In this document: piece by piece, positions 1 to 64,000 of the stretch
How positions within the stretch are numbered: position 1 is the stretch's first letter
How the letters are laid out: every line of letters begins with the position of its first letter
Assembly (NCBI GenBank): GCA_002633005.1
Contig: NMRA01000146.1
Coordinates: 209,640-273,639, forward strand
Length of the DNA: 64,000 nucleotides
DNA from: Phoronis australis
Lineage: Eukaryota; Animalia; Phoronida
Direction of reading: 5' to 3'
Translations under genes and position numbers: made by a program
Notes under the pieces: generated by a model
What the model was told of the DNA's origin: nothing
The model's database searches: none
What the model saw: the letters and a program-made list of their open reading frames with translations, nothing else

Positions 1-695
1 ATTTTGCAGTACGAAAACGATTTAAATACGTTACCGCATTAGAATTGAATTAGTAACATCTGCTGTCAGAGAAATGATAGTCGTGAAGCTAAAGAAGCTT
101 TGCGTGATTTGACAGTGATCTTGATTTTTACCTTGGCAACGTGTTGCCACATCCTGTTCTAAAGTCTGTCGCTTCAGTATTCCACGTGATACTGACAGTG
201 GATTAGCAGGCTGCGTGTTATTGAAAAGATAGTTTTACAGAGCAATTTGGATGTCATTCGAATTAATATGCGAGTCAGTGGCATTAATGAATATAATAGA
301 AACTGTTGATATGTCTAGTTTATTAGGAGATTTGACATAATTCCTACGAAAACTGGATTAAATACAGGAAATATGTCCACGAAAACATATCATGTGATAT
401 AATTTATGCATCATGTCCATAGACCACCTTTTCTAGCAAGGTAATAGCGTTGCTCAACTGTTCCCTGGTCTTTCGTCCTTCGTGATCACTCGCCACGTTG
501 CTATTTGAAAGTCTTCCATAAAGCTGGCATGTTCTTAGATGTTTCGTCACGCAAACGCAGTCACCTGTCAACCCCTTACTCTCACAATAAATTTGGGCTC
601 TCACACGCCAACGTGCAAATTATCAAGTTACAACAGTTAAGCTCGATATTGCAAACACATGTTATTTTTTTATGTTTCCAGACATAAAACAGTCC

Positions 696-3600
696 ATGGA
701 GCAAATGAAAGACTGGATCTTGCACAAATGCAAAGCCCCTCTGGCTGCCGGATCTGCCTCAGATACTCGTGGCAAATTGCAGAATGTGGTAACGCCTGAC
801 AGCATCCCTCAATTCATGATTCCGGGGCAGTCGACGGAAATCATACGGAAAAACTCCGGCGAAAGGAATTCAGAATCGCCGAACAACATAGCGCAGTCTC
901 ACTCTTGGTACAACTTGCAGAGTAGTCCCGTTCACAGCAGATCGGCACCGCTCACACCTTCAGCCAGCATGGTGTGCAAAAAGACCTCAGAGCAGAACAG
1001 CAGTGAATCGTGTGATTACATAAGTGAGCTTCAGGCAACGAACGCTGATCCACAGTCGATGATTGCATTAAGCCTGCCTCACTTTCGCATCCAAACACCA
1101 TTTGGACTTACCACCGTGTCCCAGAATCCACACACCAGGCGAAAGGAGTCCCTATTCCACATTCTACAAAATAACCACGAATTAACCGACAGTCGCCCTT
1201 CTCGAAAACAGCTAAGAAAAAAGTGCCATTCCTTAGACGAGGCTACTGCATTCAAAATACCATCTTCTGTCCCTGGTACACCCAATTTGGAAATACGAAG
1301 TAGGAGCCGAAACAGCAGTTCATCTCTACCAAGACGGCGTCGAGATGTGAGTTATGTCGCTGCTCCGTTGGGGGTAGTTGGTAGCTCGAGCAGCCTGGAG
1401 GCACACAGTGCCAACGAAAGCCGTGAAAGCCCACACATTTCGTCCCCTAGCACACCGGAAATGCCCACGCGCACTGCCTGTGCGCAACCATCTTCGGACA
1501 GAGTTAATTACTTTCGCAGAAGAACATCTTTAGCTTTGGCGAGAACCTCCGCCGAATGCAGCGTTTGTAACAAAGCAGCCTATACGAGCGATGATTCCAG
1601 TGACGAAAATTTTCGAACGAATAACTACAGTAAAATAAGTCGACGTCGTTCATCGAGTTCGGAGCAATGTGGGTCGATTTGCCACTCGTGTATTCTTGAT
1701 CGGCTGCAAGTACGGTTGATGGCGGAACTTGGTGAACTTAAATTGTCAATAGAATATTGCAGTGAACGCAAGCAGCTTAAAGTTCTTCTTATCAGAGCAG
1801 AAAACCTTGGTGGACGTATGAAAACAGACGACAACATGAGCACGTTCGCAAAAGTTTGCTTGCTACCCGACAAGCACCACAAGGGTGTTACAAAGGTTGT
1901 GAAGCACACGTCAGATCCCGTTTTTGACGAGACGATGACATTTAACGGAATAGATACATGTAGCCTGAAAGAACTGACGCTGCGAGTTAAGATTATGCAG
2001 AAGACGCACAATTTGAAGAGTGAGCGCCTTTTGGGACAAGTCATGATAGACTTGGGCTCGGTCGATCTTACAAAAGAAGTCAGGATGTGGCGCGACCTTC
2101 AGGCCAAAGACGAAAACGACGTAAGTCAGCAGGGATACGCCTTAACAGGTGTTCGTATTTTGAAAGAAGTGTTGTTGTTCCAATGAATTAAAGAGCTTGA
2201 TTGCCTTATTGTCACCAAGGTTACATAATGCATGCGACGCAAAGTGGATCTGTGGTTTGGAAACGATCACACGTGTATCTAGTAAAACAATCAGCGTATC
2301 GCATTTTTCTCATTAAATTTATAAGTTGCATGATGTCGAGGACGAAAATTTGATTTGCGGTTTTGAAGCGCTATGCGTGCCGTGACAGAAAAATTGAGTA
2401 CGCGTTTACTTGCATGTGCCTTCGGTCTACGTTAACTTGTTATCCAGTTCCAATCTGAAACATTCTACAGTAGTTGCAGTGTCTTTTTATGCGAGACATT
2501 TATTTGGCAGTTGTCTAACTCTTCTTTTGTACCTCCTTTCAGGTTCTCGGTAAATTAGATGTCACAGTTCGGTTTGAACCAAAAGAAGAGCGCCTTTGTG
2601 TAACGGTTAATAACGCTAAACGATTACGTAATCATCCAGTTACTGGACCCCCAGGTAAATATGTATACGAGTGTATTTTTTCTCTGATATTAGACTTGCG
2701 GTTCCGTAAGTGCAGGAACCTCCCGATAGCACAAGATCACGCCAGCATATTTTAAGTGAAGTACGTGATCATACCGACTTCTTTTGCGAGATTCTTGCAT
2801 CTACGGGAGATTTTAAACCAAATTTTACTGTTCCTCGCTGCACCACAAAGTTATTAGTGACATTTTCATGACTTATTTTAAAGACATATTCGCTACTGGC
2901 TTCCTTCCAAAAGTTCTTCACCGTACTATTTGTAGCAGACTTTTGGAATGTCGTCATTTCCACGACATGCTGTTGGCAGTTCTTGGTGAGCCACCTTGAG
3001 GTCAGACGTTCTCGCCACCTGGTGGATGATATAGAGGTATAGGAAATTATGACCATCCCCAGGGTTTTAATCCTTATGCCGTGGATTTCCGAAAATGCTA
3101 CCCGCAGTAGGCACGTTCGGAGCCCTGCCGAAAAAGGTTCCACAAGTTAATCCGTATATAAGGATCTTTAGGGATCAGTTGGCATAAACATGAATTTCTG
3201 AAGTTCTGGTTCTCCGAAGTACCTTTAAGATATCTCGAACGAAATTGTCACGTCCTCTCTTTTTGCAGCTAAGCTAAAGGGAACCTTAGGTGTCAATTCA
3301 TGCTTACCGACCTGTACGTTGCGGTTAACAATTCCTGTTGTTTAAAGAATCCACATACCAATCCCAAGGAGACCTCATTTCTGACACTCATGGCCCCCTT
3401 TCGAATATCGTCAGCAGTAGAAATTGACCGAGGGTATAGGTTCTGCATCCTCTGTAGGACGCCTGTTATAACACTACCGGATTCACAGTAGTCATACGAG
3501 TATCTGTTATCACCGGAGTGTTAGCTAAGTGACCAGTTCACAGACCTCGTTTGCCAATCAGTATGGTCTTCGAGCATTAAATCTGAGCATTTTTTTCGGT

Positions 3601-5026
3601 TACTGGTCTGAGAGATTAGAGGAGGACAAACCACAGTGGTCGACGAAAAAATGGCGTTTTTCACAAAAACGACAAGTGGACAGCTTCTTTCTCAGATGTA
3701 AGGCACAGGCGCTTGGGTTTATCGCAAATGACGTCACAATATATATATAAGAAAACATAAAGGTTGGACACTTAAACTTTGCAAAGCCGAGGCTCCCAAC
3801 TTCAACCGTCCAAAATCCAAATAAAATCTGCGTGCACCTCCCTCAGTCTGGTGTTGCATAAACCTTCGAAGCCTTATCTTTCCTAGATCCCATTAACTGT
3901 CTTCGTGAGTGGTGAATTGGCGATGGAATTTCCAAAACAATCTCAAAACTCTGAATTCAAGGACCTGAAATAGTAAACATGGCGGATTTCNNNNNNNNNN
4001 NNNNNNNNNNNNNNNNNNNNNNNNNNNNNNNNNNNNNNNNNNNNNNNNNNNNNNNNNNNNNNNNNNNNNNNNNNNNNNNNNNNNNNNNNNNNNNNNNNNN
4101 NNNNNNNNNNNNNNNNNNNNNNNNNNNNNNNNNNNNNNNNNNNNNNNNNNNNNNNNNNNNNNNNNNNNNNNNNNNNNNNNNNNNNNNNNNNNNNNNNNNN
4201 NNNNNNNNNNNNNNNNNNNNNNNNNNNNNNNNNNNNNNNNNNNNNNNNNNNNNNNNNNNNNNNNNNNNNNNNNNNNNNNNNNNNNNNNNNNNNNNNNNNN
4301 NNNNNNNNNNNNNNNNNNNNNNNNNNNNNNNNNNNNNNNNNNNNNNNNNNNNNNNNNNNNNNNNNNNNNNNNNNNNNNNNNNNNNNNNNNNNNNNNNNNN
4401 NNNNNNNNNNNNNNNNNNNNNNNNNNNNNNNNNNNNNNNNNNNNNNNNNNNNNNNNNNNNNNNNNNNNNNNNNNNNNNNNNNNNNNNNNNNNNNNNNNNN
4501 NNNNNNNNNNNNNNNNNNNNNNNNNNNNNNNNNNNNNNNNNNNNNNNNNNNNNNNNNNNNNNNNNNNNNNNNNNNNNNNNNNNNNNNNNNNNNNNNNNNN
4601 NNNNNNNNNNNNNNNNNNNNNNNNNNNNNNNNNNNNNNNNNNNNNNNNNNNCAATCTTTAATTATCTGTATTATCTTTCTTCTTACAGACGCCTACGTAA
4701 AAGTGACTGTCAGACAACCGGGTCGGTCACAGATGAAAAAGTCAACTATAATTCGTAAGAACGCCATTAATCCAGTTTTCGGAGAAATGTTCATTTTTCA
4801 AATCTCACCAAAGATTGAACATCTAAACTACGCCGCCGTCACAATGACAGTGTACGATCACACAAAACTTCGATCGGATGTCGCCATTGGCCAGGTTCGC
4901 TTAGGTCATAGGTCAACCGAGGAGTGCGAATTCGAGCACTGGAACCAAGTGCTTCAACATCCAGGACAAGACTACACGTGGGTCCACACGTTGATGGACC
5001 CTAAGGAAGACAAGCAGATGAAATAA
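696..5026 (+). CDS. C2CD4C: C2 calcium-dependent domain-containing protein 4 (C2CD4C-like) with tandem C-terminal C2 domains; 3 coding exons 696..2120, 2543..2654, 4689..5026
   Basis: C2CD4 signature motifs NVVTPDSIPQFMIPG and DPQSMIALSLPHF..TPFGLTTVSQNPHTRRKESLFH, then a C2 domain (GELKLSIEY...LLIRAENL...DPVFDE...LLGQV). Donor GAC|gtaagt at 2121 (phase 0); exon 2 VLGKLDVTVRFEPKEERLCVTVNNAKRLRNHPVTGPP, donor at 2655 (phase 1); exon 3 DAYVKV...NPVFGEMFIF...VYDHTKLRSDVAIGQVRLG...HW, stop at 5026. An acceptor ttttatgtttccag at 681 suggests a non-coding upstream exon and a start at ATG 696 (or 705) rather than 672. Confidence 0.85.
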
Positions 5027-6326
5027 GGTGACAGCGAACTATGGACTACAGATATTACACTCGTCAAGAACCCGTGGATACATCATCAAGTATGAAAACA
5101 ACACGACGCGCGAGAACAATGTAGGTACCGCTTAACCAGCGCGGTGAACTCTTGCGAGGACTTTGTGGCTCCGCACTTTACTACGCGGCAAGTAAACCGT
5201 GTCCTAAGGCGTGGACTGTGTTTTCAGGATCAGGGAGCTTGTTTTCCGGACCCGGAAGCCGTGTTTTTCGGACCTGGGAGCTGTGTGTTAAGGTTATGTA
5301 GGACCCACAAGAAGTGTCCAAATTTGGCTATCTTTGTAACATCTTATCTCAGAAACTGTTGTCTGGGTTTTCAAATAACATGACTTATGTACTGAACTCC
5401 AACACGTTGTTAGGAATGGTTCATAATGTTACATTTTTACAAGCTGCACTTTAAGGATTTTCTAGAAAAAAGCGAAAGTTGCCAAAAACGAAAACGAAAT
5501 CATATTCCAGAAAACTGTAACAGAGTTTTTGAGAAACCATCTTGAATCTTTTACATCAAATAAAATTGGATCACGTTATTGATACCGTTGATTTGCTATC
5601 AATGTACTTTTCTTATTTTCCCAAGTGCCACTAAAAGGCATGGTCACGTGACCCTACAAATAACACTTGTTGTGGGTAATATGTATAGAATATATACTTA
5701 GTTAAAACATACACTGTACAGATACGCAGAATTTTCAATAAGGTCTCACGTAATCTTAAACGATTATTTTTTCTGAGTAGTATTTCCACCCTGAAGCCAC
5801 TTAGTGAAAAAATAAAACTCCTTGATTGTTCGCCAGTCTGGTCGAAAGATCACTGTGGCATGGAAATTGAGAAGCTGTTAACGAGTTGGCTTACAGCACC
5901 GTCCGCTCAACGTGCAAACTGCGATCAAGCTTCCGTCTTTAACGCTATTTCTTTATACATGTATTATACTGTGCGTCATCGTGCACTGGTGTCTATAAAT
6001 TACAATGACACGAACTGTTACAGTGACACGATCTGTTACAATGACGTGGACAGAACTTGAAATCAGCGTTGATCAAGTAGCATTATACACAAGACGGTAC
6101 CAGTAAGGGCCGACTAACTTGCTGAATGCCTCCGTCGGGGACACCTTACTTCGTACGACCACTGTTGCTACCGGTGTGCAAGCGAAGATATTAATAAAAC
6201 CATTCCCTTATTTGAGATGCTTCTTGGGACGTTGAAGTTGATGGACGGTAAAATGACACAATAATAAAGATATTACAAATTTATAAATGCGTGAATGAAT
6301 TGTTTACTAACCGTGTATTATTGTTT

Positions 6327-9300
6327 TCAAAAATCTCGTCCACTTACGCTGAGACAGGTCAGCGAAGACTGTGTTGGTTGACAACTGTTTGTCACACTGG
6401 ATATCGAGGTTCCTGTTTGACTTGTAACCGTTGTATTCTCTGTTTCCGTTTTATTACTTTCTGCATCTGTATTCGAGCTGATGGGGGAGGGGGTAATGGT
6501 CCTGTCAACCAAATCCGATATTTGCTTTATTCCATCACTATTAACCTTGGATGACATTGCGCTTGGCGGATTCTCAGGAAGAAATTGACCGTGTGGAGAC
6601 GTGGTTGCAAACGACAAGTTGCCCGTGAAACTTGCCCTGGTGGCAAAGTTATGCGCTAGCATACTCCGCTTTCTGTATATCAACACAGTCACCACAAAAC
6701 CGACTCCAGTCAAGCACACTACTAATGCCACTAAGGGACCAACCAGATCAGTTAAACCGTCTCTTGGTGAACCAGCAGGGGTCCTTTCACGCGCACGGTG
6801 CACTGAAATTAAAAGTGCTTGATTGCTCAAATTGGGTAGAGTTCAAGTTAACACAAGGACCTCGCTGGAAAAGCAAAACTTCGCGAGACTACTCGATCTA
6901 TTGCAGTGCATTTCAATGAGAACACCGACCATGACGGAAAACAATGACAGGTTAATGCAAACAATTGCGTGGAATGTGAAGATTACAAAGCTTCTTCTGT
7001 AACTGATCGCCAACATAAAACATCACTTAGCTGGGTTATTAGATTCATAAAGTACCCGGTACCATCGACAATACCTTAGTTATTCAACCTCACTTCAACA
7101 TCACGTGACTAGGTCAGTCACATACTGTAAAATTGACATACTTTAACTCAGATTTCATGTACATTTCACACGGACGAGCTTAAGAAGACCTTTGCATCAC
7201 GGAGTTCAGGTACACAAGGAGTGTTTATGCGTTAGTTTAGTCGATAGCCTCAATGAGCGAAACGTAACCGCTCACCAATTAGGCTTCTAAGCAGATCAAA
7301 TATGATGGACTCTACCCCGACGTTCGCCGGTGAGAGTTTGGCAGAAATCAGGAGACCGCTACGTAGAAGGTTCTTGCGAGAAAAGATCTCAAGAGACCTC
7401 GAAAATCATGTGTGTCAAGGCTCGTGTTTCGCGAGTATGCCGTAGAGCTTACTATAGTCTATTGTAGTGAAATGGCGGCCACTGAATTGGTTGGTGAGGT
7501 AGAAACGTTCCTCACCATGAGCAAAACAATTTCGCCACAACTGCAAGCTAAATATATGTTTCGCGATATACGCTTTGCTGCCCTGGTTAACGTCGAGGGT
7601 TTGTTGACTCATGATACAGTTTTCCTGATTTTTTACCTCTGGAGCTCTGGAAGATGAGGTCCCTGGTCGCACATTTCTTGTTCACCGGGGTACATATGGC
7701 GAACATCAACGGATTTAAGACACGTCGGAAAGTGTGTATTGTACTGGTCATGACATAAAAGGCTTTAAAATTACTAGGTGACGACTAGGCGAATAAAGAA
7801 AAACTTTGCTTTGCATTGGAGATTGATCGGAGGATGTGATTCAAGTTGCTAACCTTGAAGCTAATTAACAATGGCTTAAGCAATGTCGTCCCAAAACACC
7901 ACGGTTATGCAAACTGCTTTTCATGTGCTAAACGTGTCAGCAACTTTCGAGTTTACCTAATAATGATTATCGCCTCACTTTTTATATTTTTCCGCCGACT
8001 TTCGCCTCTGAGGTATGGTCTATAACTAAGAGCATTGTCTTCGTCGATAAGACCGTCGTTATCATCATCTTCCATGTTTTTTATTTCTTCGTCACTGCGC
8101 ATGTCACAGTCGTTATCGATCCCATCACCGTCGGTCTGTCGCGACATTTTGCAGTCAGTAGTCTTGGCTAAATGCATTCCACCAAACATACCATAGGTGT
8201 TGCCCCTGTCGTTGGAACCGTACAACAACACACCAAACTTGGCATTTGATGTCACATGATAAATGTCGTGTGCACCACTATTGACTGCCTCGGAGACGAT
8301 CGTCCATTGCGATCCATTATTCTTTTTGGGAGTGCTTGTGAATCTGTTGTTGATGAGTAATGCAACACAATAAACTACAATCAAGGAAAACACTCAGCAG
8401 GACTTACACCTTACTCAAGTCATCGAAGTTAGTTATTTAATCTTAAACTACATGTATATTCCTCTATAACGCAAAACGGCCTCTGTCCACATAAACAATT
8501 TCGATTGATGGACTGTTAAAACAAAAAAAAATAAACGACTAAAATATTTCCATGTATGTCAAGAAAATAAACATTCACTCACGGCTCATTATCCAGTCGA
8601 ATACCAGCGATGTCCTTAGGTAGCGCAATCACGGTGACACGACTGGTTAACTTCCATTCTTTCTCCTGTGGAACGACAAGAAGATAATCGGCTCGGAACT
8701 GCTCTATGGGTGGAACGAACACACTTACAGGTAGTAGGAGATCGGTGACGTATTGTACAAGAACGGCGTGCAGGCGCCTACCACTGTTTACAACGATTTG
8801 GTTAGACTCGTTAGCCTGGCGATTAATTCGAAAATTGTGTGCATGGCTTTGGATAAGATGGCGGCTTGTGCTATCGTCTTGATGTCTGATCGTTAGATAC
8901 GTGCCAGATTCAGCGACGACAAGGACATCCGTGAAATTAATTTCCTTCGCCGGAAAAAGAGGCACAACGGTTGTTCTACCCCATCGACTGATAGGGGGTA
9001 TCTGTTCAACGACTCGCGCTCGTTTCCACAGAGATGATCTTGTTAATGCCGCGGTCAAAACGATGCCAAAAGGTTCCGAAGAGCGCAAGCAGTTTATAGT
9101 TTGATCGCCATTAGTCTGAAAGGAGGAAGTCTGAAAAGAAATGAGAATTCAACCCCTGAGACTGGATTAAATTACCATCTCGAAATTCTCGAAAATGCAT
9201 TATTTGATAGTATTAGTAAATATACTCTATGCTTGAAGCGGCAAAGTGGTCAATGCTGCGGTGAGAACAGAGAGTGCCTCGGGATGGGTTCTTGAGTATC

Positions 9301-12300
9301 ATTGATTCTAAATTTAAGTCTGACGCTATGTTGGCACCGACTCAGTAGAAGGGCCATAAAATGTTCGCGAGTGTGTGCCTTAAGGGAGAATGCCACCCCA
9401 TTTAATTAGTCTTTTTGCCGTCTTAATCGGTCTCTATCCCCATTGCTTCGCATACCTTGCCAAGAGGTGTCGCGTTAAGCTGTGAGGAAGGTGAGAAACG
9501 ACGCTAGCGACGTCAGAGTGAATGCCGCTATGTTGCGGTGCATCGTTCCCGCTTGTCCGAACTAAGCAGCTGCGAGGAAAGTGGGTATATCGTTTTTTAC
9601 TTCCTCAAGAATCCGGAATGCTTAGGAAGTGGCTCATGGTAGTGACGAATGAAATGTACGCTGTAAATAGCACGTATGAGGCAGTGAAACATCTCCGTGT
9701 CTGTGGCCTGCAGACGTCGACAGTGCCTGACGAATGCCGGCTTACCGGCCAAATAACTCCATACGTTCCGTTGTCTCAGCTTGTTCACGGCGATGGGCCT
9801 GATCGGGCTCCGAGCCACTGGCCAGGATAACAAGCGTTTTGTGTTTAGAACTCAAAAAATCACAAGTCTAAACAACACAGACCTAGGTCCTCCTGTCTGT
9901 ATCTCACCGAAAATGCTTCGAAATTATCTCCTAACAGACTCCAAACTCCTGCCACGGACCTTATTGGCCTGCCGAACTTTGTAGGCTACAGCGTGTCCAT
10001 ATACCAATAAATCCGTGAGAGAGAAATAAAACAACACGTTTTTTTATAAGAGCTCGGTGTATTTTTAAGGGTTTTACATCGAAGTTTGATGATTTATTGG
10101 TGTTAAACGATGACTTCAAGCGATAAGCTGACACCAGTAACCCGTGTTGTGAACTGCTGAACAGACTGCGTGTGAAACCGATGACGTCAATGGATAATTT
10201 CAACACCTCCGTCTGCTGTCAGGTGTCAGGTAACGCAACCGTACGTGTCGTTATGGGGTAGAACAACTCGAACTAAATTGATACAAATTAGGTTGTTTTT
10301 TGGGTGGCATGCTCCTTTAAGGCAAATACTTTATTCTTGTTAATTACACCGTGTATGTAGCCAGTGGCGATTTCTCGGTCTAAAATTATCACGTTTTATT
10401 GACCTCGATGAAAGTCAGGAATTCGTACAATAAGTACCTACTCGGTATTACTCTTGATTGAAATCGCTCATTTAATGCTCACTGCAGAGCGATAAATTAG
10501 TCCCTAAGCTAAAGGCGCTTTCCCATTAGGGGCCCAAAGCTTTGCCGAAGCTTCGCTTACCTTTCCGACTAGACAACAATATAGAAGTTATCGCTAAGAT
10601 ACCAGACGAAGCAGTTCATTTGTACTCTCAAACGAATATTGGGTATTGAGTTCGAGGCTAACTGAAAATTGTTCTACCATTTACGAGTGTTTATGAAAAT
10701 GGTCAGTGCCATTCTTCATCAGATATGCTCTCTTTAATTTATTTACGCGCGTCTATTGAGAGCACGACGGCTACGCTACAGTAACAAAGAACACGTTTTA
10801 AGAGTCTCGTGTGATCGTATATCGTTGCTGCGACCTCAATCGACAACTTCTACGAAGCTTTGCTGAAGTTTCGGTGACTACCGAAGCTTCGTTTTTAAAT
10901 CCCGTTATTTTTAGTTAAGTTTCGCTTACAGATTAAATTTCGGAGTTAACCTTTCCCACTTACTAAAACTTCGGTAAAATTGAAGTTTGGCCTCTAATGG
11001 GAAAGCGACTTAACATCGGAAAGGTGTTAAATTCAATTACATTTATTGGAAGAAATTGTGTTTAGTGCATTCGCCAATCCTCGTTTTGATTACGGAGATA
11101 CATGTACACATACCACCTGGGGCGGGTGTTCTATATTCCCAACGTGAAAATGAAACGAGTTAGGTATCTGGATGCAAGCAGTTCAATAGAGTGATACTTA
11201 TTTAGTTTCGTTCTAAAACAACTACATGTACGTAAATGCTTGTAGTAGCAACTGTCTGTAACAATTTTCACCACTAACCTTATTATAATTGATTTGTACA
11301 TGCGACTCTTAGGTAATTCTTCGGAAATATCGACTCCAATATGGGTTTTCATAGCAAAACGCTTTTCACGACCTGTTCATTGTTCAAAAAGCACATTTTC
11401 TAGATTCCAGAGATTGACGTTGAGTTAATCTCTAAGTTTCAGGGAGAAGCACAGATTGTTCAATAGTAAAGAATAAAATCATGAAAGGCATTACATTTGA
11501 GCTTTTTATGTGTAAACGAGAAGTGATGCGCACGCGTCCCGAGGATCATGAAACCGGGAGGTTCAGTGGTACCTTCAAGTTGTAATTGGACTATGCTTCT
11601 CTACTTCAACCGGGAAAATCGATGTCGCCGTCCGCCTAGGATATCACGAACGTTTATTTAAATTCCTATTGTGTTTTGTTTTTGAAATTGAATTCCTCTT
11701 AAAAAGTTAGTGTAGAATCCTTCTTCATTTCGCCGAAATATACGATAAAAATGGCCAAAACCCTGCGATGGGTTTGTATTTGTTGACAACAGTTTTGAGT
11801 CAATTCGTGTTTACACTATTGTATTCATTCAGTGTTGTAGATAATTGGCGTTTGCGTCGTGACATACATCGGACAAAACTAAGATTGAGCGTGGCGATTA
11901 ACTAAAGAAAGATTGAAAACCGGTATCGCCTGGAACGGGACTAAACGGGACTAAGTGGTAAGGATAGAAATTGATATCAGCCATGACGTCACCTTGTAAG
12001 TGTCGGGACGATTCGTGTGTTTCGTGAGCTTCGGGTGTTTGACGCACGTAACATTTTCTCTACACAACATGCCTGAGGTCACTTGCGCTGTTTACCGGTA
12101 TCAACAGCCTACAGAACATGCAGCACGTACGGCCAATGCAACATCTGATATCCTGGCTTTCATATGAGTTTTCACCTAAATTATCTTATAAGCAGATATT
12201 CTTACGGAGTTAATGGTGCCTGTGTCATGCGAGATGTTTACGCTCGTGTCCGTCAGTGCTAAAAGAACGATTACAGATGGCGCAGCGGTAGCGACACAGT

Positions 12301-12995
12301 ACGCTTTGTCCCATGCCTTTCGTGGGATCACTGTAAAACTTTCGAGGCCACCATTTGATGAGCTGAAATAGAGGACGCATCTGTCGTTGAGGACAAGCAT
12401 TGCAAATTGTCTGCATTGGATACATGTACAAGTCAAATCACCCCGCCAAGGGTGTTCGGCACCTCAAGAAGCTGTTTATCCGTCTAGTAATTCGAGCCGA
12501 GTTAGTTTGTAAAACATTCTTTTCGAAGCCTCACGGACGAAGCACATGTATCCAGAATCATCTAAGCTTGGTTACAAGTGTGTATACTTTAGGCAAAAAT
12601 GAAAAGAGACTTAAGACTTAAGACAGAAACAGCTTATTACTTAAAATGAATGATTCTTATTAAAATGAATTTTTATAATTTTTTTCTAATTGTCCCAGTA
12701 ACTAGCACTTATGTGCGTATTCTTAGAGGCTTTGCACTTTTGCTCAAGTGAGGTTTAATTATTTTCCAGAAATAGTTATGCGGAGCGTAAGACCAAAATT
12801 TTGACTTATGTCGTAAGTCAAAATTTCATGAAACAGATCCGAGCTCAAAAAGTGTGGTTTAGTGAACTTGGCATACACTGTATATATATCTTGGTAGAAG
12901 GCGGATTTTTTAAATACCAGCTTCCAATTCAAAAAATAAAACATACCCAAGAAATTTTTTGTAGCCATTAATTGTCACTGTTGTTGTCATTATTA

Positions 12996-13032
<37 letters not shown>

Positions 13033-13691
13033 TATTATCACTCAAGCGTGTAAGTTTCTGCAATTATTGTGTCAACAAAAATTCAAGCTCCACGATAATT
13101 AATGCGATGAGTTAACATTTCATTGACCGAATAGGCTGCATTAATTTACAAACACTCTACTGCATGTCTTGTAAACATTGTTGGGCAAATAAATAAAAAA
13201 AGAAATTCATTCAATATGACGGCATATGGCATATGGCTTAACAGCTTCGATTCTGTGGAATTTTCAAATGTCCTTGAATTGTTTACCTGCATAAGGCCAC
13301 CAACACGATCCCATGTTCAGCTTTTACCTGGACCACACGTTGGTTAAAAACGACACCATCCACTGTCGCAGTAGTGACGTTCCCTCTGGAGACAATAACA
13401 TGCTGTACGGAGAAGTGCGTTGCTTCGCTTTCACTACAAATGACGTCACGTTTACCACATGCTGTGCACGTAATCTTTGCACACCAAGGTTTGTAAGGGG
13501 ATAGCAGTGTTATTCCTAACAGTTGCTTAATGTATTAATCCGCGCTCCGACAGTAAAACTAACCGTTGATTTAGACCACCAAGTTTCCCATTCTCATTTA
13601 AGGCACGTTGAATCCTCGAAAAATGACCAAATTAGAGAAATTTAATAACATCATATCTCAGACATCGCTTATGGGATCCATATGAAACTTT

Positions 13692-13729
<38 letters not shown>

Positions 13730-15468
13730 TGCATATATAGATTATTACATGGTGAAGTCGTTATCGCCCGTTAACTAGAGCCCGAGTGGATTTTGGAGAA
13801 TTATCGCCCGAGGGTGATAATTCTACAAAATCCACGAAGGCTCTAGATGAGGGGGATAACGACTGAGAACATGTAATAATCTATTTACACCACATACTGA
13901 ACGAGAAATATTGCAATGAATCGATCTACCTTTCGCGACTCGCCTCGGCTTTGTAACTACTTTGTATGTCAGAGGCACGGGGTCGGAGGTCGTGACCTTT
14001 TAAGAAAAGCCGGGCTATTTTTGTCAAATAATGCTTTTACTCAAAACCAATTGAAAATTTAAACAAAATAGAAATAAAGTGAGTCTATAAATTAAGGTTT
14101 AGCAACTATTATACCTTACTACACATACATGTATTATCACGCTAAGCTGCGACCGGGAAAATATCGTCTGATAAAGTAGGTTGCCACTAGTAACTGAGTA
14201 TAAAGCTCAAGTCAAAGGATCCCGACGGCACGATACCCGCATTCAAATTGGAGATCGGTGATTTACAAGTTACAGAACACGAGAGAAAAATTTCACTGAA
14301 TTTAAGATATCGTTTTTATGGAAATTATGAGTCTTATTTTTCATAGCAATTGTTGCGCGTGCTCATTTAAGTATTCTATTTTCACGTTCAATGACGTCCG
14401 CCGCTGAGTGTAGAAAGCATTTTCATCAAGAATTTATTAGAAGAAACGTAACCCTGCATTCAGTATGATACCTAATCCGTAACACTACGAACGCCGCAAT
14501 TTGGTCACGTTTACTTTTCATGTTTCGAACCTAGTTTTCCGGAAAAATTTATATCCTTTCGCCAGACAACTCTTTGGTGCATTGACTTGTTCTTTAACTG
14601 TGTTTTTCTACGTCTCTGTGGTTAATTATTGACACATTTTTTAAGAATTAATATTCAGATTGGACTCCAAAGACCGGCCATTTAACTCACGCAATGTAAA
14701 TTTCCGCTTTGTTTATCGCAGTGAGCCTCGCTTTGGATTTTAATGTCCGCCGCGTGAATTGGGTCTATTCGACGCTAATATTGTGGTATAATATGGTTTA
14801 CGCATTGTTCTCCAAAACGTTACCAGGAATTGTTTTTAAAACTTTCAACTTTTGTATGACTGGTTATCAAAAATATGACTTGTATGATTTTTATAAAAAA
14901 TCAAAAGAGACATGTACATAAAGCGAAAACGAATTGAAAATAGCATCAGTGGATATTTCAGATTTCACACTTATATCAAACAAAATTTGATTCTGTTATT
15001 ACCGTTGTTTTTCTAAGGATTTACCTTTCGTTTTTCCAAAAGACGGGTTCTCGCGACCCAGTTAATAGTAAATTAGGATAAAGTCAAAAATCAAATCCTA
15101 CATTCTGAAAATAAATACATTCATTGTAGTAAGTTGATTAGGTCCTACCTATCTTTAAGGAATAATTTCTGAACTTTAGGAGAACTCGCAGATGGCCAGT
15201 GCCGGATACAAATCTACACACTCAGCTTCGCTTCAAGTGAAAACTTCTTGTCAAATCTTGCTAACCCCAGACAACACCATTAATTTGATCAAAAAGCAAG
15301 TCGAGGGCAGTTTTACACTGGCAATTGTCTAAGTTGAAAGTTAGGTTAGATGTAGATTTAATATGTTATTTGCGAGAAGCGGTACTGCATAAAAACTGTG
15401 TTCATTATTCTCGTGTATAGGATAAACACCGTCTTCGAACAGACTGAAAGGATTCGAGTGCGAGTTTT

Positions 15469-15525
<57 letters not shown>

Positions 15526-17366
15526 GCAACAACATCAACAACAAAAACAATAATAATAATGGTTTCGCTAGCACTTTCGCTTTATGTACATCTACATTTC
15601 CAATAATGACAGAGTTGTGAACTGATGCGATCGTCACTATAGGAGCTACAGGTGTAGAGCTTAGCTTGCAGTTGCGATAGCCCAAAACTGGTCAGTGGTG
15701 TTTTTTATGAAGCGTCAAAGGGCTCTTACAAACGAGTACGTTCATTAGTTTATTCACAAAAATCACTGCTTCTTAAAAAAGCGCACAATCAAAGGGTCTT
15801 GAATCTTTACGCGGGGGAGAGCCTGTCACCCTTGCAAAAAGTATCTGCTGCTGTGCCAGAATAGCCTTACATGGGCAGCTTTAATAGACAGTGGGTTTCA
15901 ATCGGACTTTAACAGGTGCGCGTACAGGGTGCCAGTCCAAAAATCAACGTTTTCCTATTGCTTTTGGAGGGTAAGACACCTGACGAGTTCCGCGTGAGTT
16001 AGTTGTGTGTTTTACCGCATAGTTTCTGGCATAGTCGCAAGAACGTCGCTAGCGAAGCAAGTGGTCACGTGTTTCACTTCCAATACACATGTACGGTGCG
16101 GGATATAGAGTCTTACGAATTTTTGCTTTTCTTGCAAGAAACTGGGTATACTCCCGGTTCATAGATAAAAAACGTTGTTGAAGTTTTTAAATTTTCATGT
16201 TGTGATGTCATAGTATTTGCAATTAGCCAATGAGAGACTGTATTGATTTTGAAATTGAGAATGCCCTTGGCTCAACCAAGGCATTACGGGAATTGCAACA
16301 CCAATGGACTCACATGCGTATGCTTAGAAGAAATGTTTGTTTATCTTCGCATTCATCGCTTATTCATGGTAGAGTGTGAATGTATTTTGACACCACATTT
16401 CGATTAACGCGACTAAGGTCGTGGTGAGGAAGCGAACTAACTACTAGCGAAAATAATCATCCCCATCTCGAGCATCTCCTCTGAAACGCTGAGACATTTT
16501 TCCAACACCGTCAAACAATTTAGTTTACTCAAGGAAGACTAGTTGTTCATGCCACATATTTTGTGTCAAAATGTATCTGGCCAGTTTTTTTACCCACGTC
16601 GGCGCAAAGCTGTACTATACTATTTAGTACACAGCTTTGCGCCATGTCTATAGAAAACTAAGTGTATCGAAGCGAGCTCGGATGAATACAGGGGTAGAAG
16701 GGTTGTCCTGTAGTGAAGGCGCGTGCGGATGGAATGAGAACGGTGTTTCACACGTCACAGGCTATAGGAAAATACTCGCTTTAACTCATACCATATTGTA
16801 TGGGCACCTGATCGGAGCCGGGTGGCAACCCATGATGTAACGCAACCAGTCACCGACTCAGTATTCTGGCGCAGCAGACGAAACGCGCTGGCGAGGCTGT
16901 AACCCTCATATCCCGTGGACGCGTTCTCAAGACCTCAGGACAGTTATTCACATCGCAAGGGTAGCTAGGGATGTGCACTGTCGGCTTCACTGTACATTCT
17001 CATTTACAGCGCCACTCTGGTGAAAAGAGGGCGCTACGTAATTTCTCAATTGTCTCTAGGTTGCTGATGTGGCAATTATGTCTTATTCAACAGTCACACA
17101 ATTATGAAGTTCATTAGTTATTACCTTTGGATGGTAAATGGCGCAACAGTAATTGTTACATGCACTTTAGCTTCGTAAGTGGCTATGTGTAGTTCTAGGC
17201 TACTGTTATGGTTTCCGCAAATCTGCGACGAAGCGGCAAGGACAAATTCTCTCCCAATGTTTGTGTTGTGTGGCACTGCTGATGTACAGGTGTTGAACGC
17301 CATAGAAGCAAACAGCAGCACCACTGTTCCGTTGAACACTTTAAGCGCTGAATCAACTTCCCTCAT
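6327..17366 (-). CDS. Type I membrane protein with IgGFc-binding (FCGBP N-terminal-like) domain and acidic Asp-rich repeat; 6 coding exons 17125..17366, 13287..13433, 12206..12362, 8583..9130, 7979..8343, 6327..6802 (~644 aa)
   Basis: Signal-peptide-like N-terminus followed by GREFVLA; repeated FTVIP..AWDKAY / EQIPPISRWGR / VPPIEQFRADY motifs; terminal FGVLLYG....YGMFGG typical of the IgGFc-binding domain; DGDGIDNDCDMRSDEE..DDDNDGLIDED; TM helix LVGPLVALVVCLTGVGFVVTVLIY followed by RKR; Ser/Thr-rich tail. Intron phases 2,2,0,2,1 join into one open frame. Confidence 0.8.
9384..10316 (+). mobile_element. Non-autonomous Kolobok-like DNA transposon with THAP-domain remnant
   Basis: TTAA|gggagaatgccaccc ... 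gggtggcatgctcct|TTAA (TIRs plus TTAA TSD). Internal frameshifted CIVPACPN...GISFF / LPQESGMLRKWL...HLRVCGL resembles a THAP zinc finger. Confidence 0.65.
10513..11010. mobile_element. PIF/Harbinger-like MITE
   Basis: TAA|aggcgctttcccattag ... ctaatgggaaagcgact|TAA, with internal ccgaagcttcg repeats. Confidence 0.65.
13737..13884. repeat. ~148-bp imperfect palindrome (foldback) beside a (TA)n tract
   Basis: atagattattacatg...agtcgttatc...ctagagcc...gtggatttt..agaattatcgccc-ga-gggtgataattct..aaaatccac...ggctctag...gataacgact...catgtaataatctat; (TA)n at ~13692..13738. Confidence 0.85.
15468..15560. repeat. (CAA)n microsatellite grading into (TAA)n
   Basis: Seen directly. Confidence 0.95.
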
Positions 17367-18574
17367 GTGCCAAATCGATTTACTTTAAGTTTGAGCGTTT
17401 GAAAGCACGCGATATGTGGCAATAATCATTTTCCAGAGAGATTAAGTTTGAGTCTAATACCGGAATAAAAACTTACTAAAAATTAGCGACGTTGCGTCCG
17501 CATCTCACGGACTTCAGCTTGGCTTATGACGCTATCGTTATTCTCGCCAATTGGTGGCGTTTCGACCAGACAGCGCGGCATTGAGAGTCCTTTAAATAAA
17601 AGAAGTGGTTCAAGATTCTATTTGTCACACATATGGGATGGTTTTCTGACCTCAATGCCGCGCCGTCTGGTTTTTATTCCAGTATTAGACTCAAACTTGA
17701 TCCGTTTTCTCAACTGGATGTCTCAAAAATTTCATGCTTTTATCATTTTCCAAGAGACACATGCATGCATTGCCAAGCTTTTCGACGGAAAATTCGTCCA
17801 TTTCTGTGAGATGTAATCACGTACTAAAAGTAGTAATATCATCTTGTGCAATGGATTTTTCGGGCAAACTTTCTTTCTGACTAAATTGAAAAAATGACTA
17901 TGCTATCAAAGCACGAAGGTCTGAAAATAGTCACTGGACTCTTGCCTATCGTCTACATTGCGACCCCTTCAATTGATTCAAAATGCGTCTTAAAAGGCAG
18001 TCCATATAAAAAACAGTAATTTTCAAGTCAGTCTATACGTCAAAATTCAAAACAACGTTTTTGTACATGGATAAGTTTCCTAACAAAAATTTAAATGCCA
18101 AATTCTGTGCACTCAATGAGCCCTAATTTCGCCACAAATTGGTACAAAATTAGACACATTAGCCGTCTGCAAAATTGTGTTTTCAGCAACGAAAATATTA
18201 AGTAACTTACTTTGGTGGCTGGAAAAATCAACGTATACTGAGTATAATTCTGTGCCACAAGCAGAGTTTACAGACCACTTGAAAAAATTTGAGCAAGAAA
18301 TATCCTGTAAATTGTTATAAAAATCAAGTCTAAGGTTCTTCATATGTTGTTTTCTGGATGTACATGTATAATGCCATCAGTATCAACACTGAACCCGTCA
18401 CAAGAACAACAAAACTCTATATTATCCGACATAATGTAGCGTTAACGGATTGTAGGATCGCATCGTTTTACGCATGCTTAGGGAAGAAAATTTGTTACAA
18501 TAAGCTTAATGATGAAAGAAAACACAGAAAAAATGATTTTTGAGAGCGAAAGTTCAACATTTACAGTTCCCCAA

Positions 18575-18577
<3 letters not shown>

Positions 18578-18629
<52 letters not shown>

Positions 18630-18630
18630 G
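18578..18630. repeat. (GT)n microsatellite
   Basis: Seen directly. Confidence 0.95.
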
Positions 18631-19144
18631 CTTGGGAGTGCATTCTAATCGTCAAGAAAAAAAGAACAGAATATTGATTACATTTTTACTTCGTGGCCTA
18701 CAATGTAAAACAGTCCATCACCGGTACTTTCTCGTGACTAATGCAGCCACGTTGAAAATAATCGTAGCGCAGTAGCCAAATACAAGTTAACATCAGCTAT
18801 TTGCAATTTTATACAGTTTTGGTCGCAACCTTACGCTACGTGCATTCAACGACACCTACATGTAACCAATTAAGTTATTGATACACTTCCAGTATCAGAG
18901 AGGGCAGAAAACAACAGAAGCATAATGGTGAAATATTAAATGCATGTAGTTCGATAACACTGGTTTACCCCTAAGCTGCTGCAATATCAAGTTACTCTAA
19001 TCGTTTATATCCCCACACTTCCAGATTAGCAGGATTTGTTCACATTAAGAATCATTCACTTATATAGTTGTTCGGCTAGACCCATCAGACCAGCGCACAG
19101 GAATTGCAGCTACAAGTCAAATCTTGTGCACGAAGAAAGGGGTC

Positions 19145-22100
19145 TTAGAAGGCGTTGTCTAAGGCTGCACAAATTTGACCTTCGCTGACGACGGTCAAGG
19201 GAAGGAACTTGGCGTCCGCCTGAAGAAGGTATAGCTACAAAGATGAAAAATCAGTAAATTTATCAACAAGCTATCATTTTGTTTTTAGTTGCTGCAAATA
19301 GCAGCAAAAATGAACGCTGCTACTTGGAATCGATGTCGGGGCCAATCAACATTTATTGTATATTACATTATTGTACATTACATTATTGTATATTACATTA
19401 TTGTATATTACATTATTGTATATTACATTATTGTATATTACATTACAGTGCAGGTTAACTTGGAAACAAGAACTACTAATAAACTATTTTTCCCAAAATA
19501 GAGACAACAACACTGGCTAATCTCATTTTCAACAAGGTTTGAAAACACTTTAGAAGGTCGCTTGTTTTCCACTGCAATCACCGATTGGGATATTTATATA
19601 AAGCTGTACATCCACAGAGAAATTTCCGGATCTTCTTATTGGCGATTCCGTATCAAAATGAGATCTGCAGTAAATATGGTGCTAAAGTCCTACTGGTCCA
19701 AGTTTGCCTTGATAACTCCAACATTAAGGCTGAACGAGTGAATACGAACTCGAAATCTCGAGTTCAATAATTTGCAGCTCAAATTTTGGAGTCGTCAAAT
19801 GCAAACTTGGACGAGAAAAGTATATGCATAAACCATACTTTACTAGAGTACAGACACTAATAGACACTTATCTTTAGTTCACAAAAAGGAGATTAGAAAA
19901 CGTAAAAAATATTCGAGTTCGATTTCGAGTACAACTATTAAATCCGGCCCTCGGTATGACAAATTAACGCAGCAATGAAGACAACACATACCTGGGCATA
20001 CTCAAAACCACGGGATTTCTCGGACTTAGATGCTCCGCTGCCAATCCACACGATAACTTCCTCACCGGTATCGACGACAAAGGCATCCTGTGACCAGAAA
20101 AAAATGGTACAATATTGGCATAACTAGTAAAACGACATCAATCAGACGTAAGTTGTACAGACGCATATGCGGTCTGCGTCAAGTGGAAATGCTAACTTGT
20201 CTTCCAGCTTATCTGAATGTCGAGCACGTTGTGTGTTTTTATTGACTTTCTTTGAACACTGGGTGGACTTCGGGTACGAGTTCCCTTTCTCCTCAGAGCA
20301 TGTAAACAACGGTGTCAGCATGCCATATTTATGATTATCCCCAACGTTGAGGGGATCTTCGAGACATCCTAGATCCGCCACTGTCGCGTGATTTCAAAAG
20401 TCACGCACAGATGTATGTATTTCTACAGTACCTAAACAGTAGTTAGTGATAAAAACCCCATTCAGTTCTAACAGGGCTACATGATTATACAATGTACACC
20501 ACAAAATGCAAAAATTGTCTATGGAACTACCCACTTGTATGTAAAGGAATTTCGGAAGAGAAAGCCAGTCCTTTGATTTTCTAAGCATATTTGACTGTTT
20601 AGATATCCTAAGTATTTATCATCGTGGCAACGGACATAAATCCAGTCATAGTAAGGGAAATTTGAAGACTTGACTTCATTGGAGTAAGTGTCTGGATTTG
20701 ATTTTTTTCGACAACCACAGTGTTAAATACATAGCATGACACAATAACCTGCAGATTACTGCTGAGTGCTGACGCCGCCATGTTGTCACCTCAGAATGCA
20801 TATGTCGTGTCAAAGGAGACGCCTGAGAATAGTGGCTGGTACTTGCGTACTTACGTTGGTATTCAGCATAGACCTATCAAAGCCACTTAGTTCTTCAAAC
20901 ACCAAGTTTCCTGACGCGTCCGAAAGCCTTGAAAAACAAGAGGATAAAATTATAAACTGGATAATTTCACAAGAGCCTTACCTAACTTCAAAGTCACCCT
21001 ATAAATCCACACCACGGTACGCGATATTTTCACCAAGACCTGGCGTGCGTTCAGTAACGGTAGGACATTTGCTAAGACCTAGCTAAAATCTAATTAAAGT
21101 CACATGTTCTCATTTAAAATACACGGCAAAGCTCACGTAATCTCGCGAAGTCTTGCTTTTTAGCGAGGTCCTAGCGTTACTGAACGGCAGGCTGTACTCG
21201 AAATCGAGCTGAACATTACTTTTTACACCTAACATGTCTGGTTCTACTTTCGTTCGCACTGAAAACCACTGTCTGGTATTTCAAATACCAGACACTGCTT
21301 TTCAGTGCGTATTTGTCAGTGGACAGATACATACTGGTTTACGTGGATGACTGTCTAAATCTAATATACCTGCATGTACCATTTAACATTAGAGCTACAA
21401 GTTTTCACTCGAATATTTTAGCACTTTGTAGCTCGACTCTAGGGGTTGTCAAGTAGAAACATGGATTGACACTCAACTTCGTAAACCGTCATTTACTCGA
21501 CGACGCAAACACCTTTATCTTGACTTTATGCTTACATTAAGTGGAACAAAAAATGTTAATAATATTCGAATTTGATTCGCGCGTAAATATTAGACCCCGG
21601 CACAGGAAAAGGAAGAATAGGTATGAATCTAGGTTAATGTTTAATAATCAACCCTCAAAAACTAGAAGCTGATATTTCGATGCATAACTTAATGCCGAAT
21701 AAAGAAGAGACCGGGTGTTTAAAAGCGACACATTTTAAAATTCTTATTTACAATCTCGGAGAACCTGGGCTCAAATTCCTAATCTACTTTATTTGGCATA
21801 CAGAATGCATATAATCGTAAGAAGTGCAAGCCTACAACTCTACGTATGATCTGTTTCAGGATAAGTGATTTGAAGTTAGAAAATAGGTATTACACTCCGC
21901 CTTCACAATAACTGTTACCGTATAAAGTTTTAACCATACACATGAAAGCCAAGAAATGTTTTTACAAATTAACTTCGTAATTAACAATTTCTACAATATT
22001 CTCAGATGCTGTGTTCATGATAGTAGCGAGTTTAAATTACTTTTCTGAAATGGTTATGTGAAGCATATCAGACCGAATTTCTAAGGTAAATTTTTTTATG

Positions 22101-25100
22101 AAACATAGTCCCCAAGACGTAGACGCAAGAGTCCGGGAAGGAGGAGTTCATTGCTTGTTATGCATAGCGATATATTTTTGCGAGACCTCGCCTTTTCTCG
22201 AGGTTCTCGCGTCTACGGAACCTACATTTGATGACCTCTAAATCCAAACTCCACTCTCGGCTTCAAACTTGAGATTTCGAGAACTTAGTCGAATATGTAG
22301 CTTTAAAGTGTGTTGTTATCAATCGCTAGATGGGATTACTACACATGAAACTAAACACAAATATAGTGTATCTCGAGTTCATACATAAGTGGAACACAAA
22401 ATATCAAATCTATTGATAGATCAAGTACAGAGCTAGGAATACCAGCCTGGAAACGTAATCAACGAATCTTTCCGCAAAATGTTGAGGCTAATTCAACTCA
22501 CTTAAGCATTTTCTTGGGACGTCCACTGTAGTCACCTTCTTCATCCTCGACCTCATCCCCGTCAGTTTCGTCGTCGGCCAAACTTTCATAGAAGTCGTGC
22601 TAAAAGAACAACACGCACAGTCGGCCATGTTTTTTTTTAAATTCCTCTTCAGGTTGAACTGCGCATGTCCGAAATGTCGCGCAGCTATAGGGAGCCGTTA
22701 GGTAAACACTGGACGGTTTTCCCACTAAGTGAACTCGTCTGCGCGCAATCACGAATCCTTGAATATGTGTAGACATGAAGCATCGTTCACAATATCAGAA
22801 GAGGAAGTAAAACAGCTTGTTGTACCATTGTAAGTGCCTTGCACTGATATGAAGCGAAATAATGTATATCAGAGACCATCATAAAGGCACGGTGGTTCTT
22901 TTCTTAATCTGGGCGTGGAAATCAGTCTTAGAGGTGTCAGCTAAGCGGGCTCAAGAGCTCAACTCAGAGAGCAGTGAATAAGTTGGCACTAACAAAACAA
23001 CTCTTTCAATATGTTTTAGGCTTTACTGTGTAACATCAGTACATATATTTCGTGCACAGGTGGCCCACAGTTGGATCCTATGTACCAAAGAATCATGCAG
23101 TAAAATTTTACCTAATAATACTTACATCTTTTGATATACCATCTTGCTCCAAAGTGTGACTCTGAGGACGTCCATTTCTTTCCGATTTGAGTTGTTCAAC
23201 AAATTGCAAGGCCTGAAAACTCAAGAAACTCAGACGAAGTTTGTCTCCAAAATGTTAACACAAGGTTACCCCATAACTCTTGACATAAACTAACAGTGCA
23301 GAACACATAATACCCATGAATACAACACTCAACCCAGGCTGATCAAGTTCTTTGCAACAGAATTGAAACCATTTTTGAAGGAATGACAATGATGGTCACC
23401 ACTAACAAGAGCAATGTCCAATAGGGGAACTGTGTCCTCTTAATTTATTCAACAACCAATGTACAATGGTCAAGTGGGAGTGAAATCTATCTCCGAAATA
23501 GAACAAAGCAGTGTTTCTAAGTCGTTTGTAATATATTATTAACGATATTGCAGCTTCCATCAACCTGGAATGACTAGGTGTGGCTATTATCAGACTTCTG
23601 ACATATCTACATGTACACTCTTCAACTGTGTGAAGTCATTGACTACAGCGCTCACATTTAAACGTTTTCAATGAATACAACTGCACTTTGTTTAGCTTAG
23701 ATGGTGTTCAAATAGCATTGCCGTTTAGTTCCTGCTAAACTTTAGCATATTAGGAGCAAGCATCTTAAAGGTTTACCTGGAACTTTTCGTCTTTGTTGGC
23801 ATCTCTACCATTCCACTGGTAGATTACGAGTCCTTTATCCAAGATGAACACATCACCATCATTAAGATTCGACTCCTTCAGCGAATGCTAAACAATAAGA
23901 AAGAAACAGTCGTTAGAGGGATGATTTTCCTTGACATTGGCATTCGATATTAGCATTAGTAAATGGGTGGATTAAGCGAACCACCTATAGAAAATTCAGT
24001 TTCGTTGACTTCAAGAGATAGCAAAATGGATTCTTGCGAGTGGCAACGACAACAAACGACAGGAACAGCAACACTGATCTGAGTGCAAGGTCGATGCGTA
24101 TAACAATTCATGGCAATTTTCATCTGAAGGGGGTACAACATCGTGTGTTTGGATGTCCGACCAGACGGGACAGATAACGCTAATGCAGCGAACTGCAGCA
24201 GAAGGATAGCACCCAAAAAAGGCAATAACAATGCAAACCAAGTAGTTTTGAAGTTGGTTGATCTGAAAGATATTGATTCCGATGAACGTGATGAAAATTA
24301 ATAGAGCGAATGCCATTATTTACCTCAGACACATGGACCTTTCTGCCTACACGTTTGTACCGCAAGAGGCGACTTTTGTATTCTTCCGGCGTTACGTGCC
24401 TGAAGCCGGTATCAGCGCCACCTTTCAAAAGTCTAAAATTGTCAAAACATTCATTAATCGTCGGATCCCAAGACCAAAAACGACTCAATCAAAAGAAATA
24501 GACCAACCACGAATGTGTTGCACATCCGATAAGTGCACTTTGTATCCCTGATATCATTTAAGACATACATTAGACAACAAATAACGACATCTTTCACCCT
24601 TCAGGTAGCGGTGCTTTTACGTCAAAAAAAGACAATTTTCCTGCGACGTTTTCCGTAGACGAAATAAGACAACCCGCCTGAGAATTTCGAATCGTCAAGA
24701 GCGTCACTTGTAATGCATGGCAATATATCGCGAAGACTTACTTACGCTAGACATAGCTTTGTCGCGCGTGTCTTACGTCAACAGAACGCAGGCCTGGTTA
24801 GTGTGAACTGTTCACCAGAATAAACGAACATACACAAACGATAAACCACAGACTCAAATGAAAAAGGGCGACAACATAGAGCAGAGAAAGATGCTACTCA
24901 TCAGCAACACGTATATGAGCAGAAATAACAATTATGCAAACAAATACGCTGGCAACAGAAAACGTAATAAACGGAAATCCACTGAAAAAGTACTGTAGAG
25001 ATGAAGTTTATACTTGCTTGATAGAGATATAGTAGGCCTATGATGACGGTTTACTGATGACGAATAGTATTTGATTAGTGGGTGAAAGGCATACCGCGGA

Positions 25101-28100
25101 CAGGTAACATCGAGGGATGAGAGTGATGAGCTGACCATGGAACCGCTAATGCTAATTAGTAGTTAATGAAAGCATATGGGAGTCATGTGCTCAGCTTCAG
25201 GCGATATCATGCGTAGATTTGCGTGATCTGACAAAATAATACTGTCTGCACTGCCGGGTCAGGGGAAGGTGGGGCGCACCTTGTTTTTGGCTGCGGTATA
25301 CTTCCTATTATGGGGTATTATCGTTTTTATCTGCAACGACGCAACCCTGTTGCAATGAAATGTCTACGAAAAAGTCATATCAATGTATCCTGTCGAACAA
25401 CACGCCTGTATGCTTTGTCAGTAATTTGCTGGCATATAACGTACCTGGAACTTCGAAGTTTCGTTTTGAAATTGACACTAAGTTTAAGAATGGTAGGCAC
25501 ATCACGTCAAATAATAGGCCCCTTTTAGAAATCAAGCGACACGGGAGTAACAGAACAATCACCGTGCTATCAGTACAGACGCATATAGTGTACAACACGT
25601 GATAACTCGATTTTCGTTCACAACCAGTTATCGTCATACAAAACAAAATACGAAAATCTGGTTTAATTTCAAAATACATGCTGTTTAATCAAACCGTGAC
25701 GTGTATCAAATCTCGCATTTCCCTCCTCATCTTCATCAACTTCACCCAATTTGAGCGAGAGCCCTGCGACAATCCCCTATCTGTTAAAACACTGACAATG
25801 AGATGAATGAAATAAATGACGGTTTTAGAACAAAATCACCAACGTCCATTATGAGTCAGAATTTGAATGTTAGTTCCACTTTTAAAGGATAGTAAACCCT
25901 GTTTTGGTGATTCCTAACCAATTCTCGCTCAGTCACTTGCTAAGGCACCATTGTGGTCTCACTTGAGTGGTAAAAGCAGGATTCAACTAAAAACACATAC
26001 CAATGAGATAAATATACATGTACATAGCTCATTGACACCTACATGAACTGTCTTGTGTCAAAGATTGCATACTGCGGTTTTTGGTGGGCGGTGTTTTCCT
26101 GCAGTTGTCGTGTATCTCGCCTGAAGCGTAAGTCACACTTGTCTTAAGCATACTTTGTAAGGAGTTTTCAATCTTTTCTCCAAACGTTTGAGGGATGTCC
26201 AGGGTTACTGAGCGATGTTTTGTTTCAAAGAATTGGATGAAAAAGTCGTTTTTATTATTTGTTTAGGTCAAGGTGGGCTTTGGTATCCTTTTCATAGTTG
26301 GATAAGGAATTAACTGTTGAAACCGCGAGTCAGACATTGAACGCGATTTAGATGCGTTTGCACACAGCACGGTTATATAATCAAGGCTGGAATGGACAAA
26401 GGGTCACTTCTAGTTCAGACAAATACTAAATTTTCGTTCTGTCATGCAACCCACTCTTCGTAAATGTCCGAATAGTTACGGACAGGCGTTCGGGTACTCA
26501 CTCAATACGATCAAAATACTCTTTGAACATTGGCGACTCGTGGTTCATCACTTCACGGTGCTGGACTGGCTTATCATCCAGGAAGTGGTCCAATTCGACC
26601 GTCTTGTACGCAGCTGTGCCATACTCGTCCTACACAATGAGTCAAAGCACGTGACATGCGGCAGTGACGTTAAGAGGGGTAGGCCTACTAATAACTTCTA
26701 CCTGTACATCACTGAAATCTACGACATGAACCCAATACACAAAAGGATTAGTAAAAGCTGAGCAAACATAAACGTCAACGGCACCAACTGGGTCTGCATC
26801 TGAAATCTAGAAGGCGCATTACCACCGTTAGCTACGAGTGACAAGATGCTGAGCTCCACGGTTCTCCAAAAGAGTTTTCGAGTGACTTGTTCCTGGCGCT
26901 ACAAGTTCAAAGTTAGTAAAAAGCTAAAACGAAGGATAACAAATAGGTGACCGTCAACCAATGGTTCAAGCTGCAGAGTCGCGACTACAATCAACCAATA
27001 AAGCATGCATCCGTATGTATTTTCGACGCTAACGGCGCTGGAAATAAAACGCAGCGTAATATTTATGAGACCAGAAACCAATTCCAGAACGAGAGATGAC
27101 ATTCATGTTACTTTTATTTTTTAGGACTTGAACGATTTTAATGATCGACTTTAAATTTACCAGGAGGCGCTAGACACATACATGTAGGATATTAAGTACA
27201 CTATCATACATTTTCGCTAAATGTACATTACATTTATTGGATTGGTTTTAGGTACGTTGACTCGTTTATTGTTATCATTTCATTTTACCGAAGGAAGTTT
27301 TAGAATTCTGCACGGGTTCAGTATTTCCGTGAATAACGTACAGTGACGCTGAAAGATATTTAAGGAGTACTAAGAGACATTCAACAGCAAAGTTGACTTT
27401 AGTTTAACAAACGCATCCCAAACGCATACAGCGTCTCTGTATAAACATACGTTATCATTTAATCCAATTAAAGTTGAAAAGCTATTATGAAACAAAAACA
27501 TTAACTGTAAAAAAAATCGATTTCAGGAAGTTAATTTAAAGCCAAAATGGTCCTGTTTCACGCAATCAAGGAACTTTTCAAATGAATATGTCCCATAGAG
27601 TTGCACATGTATTGCATATTAACATCTTGTATGAATGGGATGTGGGCGGGAATTGAACTTTTTGTGTGATAAAGTCTTTATTGTATTGCTTAACAAAAAA
27701 TAAAACAAGGTGGCGTAATGCGGCAACGTCCCATAAATGCAGGCATTCAGGTAGTCACGTGAACTGCTTTTGCTTTGCTTTCAGTGTATTCAGGTGTTTG
27801 AAGGAGGATCCTTTATTTCTTAGCACCACCTGGTGAACTAGAAGTCTCTCAATTTAAAGCCATCACCTTAGTCAAATGTATTTTGGAATACGTTGGGAAA
27901 TTGCACACAGAAGCATCTCATGTTCTCAAGCCTCTCCACACTATCCTGCGCCACAACGCAGGACACTGCTGCCCACTAGTGGCAGCAACGAGTACCTAAT
28001 TTCATCAAAGTAATCCAAGAATACTTTGGACTCCCGACCTGCCACCTCACGGTGTTGTACTGCTGCGTCGTTGAGAAAGTGGTCCAACTCGACCGTTTTG

Positions 28101-31100
28101 TAAGCCGCAGTGCCATATTCGTCCTGAAAAGAACGAGAAACACAAACGAAAAAACGTACGTGTCTACGCACATGAAGTTGCCTCGGTAGGAGAGGTCAGG
28201 TTTGGTACATGATAAGGGGTAGATGTGCCAAACAACACGTGCGCCAGGTGTTCGCCTCTGGTCCTCACCAACAACATAAATTAAAGAGAAGACTGCACAC
28301 AAAATCCCACTCAACAATTATGTTTTAATAGCGACTAAATAAATGTTTACATGACTTGATTTGGAGACAAATCCGCATAGCTGTTGAACGCGAGTTCCGC
28401 TGGGTGTGGGATTCAAACACCTTACCTGAGTACTGAACTCGCCGATCCAGAAGTGAACATCGTACGCCAGCTCCTCGGATTCTGGGTTGGGTTTATACGT
28501 CTGGAAGCAACAAATCACAGACACATTTTCAACACTACGCGAATTCAAAGCGACAGTAGTTTCCAATATAGACTCAATTGTTGGGTAAAAGCTGATGTAT
28601 CCATACAATCAGTGCTGGATGTCACCCCAAGACTTTCCAGCAGAAGAAACAACACACGGGAGAGGTCGCCTCGCTCACGGCGAAATTCTTCTTCAGTAGC
28701 GTTAGCATGATTGAGGTGAACTTAACGCTATACACTGTCTTCAGGAATCCCTAGTTTTCCATATTTACTAAGTTCGCAAAAAGTCGCACAACTGATACCA
28801 AATTTTTCTTGTCATGTCAAGATGAAACAAAAACGATTTTGGACAAACTCGTGTAATTACCATTGAGGGCGTGAATGCGCACTTCTTGCGAACAAGGTTG
28901 TAGCGGCTAGCACTGAGAGCAGGTCTTATTCTAGCACAAGTGTCTGACTGCTGACGACAGTCAGTTTCGAGAGGATGGAAAAGGTTAGTATTGGGTAGTG
29001 TTCAAGTACCCTTTTTACGCGACAAACGATAGACTCCTAATAGTGAAGAAATGATGCACAATCATGAACCTCATGACAACACAGCAAAATCACGTCTACT
29101 TTCAATCTCAAACCTACATAGTGTATGTAACTCACGTTCAGGATTATGTAGGAGTCTCCAGAGTAAAATCGGCCATAGTCTTCTTCCGGCCAGTCGACAA
29201 TTTTGAATTTCTAAAACAGAATTGTGACCATTTTACTGTCACAAACATCAGAATACCTGTTCTGGCGCAGTGTCAGCGAACAATCGAGAGAAACACAGGT
29301 GATTCTACGTACAGCCTAATTCTTTTATTCGTGTGCCGTCAGTACATAGACAAACCCGTAAACTGAAATAAACAAAACCCTGAGTCACTACTACGAAATA
29401 TAATACAAGCACAGGCAGTGACAATATATACAAAACCGTTATTTACATCAACGAAGAAAATGTACAAGTAACGAAATGGCTACATCAGATAAACTGAATC
29501 TTATATGAAAATACTATATACAAAAACGAACCTAATTCATACACAATTCTGCCGTGATACCGCGACGCAAACTAGACACCAAGTCACGCTAAACCATTAC
29601 AATAATATGAGCTAGAAACAGACTGGTTTGTGAATTGCAATCTCAAGGTCGCAGCGAACAACGCCCAAACCCTCGACACGAACCACGATGGACGAAATAC
29701 GGCAAAGTAAATAAAGCGAAAATACTGAAACTACACGGGACACGAGAAAATGCATTGCACAAACCAGAATATAACGATAAGCAAAAGAACACTACTTACA
29801 TCATGAAAACCCTGCAATCTCGACGATGAAACCAATGAGATGCATACACTGCACACAGATACGAAATACGAAATACGAATGAATGGAACTGGCGGGTAAA
29901 ACGCTTTTAAATGTCAGTACCACGTGACAAGTTCACAATCTGGGGGGTACTTGAAAATGAGTACAACAGGAACAATACCTAATATACACAGGCAATATGA
30001 ATGATTGCGTCTGCAGTAACAATACCCAATGCCATGTACAAACCGACATAAGGTGAACAATAACGACAAGGCAAGCTACACGGACAGTCTCAAATCAGAA
30101 TGGCTTTTATTTAGAAAACTGCAACTGCATTTTGCTGAAGTTACTTGCAACTGCCGAAAATGTTTTTCGAGACTTGACGCAAGTCCAGTTCTTGGGTACA
30201 AGCAATGTGGCTGTCAGAGTGACCAGAAATCAAGATATGTTTTTACTCGAGGTCAAGCTTGGTATTATTTCTGGCATTTTCTATTGTACTTTTGTGCGAA
30301 AACACAGAGCTACAATCTCGAATAAAAACTCAAAATGATGAGTAAAAATTCGAAATTTCGAGTTCAGACTCGAACTTATAGCATTAACGCTGGGGTCATC
30401 AAGTACATGCCATGATTAGAAAGTCATTCGCGTAACTCATAATGTAACGACTCGTGCCCAAACTAAGGCTCTTATCACGAGTTCGCACAAAGGGTTGAGC
30501 GGACATTGTCAAGACTATTTTTGAGTTCAATTTCGAGCACCAAGATTAGATCATGGATCCAGGTGTTGGATTAAAGATGCATGATCTCATTAAATTGTGA
30601 ATATGCGATTGAAGTACTCATTTACAAACAACCCCGGGTCCGTCAGTGTGCCGGAAACCATCCAAGAACCAGTTATCATTACAATCTCGCAAATGTCTCG
30701 TTTTGCGAGACTATTTTTACGTAAACTGGTATGATACTTCATCATGGCGGACGAAGATCCGATGATGGCCAAGAGAACAAATTAGACGTGCAATTTCATT
30801 TTGCCGTCACCTTGGACAATAATCAACATTAAGCTACTTTGGGTCTCTGGCAGTGCAAATTCTAGGTATTTGCACACACTTCTCGTCCACATTCCCGAGG
30901 ACGACACCAGAATCCCTGAGAAACCCCCTGAGCATTGCCCTTACCCTTAAAAAGCAGAGTTTTAATTATTTGTTTATTTCATTATCGAATGACGATTGTG
31001 CAATATTTAGAATTGCTAGGATTTTTGATATGTTCACATTCGTTTTCAAGTTTATTAAGTGTGCAGTTTTCTTTAAAACCCTAAGTCGTCTACACATTGT

Positions 31101-32936
31101 TTCTTTTCTTGAGTGTACTTGTACACAATTCTCCGGGAAGTCACTAGGTGACGCTTGTTTCAAATTTAAATATTCATGGCTTTACTTAGACACATAGTCT
31201 TTCAAACCGAAACCAACTTGAGATAGGCATACAAAAGTTGACTCTAGCGCCGAGGGATTACCGTTACAGTATACATGTATGGGTAAAACGCAGGTACATT
31301 AATTAATTGTGTACGAAAAGAAATGCACCAAACAAAACCAGCCTCCCAGTAAGGCTAGGACCTCGCTAAAAAGCAAGACTTCGCGAGATTACGTGAGATA
31401 TTGCCGTGCATTTTAAATGAGAACACGTGACTTTGACTAGGTTTTAGCTAAGTCCTAGCGTAGGTCCTAGCGTCTACTGAACGCACGCCAGGTCACTACA
31501 GTGAGTGTAACAGAACTTACCACAACGCGCCATATCCTTAAGCCGGGTTTTTGGCCAGAGCCCTGCCAAGCCTCCTCGGTCTCCGCGGATTCCTCTGCAC
31601 GGAAACATGAATTCGAATAAACAATGAATACAACAAGACCAAAGCCAAAGGTTGACATTTGCCCTCATTGTGCATGGTGTACGCAGATACCAAAGGTGTT
31701 CTTTGTTCAAGGATTTACAAGCATTTTGACATCACAAGTGACATAAAAATTGAATCTACAGGCCGCTGTGGATAGCCATCTGAAAACTGACACAAGCAAC
31801 CCGGGTAGATACTGACGCAGGACGCACGCCGGCCAGAGGTGACCCCAAAATGATTTTGTTCTCATCTCATGTAGTAAACCATGCGCGCACCCAGGGGGGA
31901 GGGCTCGGGGGGGGCTCAAATGAGCCCCCCATTTGGTGAAGTGGGCAAGAAGGTCCGCCTCAGAGAAACAAAAAGTCCGAGGAAATGAGATAAAAGTCCA
32001 CTAAAAAGGCACAGACGCACAGTTTACAGTGCTGAAGGTGGTATCCCGTTTTTTTTAGTCCTCCAGCTTTTTTGTTAGCGCAAAAGGCCCACTTGGTCAG
32101 AAATTCGAGCGCCAACAAACTAAAGGCTGGGTGCGCGCATCTAAACTGAGCATGCGTAGCAAGTGCTAAGTTTTATAGGCATCACTGGCCCGGGGTAGTC
32201 TACAATGTGTTTTACAATTGTGAGTCACAGCTCATTAGGTAATAAATCATATTATATTATTTTACAATAGTCTGCAATGAGAACAGCTTCCCAAAATAAC
32301 CCTTGAAGCCAGGAAGACAAAATGACAGTGAACTAAAATATACATGTAGGTGCAAACTAAAGTAAATAACGACACGACAGTTTCCGATCAAAGTTTTCGA
32401 AGCCAGGTGACTGGCTGAAAGCGACACCTCGTGGTACTTCATCCACGGTACTCACTCTTGATGTTCTTTTCCAAGTCAGACCCAAACAGTGCTAAGTTGC
32501 TGTCTTTCCAGTCGTATTTCTTAGCCTTTCTTAATCCTGGAATAAAAGTAAGTGATTCAGAATACCGTAACTAAAACACACAGATAACCTGATTGGGACA
32601 CGCTGTCACGCTCAAAGCCAACAGCATAGTAAAATGATCCCGAACTAAGTAATACGGGGAAGGATAAAATTTTAATTTTCTAGTATTATATGTTTTAAGG
32701 GCGACTACTGCAATTAAAGTAAAATAAATTGATCGAAAAATAAGTTTGAGAGCATACGTGCGAAGCGGTTGACTATTAAACCGCATGTAAGTATGTCTGT
32801 ATCTAATAGCAATTCCCTGGTTTGTACAGTTCGGAGATGCTGGCAATTGAGCTAGTAGAAATTACTATGCTATTTACGGCCAAACTTGCGACGACGACAA
32901 TACTCGACACAGGAATGCACGACACTTACCCGACAT
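19145..32936 (-). CDS. Gelsolin-like protein (three-domain severin/fragmin/actin-modulator type, ~367 aa); coding exons 32930..32936, 32456..32536, 31521..31594, 29136..29210, 28426..28500, [27996..28123 OR 26502..26629], 24324..24432, 23777..23887, 23126..23212, 22502..22599, 20855..20927, 19992..20087, 19145..19234
   Basis: Spliced product reads [29 protein letters not shown]...[33 protein letters not shown]...[27 protein letters not shown]...[10 protein letters not shown]...[18 protein letters not shown]...LSDASGNL...[24 protein letters not shown]...VVSEGQ...NAF*. All junctions are GT-AG and in phase; total 1104 nt with one copy of exon 6. Confidence 0.93.
19352..19446. repeat. 15-bp minisatellite (tattacattattgta, ~6 copies) in the last gelsolin intron
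   Basis: Seen directly. Confidence 0.9.
21036..21193 (+). mobile_element. ~155-bp MITE family A copy
   Basis: Termini cgttcagtaacg.taggac ... gtcctagcgttactgaacg; homologous to 31340..31494, 39840..39993, 45788..45933. Confidence 0.8.
22118..22220. mobile_element. ~100-bp MITE family B copy
   Basis: cgtagacgcaaga ... tctcgcgtctacg inverted termini; homologous to 52633..52732, with half copies at ~2787 and ~34371. Confidence 0.6.
26502..26629 (-). CDS. Gelsolin-like alternative exon 6B (128 nt)
   Basis: gtgtag|GAC...ATTGA|gtgagt; [42 protein letters not shown](E); phase 0 to 2. Not in the ORF track. Confidence 0.9.
27996..28123 (-). CDS. Gelsolin-like alternative exon 6A (128 nt)
   Basis: tttcag|GAC...ATTAG|gtactc; [42 protein letters not shown](R); phase 0 to 2. 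Confidence 0.9.
31340..31494 (-). mobile_element. ~155-bp MITE family A copy
   Basis: Reverse-orientation copy (gctaggacctcgctaaaaagcaagacttcgcgagattacgtgag...gtcctagcgtctactgaacgcacgcc). Confidence 0.8.
31880..32141 (+). mobile_element. MITE family C (TIR catgcgcgcacccag)
   Basis: taaac|catgcgcgcacccag ... ctgggtgcgcgcatc|taaac; inverted homologue at 34086..34371. Confidence 0.75.
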
Positions 32937-34085
32937 TATGGCTTGGCTCTTGGTCTACGGCTTATCAACAACGGACAACTGAAACGCAGAAAAAACACGA
33001 TGATATAGGCGATGTGGGTTTACTGAGACGAGCACATACGCAACAGACATCTCAATTCACATGTGGCAGGCTACTCAAACTAATTTGTATTTTCATCAGC
33101 AGAAATAGGTCAGTGCTCCCATTCGAAATCGCAGCGTGTTGGAACGTGCTGTGTTGAATACCAAGTTCGTTCTAAAACGAAATGCTTGCGGAAGGACGTT
33201 CAATATTATCAAGATATGAGCACATACTAGCTAGTTAATTCGCAACAGGACGCCGGCGCCTAAAATACCAACTAAGCATAAACTGGATGATTTCACTGTC
33301 AAAACAAACCTGCAGCATTCAAGCGCCAGGAATACAAATTCATAACCAAGCGTCATTTCTGATATTTCTTCGCTCTTTAGGTGACACTAATCAGGTTTTC
33401 CTCGTTCCTGCCTTCCCAGGCAGAGTAAACTATGGGAAATTTGTTTTTATGTTCTACAACAAAACCACACGCGGGGACTGACCATGCATAAAGCATACCT
33501 ACAGTCTAAAACTGCATCCACGAGTGCGTTTCTATTGTTTTAATGGACATGGCAAACCAAGACTGTCATGCCAAAAAAGAGCAAAACAGACAAAATCAGT
33601 TTTCAACCAAAAACCACGACTCGCATGCGACTACAATAGGCACCAGTAAACAATGCACTCGGAAGGCAAAAACACCCCAGATTACAAAACTTGGGCAGAC
33701 CATTGGTGTTAAGTAGACATTTTTCACTCCAATAGTCTGAAGGGTACCTAAACTTCTAGCTATAACTTTCTTGCCGCTAGGACGTAGTACTCAAGAGTGT
33801 CTGTCTACAAACACCTCGGTTACCAGATAAGTAGACCAAGGGGGTACCAAATTGCCCTTTTTCAAAAACTAATCATATCTCATTCGTAGCTAGTACACTT
33901 AAAGTAAATCTCGAAATGACCAGCCAATACAGCAGGTGCCAATTTTTTATGAAGTTGAGGGGGTAAGACCGTGGCTCAAAGAAGTATTTGGGTTTCAACG
34001 AAGACAATTCTGCAATGATTCCTCTTATTGGGTTGCTTTGAAATTGTTTATACTCGTAGAGCAAACGTCATCAGTACTCGTAAAC

Positions 34086-34371
34086 CATGCGCGCACCCAG
34101 CCTTCAATATGGGGGGGGGGCTCGAATAGCTGGCGGTGTGGAAAAATAGTCGGTTAACTAAAAAAAATTATCGAATTCCTGGCGGTGTGGAAAAGTAGTC
34201 GGTTAACTAAAAAACAGTACCACGATCGGAGCCGCACGTCCTGTGAAATGTGCGTTTGCATATTTTTAGTGGACTTTTATCTCGTTTTCTCGGGCTTTTT
34301 GTTTTTCTGAGGCGGACCTTTTTGCCCACTTCGCCAAATGTTCGAGCCCCCCACCCCTGGGTGCGCGCATG
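34086..34371 (-). mobile_element. MITE family C, inverted copy
   Basis: taaac|catgcgcgcacccag ... ctgggtgcgcgcatg|tagac; shares the aagtgggcaa.aaggtccgcctcaga core with 31880..32141. Confidence 0.75.
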
Positions 34372-37300
34372 TAGACGCAAGAACCTCGCGAGTAAAGCTG
34401 GTGTGATTATGCGTTTCGCTTGTAATGAAAGGTGATAATTCACAAAGATTTACATGGTCTTCCTTTTTCGTCAGTGTGTTGTGTTTACGGATTTGACATT
34501 TGAACGACGTTAAAAATACCAAAGCCTGTGACGTCGCGTACTGATTTCACAAGATATCGCCTATTCGACCGAGAATTCCAGCTAACTTGATAAGTCATCG
34601 CACAGTGGTCGGACCCTCTCTACTGGGACACTCAAGTAAGGGACACACAAGCATTGCGCGCAGATCGTTGTGCAGTAACTTGCATAAAATCAACAGGAAT
34701 CGTATAGCGGTGCGATTTTTTATAACCTACATTTCAGCAAGGATCGATATTCGATATCAGACTGACAAGTAAACAGGTGTATTATAAATTACGACATGTG
34801 AGTCAGACGGATGTTTGTTCGGGCGGAGCATGTGTGCATTTTACTTAATGAAAACCGATAACGTGTTATAGTTGCCATAAACTAGGCAACTTTACACTGG
34901 GAGGACTCGTTAGTTTTCTGGATCGTCACAGAGTTGTGACTCACAGTGGTGTTCGCTGCTTTTCTCTTCTTTGGCTGCTACGGACACCAAACTGTTTTTA
35001 CAACCTATTAAACATGTATGCGCGTCAGTTGCCGCTCGACCATCATGTACAAATTTGTACATGTTTAATAATGAAACAGTCGCCTCGACAGACTGTGCCA
35101 CAATGGCATTCAGTTGATGGGATAATGTTTAGATTCAAATTAAACCTGCCTGTTTGGGGCTCGGAATTGGGCAGTGCCTGCAATTGCGTCAATCAATCTG
35201 AGTCACGAAAATGTCAACCTCGTCCCCAAGCATCAAGATGACGCTGATCAGTTTACTCAAATGGTTAAACCGATCAGCGCCATTCTGAGGCTTGGGAACG
35301 AGGTTGGGAAAAAGCCAATTTTATCCGAAAAATTATGTTCGTGAGAGCATTTTTTTAACGAAATTATACCAAACCATCCGAATTACATGTCGAATAGGGT
35401 CGAGTTCAATAACCGCGACGAGAAAATATAGCCCAAATCACGTCCTCTCATTCAAAATACACGGTATTATCTGGTAGAATCGCACGAGATGTTGGTTTTC
35501 TAGCGAGCCTCTAGTATTATTTAACTCGACCCAGGTCTACATTTCGTACATGTAGATCTAAGACAAACCCTTAGTACCTGAGGCTAGAAATCTTTCCTTA
35601 GCTTCTGGACACCGGCCGGAAACAGTGGATTTCATCCCAACTCAACATCCCGAAATTACCGACACTTTCAGAGACCGACATTATGTTATGGTGAAGAAGT
35701 AAGTTCCCGAATGTAATCGCAAAACACTCGAGTGATTTTGCCAGCATATCCAACAAAAGATGGGGCCTTACTTAGGACCAGAGAGGGTCAAAGGTCAAGA
35801 CACACACGGCGACTTTTATCTACGTGGACAGGAATCAATTTGAAATAAGACTATCGTAAGTTGACAATGAAATTATATGTTACCAAGGGTAATAAACATT
35901 TTCAGATCAAAACGACAGTTTTGCTGACGTACGGTTAGAGGGTCTCCTCCTTTCTGCCAACTGAAGGCGGTTGCACAAACCCGCCTACCTATAAAAAATT
36001 GATTTTCATTCAGACAACTTAACCGTAGTGAAATCGTTCTCAAACTGTTGCTTATTCAAATTATAAGTGATTTCTTCTTGGACATTTTTGTCATTTTGGG
36101 ATTGTTTCAGACCTGGCGCTGACGGGGCCCGTTTCAACAAACTAACATTCAGTTAGTTGATTGGTGTCTCAATTTCCAAATTTTGAAACTTACAGATCTG
36201 GTGGTTAAAATTAAGACACAATGCACGTCGAAAACTTAAGTCAGACTTAGAATCTCTTTTTTGAAACGGATTTGAGACAAACTTAAATTGTAACTTAACA
36301 TTGGCTGAAATTTTGCCAAGTCAGTTTTCTTGGAATGGGTACCATTTCTCTAGTGGCTGGTCCGGCGTGTCAGTTTATGTGAACAGCATTGTGCCAAGCA
36401 CTAAGTACTGTTTTTTTTCAAGACCGGAAACCAATTCGCAACTTGGTTTGAAACAAGTTAACAATAAATTTAATAGCGGTAAATGGTCCAATTTTAGTGT
36501 GACCGAACGCGGTCTCAGAGCAGCCGCTTAACGCCACAAGAAGTACAGTCTGTCCAATACTTTACAAAGGTGACTAACACCAAAGATTTGACAAATGTTG
36601 GTCAACCAGACAACAAGATTAGGACTAGGAATGACACCGTGGATGGTACACTAGGTTAGACTTCACACTTCACCCAAACAAGAACAGTGACAATGACACG
36701 ACATTCATGCTATAGACATGTGAATTCTGTGCTGTTTAAACTATACCTGAAGGCATAAAGCTATACATCAACACTTGACAATAAGGCACACTGGGAATTT
36801 GTGAGTTCTCAAATTGGCCAAGGGAATTGGGGCAAAATAAGCACTTCACAAAAGATCTTTAGTCCAGCACGCGAAAACTTGCATCAGATGAATACCGCTT
36901 TGCAGTAAGGACTACCGCAGACGAATTGCTACGAGCTGAGCTGCGTGGCTCGAGTAAAATTAACCTCAGGTGATTGTTACCCGCACACAGTGAGGCACGA
37001 TGATCAATGGCCTACAAACTACACAGCGGTGCAACTAATGTACACGCGGTTATTATGAGCCAGCGAGAATGATTTGTTAACGCCAGGTGATGCAATAAGT
37101 AATTGTAACCTCGCCCGCATGCGCATGTTGTAAAGATTCACGGTGGCCACATGAACGAAATCAAATAAGCGCAATTTTCATCTAACCGCCTTACGAGGGA
37201 ATTTCTACACGATTCAAACTACCACAAGAGAACTAATTGATATTCGAAGAGAGTATCTCTCCGTCTGCGATGACTTTTACACGTTAACAACATGACGCCA

Positions 37301-39839
37301 TCGTAACAAAAGACCACATGGCTTCCTATTTTGCAAAAAATGCTCGAATGGAACGAAATATTGGATCAATTTCGAATATTCCGCCGTGTTCACTTTTGTG
37401 CTTCAGGGGTGGAAAACACATTATTCTTGGACACTGAGTTGATGAATTTCAGGTGGACGTTCCTCTTGACCGATACAACTACCATTCTACGCCAATGTCT
37501 CAGTTAAAACTCAGCAGTCATGCACAGCGTGGGTGAAGAGTCAAGGCTCTCATTTGTCTTGATCAATAACCGAAATCCCATCTCGCAAAAAACAACGCAT
37601 TTCGGTAGGTGGCGTAATTGCAACTTACAGGAACGAGGCTGCGGAAAGGAAACGGATAAAATGTGTTTATTGTAATCGACTTAGTTTCAAGACTTTTAAG
37701 AATGGCTGCATAGAATGTTCAGTTCATTATCACTATAATTGGTGTCGGATCCAGAATGTCGTAAGGGGACAACCACAATGTAGGTAGCAAAACCAAAGGT
37801 TCAGCGTTTGCCCTAAACTGCATGCCGGTAGCGTTTCCATTTTCTGTCACGTCCATTGTGGAAGAGGGACACTAGAAAGGCGGGCCAATTTGAAGTTAAA
37901 ATGTTATTAAAGCAAAAAACATTACGGCTGCGGTAGTCAGGACTCAGGAGACGACTGCAACTACGGAATAAATGTGCTGCTAAAAGCAAAAAAAAACACA
38001 CACTTCTGTGGGTGACCAAAGAATACTATTGCTGACGGGATATATTTGGATAGACACTGTAAACACAGACCAATTTGTAAGTCTGAAAATGAATACTGTC
38101 ACGAGTTAGCATTTTGCTGCAGATGAAGGGCTGGATTGGACGCCGGCACTAACGCAACCTTGCAGAGGCGCATGAACAACCATTATATCAAAAGAATTTA
38201 TTTATACCAAAGGGGCACATTCGCTAAACAGAATTCAAACAGAAATATTAAAAGATAAAAAAGCACCACCAGTTCGCTTAAATAACAGTGTAAGCCAACA
38301 TTTCGTCAGTCGCATCCTATTGGAACTGCTACCTACTAAGCAACCCCCCCCCCGAATCTATGGCTAGGCCTACTGCTCAAGATTCCGAGTCCATGCAGCA
38401 GGAAAGCATACAGTTCCCCCGCGATCAGTGTCCAGGCTGCCTACATAACACGCACTTGAATGCCAACCCGGATGCTACATTCAAATTCACGCAGGCCGGA
38501 CACCGAAATCCGGACGGAAACCGATTCCCAGCACATCGGGGTTGGATACAGTTCAGTAGCTGTCTCGCGACTATAAAAATTTAGCCAAACTCAAGTCAGT
38601 TAAAATACACGACAAGAATGCTCCACGTAATCTCCCGAAGTATGCCTTTTAGCGAGGTCCCAGCGTACAATGTAGGTCTTAGGGTTATTGAACTCATCGC
38701 GGTTTGAGCACAGACAAGTCCATCGGAAGTCAGAAAATCCCAGAAACATTTATTCAGTGTCGTACTTGCGACGCTGCCTAGAGTATTACTCCCGGTTTTT
38801 CGGTTAATGGGACTCAGATGCCGAGTTAATCACTAACGGGTGAAGTACACTGTATTTTCGCAGCCATATTGCCAGGCGAGAGCAAAGATGCAACGCTTAT
38901 ATATGTTGACTGTTGTAATACGACCGCATGCTAATACGTGGATGTCCGGGTTTGCAATTAAAACATGTCTGTATTTTCAAAAAAAAACGTTGCAGCTGTT
39001 TCGTGAATTTTCGAAAAAAGGAACGATTTTATCAAACTAGCATTTGAATTCACTCTGTGAAACTGAATCTTTAAGAAAACATCGGAGTGTTTAAAAGAGG
39101 CAAATCCTCTGTGGAGGATAGCACGCACATGAAGCAGGAACCATGATTTGCTAAGTTAGATTATTATTTCAAACAGGATTAAATTTTACAAAATAACGTT
39201 GAATTTACAAATGTATGGTTAATTTTGATTTCAATTAATTTTCCCTTTCCTCTGCCCATGGCGACTGAGACCCTTCGCACAAACCGAGCGAGCACATTGT
39301 GTAACACTAGTTTACATTTTTCGGGCTGAAACCGTCAAGGCAATCCACAGACCGACTGGTTTGCCTCAACTTCAGTTTCAACTGTCATGTAAACTTTATT
39401 CTAATGTTGTGAGTTTTCATTAACGAAGGGTGGAAATTGGCCTCAGTTTATTCGGATTTTGTCCGAATAAATTATAGACTCGTGGGGAAAGGAAACTGTT
39501 TGCGGTATGCATTGCAATATTTTACGCAAATTCAGTTATATCGAAAATAAATTAAGAAGTGTATACCCTATTGTTTTGGATGCCCCTGACTCATCCATGG
39601 GTTACCCAAGCGGCAGTCTTATCTCACGCTGTGTTACCGTGCGTACATGAACTGAAGACCGAATAACCCGGCAGTAGATTTTGGTTGGGGTTGCAAAGAC
39701 CAGCTCGCACCCAATTTCACCCGGGTGAGTCTTGTCTAAATGCGGAGGTCTCTCAATAAAATATGATGGCTCAAGGAGTGCGTAAACAGAACTCTTCTAA
39801 ACCACTATAATGATAATAACATAGACATCGGCATAGCGT

Positions 39840-39993
39840 GACCAGGCGTGCGTTCAGTAGACGCTAGGACCTACGCTAGGACCTAGCTAAAACCTAGACA
39901 AAGTCACGTGTTTTCATTTAAAATGCATGGCAATAGCTCACGTAATCTCTTGCTTTTTAGCGAGGTCCTAGCCTTCGTTACTGAACGGGAGGC
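39840..39993 (+). mobile_element. ~155-bp MITE family A copy
   Basis: Near reverse complement of 31340..31494. Confidence 0.8.
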
Positions 39994-40142
39994 GGGTTTC
40001 CGAATGATTTGTTGTGAGCCCATGTCATTCTATCGTTGCTAGTTGCGAGGGGTTGCGCGGGGAAAAGCTCCTCAACCTCGAAATTGAAGATCCGTAACTG
40101 AGAACGATGATGACGAGATCCGAAGTTACTTTTCTGTTTACT

Positions 40143-40298
40143 CAGACGCGGATTACAGGGGGGGGGCAAGAGGACCATGCCCCTCTAAAATTATCCCAGA
40201 TTCCATTTGGCAGTTCGGGGGTGCGAATGTCTGACGGGCAAAATCCTGGCTAATACTCAACCCTGCACCCCCAAATCAAAATCCTGGATCCGCCTCTG
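40143..40298 (-). mobile_element. MITE family D (cag..gcggat termini)
   Basis: cagacgcggatt ... ggatccgcctctg; inverted homologue of 44021..44295 without that copy's internal insert. Confidence 0.6.
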
Positions 40299-41872
40299 CT
40301 GTCCGACAATGATCAAACTTTTATTTCCATTGGGTATTTCTCGCCGACAAGAGATGAGTTTCCAATACTATTTAAGGTAAGCTGCGTTACGTAATAGATA
40401 AACCTGATGCGAACTATGGTCAACACCAATAAAGCCGGTTGAAGACGAGTCTTCAATATCGGCGTAGATTTCAGTAGGATCTACATGTAGCTAAAAACCA
40501 AGACATCGCGAGATTACGAGACACAACCTTGAGCATGTACTTTAAATGAAAACGTGTGATTTTGGCTACATTTTAGCGAAGTCCTAGGGTCTTAGCGTTA
40601 CTGCAGTCTACCTATGTAAAAAGTCTTCCTCCGTCCGAATTACACAGGGGCTCGGGCCTGTTTAAGGTGCTTCAGATGAGAACAGTACTGGCATACATGT
40701 GATTCGACGCTGATATATCGCTATATTTGTGCACAAACAACGCCACTCAGGTGTGTTTAGAATTTGCCCTTCCTCGTATTCAATAGGTCCGCCTACATGA
40801 ACAAATGAGAATAAATTTCATCACCGTGCACAAGGAAATCATAGGCGTATATGTAAGTAAACGAAATCGATGTAATTAATAGCGGGTACACGTGGGCCTA
40901 AGACTTTTTCAACGAAGCCTTTTACATTGCATACAGCCAGCCTGATCTGGCGGGTATATTATGTCATAAAATCACTGGATTGAATTTGATCACATAACAA
41001 TGGAAGAAGGCCGGCCGAAATTGAACACAAGTAATACATAACACAAGTAATACATAACACAAGTACATATACTTTCGCCCGGCTCGGAAAACTTGCTGCG
41101 CAGTGTCATGCAAATACCTTGCCGTGACTACTTACCGAACTACTCTTGAAATCGATAAAAGATTAGGATTAGCTACAACAGGTACACTGAGTCGGTTATA
41201 ATAAGACTCGACTTTACATTACAACACTGAGATCGTGCATTTTTACGATGAACCCTTCGGTTGCCAGCCATTCGCCGATCGACAGACAAATCGCAGGTGT
41301 ATGAAAGGAATAATTGATTCGATGAAATTTATTATCAAATGCGCAAAACAAAATATGAACGTGTTGAACTTAAATTCACGACAATGACCCATTGGTGAAG
41401 ACTGTCTGTCAGGGGCAAATAACGGAGGCCATTTGACAGTCAGTCGGTGCTGAATAGACAACCACAGTCTCTGAAGCTCAACACACTGGCGAACTAATCA
41501 CACTACTTCTGTATATTTTGAGCTGACAGGTCTGGGTCAAACATTCCCCGAGGTCTTTCGCAGCCGTTAACACGCCGGACACTCCCGCAGATAGTCCTTT
41601 CAATAAAATTACCAACCAACAAATCGATAAACGCCGGGTCAATACACAAATGGTAGTTTGCTCGCTGTCGACCTACAGATGTAGCCTTGTACTAGGAATG
41701 TGCTTGGTTTGGGAAAACAACAATGACCGAATTCAAGCGCGTGTTACTGCCGCCAGTCAGAAACAAAATGGTGAGCTCATATGGAAAACAGCTTTGCCAC
41801 TACAATATATACAGCGGTACGAGCTATGTACTCACAAAAAGCGGATAAATACGAAATTTAACACATACTCAC

Positions 41873-42000
41873 CAGTCGACGCACAGGTAAAGATCTATCT
41901 AGGTCCACACCCCTGCTAGAGATGCTTGAACTCCTGTTTATGAAAGGTCAACCAATCACGTCACAGGGTCTAAGGGCATTTCCTTATTTATAAATATAGG
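41873..42000 (-). promoter_or_regulatory. Candidate TATA promoter and non-coding first exon of the gelsolin-like gene
   Basis: tatttataaata at 41985..41996, with a strong minus-strand donor CTG|gtgagt at 41872. The gelsolin ATG exon has its own acceptor (tttcag at 32979), so an upstream exon must exist. Confidence 0.3.
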
Positions 42001-43399
42001 TCATAGACAGCTGATGGCACCGCAGTAATGTGGAATCCCAAATAGTGACGGCGGTGACACCTCGAGAGATGAGGGAACACGACTATGGATGGATTTCGCT
42101 ACGTATTTGTGTGGCAGCAAAACTGGGTATATTCACTGGCATGGCATGGGCGGAGCATCATGGGGGCTAAGTGGACCATATAGCCGCCCGAATTCAAGTT
42201 TTTAAGCCCTGACAAGTCAGCAAAAAAACATTCAGTTGAACGTTTAATTACGATAAAGAAATCTTTTTAAACCAGCTGTTTACAAAAATGTTGAAGGAAT
42301 GTAGGCACCTTTACTTGTCGGCCACCTGAGTTATCACGGTGGGCAGATGGGCAGAGAGTTTTCGCGGGAGGCTGGGGGTGGGGGGGGGGGGGNGGGGGGG
42401 GCATGCCAAGCGAAAAGGTATGCTCCCCATGCCACATCTCATGTCATACTCAGCATCGTCGGCATTAAAACGAGACACGCAGTTCAATCAATCGTACAGG
42501 AAGATCCAGCCCTTGTCAAACAGGCGTGTGCGCACATCTCGTGACACGAGCAGTGGTGTGTTCAATGAGGATCTCGCACACTTCATTCATTTCCTTGCAG
42601 ACTCGCCCTGGGAATGCAAAGCTCCGAGAAGCCAAGCCGAAGAACCCGAATATTTATTTTTTTTAATCAGCAACTACGCCAACCTAGAATACCGTCAGCG
42701 CGAATTCATGTTCAACAGAAATGAAGAACTGAGTACGCGGGAAGACAAGCCGAGGACCAGCAGAGAAAGTCGACCTCTCTGTGGAAATATAAGTTGTATG
42801 CATGCAGATGACGGACTAAGTACAATTTTTGAAGGCGTCGCGGCAAAGAAAATATAAATCATCACCCAACGAGAAATTTACTCCAGAGATAAACCAAACT
42901 AGCCTGTTTGGCTAGTAAGCAGTCTCGGCCGATCCAAAGCGCGTGGTTTAAACGTTTCCCGGGCCTTCAATACCAAGAAAAAAGTGACGCTGCGAGTTGT
43001 TTTATTTGCCAAAACAGTCCGACAGGGACACCTCGCGTGTGTTTCATGATCAATGTTTTTAAGATTTAAGACACGTCTTACGCCCCACAAATCTATTTAA
43101 AAAAGATACTTAAATCTCGAATGAGCAAAATTCTCTGGGAATGTACATATAACCAGGAAGAGATACTGCCTAGTCAATGAGATAATTCTTGCAACTTATT
43201 CCTTGGTTGTGCACTCATAATTACTTGGCTAAATCTTTATTCAACAATTGTCAAATGGGAGCGTGAGACCACATAGCTGTCTTAAGTCTCAAATCACTTT
43301 CATGAAACAGATCCCAGAAGCCAGTACATGTACATGTACACAGTCAAGGAGGGCTTTTCTTCAGTCACCCCCCGCGGATTCGGTAACCGAAAGAAAGCA

Positions 43400-44900
43400 T
43401 TACGGAAAACGAAACTAGAAGCGCCAGTGCCAAAACTCGTTTATAATACGTACTAAAATTAAGGCAAAGTGACACTCGTGTCTTGGGAGCACAATTTCAG
43501 GAAAGCAGTGAAGAGAAATCGAAATTCATCCAACTATTACGCCACCGTGCTAAGGACGACGTCCTACTTGTAAAAACGATGAAACGGGATTGAATCAGCG
43601 ATATAGATTAGCTCAAGATATACACAACGAAAAGTTCAGGGATTTGATAGGAAACCGGGAAATTCAAAGTTTGGCGACAGGTGTCGGTGGCCATTTTCTC
43701 TCTCTTATATTCGACGAATGTACTGCTATAAGCAACAAAAAAGTTGTCCTCTTGCTTGCGGTGGGTGCATGACTTTCTCGAAGACCATGAAGACTTTATG
43801 GGAATAACAAAAATTGGAGCGGCCACGATGTCAGCTGCAATAGATAATTTTCAAAAACTTGGGCTATCGCAGACAAAATACAGACGTCAGTGCTAAGATG
43901 GTGCTAAAAAAACCACCTGCATTTGTGACACCGTTGACACTTTTTGGGATTGGGTGTGAAAGATTTTGTGAAGGCAACAAATTGGTATCCAACAGAATGG
44001 TAAAGTTACAACGCCGTGGTCAGGGGCGGATCCAGGACTTTGAGTTGGGGGGAGGGCACAGGAATAACCAGAATTTCGCCACATATGCGCGCCGAGCCTA
44101 ACATGTAGTGATGCAGGGTCTCGAATTTTTGGGTTCGTGGACCTTAATACTAAAAAAACGGAAAACGGCACTGTGCATTCGCCCCCTCGAGCCCCCCCGG
44201 GTGTGCACATGTGCTAGTCAGCAATTTGCACCCCGAACTGCCGAATAGTATCTGGCAGAATTTTAGGGGGGGCATGGCCCCTAAATCCGCCACTGGTGGT
44301 GTAGTCAATAAAGTTTTCGCCAAAAGGTAGAATCTTTTCGTGAACGCTGACTAATATGGCTAAATGCCGTCAGCGACTGACGGACAGCATCTCGCAAGAT
44401 TGCCTGTGCACACTTTGAAATCTATATGAACCGAGACCGTCTTTAGCGTTTTTATGACACTGCAGTGAGTTGTATCCGTGCGTTGGTGAACCCGTACCCC
44501 CTGGAAACGTTTAATGGTGGTTTTGCCAAACCACACTTCATTCCGGCAGTGACGCCACGGAATCAGTACAGACGAATTTATTGTAAATCAATTGGCCAGC
44601 TTACAAGTATTTCTGCTGTCCTAATCAGATTCAAGCAACCTGCATTCCAAGTCTATGGGCGACTTGAATCGCGTCTCATAAAAACAACTAAAAAAGCGCA
44701 GTCAGAGCTCGAGCCCAAATTAGAACGAGTGTTGGCGGTTGACTGGAAGGATGCTAGCAGCAGAGGTTTAGATGTACAGTTCAACACATTCAGTGTTTTG
44801 CTGAAAGGAACACCGTTTTCGTCGTGATTTTACGACATTCTTGTTGCAGTGAGAGTTAACTAAGTGTAAGCGCTACTGCACCGAGACATTTCTCAACAGC
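43400..44900 (+). pseudogene. Degenerate hAT-family transposase (DUF4371/ZMYM1-like)
   Basis: Broken frames LIGNREIQ...FLSLIFDECTAISNKK, HEDFMG and KLGLSQTKYRRQC*DGA correspond to the hAT catalytic FS(I/L)xxDExTD(I/V)S and (G/C)YDGA motifs; many stops and frameshifts. Boundaries approximate. Confidence 0.6.
44021..44295 (+). mobile_element. MITE family D copy containing a nested degenerate family-C-like element
   Basis: gtggt|caggggcggatcc ... aaatccgccactg|gtggt (5-bp TSD); insert catatgcgcgcc...gggtgtgcacatg at ~44081..44211. Confidence 0.6.
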
Positions 44901-45787
44901 TAGGCAAATAAAGACGTGCTTGAGGTCCAGCTAGTGCATGATGACCTGATGAAGATTTAGCCGTTTGTATATTTGTACGTAAAGAAATGCTTTGAAATGA
45001 TTTACTAGCCACTTGTAATGGTTTTGCAATTCCGTACCCTTCATTTTGGAAAGTTTACAACCAAAGATTCGAGAAATAAATATAGTTGAATCAAGCCACT
45101 GCAAACAGCAAATTAATCCCAACTACAAAAGCACCAGGCAATTATTGATGTGTTGTTATTGTTATTTGGCATGTAAATTTAAACAAATGTAACGAGTTTA
45201 TTTGGCATGGCAACTATTGCACAAAATGTAACACTGAAACCTTATGTTCATTACAATGAGCGTAAGATTACATCAGTGATTTCCATGCTTCTTTGTCACT
45301 TGAAAACGGAAGGTGCTTTTGTACCGTTTTAAGTCCCAACACCAACTGCCCCACAAACCAATCTCACCCCAACACCACCCCCCACCCGGCACAACTGAAT
45401 TAAAGCGCTACCCAGTTCCTGATAGTATAACACAGTATTTTTCGATGGTCATAAACAGTTCGGATGTGATGTAAATTTTTGCCGAGAGACAAATGTCAAA
45501 ACTGTATATTCGTTATTGCAACCTCTGTGCAACTTGAAACTTGCCACACTTGTTGTTTAACATGCTTAGTGTAGTTCTAATGTCCAGGCAGTGGCATAGT
45601 TACGATTATGACTGCCCATCAACAATTTTTTGTATCACCCCTTCCAGTAGCAACGCCATTTAACTGTATCCAATGGTGGTTGGCTTATTGTATCTTTGCA
45701 AGTAGTATTCCGGTATTACTTCAACCCATCCCGTCAGGGGATTCCTGTTATTGCAAATATCTGTCTGTTCGTTGTAGCTCGAGATCC

Positions 45788-45933
45788 GCCTCTCGTTCAG
45801 TAACGCTAGGACCTCGCTAAAAAGCAAGACTTTGCGAGATTACGTGAGAAATTGCCGTGCATTTTAAGTGAGAACACGTGACTTTGACTAGGTTCTAGCG
45901 TAGGTCCTAGCGTCAACTGAACGCACCCCCGGC
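45788..45933 (-). mobile_element. ~155-bp MITE family A copy
   Basis: Same orientation and sequence as 31340..31494. Partial copies also at ~6857..6927, ~38570..38667 and ~40489..40603. Confidence 0.8.
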
Positions 45934-46701
45934 TCAAATAGTTGACTTGACGCAGCACATGATTTTGGCGCAAATTCTTTCCAAACCCAGAAATTCCTTA
46001 CTCATCTCAATAGAGGGCCTTACTGAAGGCCGTTTGGCAGTAGAAAGTGTTGTAAATCAAAAGATTGTATATTATGGAAGAAATACTGATAATGAGTGCT
46101 ATAATTTTGTTTACTAAACAAAAATACATGTATCACCATCTTTGTTGAAAACACGACTAAAATTTTTGATTGAAAGCTTAATACTTATTCGCTTGTAATG
46201 TCGAAAAAATCTCCTTTCCTCAGGTGTGCAGCTTTATAGCAAAACACCGAAAGACAAATTAAAACAAAAGCTATATTTCCAGGCTGCATAAGATTATTTT
46301 TTTGGATTTACTGGGAAATGCACTCAAGCTTGCGTGAGTGAAAGTGACATTCTTCATTCGGCAGCAGAAGACCACAATAAACAGTAAAAGTGGTGATTAA
46401 AAGCTCGACCGTAAACATGGGTTGGAAAGAATCGGGTTGGACATGCCTCTTGACAACGATTCATTAGTTGCTACATGTACATATGTATACCCCAGTGTAC
46501 CAACGTGGACACAAATGTTATAATCGCGCCCATAAATCTCTGCGCACGCGCTGTCACTCTTGAGACCAAACTTTATACATAAGGGTACTCTATTCTACAC
46601 CCTGACCCTTAGTTCGGGTTCAAAGTTAGGTCTCTCATGGCTGGCGGACTGATCGGAGATTCAATCTCGAGCAACTTACTTGGGGTGTGGAGATTTGGGG
46701 C

Positions 46702-49700
46702 AAGCACGTGAAATTACATGCTTGCAGGTCACGGCTTTAGGTTTAGGGATCGAAGTTGGATTTTAGGGGCACAGCCAATTCAATTGGACATGACCTTCAT
46801 GAAGTCAGGGAGTTGGACGAAAAACAAGTGCATCAGCTGTAGCTATAACGTTGCGCGGTGCGGCCGATAGACGGCGCGCCCGTGGTAGTAAATACAACAG
46901 TTAACATACGAATGTGTTGATAAATAAATACGACTATTAGTGGATTACAACAGCTTGCGAGACCGACGACCCTTTGAATGAGACAAGATGTCAATGATAC
47001 TGATGAATAAACTAATCTACGGTGGCACCAGTAGGTACCCCTTGCGTGAACTGCAACTCTCTAGAACAATCACACTATAAACTTGTCCAACTAACTAGGT
47101 TGAGACCGAAGCTTGCATTGAGCGTCTACCACGTCTGGGTTGGCTTCTGCTTTCCTGACCTTCCCGGTTCTGAGGTTCCTTTGACAGTTCCCCGTGCCGG
47201 GCTTTACCGAGTTGTCCAGTCCAAACGCTTTTATCTCCAAGTTCTAGTCTATTTGTGCCTAGATCATATATAGACGCTTCGCAGTTTCAGTGAATGTTTG
47301 TAATCACGTCATGGTGAAATTTAAAATTGCATTACTGCGCGAACATTCTCTATCTAGGATCTCAGATCACAACAGTAGTGCCAAGTTACGCAAGAATTGT
47401 CACTGACTTCAGCTTAGTTATCTTTGTACAGTATTAACACATCACAAAGGTGTCACTGGCACGAGACCACTTGCAGCTCATCTACTGAGACGTCGTCGCC
47501 GAGAGACAGACCAGAAAGACGATTGCCGGGATGGACGAGACGAAATCGAACGAGCACCAACTCGACAAAATCACAGCCGTGGACGACTGTCAGAAGAAAA
47601 CGCAGAACCAAAGGAAGGTCAAGTAACCAGAAGTAGACATTCAATGAGCGTCGTCCCCGAGTCTCAGTTGGAACTTAGTTTGCAGTTTCATGGTGATAAG
47701 AATTAGTGTTTAGTGTGTCTCTCATTTTTTCTGCGTTGAGATGCATGCTGTAGTGCCTGGTATAACTGGTAGCATCGTAGATTAGTTTATTCACCTCTAT
47801 TGATATCTCCGTCTGAATCAAATAGTCGTCACCTTCGTAACTTGTTGTTACCCATTGATCGATACTCACAACCCTGCAAATTAAAGAGTTCCCACCATGA
47901 CCCTGTGTCTCAAAAAGGAATTTTATTATTACATCTGAGCAGATTTAATAGCCTTTAGTACACCTGTTGCTACGAAACAATATAAAAATTGTAAACATAT
48001 ATTTTTCTGTTAGTTTGTACGCAATGGGTGGAAGACCGCCTCAGCCGTTGTTGCTTTACCAGTGCGATACTGAGGAGTTGTGAAGAAAGTCCGCGTGGAA
48101 CCGTCTTGTTCAGATATGAAAAGGTGCGTTTGTGGAAACTGTGGTAACAACAACTTGACTGTGAACGTCTTAGTTGTTCAAATTTCCTAAATACGTGAAT
48201 GTTGCACAAAAATGGCATCGGTTTGTCATGGGCGGCGCACCATAGGGGCCTAGGATAGGGCTNNNNNNNNNNNNNNNNNNNNNNNNNNNNAAGCACGTGA
48301 AATTACATGCTTGCAGGTCACGGCTTTAGGTTTAGGGATCGAAGTTGGATTTTAGGGGCACAGCCAATTCAATTGGACATGACCTTCATGAAGTCAGGGA
48401 GTTGGACGAAAAAATAAGTGCATCAGCTGTAGCTATAACGTTGCGCGGTGAGGCCGATAGACGGCGCGCCCGTGGTAGTAAATACAACAGTTAACATACG
48501 AATGTGTTGATAAATAAATACGACTATTAGTGGGTTACAACAGCTTGCGAGACTGACGACGCTTTGAATGAGACAAGATGTCAATGATACTGATGAATAA
48601 ACTAATCTACGGTGGCACCAGTAGCTACCCCTTGCATGAACTGCAACTCTCTAGAACAATCACACTAAATTGTCCAACTAACTAGGTTGAAACCGAAGCT
48701 TGCATTGAGCGTCTACCACGTCTGGGTTGGCTTCTGCTTTCCTGACCTTCCCGGTTCTGAGGTTCCTTCGACAGTTCCCCGTGCCGGGCTTTACCGAGTT
48801 GTCTTGTCCAAACGCCTTTATCTCTAAGTTCTCGTCTATTTGTGCCTAGATCACATGTAGACGCTTCGCGGTCAAGTTTCAGTGAATGTTTGTAATCGCG
48901 TCATGGTGAAATTTAAAATTGCATTACTGCGCGAACATTCCGAATCTCTATCTAGGATCTCAGATCACAACAGTACTGACAAGTTACGCAAGAATTGTCA
49001 CTGACTTAAGCTTAGTGACCATCACTTGAAGCTCATCTACTGAGACGGGCGCCGGGAGAGACAGACCAGAAAGACGATTGCCGGGATGGACGAGACGAAA
49101 TCGAACGAGAACCAACTCGACAAAATCACAGCCGTGGACGACTGTCAGAAGAAAACGCAGAACCAAAGGAAAGGTCAAGTAACCAGAAGTAGACACTCAA
49201 TGCGCGTCGTCCCCGAGTCTCAGTTGGAAGTTACTGTGCAGTTTCATGGTGATAAGAATCAGTGTTTAGTGTGTCTCTCATTTTTTCTGCGTTGAGATGC
49301 ATGCTGTAGTGCCTGGTATAACTGGTAGCATCGTAGATTAGTTTATTCACCTCTACTGATATCTCCGTCTGAGTCAAATAGTCGTCAGCTTCGTACCTTG
49401 TTTTTATCCATTGCTTGATACTCACAACCCTGCAAATTAAAGAGTTCCCACCATGACCCTGTGTCTCAAAAAGGAATTTTATTATTACATCTGAACAGAT
49501 TTAATAGCCTTTAGTACACGTGTTGCTACGAAACAATCTAAAAATTTTAAAAATATATTTTTCTGTTATCGAGTTTGTACGCAATGGGTGGAAGACCGCC
49601 TCAGCCGTTGTTGCTTTACCAGTGCGATACTGCTCGGAGGAATTGTGAAGAAAGTGCGCGTGGAACCGTCTTTTTCAGACATGAAAGGTGCGTTTGTGGA

Positions 49701-49830
49701 AATTAACTGTGGTAACAACAACTTGACTGTGAACGTCTTAGTTGTTCAAATTTCCTAAATACGTGAAAGTTGCGCAAAAATGGCATCGGCTTGTCATGGG
49801 CGGCGCACCATAGGGGCCTAGGGTAGGGCT
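46702..49830 (+). repeat. Direct ~1.55-kb duplication (46702..48262 and 48291..49830) across a 28-N gap
   Basis: The second unit starts exactly at the gap edge (aagcacgtgaaattacatgc) and is colinear with the first, with scattered substitutions and indels. Confidence 0.9.
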
Positions 49831-50718
49831 ATAGCCCCCCACTTTTTTCAGGGCTAAGCCGCCCATGGTCTATAGGCGGTGCNTTCAGTGCTGCGCCACC
49901 CATGATTGTGCGTCGAACAAGAGTGTGGAGTGTCAGTGTGGAACATGAGATTCAGTTTGGCGTAACCACACTTTGATCGGCACATTTCAAAGAATCGTGT
50001 TTCGACCACACACATAAGCGGCGTTGCAATGAAGGACTCACCATCAAGTAAGTGCATTTTCAAATTTTGTAAATAACTAACAAACTGCTAATCCATTCTA
50101 GGGCGAGTGATGCCAGGCCTGGACCCCGGCCCAGATCGAGTGCTACTACAAGTAGGCTTAAAATGCATATTGTGTTTAGACTGTGCTCATTCCATCACGG
50201 CAAATAGTGAATACGAGTAACCCAGGTTGGCTGTGGCCTTTGTCAGTAATTATTAAGTGTCTATTTTGTGAGTAGTGACCACCACTTGGTAGAGTTGGTT
50301 GTGGCTCACATATGTCATTTCTCGTGCAAGTGGGTCGAGTTCATACGGCCTGAAACCCGACAAAAGTTTGTTAAATGGGAAATCGAATTCATTGTCTGAT
50401 TCTTCAAGTACTTGAGTATAAGTGCCCGTATCCACTCTCCTCTGTGTCTGCATAATAATTGTCCAATTCTCGCCTAATATTGTCATTGTCTTCTGACCTG
50501 CAGTGTTCCGACATTGCAAATGATTGTCAAGCGGCCAACCGTCTTCCACCCATTGCATCATTTGGCGGGAAACTTAGAAGTAAGTAATTTTTCTTCAAAA
50601 TTAAAAAAGTTGCCACTATTTGGCATAAAAAGTGCCTATTTAGCAAGATTTTATGGTATTCGATTCATATTAGCTAACTGAAACCTGACAAAGTAAGAAA
50701 ATGCATGGTGGGAACTCT
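49441..50718 (-). mobile_element. Non-autonomous Kolobok-like transposon with probable KolX (P2X7 C-terminal-like) remnant
   Basis: TTAA|agagttcccaccatg ... catggtgggaactct|TTAA. Minus-strand relics GFRPYELDP, CVVETRFFEMC, TAYR and PMPF..FRKF recall KolX motifs (inference). The left end is also present at 47885. Confidence 0.6.
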
Positions 50719-50744
50719 TTAATAGATGTGTTTATTTTTTCAAA

Positions 50745-51640
50745 GTAGAGAGTGGGGCACGTAATATGAGCCAATTTTCAAATTATTGGTCTTATAATCT
50801 AAATAAAGAAACTAATTCCAGAAACTAAATCACGATAATAAACTGCAATGTGTCCTTATTGTATACACTAAGATGAAGACAATTGAAAAGGTGCAACATG
50901 TTTTTTTTTGGTATTTTAAGTTAGTCAGTCACAGATGGCTCAAAGTACCCCAATAATACGGGGCACTTTGATCCATAGCAAAGTACCGTCAACAAAACGC
51001 ATTCAATATCTTAAAAATATATTTGGTTACTTAAAGCATGCCTTTGACTTGATACTTCATAATGTTTAACCCAGCTTTTAATCTAAACACGACTCACACT
51101 TAAAGTCTCCAACACCCCGGCGATGTACGATGTGCATGCTTCGTGGGCCCAGTCAAGACGTTTTGCACTGTATCCAATCTTCTGAAGTTGGTTCCACATA
51201 TTCATTGCATATCAGGCAGTAGGAATTTCTGACAAGGGACATGCCACATCCCTTCCGCAAACCTTTACTGGAGTCACTTTGGCTGTGAGGTCGTGGATGT
51301 CAGTGTGCCCGGCTGGGTTGATTTTTTTTTAGTTCTTTGACGTTCTTTTTCGATCAGCTTTCTTTATTCTGGTCGGACTGCTTGTCAGCACCTTTGCATA
51401 TCCACGTTGGCCATTTTTGATGCTGTGGCTGCAGCAGCGGAAAATGCGGCATGAGACCGATGTCTAATACGTCATCAGTCGAAATATCACTCATACATTC
51501 CTTTGTTAGTCTTTCGTTGATATTTTTTTAACTATTTTCTACAATAAAGTTGCATCAAAACACTTAAAACTTGTTTAAGTTGTTGCTTACATAACGATGG
51601 GGCATTATGAGCCATGGCTCAACCCGCTGCCCCGCACACG
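50745..51640 (-). mobile_element. Degenerate pogo-like DNA transposon with C-terminal PHD-finger remnant
   Basis: Subterminal ggggca....tgagcca repeats at both ends; minus-strand YCLICNEYVEPTSEDWIQCKT/(frameshift)/DWAHEACT at ~51130..51225. Boundaries approximate. Confidence 0.55.
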
Positions 51641-52459
51641 GCATGGCCGTAGTGCAGCACTCTACAAAATTCTGAAGCCGAGATTAGAGTAATTATCGAT
51701 ACGAAGGGAGCTGGCCCTCCAACCATAAATTCCAGAATGGAGTTTATCAGTCGTGTAAGATATTGGCTACAGGGGTAAACTTCCCAACTTGTTGTTGGGC
51801 TATAGAATCGAACAACTTCAGTTGGGAGCAACGGCGGGTAGAAACGCAGTAACGTGGCACTTGTTGGAGGATGATCTCCATGATATATTATAAATTACAT
51901 AAGAAATTGTATAAGAAATGCATAAGAAATAGTTGTATAAGAGATAATTAGTGGAATGCTGTTGTCTCATTTGGAATGCAGTTTTGCTATATCTTGCCTT
52001 AGTTACATGGGCACGCTACTTGTGTATGTATATTAAAGCGATCATATAATAAAACAGTCTAAAAGATAGTTTCTTGTACAGAAACATGGTGTTCTTTTAT
52101 TAACCGGCATATCATCCTGACCATTAAGTCCAGTTTGTACGCAATGTCTCACCAATCATCAACAGCACTATACTGAGTTTTGGCACCTCAACAGGATTTG
52201 GTATCGAACGATACTGTGGTGTAGTGGTAAAATTAGAGGTTAGTAGGCACCCAAAACCCATCGTAACACCTTGAGCACAGAACGGTAACTTACGGTGGGT
52301 AGGCAAGAGAATGTTCAACTGCCAAATGGTGGTTGGCTGCGCTAACGGAGCGCCTACGCCCCACTACAGCACTAGACGGGCATTTGTCGGTTCAAACAGG
52401 AATGGCTGAGTACTTAGCGATAGACTATCTAGTTTAAACCGCACTTGGATGATCAATGC

Positions 52460-52790
52460 ACCTATTGGCCAATGAAAATTCGTTTAGAGCTGTACACGTG
52501 TCAGTTATGGCATCATGTTGTTCTACGACCAATAGTCTGGTCGCAACTAGTCACGTGACACTAATCGTGACCACTGGATGCAGTTAGGCCGTAAGGTTTG
52601 AGCGGCGACAGACGTGTTTTATCCCTCATGTCTTCCGTAGACGCCAAAACCTCGCGAGATATATTGCCATGGTTTATAAGTAAAGCTTGTATTCACTTTA
52701 GCTTCATTCGCGAGATTCTTGCGTCTACGGAACCCAACCAACAGCGTGTCCCTGAAGAGCGCGCCCCTAAAGTAAGATGGCGACGCCTTT
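52460..52790 (+). promoter_or_regulatory. Candidate housekeeping promoter, possibly for FASTKD5-like
   Basis: Cluster of ATTGG/CCAAT boxes (52465..52473, 52529), CACGTG E-boxes (52495, 52552) and the YY1 motif AAGATGGCG (52773). The link to the gene is inference. Confidence 0.35.
52633..52732. mobile_element. ~100-bp MITE family B copy
   Basis: ttccgtagacgccaaaacctcgcga ... tcgcgagattcttgcgtctacggaa. Confidence 0.7.
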
Positions 52791-53343
52791 GTATCGGAGT
52801 GGGAGTTTTAGACCCGTAGCTGACGCTGGTGACTCTTAAGTGACGTGAAATATTTGGTAAGATATTTTATATGATTAACTCTTTGCATAAAAGTCGATTA
52901 GAGGGACCCCTTTTCAATTTAGGTGACGAGAACCTGTTTCACTGAGCCGCTGAATAGCTGTTATGCCTGTTAATGTATGGCCGTGGCCGTGAATGAACAG
53001 GTTAAAACCAGTTCCGACAGCCATTTTGGAGACTCGTCCATTACTCGAGTAATGGTAATGTCCGTTATTCAGTTAAAAAAATGATTCCCGGTAGCCATTT
53101 TGAAGAGGCAACCGTTTGCTTCACTTTCACCAAGAATTGTGGTGGTTAATCCAGGTTGTTGTTACTAAATCTAGTCAGTAAAGGGTGACACACAGAATCT
53201 TGATTTTTTGCCGTGTCAGTGTCCTTGGCTTTGTTTGAAGGGAAAGTGCCTGTGTCTTCTGAAAGCAGGAGAGGATATTTTCTTGGGTGAAAAGGAAATA
53301 GTACTTGCGTAGTCGGCATCAATAGGACTTCACCGCTTTGACT

Positions 53344-54723
53344 AGACAGTGATCACTGTCTCTAATCAAACTACAGAGAGTGGAGCTCCTATTACAGTCA
53401 AGTGACCTAATTATCGGACGTTTTGGTACATTTTGCATTATATTTAATTGAAAATACTACGGATTGTTGTAAATTCTTTGCTGAAATAAAGAATTACCTT
53501 TATGGAATTGTTGTGTTACTATATCTTGTCAACGAAAGCCACATTTATGTTCCGACTGAACTTTAAAAAACACAACAAGCAAACCTTCGGAGAACCTAAA
53601 TATCGGACACCATGTTTCACCATACGCCACACCGCGGAAAACTGACTAACAACGTAATGGCCGCGAGCACCTTGTAGCCAAATTTCAGCTCGAGTGTTTT
53701 GACATATATGCTGCTAGAACACAGGTCCATTCGCAACAAAATTATCCATAAAATGAAATTTGATGACGGCGCCAAGTCATTTCGATGAATTAGTGCAGAC
53801 GACTAAAGCACGTGCAAACTCACTGCAGTTTTTATTATCACTTTGGCTTCTTGATATGACACCCGCACGTGCAAGGTCGGGGTTTGACTTGAGTTTAAAA
53901 ACAAATGAAAAAAATGGAACAGTAACATATTGTCAGTTCAATGAGAAAGTTTCATTGTGGAAAAAGATTTTATGTTCAACTTTTATAATCGATTTATTCG
54001 ATCGTCCATTTTAGGCCGACTTGGGGGTCTAAATTGCACCCTCTCTCGGTGAAATCAAAACGAGGCAACGCTGTAAAAAACGAGACGGTGCCGGACATTG
54101 AATGCATTACAACGGAACAACAATTGGTGTCATTTAATTCTCAGATTATGCTTCAAGTAAGATTTTTTGAAATGTCCGATATTTAGGTTCCGTCCGATAA
54201 TTAGGTACACTATGTGTAGGTGCTTCATACGCTGGATGCTGGCGAATTATGTCTCGTACTGACTAAAACATCAAAGCGATGTTATCAACACCTTTTGCAC
54301 GTAGAGGGACACCTTAGGAGGCCATTGATTTTTTAATTCCTTCCTATTACAAATACTCCCGTTACCTATCGTTTTCTTTTTCTTCGAGCAGTCCCTTGTT
54401 AAGTTCCTTAAATCAGTAACTCGTCATGGCAGGGGATATGACGTCATACCACCTGCCCTGCGAAGTGTTAGAAATAGTGAGTTTCTATCGATTTTGGGAA
54501 CTGAACGAGGGACTGCTCGAAGGGGTATTTTTGTCGAGTTGTAAGGAATTAAATACATCGACGACCTCCAAATGTGTCCCTCTATGCGCTTAAGATACTC
54601 ATAACAACGTGACTTATTTTTTAATTCAGTGTGAGGCATACTTAGCCAAAAAACTTCCAGCGTATGAAGGCCTATAGGAGCTCCACTGTCTGCAGTTCAT
54701 CTAGAGACGGTTTGTCACTGTCT
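53344..54723. mobile_element. Fully palindromic foldback element interrupted by a Tc1/mariner-like MITE (53395..54216)
   Basis: Arms agacagtga...gtggagctccta / taggagctccac...tcactgtct, cttcatacgctgga / tccagcgtatgaag and ttcgagcagtccct / agggactgctcgaa, centred on atgacgtcat. The insert is bounded by TA|cagtcaagtgacctaattatcggacg ... cgtccgataattaggtacactatgtg|TA. Confidence 0.75.
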
Positions 54724-57700
54724 GCGCTTTTGTCAGCCCTCACAGGCTCTGCCTCAAGTAGCACATGTTAATTTTGTGCTGTTTAAAATTGTCGCCTGTG
54801 TGAGTTACAAGTGGGCCGAATATTGAGGAAAATTGTTAACCAGTTGTGTGTGGTAGTTATTTACTGTAGTTTACTGTAGTGAAGGCTCATTCGTTAGCGA
54901 CTTCTCGGTCCCTCGGATATCACCTCCTGGTACTCAATCCCTCGATTTTTCGGCCGAATATCGAGCCCATTCCCCTCTAAAAATGTTTGAAAAATCACGA
55001 TATTCTCCTAGTGAAGCCCAAAAATTCTCCTCAAGGTTCGAATCACTTGCAACTCGCATAGGTGACAATTGAAATGAGCGCAAATCTTAGTTTGGCTAGT
55101 TGAGGCGGAGCCTGTGAAGGCATGAAGCAAGGTGGGAGGTATAAATGGTAGAAATTTCCTCTCGTCTCAAAAAATTCCCCTCTCAGAAGACACAGGCACC
55201 TTTCCTCTCTGATAAGTAGAGCTCTGTACCTCCAGGGATAATTCTGGACTGCGCCAATGTGCCATAAGAGCATAAAAAATAAGTCTCATATACATTGCAG
55301 CAGTGCGCCCCCAGGCGCATCTTTTGAAACGCAACACTCTTCCAAGAAATGCTAGATTCTAGTCAATTTACAGCCAGTTGGTTCTTATTCCGCCACAGCT
55401 GCAGTCTGTTTGAAGTCTTTGTATGGAATTTTTAAATATAAAAGGAACTATTACATGAACATGGCTCTGTTCTTATTTTGATTGCAGTGGAGTTTTTATT
55501 TCATATGTTACCACTTTTAAATATACTATCTCTGCTGGGCACGACTTTTTTAAAAAGGCACACTTTTTTCACCGGGTGCACCCAAAGGGCACTAACTGGT
55601 TCAAACCTGGTCAAGGATGTCCCTGTACCTCCTTATTGTCCATAACTGTTTGCTGCTCCGCAATACAGTTTAATTTTGGTAAATATTGTGTTCTTTATTT
55701 ACTGTCATGATGGCCACCGCTTAGGATCACCTCTACTGCTACACGACATTGCAGTGAATTAACATTTTACAAACTTTTAGTCATATAACCAGACAAGTTT
55801 TACACTACGTGTATTAACCTCACTCTGGTTGCATTGTGGCCGCCCTTGTTCCAAAGCTATTGGACACTCACTCACGGCTTGGAATTTTCCGCGGAAACGC
55901 GTATTTCCGCTTTTTTCAAATGTGTTTTCCGCTTTTTTTATATTTCCGCGTAAAAAAAATCGGATTTGATATAAAATTTCCGCGGCAAATTCCTTTCTTA
56001 CCGCGGCGTTGCAGACGACGTTCACCTCGAAAAGCGGAAGTTGCTCTTTATGTTTTAGAGGAACATAAATTGTCAACATTGCCGGGGCATCTGGGACAGC
56101 GTGGTGGGATTTTCAATGGCGTCTCGCGTTATTGTTAAGCGCGGCAACAAATACTACCGCTCTGCAGCCAANNNNNNNNNNNNNNNNNNNNNNNNNNNNN
56201 NNNNNNNNNNNNNNNNNNNNNNNNNNNNNNNNNNNNNNNNNNNNNNNNNNNNNNNNNNNNNNNNNNNNNNNNNNNNNNNNNNNNNNNNNNNNNNNNNNNN
56301 NNNNNNNNNNNNNNNNNNNNNNNNNNNNNNNNNNNNNNNNNNNNNNNNNNNNNNNNNNNNNNNNNNNNNNNNNNNNNNNNNNNNNNNNNNNNNNNNNNNN
56401 NNNNNNNNNNNNNNNNNNNNNNNNNNNNNNNNNNNNNNNNNNNNNNNNNNNNNNNNNNNNNNNNNNNNNNNNNNNNNNNNNNNNNNNNNNNNNNNNNNNN
56501 NNNNNNNNNNNNNNNNNNNNNNNNNNNNNNNNNNNNNNNNNNNNNNNNNNNNNNNNNNNNNNNNNNNNNNNNNNNNNNNNNNNNNNNNNNNNNNNNNNNN
56601 NNNNNNNNNNNNNNNNNNNNNNNNNNNNNNNNNNNNNNNNNNNNNNNNNNNNNNNNNNNNNNNNNNNNNNNNNNNNNNNNNNNNNNNNNNNNNNNNNNNN
56701 NNNNNNNNNNNNNNNNNNNNNNNNNNNNNNNNNNNNNNNNNNNNNNNNNNNNNNNNNNNNNNNNNNNNNNNNNNNNNNNNNNNNNNNNNNNNNNNNNNNN
56801 NNNNNNNNNNNNNNNNNNNNNNNNNNNNNNNNNNNNNNNNNNNNNNNNNNNNNNNNNNNNNNNNNNNNNNNNNNNNNNNNNNNNNNNNNNNNNNNNNNNN
56901 NNNNNNNNNNNNNNNNNNNNNNNNNNNNNNNNNNNNNNNNNNGTTTAACACAGACGCAGCTGTAAAACATATGCTGAAAGGTCTGGACTTCGCCACAGTA
57001 GGGACATTGGTCTGTTTGTGAAATACCAAATATTTTTAACATTTTGTTTGTATAAATTCTTTTGTGAATGAAAAAGTATTTAAACATTGACAAATGAGGG
57101 TTTATGGGTAGATTAAAAGGGAGATTATATATTTCTTTAATTTCGGCGTCTGTGTAGTAGTTGAGTAAAAACGCATAATTATCTGGTTTTACAGAAAACT
57201 TGTGAATAAATGTGTTTTTGATCCATGGAGTGGAACTATTGAAGAATAAAAATCTAATGTTATTACAACTAACAATCCTTCTATCCGACGGACCCAGAAC
57301 TTTCTTCAAGGTCGTTGTGGTGGAATAAAATGGTATGATAGACGTATCCTTTAAGTTATAATTTTTCTTAATGCTTTCCCATTTAAGAAGTTTGTTCTGG
57401 CTATCTAAAAAATCTTCGCAAAATATGAGGCCTGCATTGTACAGATCTTGGTAAAATAATGATTTACCGCTAACAGTTAAGTTACAATTGTTCCATATCA
57501 CTTGTTTGGCTATTGGTACTTCATTAAATATTTCAGGATTAAGAATATCTAAGGTTGAGAGAACATCTTTGTAAAAAGGGTTCTTAATTTCACATTTTAG
57601 GGTTTTCAGTTCAAAATTGGATGAAAAAATGAGGACATCAAAGTGATGTTGCTATAAATACCTTATGCACGTAGAGGGACACTTTAGGAGGCCATCGATT

Positions 57701-59258
57701 CCTTCCTACGCCTACAAATACTCCCGTTACCTTTCTTTTTCTTTTTCTTCGAGCAGTCCCTCGTTCAGTTCCTAAAATCGGTAACTCGTCATGGCAGGGG
57801 ATATGACGTCATACCACCTGCCTTGCGAAGTGTTAAAAATAGCGAGTTTCTACCGATTTTGGGAACTGAACGAGGGACTGCTCGAAGGGGCATTTTGTCG
57901 AGTTGTAAAGAATTAAATACATCGACGGCCTCCAAATGAGTCTCTCTATGCGCAAAAGATAACTCATAACAAGGTGATTTTTATTTTTTAATTCAGTGTG
58001 AGGCATACTTCGCCGAAAAGCTTCCAGCGTATGAAGGCCTATAGGAGCTCTACCGTCTGCAGTTCAACTAGAGACGGTTTGTCATGCTTTTGCCAGCCCT
58101 CACAGGCTCTGCCTCAAGTAGCACATGTTAATTTTGTGCTGTTTAAAATTGTCGCCTGTGTAAGTTACAAGTGGGTCGAACATTGAGGAAAATTTTTTAC
58201 CAGTTGTGTGTGGTAGTCATTTGTTACTACTAGTTTACTGTAGTGAAGTCTCGTTCGTTAGCGACTTCTCGGTCCCTCGGATATCCCCTCCTGGTACTCA
58301 ATCCCTCGATTTTGAGGCCGAATATCGACCCCATTCCCTTCTTAAATGTTTGAAAAATCACGATATTCTTGTGAGGCCCAAAAATTCTCAAGTGATAAAA
58401 AATTCCCCTCAAGGTTCGAATCACTTGCAACTCGCATAAGTGACAATTGAACTGAGCGCAAAATCTTAGTTTTGGCTAGTTGAGGCGGAGCCTGTGAAGG
58501 CATGAATCAAGGTGGGAGGTGTAATTGGTAGAAATTTCCCCTCGTCCCAAAAAATTCCCCTCTCAGAAGACACAGGCACCATTCCTCTCTGATAATTAGA
58601 GCTCTGTACCTCCAGGGATAATTCTGGACTGCGCCAATGTGCCATTAGAGTATAAAAAAATAAGTCTCATATACATTGCAGCAGTGCGCCCCCAGGCGTA
58701 TCTTTTAAAACGCAACACTCTTCCAAGAAATGCTAGATTCTAGTCAATTTACAGCCAGTGGCTTCTTATTCCGCCACAGCTGCAGTCTGTTTGAAGTCAT
58801 TGTATGGAATTTTTAAATATAAAAGGACTATTACATGAACATGGCTCTGTTCTTATTTTGATTGCAGTGGAGTTTTTGTTTCATATGTTACCACTTTTAA
58901 ATATACTATCTCTGCTGGGCACAACTTTTTAAAAAAGGCACACTTTTTTTTTCACCGGGTGCACCCAAAGGGCACTAACTGTTTCAAACCTGGTCAAGAA
59001 TGTCCCTGTGCCTCCTTATTGTCCATAAGTGTTTGCAGCTCTGCAATACTGTTTAATTTTGGTAAATATTGTGTTGTTCTTTATTTACTGTCATGATGAC
59101 AACCGCTTACGATCACCTCTACTGTTACACGACATTGCCGTGCATTAACATTTTACAAACTTTCAGTCATATAACCAGACAAGTTTTACACTACGTGTAT
59201 TAACCTCACTCTGTTTGCAATGTGGCCGGCCTTGTTCCAAAGCTGTTGGACACTCACT
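54268..59258 (+). repeat. Direct ~1.6-kb duplication (~54268..55871 and ~57635..59258) flanking a gap
   Basis: Colinear from acatcaaag.gatgtt to ttggacactcact, with substitutions and indels. Confidence 0.9.
56943..57634 (-). mobile_element. 5'-truncated L1/Tx1-clade LINE ORF2 C-terminal fragment (zf-RVT)
   Basis: Open frame IWNNCNLTVSGKSLFY...FKYFFIHKRIYTNKMLKIFGISQTDQCPYCGEVQTFQHMFYSC with a CxxC-x7-H-x4-C zinc knuckle; AT-rich; runs into the gap. Confidence 0.85.
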
Positions 59259-59913
59259 ACACAATTACACCATTTGGGTCTTGTAGACAAAACATACCAA
59301 ACACCCTGTCCACATTTGATAGAGTACATGTATCTGTTTCGCATTATACTTACCCACATAAGCATTGTTACCAAAAACTGGCCCGTGTATTCGAGGATAA
59401 AGTATGCAATTTGAAAATATACGTTGAAAAATACATGCCAAAATTGCAGTACTGACCAGCCATTTGAATGTCATCAAGATAATTCAAGGTAAGGCACAAA
59501 CGACGATAACTCTGAACACAAAACTCCCTCCATTTGTTCACTCTCTTTATATTTTGCAACCTGAACAATTGAAAAACTTCCATTAAAAGGCTTTGGTGAG
59601 GCATTTTATGCTCAGGTGTATTGATGCGAGAGACTGAAGCAGAGCAAATCTCGCGAGAATAAAATTGTATGTGATACTGCTTACACATGCACTAGGTTTG
59701 CAAGAAATAAAAAAACTCTGAAGTACTTACACTTGATATGGAAAATTTGTTTACTAAGTGATTTGAGTTGGCTGCTTTGGCACTGCTTACGTCCCATAGA
59801 TATGGACAGAGTTGTTCAGCAGAATTGCCAAGTGCAAGGTACCTGTTATTTCGGCTTAATGAACAGTCATGGTTTGGCTTATAAAACTGCGAGGAAAGAA
59901 TGGTTGTTTTGAA

Positions 59914-59978
59914 GAATAAATTAGTATGAGAATAAATTAGTATGAGAATAAATTAGTATGAGAATAAATTAGTATGAG
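59914..59978. repeat. 16-bp minisatellite (gaataaattagtatga x4)
   Basis: Seen directly. Confidence 0.9.
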
Positions 59979-60619
59979 AGGCTCTGGTAGACTTGAAGGC
60001 CTGGTAAACTGTTTAAGGTTCAGCAACTCTAGCGTATTGAAATACTCTGGAGAAGAAGATAACAAGACAATGTCTCCGGATACCAGCGATCCAGTGATCC
60101 CTGAAATGCGAGTGCATATGTGAATTTGGATATACTAGTGCAGAATTTCCGTAGTAACTGTTACGAGCAGGCTTTTTTGGCCGTGTCAAGCGTTGAGTTA
60201 TTAAATTATAGCAGCCTTTTTGACTGTTATGTTGTACATTGATATGATTATGTTATCGATACCATAGCATTGTTTTGTTACGGATGCACCCTCTCAATTC
60301 TGTATAAAAACTAATGGTCACGTGAATCAGTTTTCAGCAGATTATTATAGTATAAAGTCAAAAATTAGATTCTTCAGTCTTTCTACTTCAGAACACTTTG
60401 TTGTGTACTACGCTGCAGATACTTGATGAACCGCCAAAATCAATAATTTCTTACATAGCCTTAGAAGTGAATCGTGGTAATTGGAAAACAATCTAAATCA
60501 ATAATATGCCTGCTGATGAATCATCCCCCATTACCCTGTGAATGGTGCATTCTCACTTCAGTTCTCAATAACTGTGATGTTGATGAAGAATAATGCAGGA
60601 CTCAGTCTAAGACGGTCTA

Positions 60620-60780
60620 CTTTATCAATATGTGTGTGCAGCTTATGTGATTCTTTCCTTATTGGTGAAACTACCGGCTATCTTAAGACCCAGGTGAAAG
60701 AACATTTTGATACTGATAACAATTCTCATAGTAATTGTCATTGGAAACCTAGTGCAGATGGAGTTGATTAACTGCTATGC
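60620..60780 (+). mobile_element. Penelope-like element GIY-YIG endonuclease remnant
   Basis: CSLCDSFLIGETTGYLKTQVKEHFDTDNNSH fits the CxxC-x3-YIGET-x2-L-x2-R-x2-EH pattern. Confidence 0.65.
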
Positions 60781-61090
60781 GCTTACGCAGTTACGTGTCT
60801 TCTTTTTCTTAATACCATATCGGTTGTTCTTTGCCGAAGTTTCTCTGCTATGCAGAACGACCACTGCTGCCTTGGGTTTTGTTACCAAATGTGTGGGGAC
60901 ACTCCACCTACACTTAAGTGTGACGAGTTGCACCATTGCAAGGTGCTCTATAGCTACACAGCTGTTGGTTATCTCACTTAAGGTTTAGTGCGTACACTGT
61001 AAGCATTAGACAGAAGAAACATGAATGTGTTCGTTCATTCAGTACATCCTTTGTGCAGAATTCAGCATTGGGTTGTTATTTCCAGGTAGA

Positions 61091-62477
61091 ATGAAGAGAG
61101 CAGCTTGGAGTTCTGCACAAGCACTTGCCACTAGATGTCATGGTTGTTACCTCAGGAGAGTTATTACGTCGTTCTCCGTAAATATGACATATGACAATCA
61201 TAGAACGTCTTGTTTTCGCTCAATTGATAGTAAACGACTGCTGGTGAGTATGGTCAGTGCGAAAGACTTGTTCAATGCTTCGAGAGACCGAAGAAGAATA
61301 GATAAGAAGATAAGTAATGGTCAAAAAGACAACAAAGTGGTTGGAGTAAATCATCGTGAGGCCAAGAGACGACTCGACTGGTCTGTGGCATATCAACTAC
61401 GACGCAATGTCTTTGATAGGGAGTGTTACACAAACACAGTATTCATCCAAACAGACAAGCCAGTTCCACCACAGGCATTGGAAAATCTGTCTCGCCAAGA
61501 CCTTAACGCATTAGATGACAGTGCGCTTGAAGAAAAGTTAGCCGTTGTTGGAAACGCTGAACTGTCGCAGAAGAAAACAGATCTGTTCAAGATGTTCGAT
61601 GATGAATTTCAGTCGCGTCTTCACAAAATGAAGATTTGGCAGTTGTTGTATGTGGCGGATGTATTCATCTCCTGTCAGTACAAGGCAACCCGTTTTATGG
61701 AAAAGCTGCTTTGTTTTGTGGCTGACAGGTGGGAGATGTCTAGTATCTCTCCTCAAGAGGTCACTCAGGTTGCATTTATTATTGCTGTTAACGGACGTTG
61801 CAATATAGAGCTGCTGACGGCGATGGAGAAATATGTCCACCAAAATCTGGAAGCGTTCCGACTCGACGAAGTGTCGGTGATTTGTCTGGGGTTCTATCGT
61901 ACGCGCACGTCATTTCGTAGTTACCCACTAATGGATGGCATAGCTGGTAAGGTGCTGTCGGACTGGAGTGACATGCATGTACAGTCGCTGAACAATATTT
62001 TCAAACAGTTCAAATATGGTGGCTACATGACACCGAGTTTCTATAACACTCTTGGACACCATGTTGCTGTGCAGTATGCCAGTCGGAAAATAACTGACGT
62101 TAAAGCAGACATCTTTCAGGTGCTATTCTTGTATGCTTCTTCACGGATCTATAACGAAAGTTTGGTGACGACAGCGCACGACAGATTTGTGGAGTTCATA
62201 TTTAGTGAACAGGGGAACTCGAGCGATGTGCTTGGAAAATTCCGCGGAAAAGACGTAGCAAGACTTCTGTGGGCATTTGCAACGTTTGGGTTTGACCTCA
62301 ATGAAACTGTGGTCGACTCTTTGGTGGCTAATTTTAGGTCAAGGATTCACAGTGGAGAAGTATCGCAATATCCAGGGATACTCGTCGATGTTCTATTGTC
62401 TTTAGCCTATCTGGGTCATTATCCTGATGCTCTCCTGGATCACTTCTTCTCAAAAACCAATTTAAACGCTGTCTGGG
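61091..62477 (+). CDS. FASTKD5: FAST kinase domain-containing protein 5-like, mitochondrial (first large coding exon; gene incomplete)
   Basis: Long ORF with a basic, Ser/Arg-rich presequence-like N-terminus (MKRAAWSSAQALATR...) and helical repeats. RGKDVARLLWAFATFGF...QYPGILVDVLLSLAYLGHYPDALLDHFFS matches my recollection of the FASTKD5 FAST_1 region. Acceptor ttatttccag at 61085 precedes ATG 61091; donor G|gtaagt at 62478. No RAP domain found inside the window. Confidence 0.8.
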
Positions 62478-64000
62478 GTAAGTTTTGTCTGTGCGGAGGA
62501 TGTGCAATAACGTTATTTTGTCTCTATATAGCCCTTAACTATGTTGATATCTGGTAAACCATATGTTTGTATGCGACTGCACTGTCGTACAGCTTTTAAT
62601 TTCATAAATTGGTAATACTTAGGCCCATTAGTGTTACAGATTCATTCAATCATAGTAGTGGCATTTAAAAAGGCTGTTATCTGCCTTCTGTCAAATTAGA
62701 GGCAATTTCAGGACTTCAAGGTGGTTTGCTACTGGTAGAGACTAGGATCCAAAAATTGGTTTTTCACAGTTGGTCATTTTTATCCCCTGCATGGTCTCAA
62801 GAAATAACAAAAGTTGTGTCTTTTTCTGTTTAATATTAGCATTCTGGAAATGGCTTTCGCATTGTATCCAAGGTATCTTAGGCACCATTGTGAGTGCAGA
62901 AGTGTTGTTAATTCTTTGCCAATCCAGAAGTAACTTATCATCTGAGTACGGAGTTAATTTGACGCCAGTTTTGAAGCAGAGAGTAGTCATCGACTACTAG
63001 TCGAGTGTCGGGTTTCACTCAAAATAATGTGCCACTTAAATGTAAAATTCCATCGAAGTACAACCTAGTCCCTGTGTCTGACCTTTGTGTGGTGATGTAC
63101 TAAGACGGTTTTGAGTTGATCCCATTAATCTTGATGTAGGTGCACAAGTCTACTTGAACGAAAACATCAGACATGATTTCTGCAGTGATCCAGCCAGTGC
63201 TACAAATCCTTGAGCTGCTATAAACTCCTGAAACACATCCAGCAACTTTTCAGCTGTTATTCAATAACTTTATAACTGACTCTTGACTAACCCTGTCTGC
63301 TGATGCTGTAACTTGACCTATATCTTTATCTTAAACTCTTTTGGGGGCTCTCACTAACCCCTTGTTCGTGACAATATTCTGGAACTTATCACAAGTATTA
63401 GGAACACGTTTTAGAACTTCTCGGAAACCACCCAATCATTGTACTAACAAAGTCCATGTTTTAACCTATGGTTCTATGTTAATCGAGTCATTGAAAAACT
63501 AGAATGTTCTAAAGTATTCAGTTGTCACTATATTCACTGGCCTAACCGCTTAACTAGGAGATTTTGGTCAATCAAGCTAGTGAACAATCAAAACAGCTAG
63601 ATATCGAGAAACTAGTGTCATTCTAGTGTTGACAATTTTTCATATCATTCCAGATCACCCTATACCAAGCAAAAAAGTAGAGGCAGTGTTAATATGGCAG
63701 AGCTCACTAATTGAAAGTCCATCCTTCCAATTAAATGATGAAAGCAGTGTAAGTTCTTGAGGGGTTTGCTTCATGAAAAGTGATGTATTTTAAAAGGCTT
63801 TTGGTATGCATTGCTCGGGTGTTTAGTGGAATAAAGTTTTTTGCCCGATAAATGCTAGCACATCATTCTCAGTTTAGAAACACTTTGTGAAAATTATCCA
63901 AGCAACTAGCAAGTACAAGTATGCTTTCAGAGATACTGCAGTAATTTGCTGAGGTGTGCTTTGAAATCGTTTCTCAGAAATAGCTGTCAGGAATGTAAGG

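What the first reader, a model, noticed from the sequence alone, without database searches (positions are those of the whole stretch)
26502..28123. Mutually exclusive duplicated exons switch the G1 actin/Ca2+-binding segment of a three-domain gelsolin
Seen: two 128-nt exons, both phase 0 to 2 with intact AG/GT sites, in flanking introns with no visible similarity. The first 17 codons show 8 synonymous and 0 non-synonymous differences, so both copies appear to be under purifying selection. 12 of 43 residues differ downstream (NDAA vs DDKP, AGR vs MNH, KVFLD vs PMFKE, EIR vs RIE). Including both gives a frameshift and a TGA inside 6B; skipping both gives a TGA in codon 7 of exon 7, so only one-at-a-time use is productive. 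Established: this segment aligns with human gelsolin 96-140, which holds the long actin-binding helix, the type-1 Ca2+ ligands D109/G114/A116 and the edge of the PIP2-binding 135-142 stretch. Inference: a splicing switch tunes Ca2+/PIP2 sensitivity or actin-isoform preference (e.g. muscle vs non-muscle). I do not know of such a switch in three-domain invertebrate gelsolins, but could not search for one.
Basis: partly seen in the sequence, partly recalled or inferred. Interest (0 to 1): 0.8.

Follow-up and report, generated by a model that had tools for sequence, protein, structure and literature searches.

The report
Swappable exon in invertebrate gelsolin
An invertebrate gene for a small actin-cutting protein (gelsolin) carries two old copies of one exon, and RNA reads show one or the other spliced in, so it makes two equally long versions that keep the same actin-gripping helix and likely differ only in fine tuning; the same exon is also duplicated in two other animals' gelsolin genes.

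Summary
Observation confirmed. Exons 6A (28123-27996) and 6B (26629-26502) are 128-nt AG/GT copies in one 367-residue three-domain gelsolin gene. RNA reads show all four one-at-a-time junctions in 3 of 3 raw-read runs and list no 6A-6B or skipping junction. 6B dominates; 6A is 4-11% of junction reads. Both copies are under purifying selection.

The proposed actin/Ca2+ switch is only partly supported. The actin-binding helix (human 96-112) and the Asp109 and Glu97 positions are identical in both copies. All 12 changes lie after the helix, mostly at positions that vary across the family. The one change beside the calcium site is Ala/Pro at human position 116.

New here: the same exon is triplicated in an unnamed animal locus (L054) and partly doubled in a Lamellibrachia gene model, each time with Ala and Pro copies. 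Mytilus and probably Owenia duplicate other exons of this family. Three of four loci spanning exons 5-7 have one copy, and trees cannot tell shared ancestry from convergence.

This is a new member of a known class (tandem duplicated exon substitution). My paper searches did not find it for gelsolins, and the scan had not noted it before.

The parts
27996..28123 (-). Exon 6A, minor alternative copy (128 nt, phase 0-2; Ala at human position 116; non-consensus donor GTACTC, long pyrimidine tract)
   Evidence: (junctions 5-6A and 6A-7)
26502..26629 (-). Exon 6B, major alternative copy (128 nt, phase 0-2; Pro at human position 116; donor GTGAGT), closer to the family consensus
26630..27995 (-). 1366-nt intron between the copies; branch-point-like motifs near its 3' end; no complementary stems above shuffles
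28426..28500 (-). Exon 5, shared upstream exon (75 nt)
24324..24432 (-). Exon 7, shared downstream exon (109 nt; end of G1, linker, start of G2)
41873..41893 (-). 3' end of a non-coding 5' exon joined to the first coding exon (its start was not fixed)
   Evidence: loose read ends, located
32930..32978 (-). First coding exon (ATG at 32936)
32456..32536 (-). Exon 2 (81 nt)
31521..31594 (-). Exon 3 (74 nt)
29136..29210 (-). Exon 4 (75 nt); the block that differs between two Owenia proteins
23777..23887 (-). Exon 8 (111 nt, G2); the block duplicated in Mytilus
23126..23212 (-). Exon 9 (87 nt)
22502..22599 (-). Exon 10 (98 nt, acidic G2-G3 linker)
20855..20927 (-). Exon 11 (73 nt)
19992..20087 (-). 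Exon 12 (96 nt)
18698..19234 (-). Last exon: stop at 19145-19147, 3' UTR likely ending near 18698
   Evidence: many molecules begin at 18698 in X2-X4

Best explanation
One three-domain gelsolin gene splices either exon 6A or exon 6B between exons 5 and 7, giving two 367-residue proteins that share the actin-binding helix of domain 1 and likely differ only in fine tuning. Shown: both junction paths, 6B as the main form, 6A as a minor form, and purifying selection on both copies. Inferred from sequence: exclusivity comes from splice-site competition backed by frame control, since an exon of 128 nt makes double inclusion or skipping hit a stop codon that nonsense-mediated decay would clear. Inferred from human gelsolin: the loop after the helix (positions 113-116, Ala or Pro at 116) could shift the calcium or pH response of the Asp109 site between gelsolin and actin, and the changes at 123-132 alter the loop and short helix on the far face of the sheet, which could affect stability or partner contacts. 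6A is the more derived copy and is likely used in a minority of cells or conditions. The duplication most likely arose separately in several lineages of a family prone to exon duplication.
For: Four junctions in 3 of 3 raw-read runs, none listed for 6A-6B or 5-7. A contig from a second study (X1) also joins 6A to exon 7, at depth 34 against 375 for 6B. dN 0.22 with pS 0.73. Both copies keep 24 of 24 columns that are at least 95% conserved among 198 distinct family segments. Codons 1-17 match helix alphaA, and alphaB (128-133) lies on the other side of the sheet (PMC5368644); the model of the closest relative P0008 has the helix at 104-120 and the first change falls at 122. Ala116 is part of the hydrophobic surround of Asp109, which binds Ca2+ with actin Glu167 (PMC5368644 passages). 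At the 6 whole-codon positions where P0008 matches one copy, it matches 6B at 5. The same exon has three intact copies in L054 (Pro, Ala, Pro) and a partial Ala copy before a full Pro copy in Lamellibrachia KAI0221917.1. Shared His at codon 15 in both window copies against Thr in all L054 and Lamellibrachia copies favours separate origins.
Against: No functional data exist for either isoform. The differences sit at positions that vary anyway (mean entropy 1.04 bits against 0.19 for codons 1-17), and Ala and Pro are both common at position 116 among family sequences (83 and 115 of 198; the sample is biased by my two queries). The same paper found the effect of Asp109 protonation on severing limited. 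6A never exceeds 11% and tissues are not known. The difference between runs (10.6, 3.6, 9.5%) is significant pooled (p 0.003) but not at the upstream junction alone (p 0.23) or with counts quartered (p 0.17). No isoform pair confined to exon 6 appeared among 301 other full-length sequences or in 5 further clusters. The exon tree resolves nothing on origin.
Confidence: 0.68

Rival explanations
1. The pair is an old, inherited, tissue-regulated switch: an Ala-116 exon and a Pro-116 exon kept since a distant ancestor set two calcium or pH thresholds for severing, and some cell type uses mostly 6A.
For: Ala and Pro copies occur together in all three genes found with this exon duplicated (window, L054, Lamellibrachia). 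In the window and L054 position 115 changes to Ala along with it. Synonymous sites between 6A and 6B are near saturation. The AU test does not reject grouping 6A with the L054 Ala copy (p 0.47). 6A use differs between runs.
Against: 6A is no closer to the L054 Ala copy (31 of 42 residues) than to 6B (31 of 42), and the nearest neighbour of the L054 Ala copy is its own Pro copy. 3 of 4 loci that span exons 5-7 have one copy, including L003 and L076, whose best matches are the window's nearest group. Ala/Pro is a one-base change that is common in the family. No run has 6A dominant.
Confidence: 0.2
2. 6A is a tolerated spare copy: it is spliced at a low steady rate, makes a working but equivalent protein, and is kept only because a broken version would be harmful.
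For: Low use (4-11%), non-consensus donor, lowest family-profile score of the five copies compared (7.6th percentile) and two residues seen in 0 of 198 other segments.
Against: Zero non-synonymous changes at about 39 sites in codons 1-17 despite near-saturated synonymous sites shows long, strong selection; a spare exon used at 10% could be lost by one splice-site change. Repeated retention of duplicates in this family suggests a benefit.
Confidence: 0.1
3. The two exons are an assembly artefact (two alleles or two genes side by side), or 6A is a dead exon.
For: The window has assembly gaps elsewhere. In X1 the 6A contig retains the upstream intron and no 5-6A joint is listed.
Against: Flanking introns are unalike, other exons are single, reads cover all 30 bins from exon 7 to exon 5 in X2-X4, and both exons join the same exons 5 and 7.
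Confidence: 0.02

Closest known systems
Tandem duplicated exon substitution (mutually exclusive homologous exons), as catalogued in human and Drosophila (PMC9741552, passages; PMC8373072, supplement search)
   Same: Two homologous exons, one used at a time. Core and ligand residues are kept and changes are conservative. The class is enriched in actin-binding and Z-disc genes and often arises independently in the same family.
   Different: GSN, SCIN, CAPG and VIL1 are absent from the human table, where ACTN1 is present. Tissue specificity, typical of the class, is not shown here.
Alpha-actinin mutually exclusive EF-hand exons (ACTN1 event in the table; Waites 1992 seen only as a reference title; the functional effect is recalled)
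   Same: An actin-binding protein swaps a segment close to a calcium site by exon duplication.
   Different: In alpha-actinin the swap removes calcium ligands (recalled). Here the side-chain ligands Asp109 and Glu97 are kept in both copies, so any effect should be smaller.
Three-domain gelsolin-like proteins of invertebrates ('gelsolin-like protein 1/2', severin, actin modulator), with fragmin, CapG and gelsolin G1-G3
   Same: 367 residues, 50-59% identical to named sponge, cnidarian, mollusc, annelid and echinoderm members. The closest relative P0008 has three Pfam Gelsolin repeats and its model matches gelsolin G1-G3 best.
   Different: Known gelsolin splicing concerns the N-terminus (secreted or cytosolic; Drosophila PMC2119988, abstract start in the listing). 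An internal swapped exon in G1 was not found in my searches.
Muscle myosin heavy chain clusters of mutually exclusive exons in arthropods and molluscs (PMC3912159, PMC2257972; search listing and abstract starts)
   Same: A cytoskeletal gene in which different lineages duplicate different internal exons.
   Different: Myosin exon use is tied to muscle type; no such link is shown for this gelsolin.

Membership tests
Mutually exclusive tandem duplicated exons | Adjacent homologous exons of the same length and phase with intact splice sites | tested here: met
   128 nt each, phase 0-2, AG/GT, 87 of 128 nt identical
Mutually exclusive tandem duplicated exons | Each exon is spliced to the same upstream and downstream exons | tested here: met
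   All four junctions in X2, X3 and X4
Mutually exclusive tandem duplicated exons | Double inclusion and double skipping are absent or rare | tested here: met
   No 6A-6B or 5-7 joint listed at the 3-read threshold against 73 6A-7 reads in total; decay of such transcripts could hide some
Mutually exclusive tandem duplicated exons | Both copies under purifying selection | tested here: met
   dN 0.22, pS 0.73; 0 non-synonymous changes in codons 1-17; 24 of 24 conserved columns kept
Mutually exclusive tandem duplicated exons | Tissue- or stage-regulated use | tested here: inconclusive
   6A share 10.6, 3.6 and 9.5%; significance depends on how reads are counted; tissues unknown
Mutually exclusive tandem duplicated exons | Both protein isoforms are made | not testable with these tools
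   No proteomics available
Three-domain gelsolin-like proteins | Three gelsolin domains, no headpiece or leucine-rich repeats, about 360-370 residues | tested here: met
   367 residues; ungapped over the first 183 residues and 71% identical to P0008, which has three Gelsolin repeats. The spliced window protein itself was not scanned or folded.
Three-domain gelsolin-like proteins | G1 calcium residues at the Glu97 and Asp109 positions | tested here: met
   Present in both exons by alignment to human gelsolin. Glu97 as a type-2 ligand and the 114/116 carbonyls as type-1 ligands are recalled, not from a call.
Three-domain gelsolin-like proteins | Ca2+-dependent severing and capping of actin filaments | not testable with these tools
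   Needs biochemistry
Calcium-sensitivity switch of the alpha-actinin type | The alternative exons differ in side-chain calcium ligands | tested here: not met
   Asp109, Glu97 and position 114 are identical; only 113, 115 and 116 differ in the loop
Conserved ancient exon pair across phyla | Copies group by type (Ala with Ala) across species | tested here: inconclusive
   AU p 0.47 for 6A with the L054 Ala copy, 0.46 for 6A with 6B, 0.47 for the three L054 copies; 26 of 82 exon sequences used

The most novel reading that the evidence does not exclude
Three-domain invertebrate gelsolins are a hotspot of exon duplication, and at exon 6 several animal lineages keep, by descent or by convergence, an Ala-116 and a Pro-116 version of the loop beside the gelsolin-actin calcium site, so one gene gives two actin-severing proteins with different calcium or pH thresholds in different cell types.
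Probability: 0.25. Interest if true: 0.7.

Novelty: new member of a known kind. Interest (0 to 1): 0.47.

Why it matters
Vertebrates diversify the gelsolin family with separate genes (recalled). These data suggest that marine invertebrates repeatedly do it inside one gene by duplicating exons of domains 1 and 2: exon 6 in three genes, exon 5 in L054, exon 8 in five Mytilus species and probably exon 4 in Owenia. The two window isoforms are a natural experiment: the same protein and the same actin helix, with 12 changes around the calcium loop and the far face of G1. A simple severing assay would show what those positions do. If they make no difference, the finding remains a well-supported but ordinary case of mutually exclusive splicing.

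Tried and rejected
No whole genome is held for the window, so paralogues outside it were not checked. The organism's lineage was not settled: a quick tree of 68 rows (the careful search did not finish) groups the window protein only with unnamed sequences, and a search with the neighbouring FASTK ORF gave one distant hit. RNA pairing as the exclusion mechanism: the longest stem in 24300-28520 is 13 bp, and 30 shuffles gave 13-22, so no support. Steric exclusion: the intron is 1366 nt and branch-point-like motifs lie about 16 and 44 nt from its 3' end (the script's printed offsets need 1246 added); a distant branch point was not tested. The exon-level tree had 1 starred branch of 23 and no AU test rejected anything. 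The search of 50% representatives with 6A gave no further tandem model among the 150 listed of 657. A self-BLAST for repeats in 37 long proteins printed nothing, although P0169 visibly has both exon-8 copies, so that screen was insensitive and is not evidence of absence. The genomic DNA of Lamellibrachia, Owenia and Mytilus could not be fetched, so those cases rest on protein models. The PIP2 site 135-142 was not confirmed in the review searched (PMC6164782, passages). Paper searches that found no report of duplicated exons in gelsolins: (listings and abstract starts only); the library lacks most subscription journals, including older work on earthworm and mollusc gelsolins. The supplement held for PMC9741552 is 15,271 characters and had no hits; its Drosophila gene list may not be in it.
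Full report
1. The observation. The gene lies on the minus strand. Thirteen coding exons from 32936 to 19145 give a 367-residue open frame with either exon 6A (28123-27996) or 6B (26629-26502). RNA joints match the introns between these exons, and a non-coding first exon ends at 41873. The only significant self-match in 24001-29500 is the exon pair, and no other exon is doubled in the window.

2. RNA. Four runs were listed and all four were laid; 18-19% of each raw run was read. In X2, X3 and X4 (one study) the junction counts are 5-6A 22/7/27, 6A-7 22/3/48, 5-6B 199/133/330 and 6B-7 172/137/382. No 6A-6B or 5-7 joint reaches the listing threshold, although intronic reads show that precursor RNA is present. 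X1 (contigs, another study) has 6A-7 at depth 34 and 6B-7 at 375; its 6A contig retains the upstream intron and no 5-6A joint is listed. 6A makes up 129 of 1482 junction reads (8.7%): 10.6, 3.6 and 9.5% by run. The difference between runs is significant when pooled (p 0.003) and at the downstream junction (p 0.004), but not at the upstream junction (p 0.23) or with counts quartered to allow for duplicates (p 0.17). Mutually exclusive use is therefore shown; regulation is only hinted at.

3. Selection. Nei-Gojobori counts give pN 0.19 (dN 0.22) and pS 0.73, near saturation; Fisher p is 2e-7. Both copies keep all 24 columns conserved at 95% or more among 198 distinct family segments (from 268 proteins matching the pattern). 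6B scores at the 32nd percentile of the family profile and 6A at the 8th, and the closest relative P0008 sides with 6B at 5 of 6 informative positions. So the duplication is old, both copies are maintained, and 6A is the more changed.

4. What the swap changes. Codon n of the exon equals human gelsolin residue 95+n. In PMC5368644 (Results part 1 and passages read) helix alphaA is 95-112, strand betaE 117-122, and the short helix alphaB 128-133 lies on the other side of the sheet. Asp109 binds Ca2+ with actin Glu167, and Val106, Gly114 and Ala116 surround it. The helix is identical in 6A and 6B, as are the Glu97, Asp109 and 114 positions. The changes are at 113, 115, 116 (loop), 123-125 (loop), 128, 129, 131, 132 (alphaB) and about 136 and 138. 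The model of P0008 agrees: helix 104-120, first change at 122. These positions vary across the family, and both Ala (83) and Pro (115) are common at 116. The same paper judged the effect of Asp109 protonation on severing limited. The PIP2 link is weak: the 135-142 site is recalled, was not confirmed in the review searched, and the change there swaps charges.

5. How exclusivity likely works. 128 nt is not a multiple of three, so only single inclusion keeps the frame, and nonsense-mediated decay would clear the rest (established knowledge, not tested). 6A has a long pyrimidine tract and a poor donor, 6B a consensus donor; the 1366-nt intron argues against simple steric exclusion, and no pairing stems exceed shuffles.

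6. Relatives. The Lamellibrachia satsuma model KAI0221917.1 has a 26-residue copy of this exon with Ala at 116, directly before a full copy with Pro. I infer that the predictor joined two exons at an internal GT; the DNA was not seen. Of 534 related stretches in metagenome contigs, 80 were kept; 18 are genomic. Four span exons 5 to 7: L003, L030 and L076 have one exon 6, and L054 has three intact 128-nt copies (Pro, Ala, Pro) and two copies of exon 5. The other 14 show one copy but do not reach both neighbours. Among 301 other full-length sequences no pair differs only in exon 6, but pairs differ only in the exon-4 block (Owenia CAH1784269.1 and CAH1784268.1, 8 residues; they could also be close paralogues) and in the exon-8 block (five Mytilus species, 6-7 residues). 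One Mytilus coruscus model carries both exon-8 versions in tandem. On origin: both window copies share His at codon 15 where all L054 and Lamellibrachia copies have Thr, and 6A is no closer to the L054 Ala copy than to 6B, which favours separate duplications. The exon tree and AU tests cannot decide. The window's phylum is unknown, which limits this comparison.

7. Comparison with what is known. This is a tandem duplicated exon substitution. PMC9741552 (passages) reports that the class is enriched for actin-binding genes, conserves core and ligand residues, and often arises independently in one family, all of which fits. GSN, SCIN, CAPG and VIL1 are not in the human table of PMC8373072, where ACTN1 is (supplement search). 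Seven paper searches (listings and abstract starts) found no report for gelsolins; most subscription journals are not in the library. The Mytilus isoforms already exist as automatic annotations.

8. Verdict. A real, expressed, selected pair of mutually exclusive exons, and a new member of a known kind. The added interest is that this family duplicates exons repeatedly, and that Ala and Pro versions of position 116 turn up together in all three genes with exon 6 duplicated. The functional switch is not shown and is likely subtle. Interest 0.47.

Noticed in passing
L054:4941-5151: Two copies of exon 5 (75 and 72 nt, both AG/GT, phase 0) only 64 nt apart, so probably excluded from joining by spacing; with three exon-6 copies this gene could make up to six G1 variants.
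   Followed up: partly
P0161/P0260, P0249/P0254, P0251/P0163, P0247/P0259, P0246/P0250, P0169 (match window 23777-23887): Mytilus gelsolin isoform pairs in five species differ only in the exon-8 block of G2; one model has both versions in tandem. A conserved mutually exclusive pair in mussels, open to testing with existing tissue RNA.
   Followed up: partly
P0056/P0230 (match window 29136-29210): Two Owenia fusiformis proteins differ at 8 residues, all inside the exon-4 block; a third (P0231) differs widely and looks like a paralogue.
   Followed up: partly
P0144, P0146, P0148: Models of a second Mytilus coruscus gelsolin contain several repeated partial pieces of the exon-8 end; repeat expansion or assembly error.
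   Followed up: no
P0069/P0308 and P0300/P0301: Pairs that differ only in the last-exon block (an unnamed relative of the window gene; Schistosoma japonicum isoforms 3 and 4): alternative last exons.
   Followed up: no
window 24807: Three reads in X3 join exon 6B to an AG 375 nt upstream of exon 7; probably splicing noise.
   Followed up: no
window about 21040-21190 and 31345-31490, with look-alikes near 38600-38700, 39850-40000 and 40500-40620: A short interspersed repeat, in both orientations, sits in several introns and collects reads from both strands; likely a MITE-type element.
   Followed up: no
window 591-5026 (+), about 6300-17300 (-), 61025-62557 (+): Neighbouring genes: a C2-domain (synaptotagmin-like) gene, a gene with an IgGFc-binding domain, and a FAST kinase domain gene (Pfam).
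   Followed up: partly
window about 56950-57650 (-): AT-rich open frame beside an assembly gap that ends in a cysteine-rich motif; looks like the end of a LINE retroelement (recalled, not tested).
   Followed up: no
P0017, P0292: Animal-type gelsolin fragments labelled as bacterial proteins in public databases; probably contamination.
   Followed up: no
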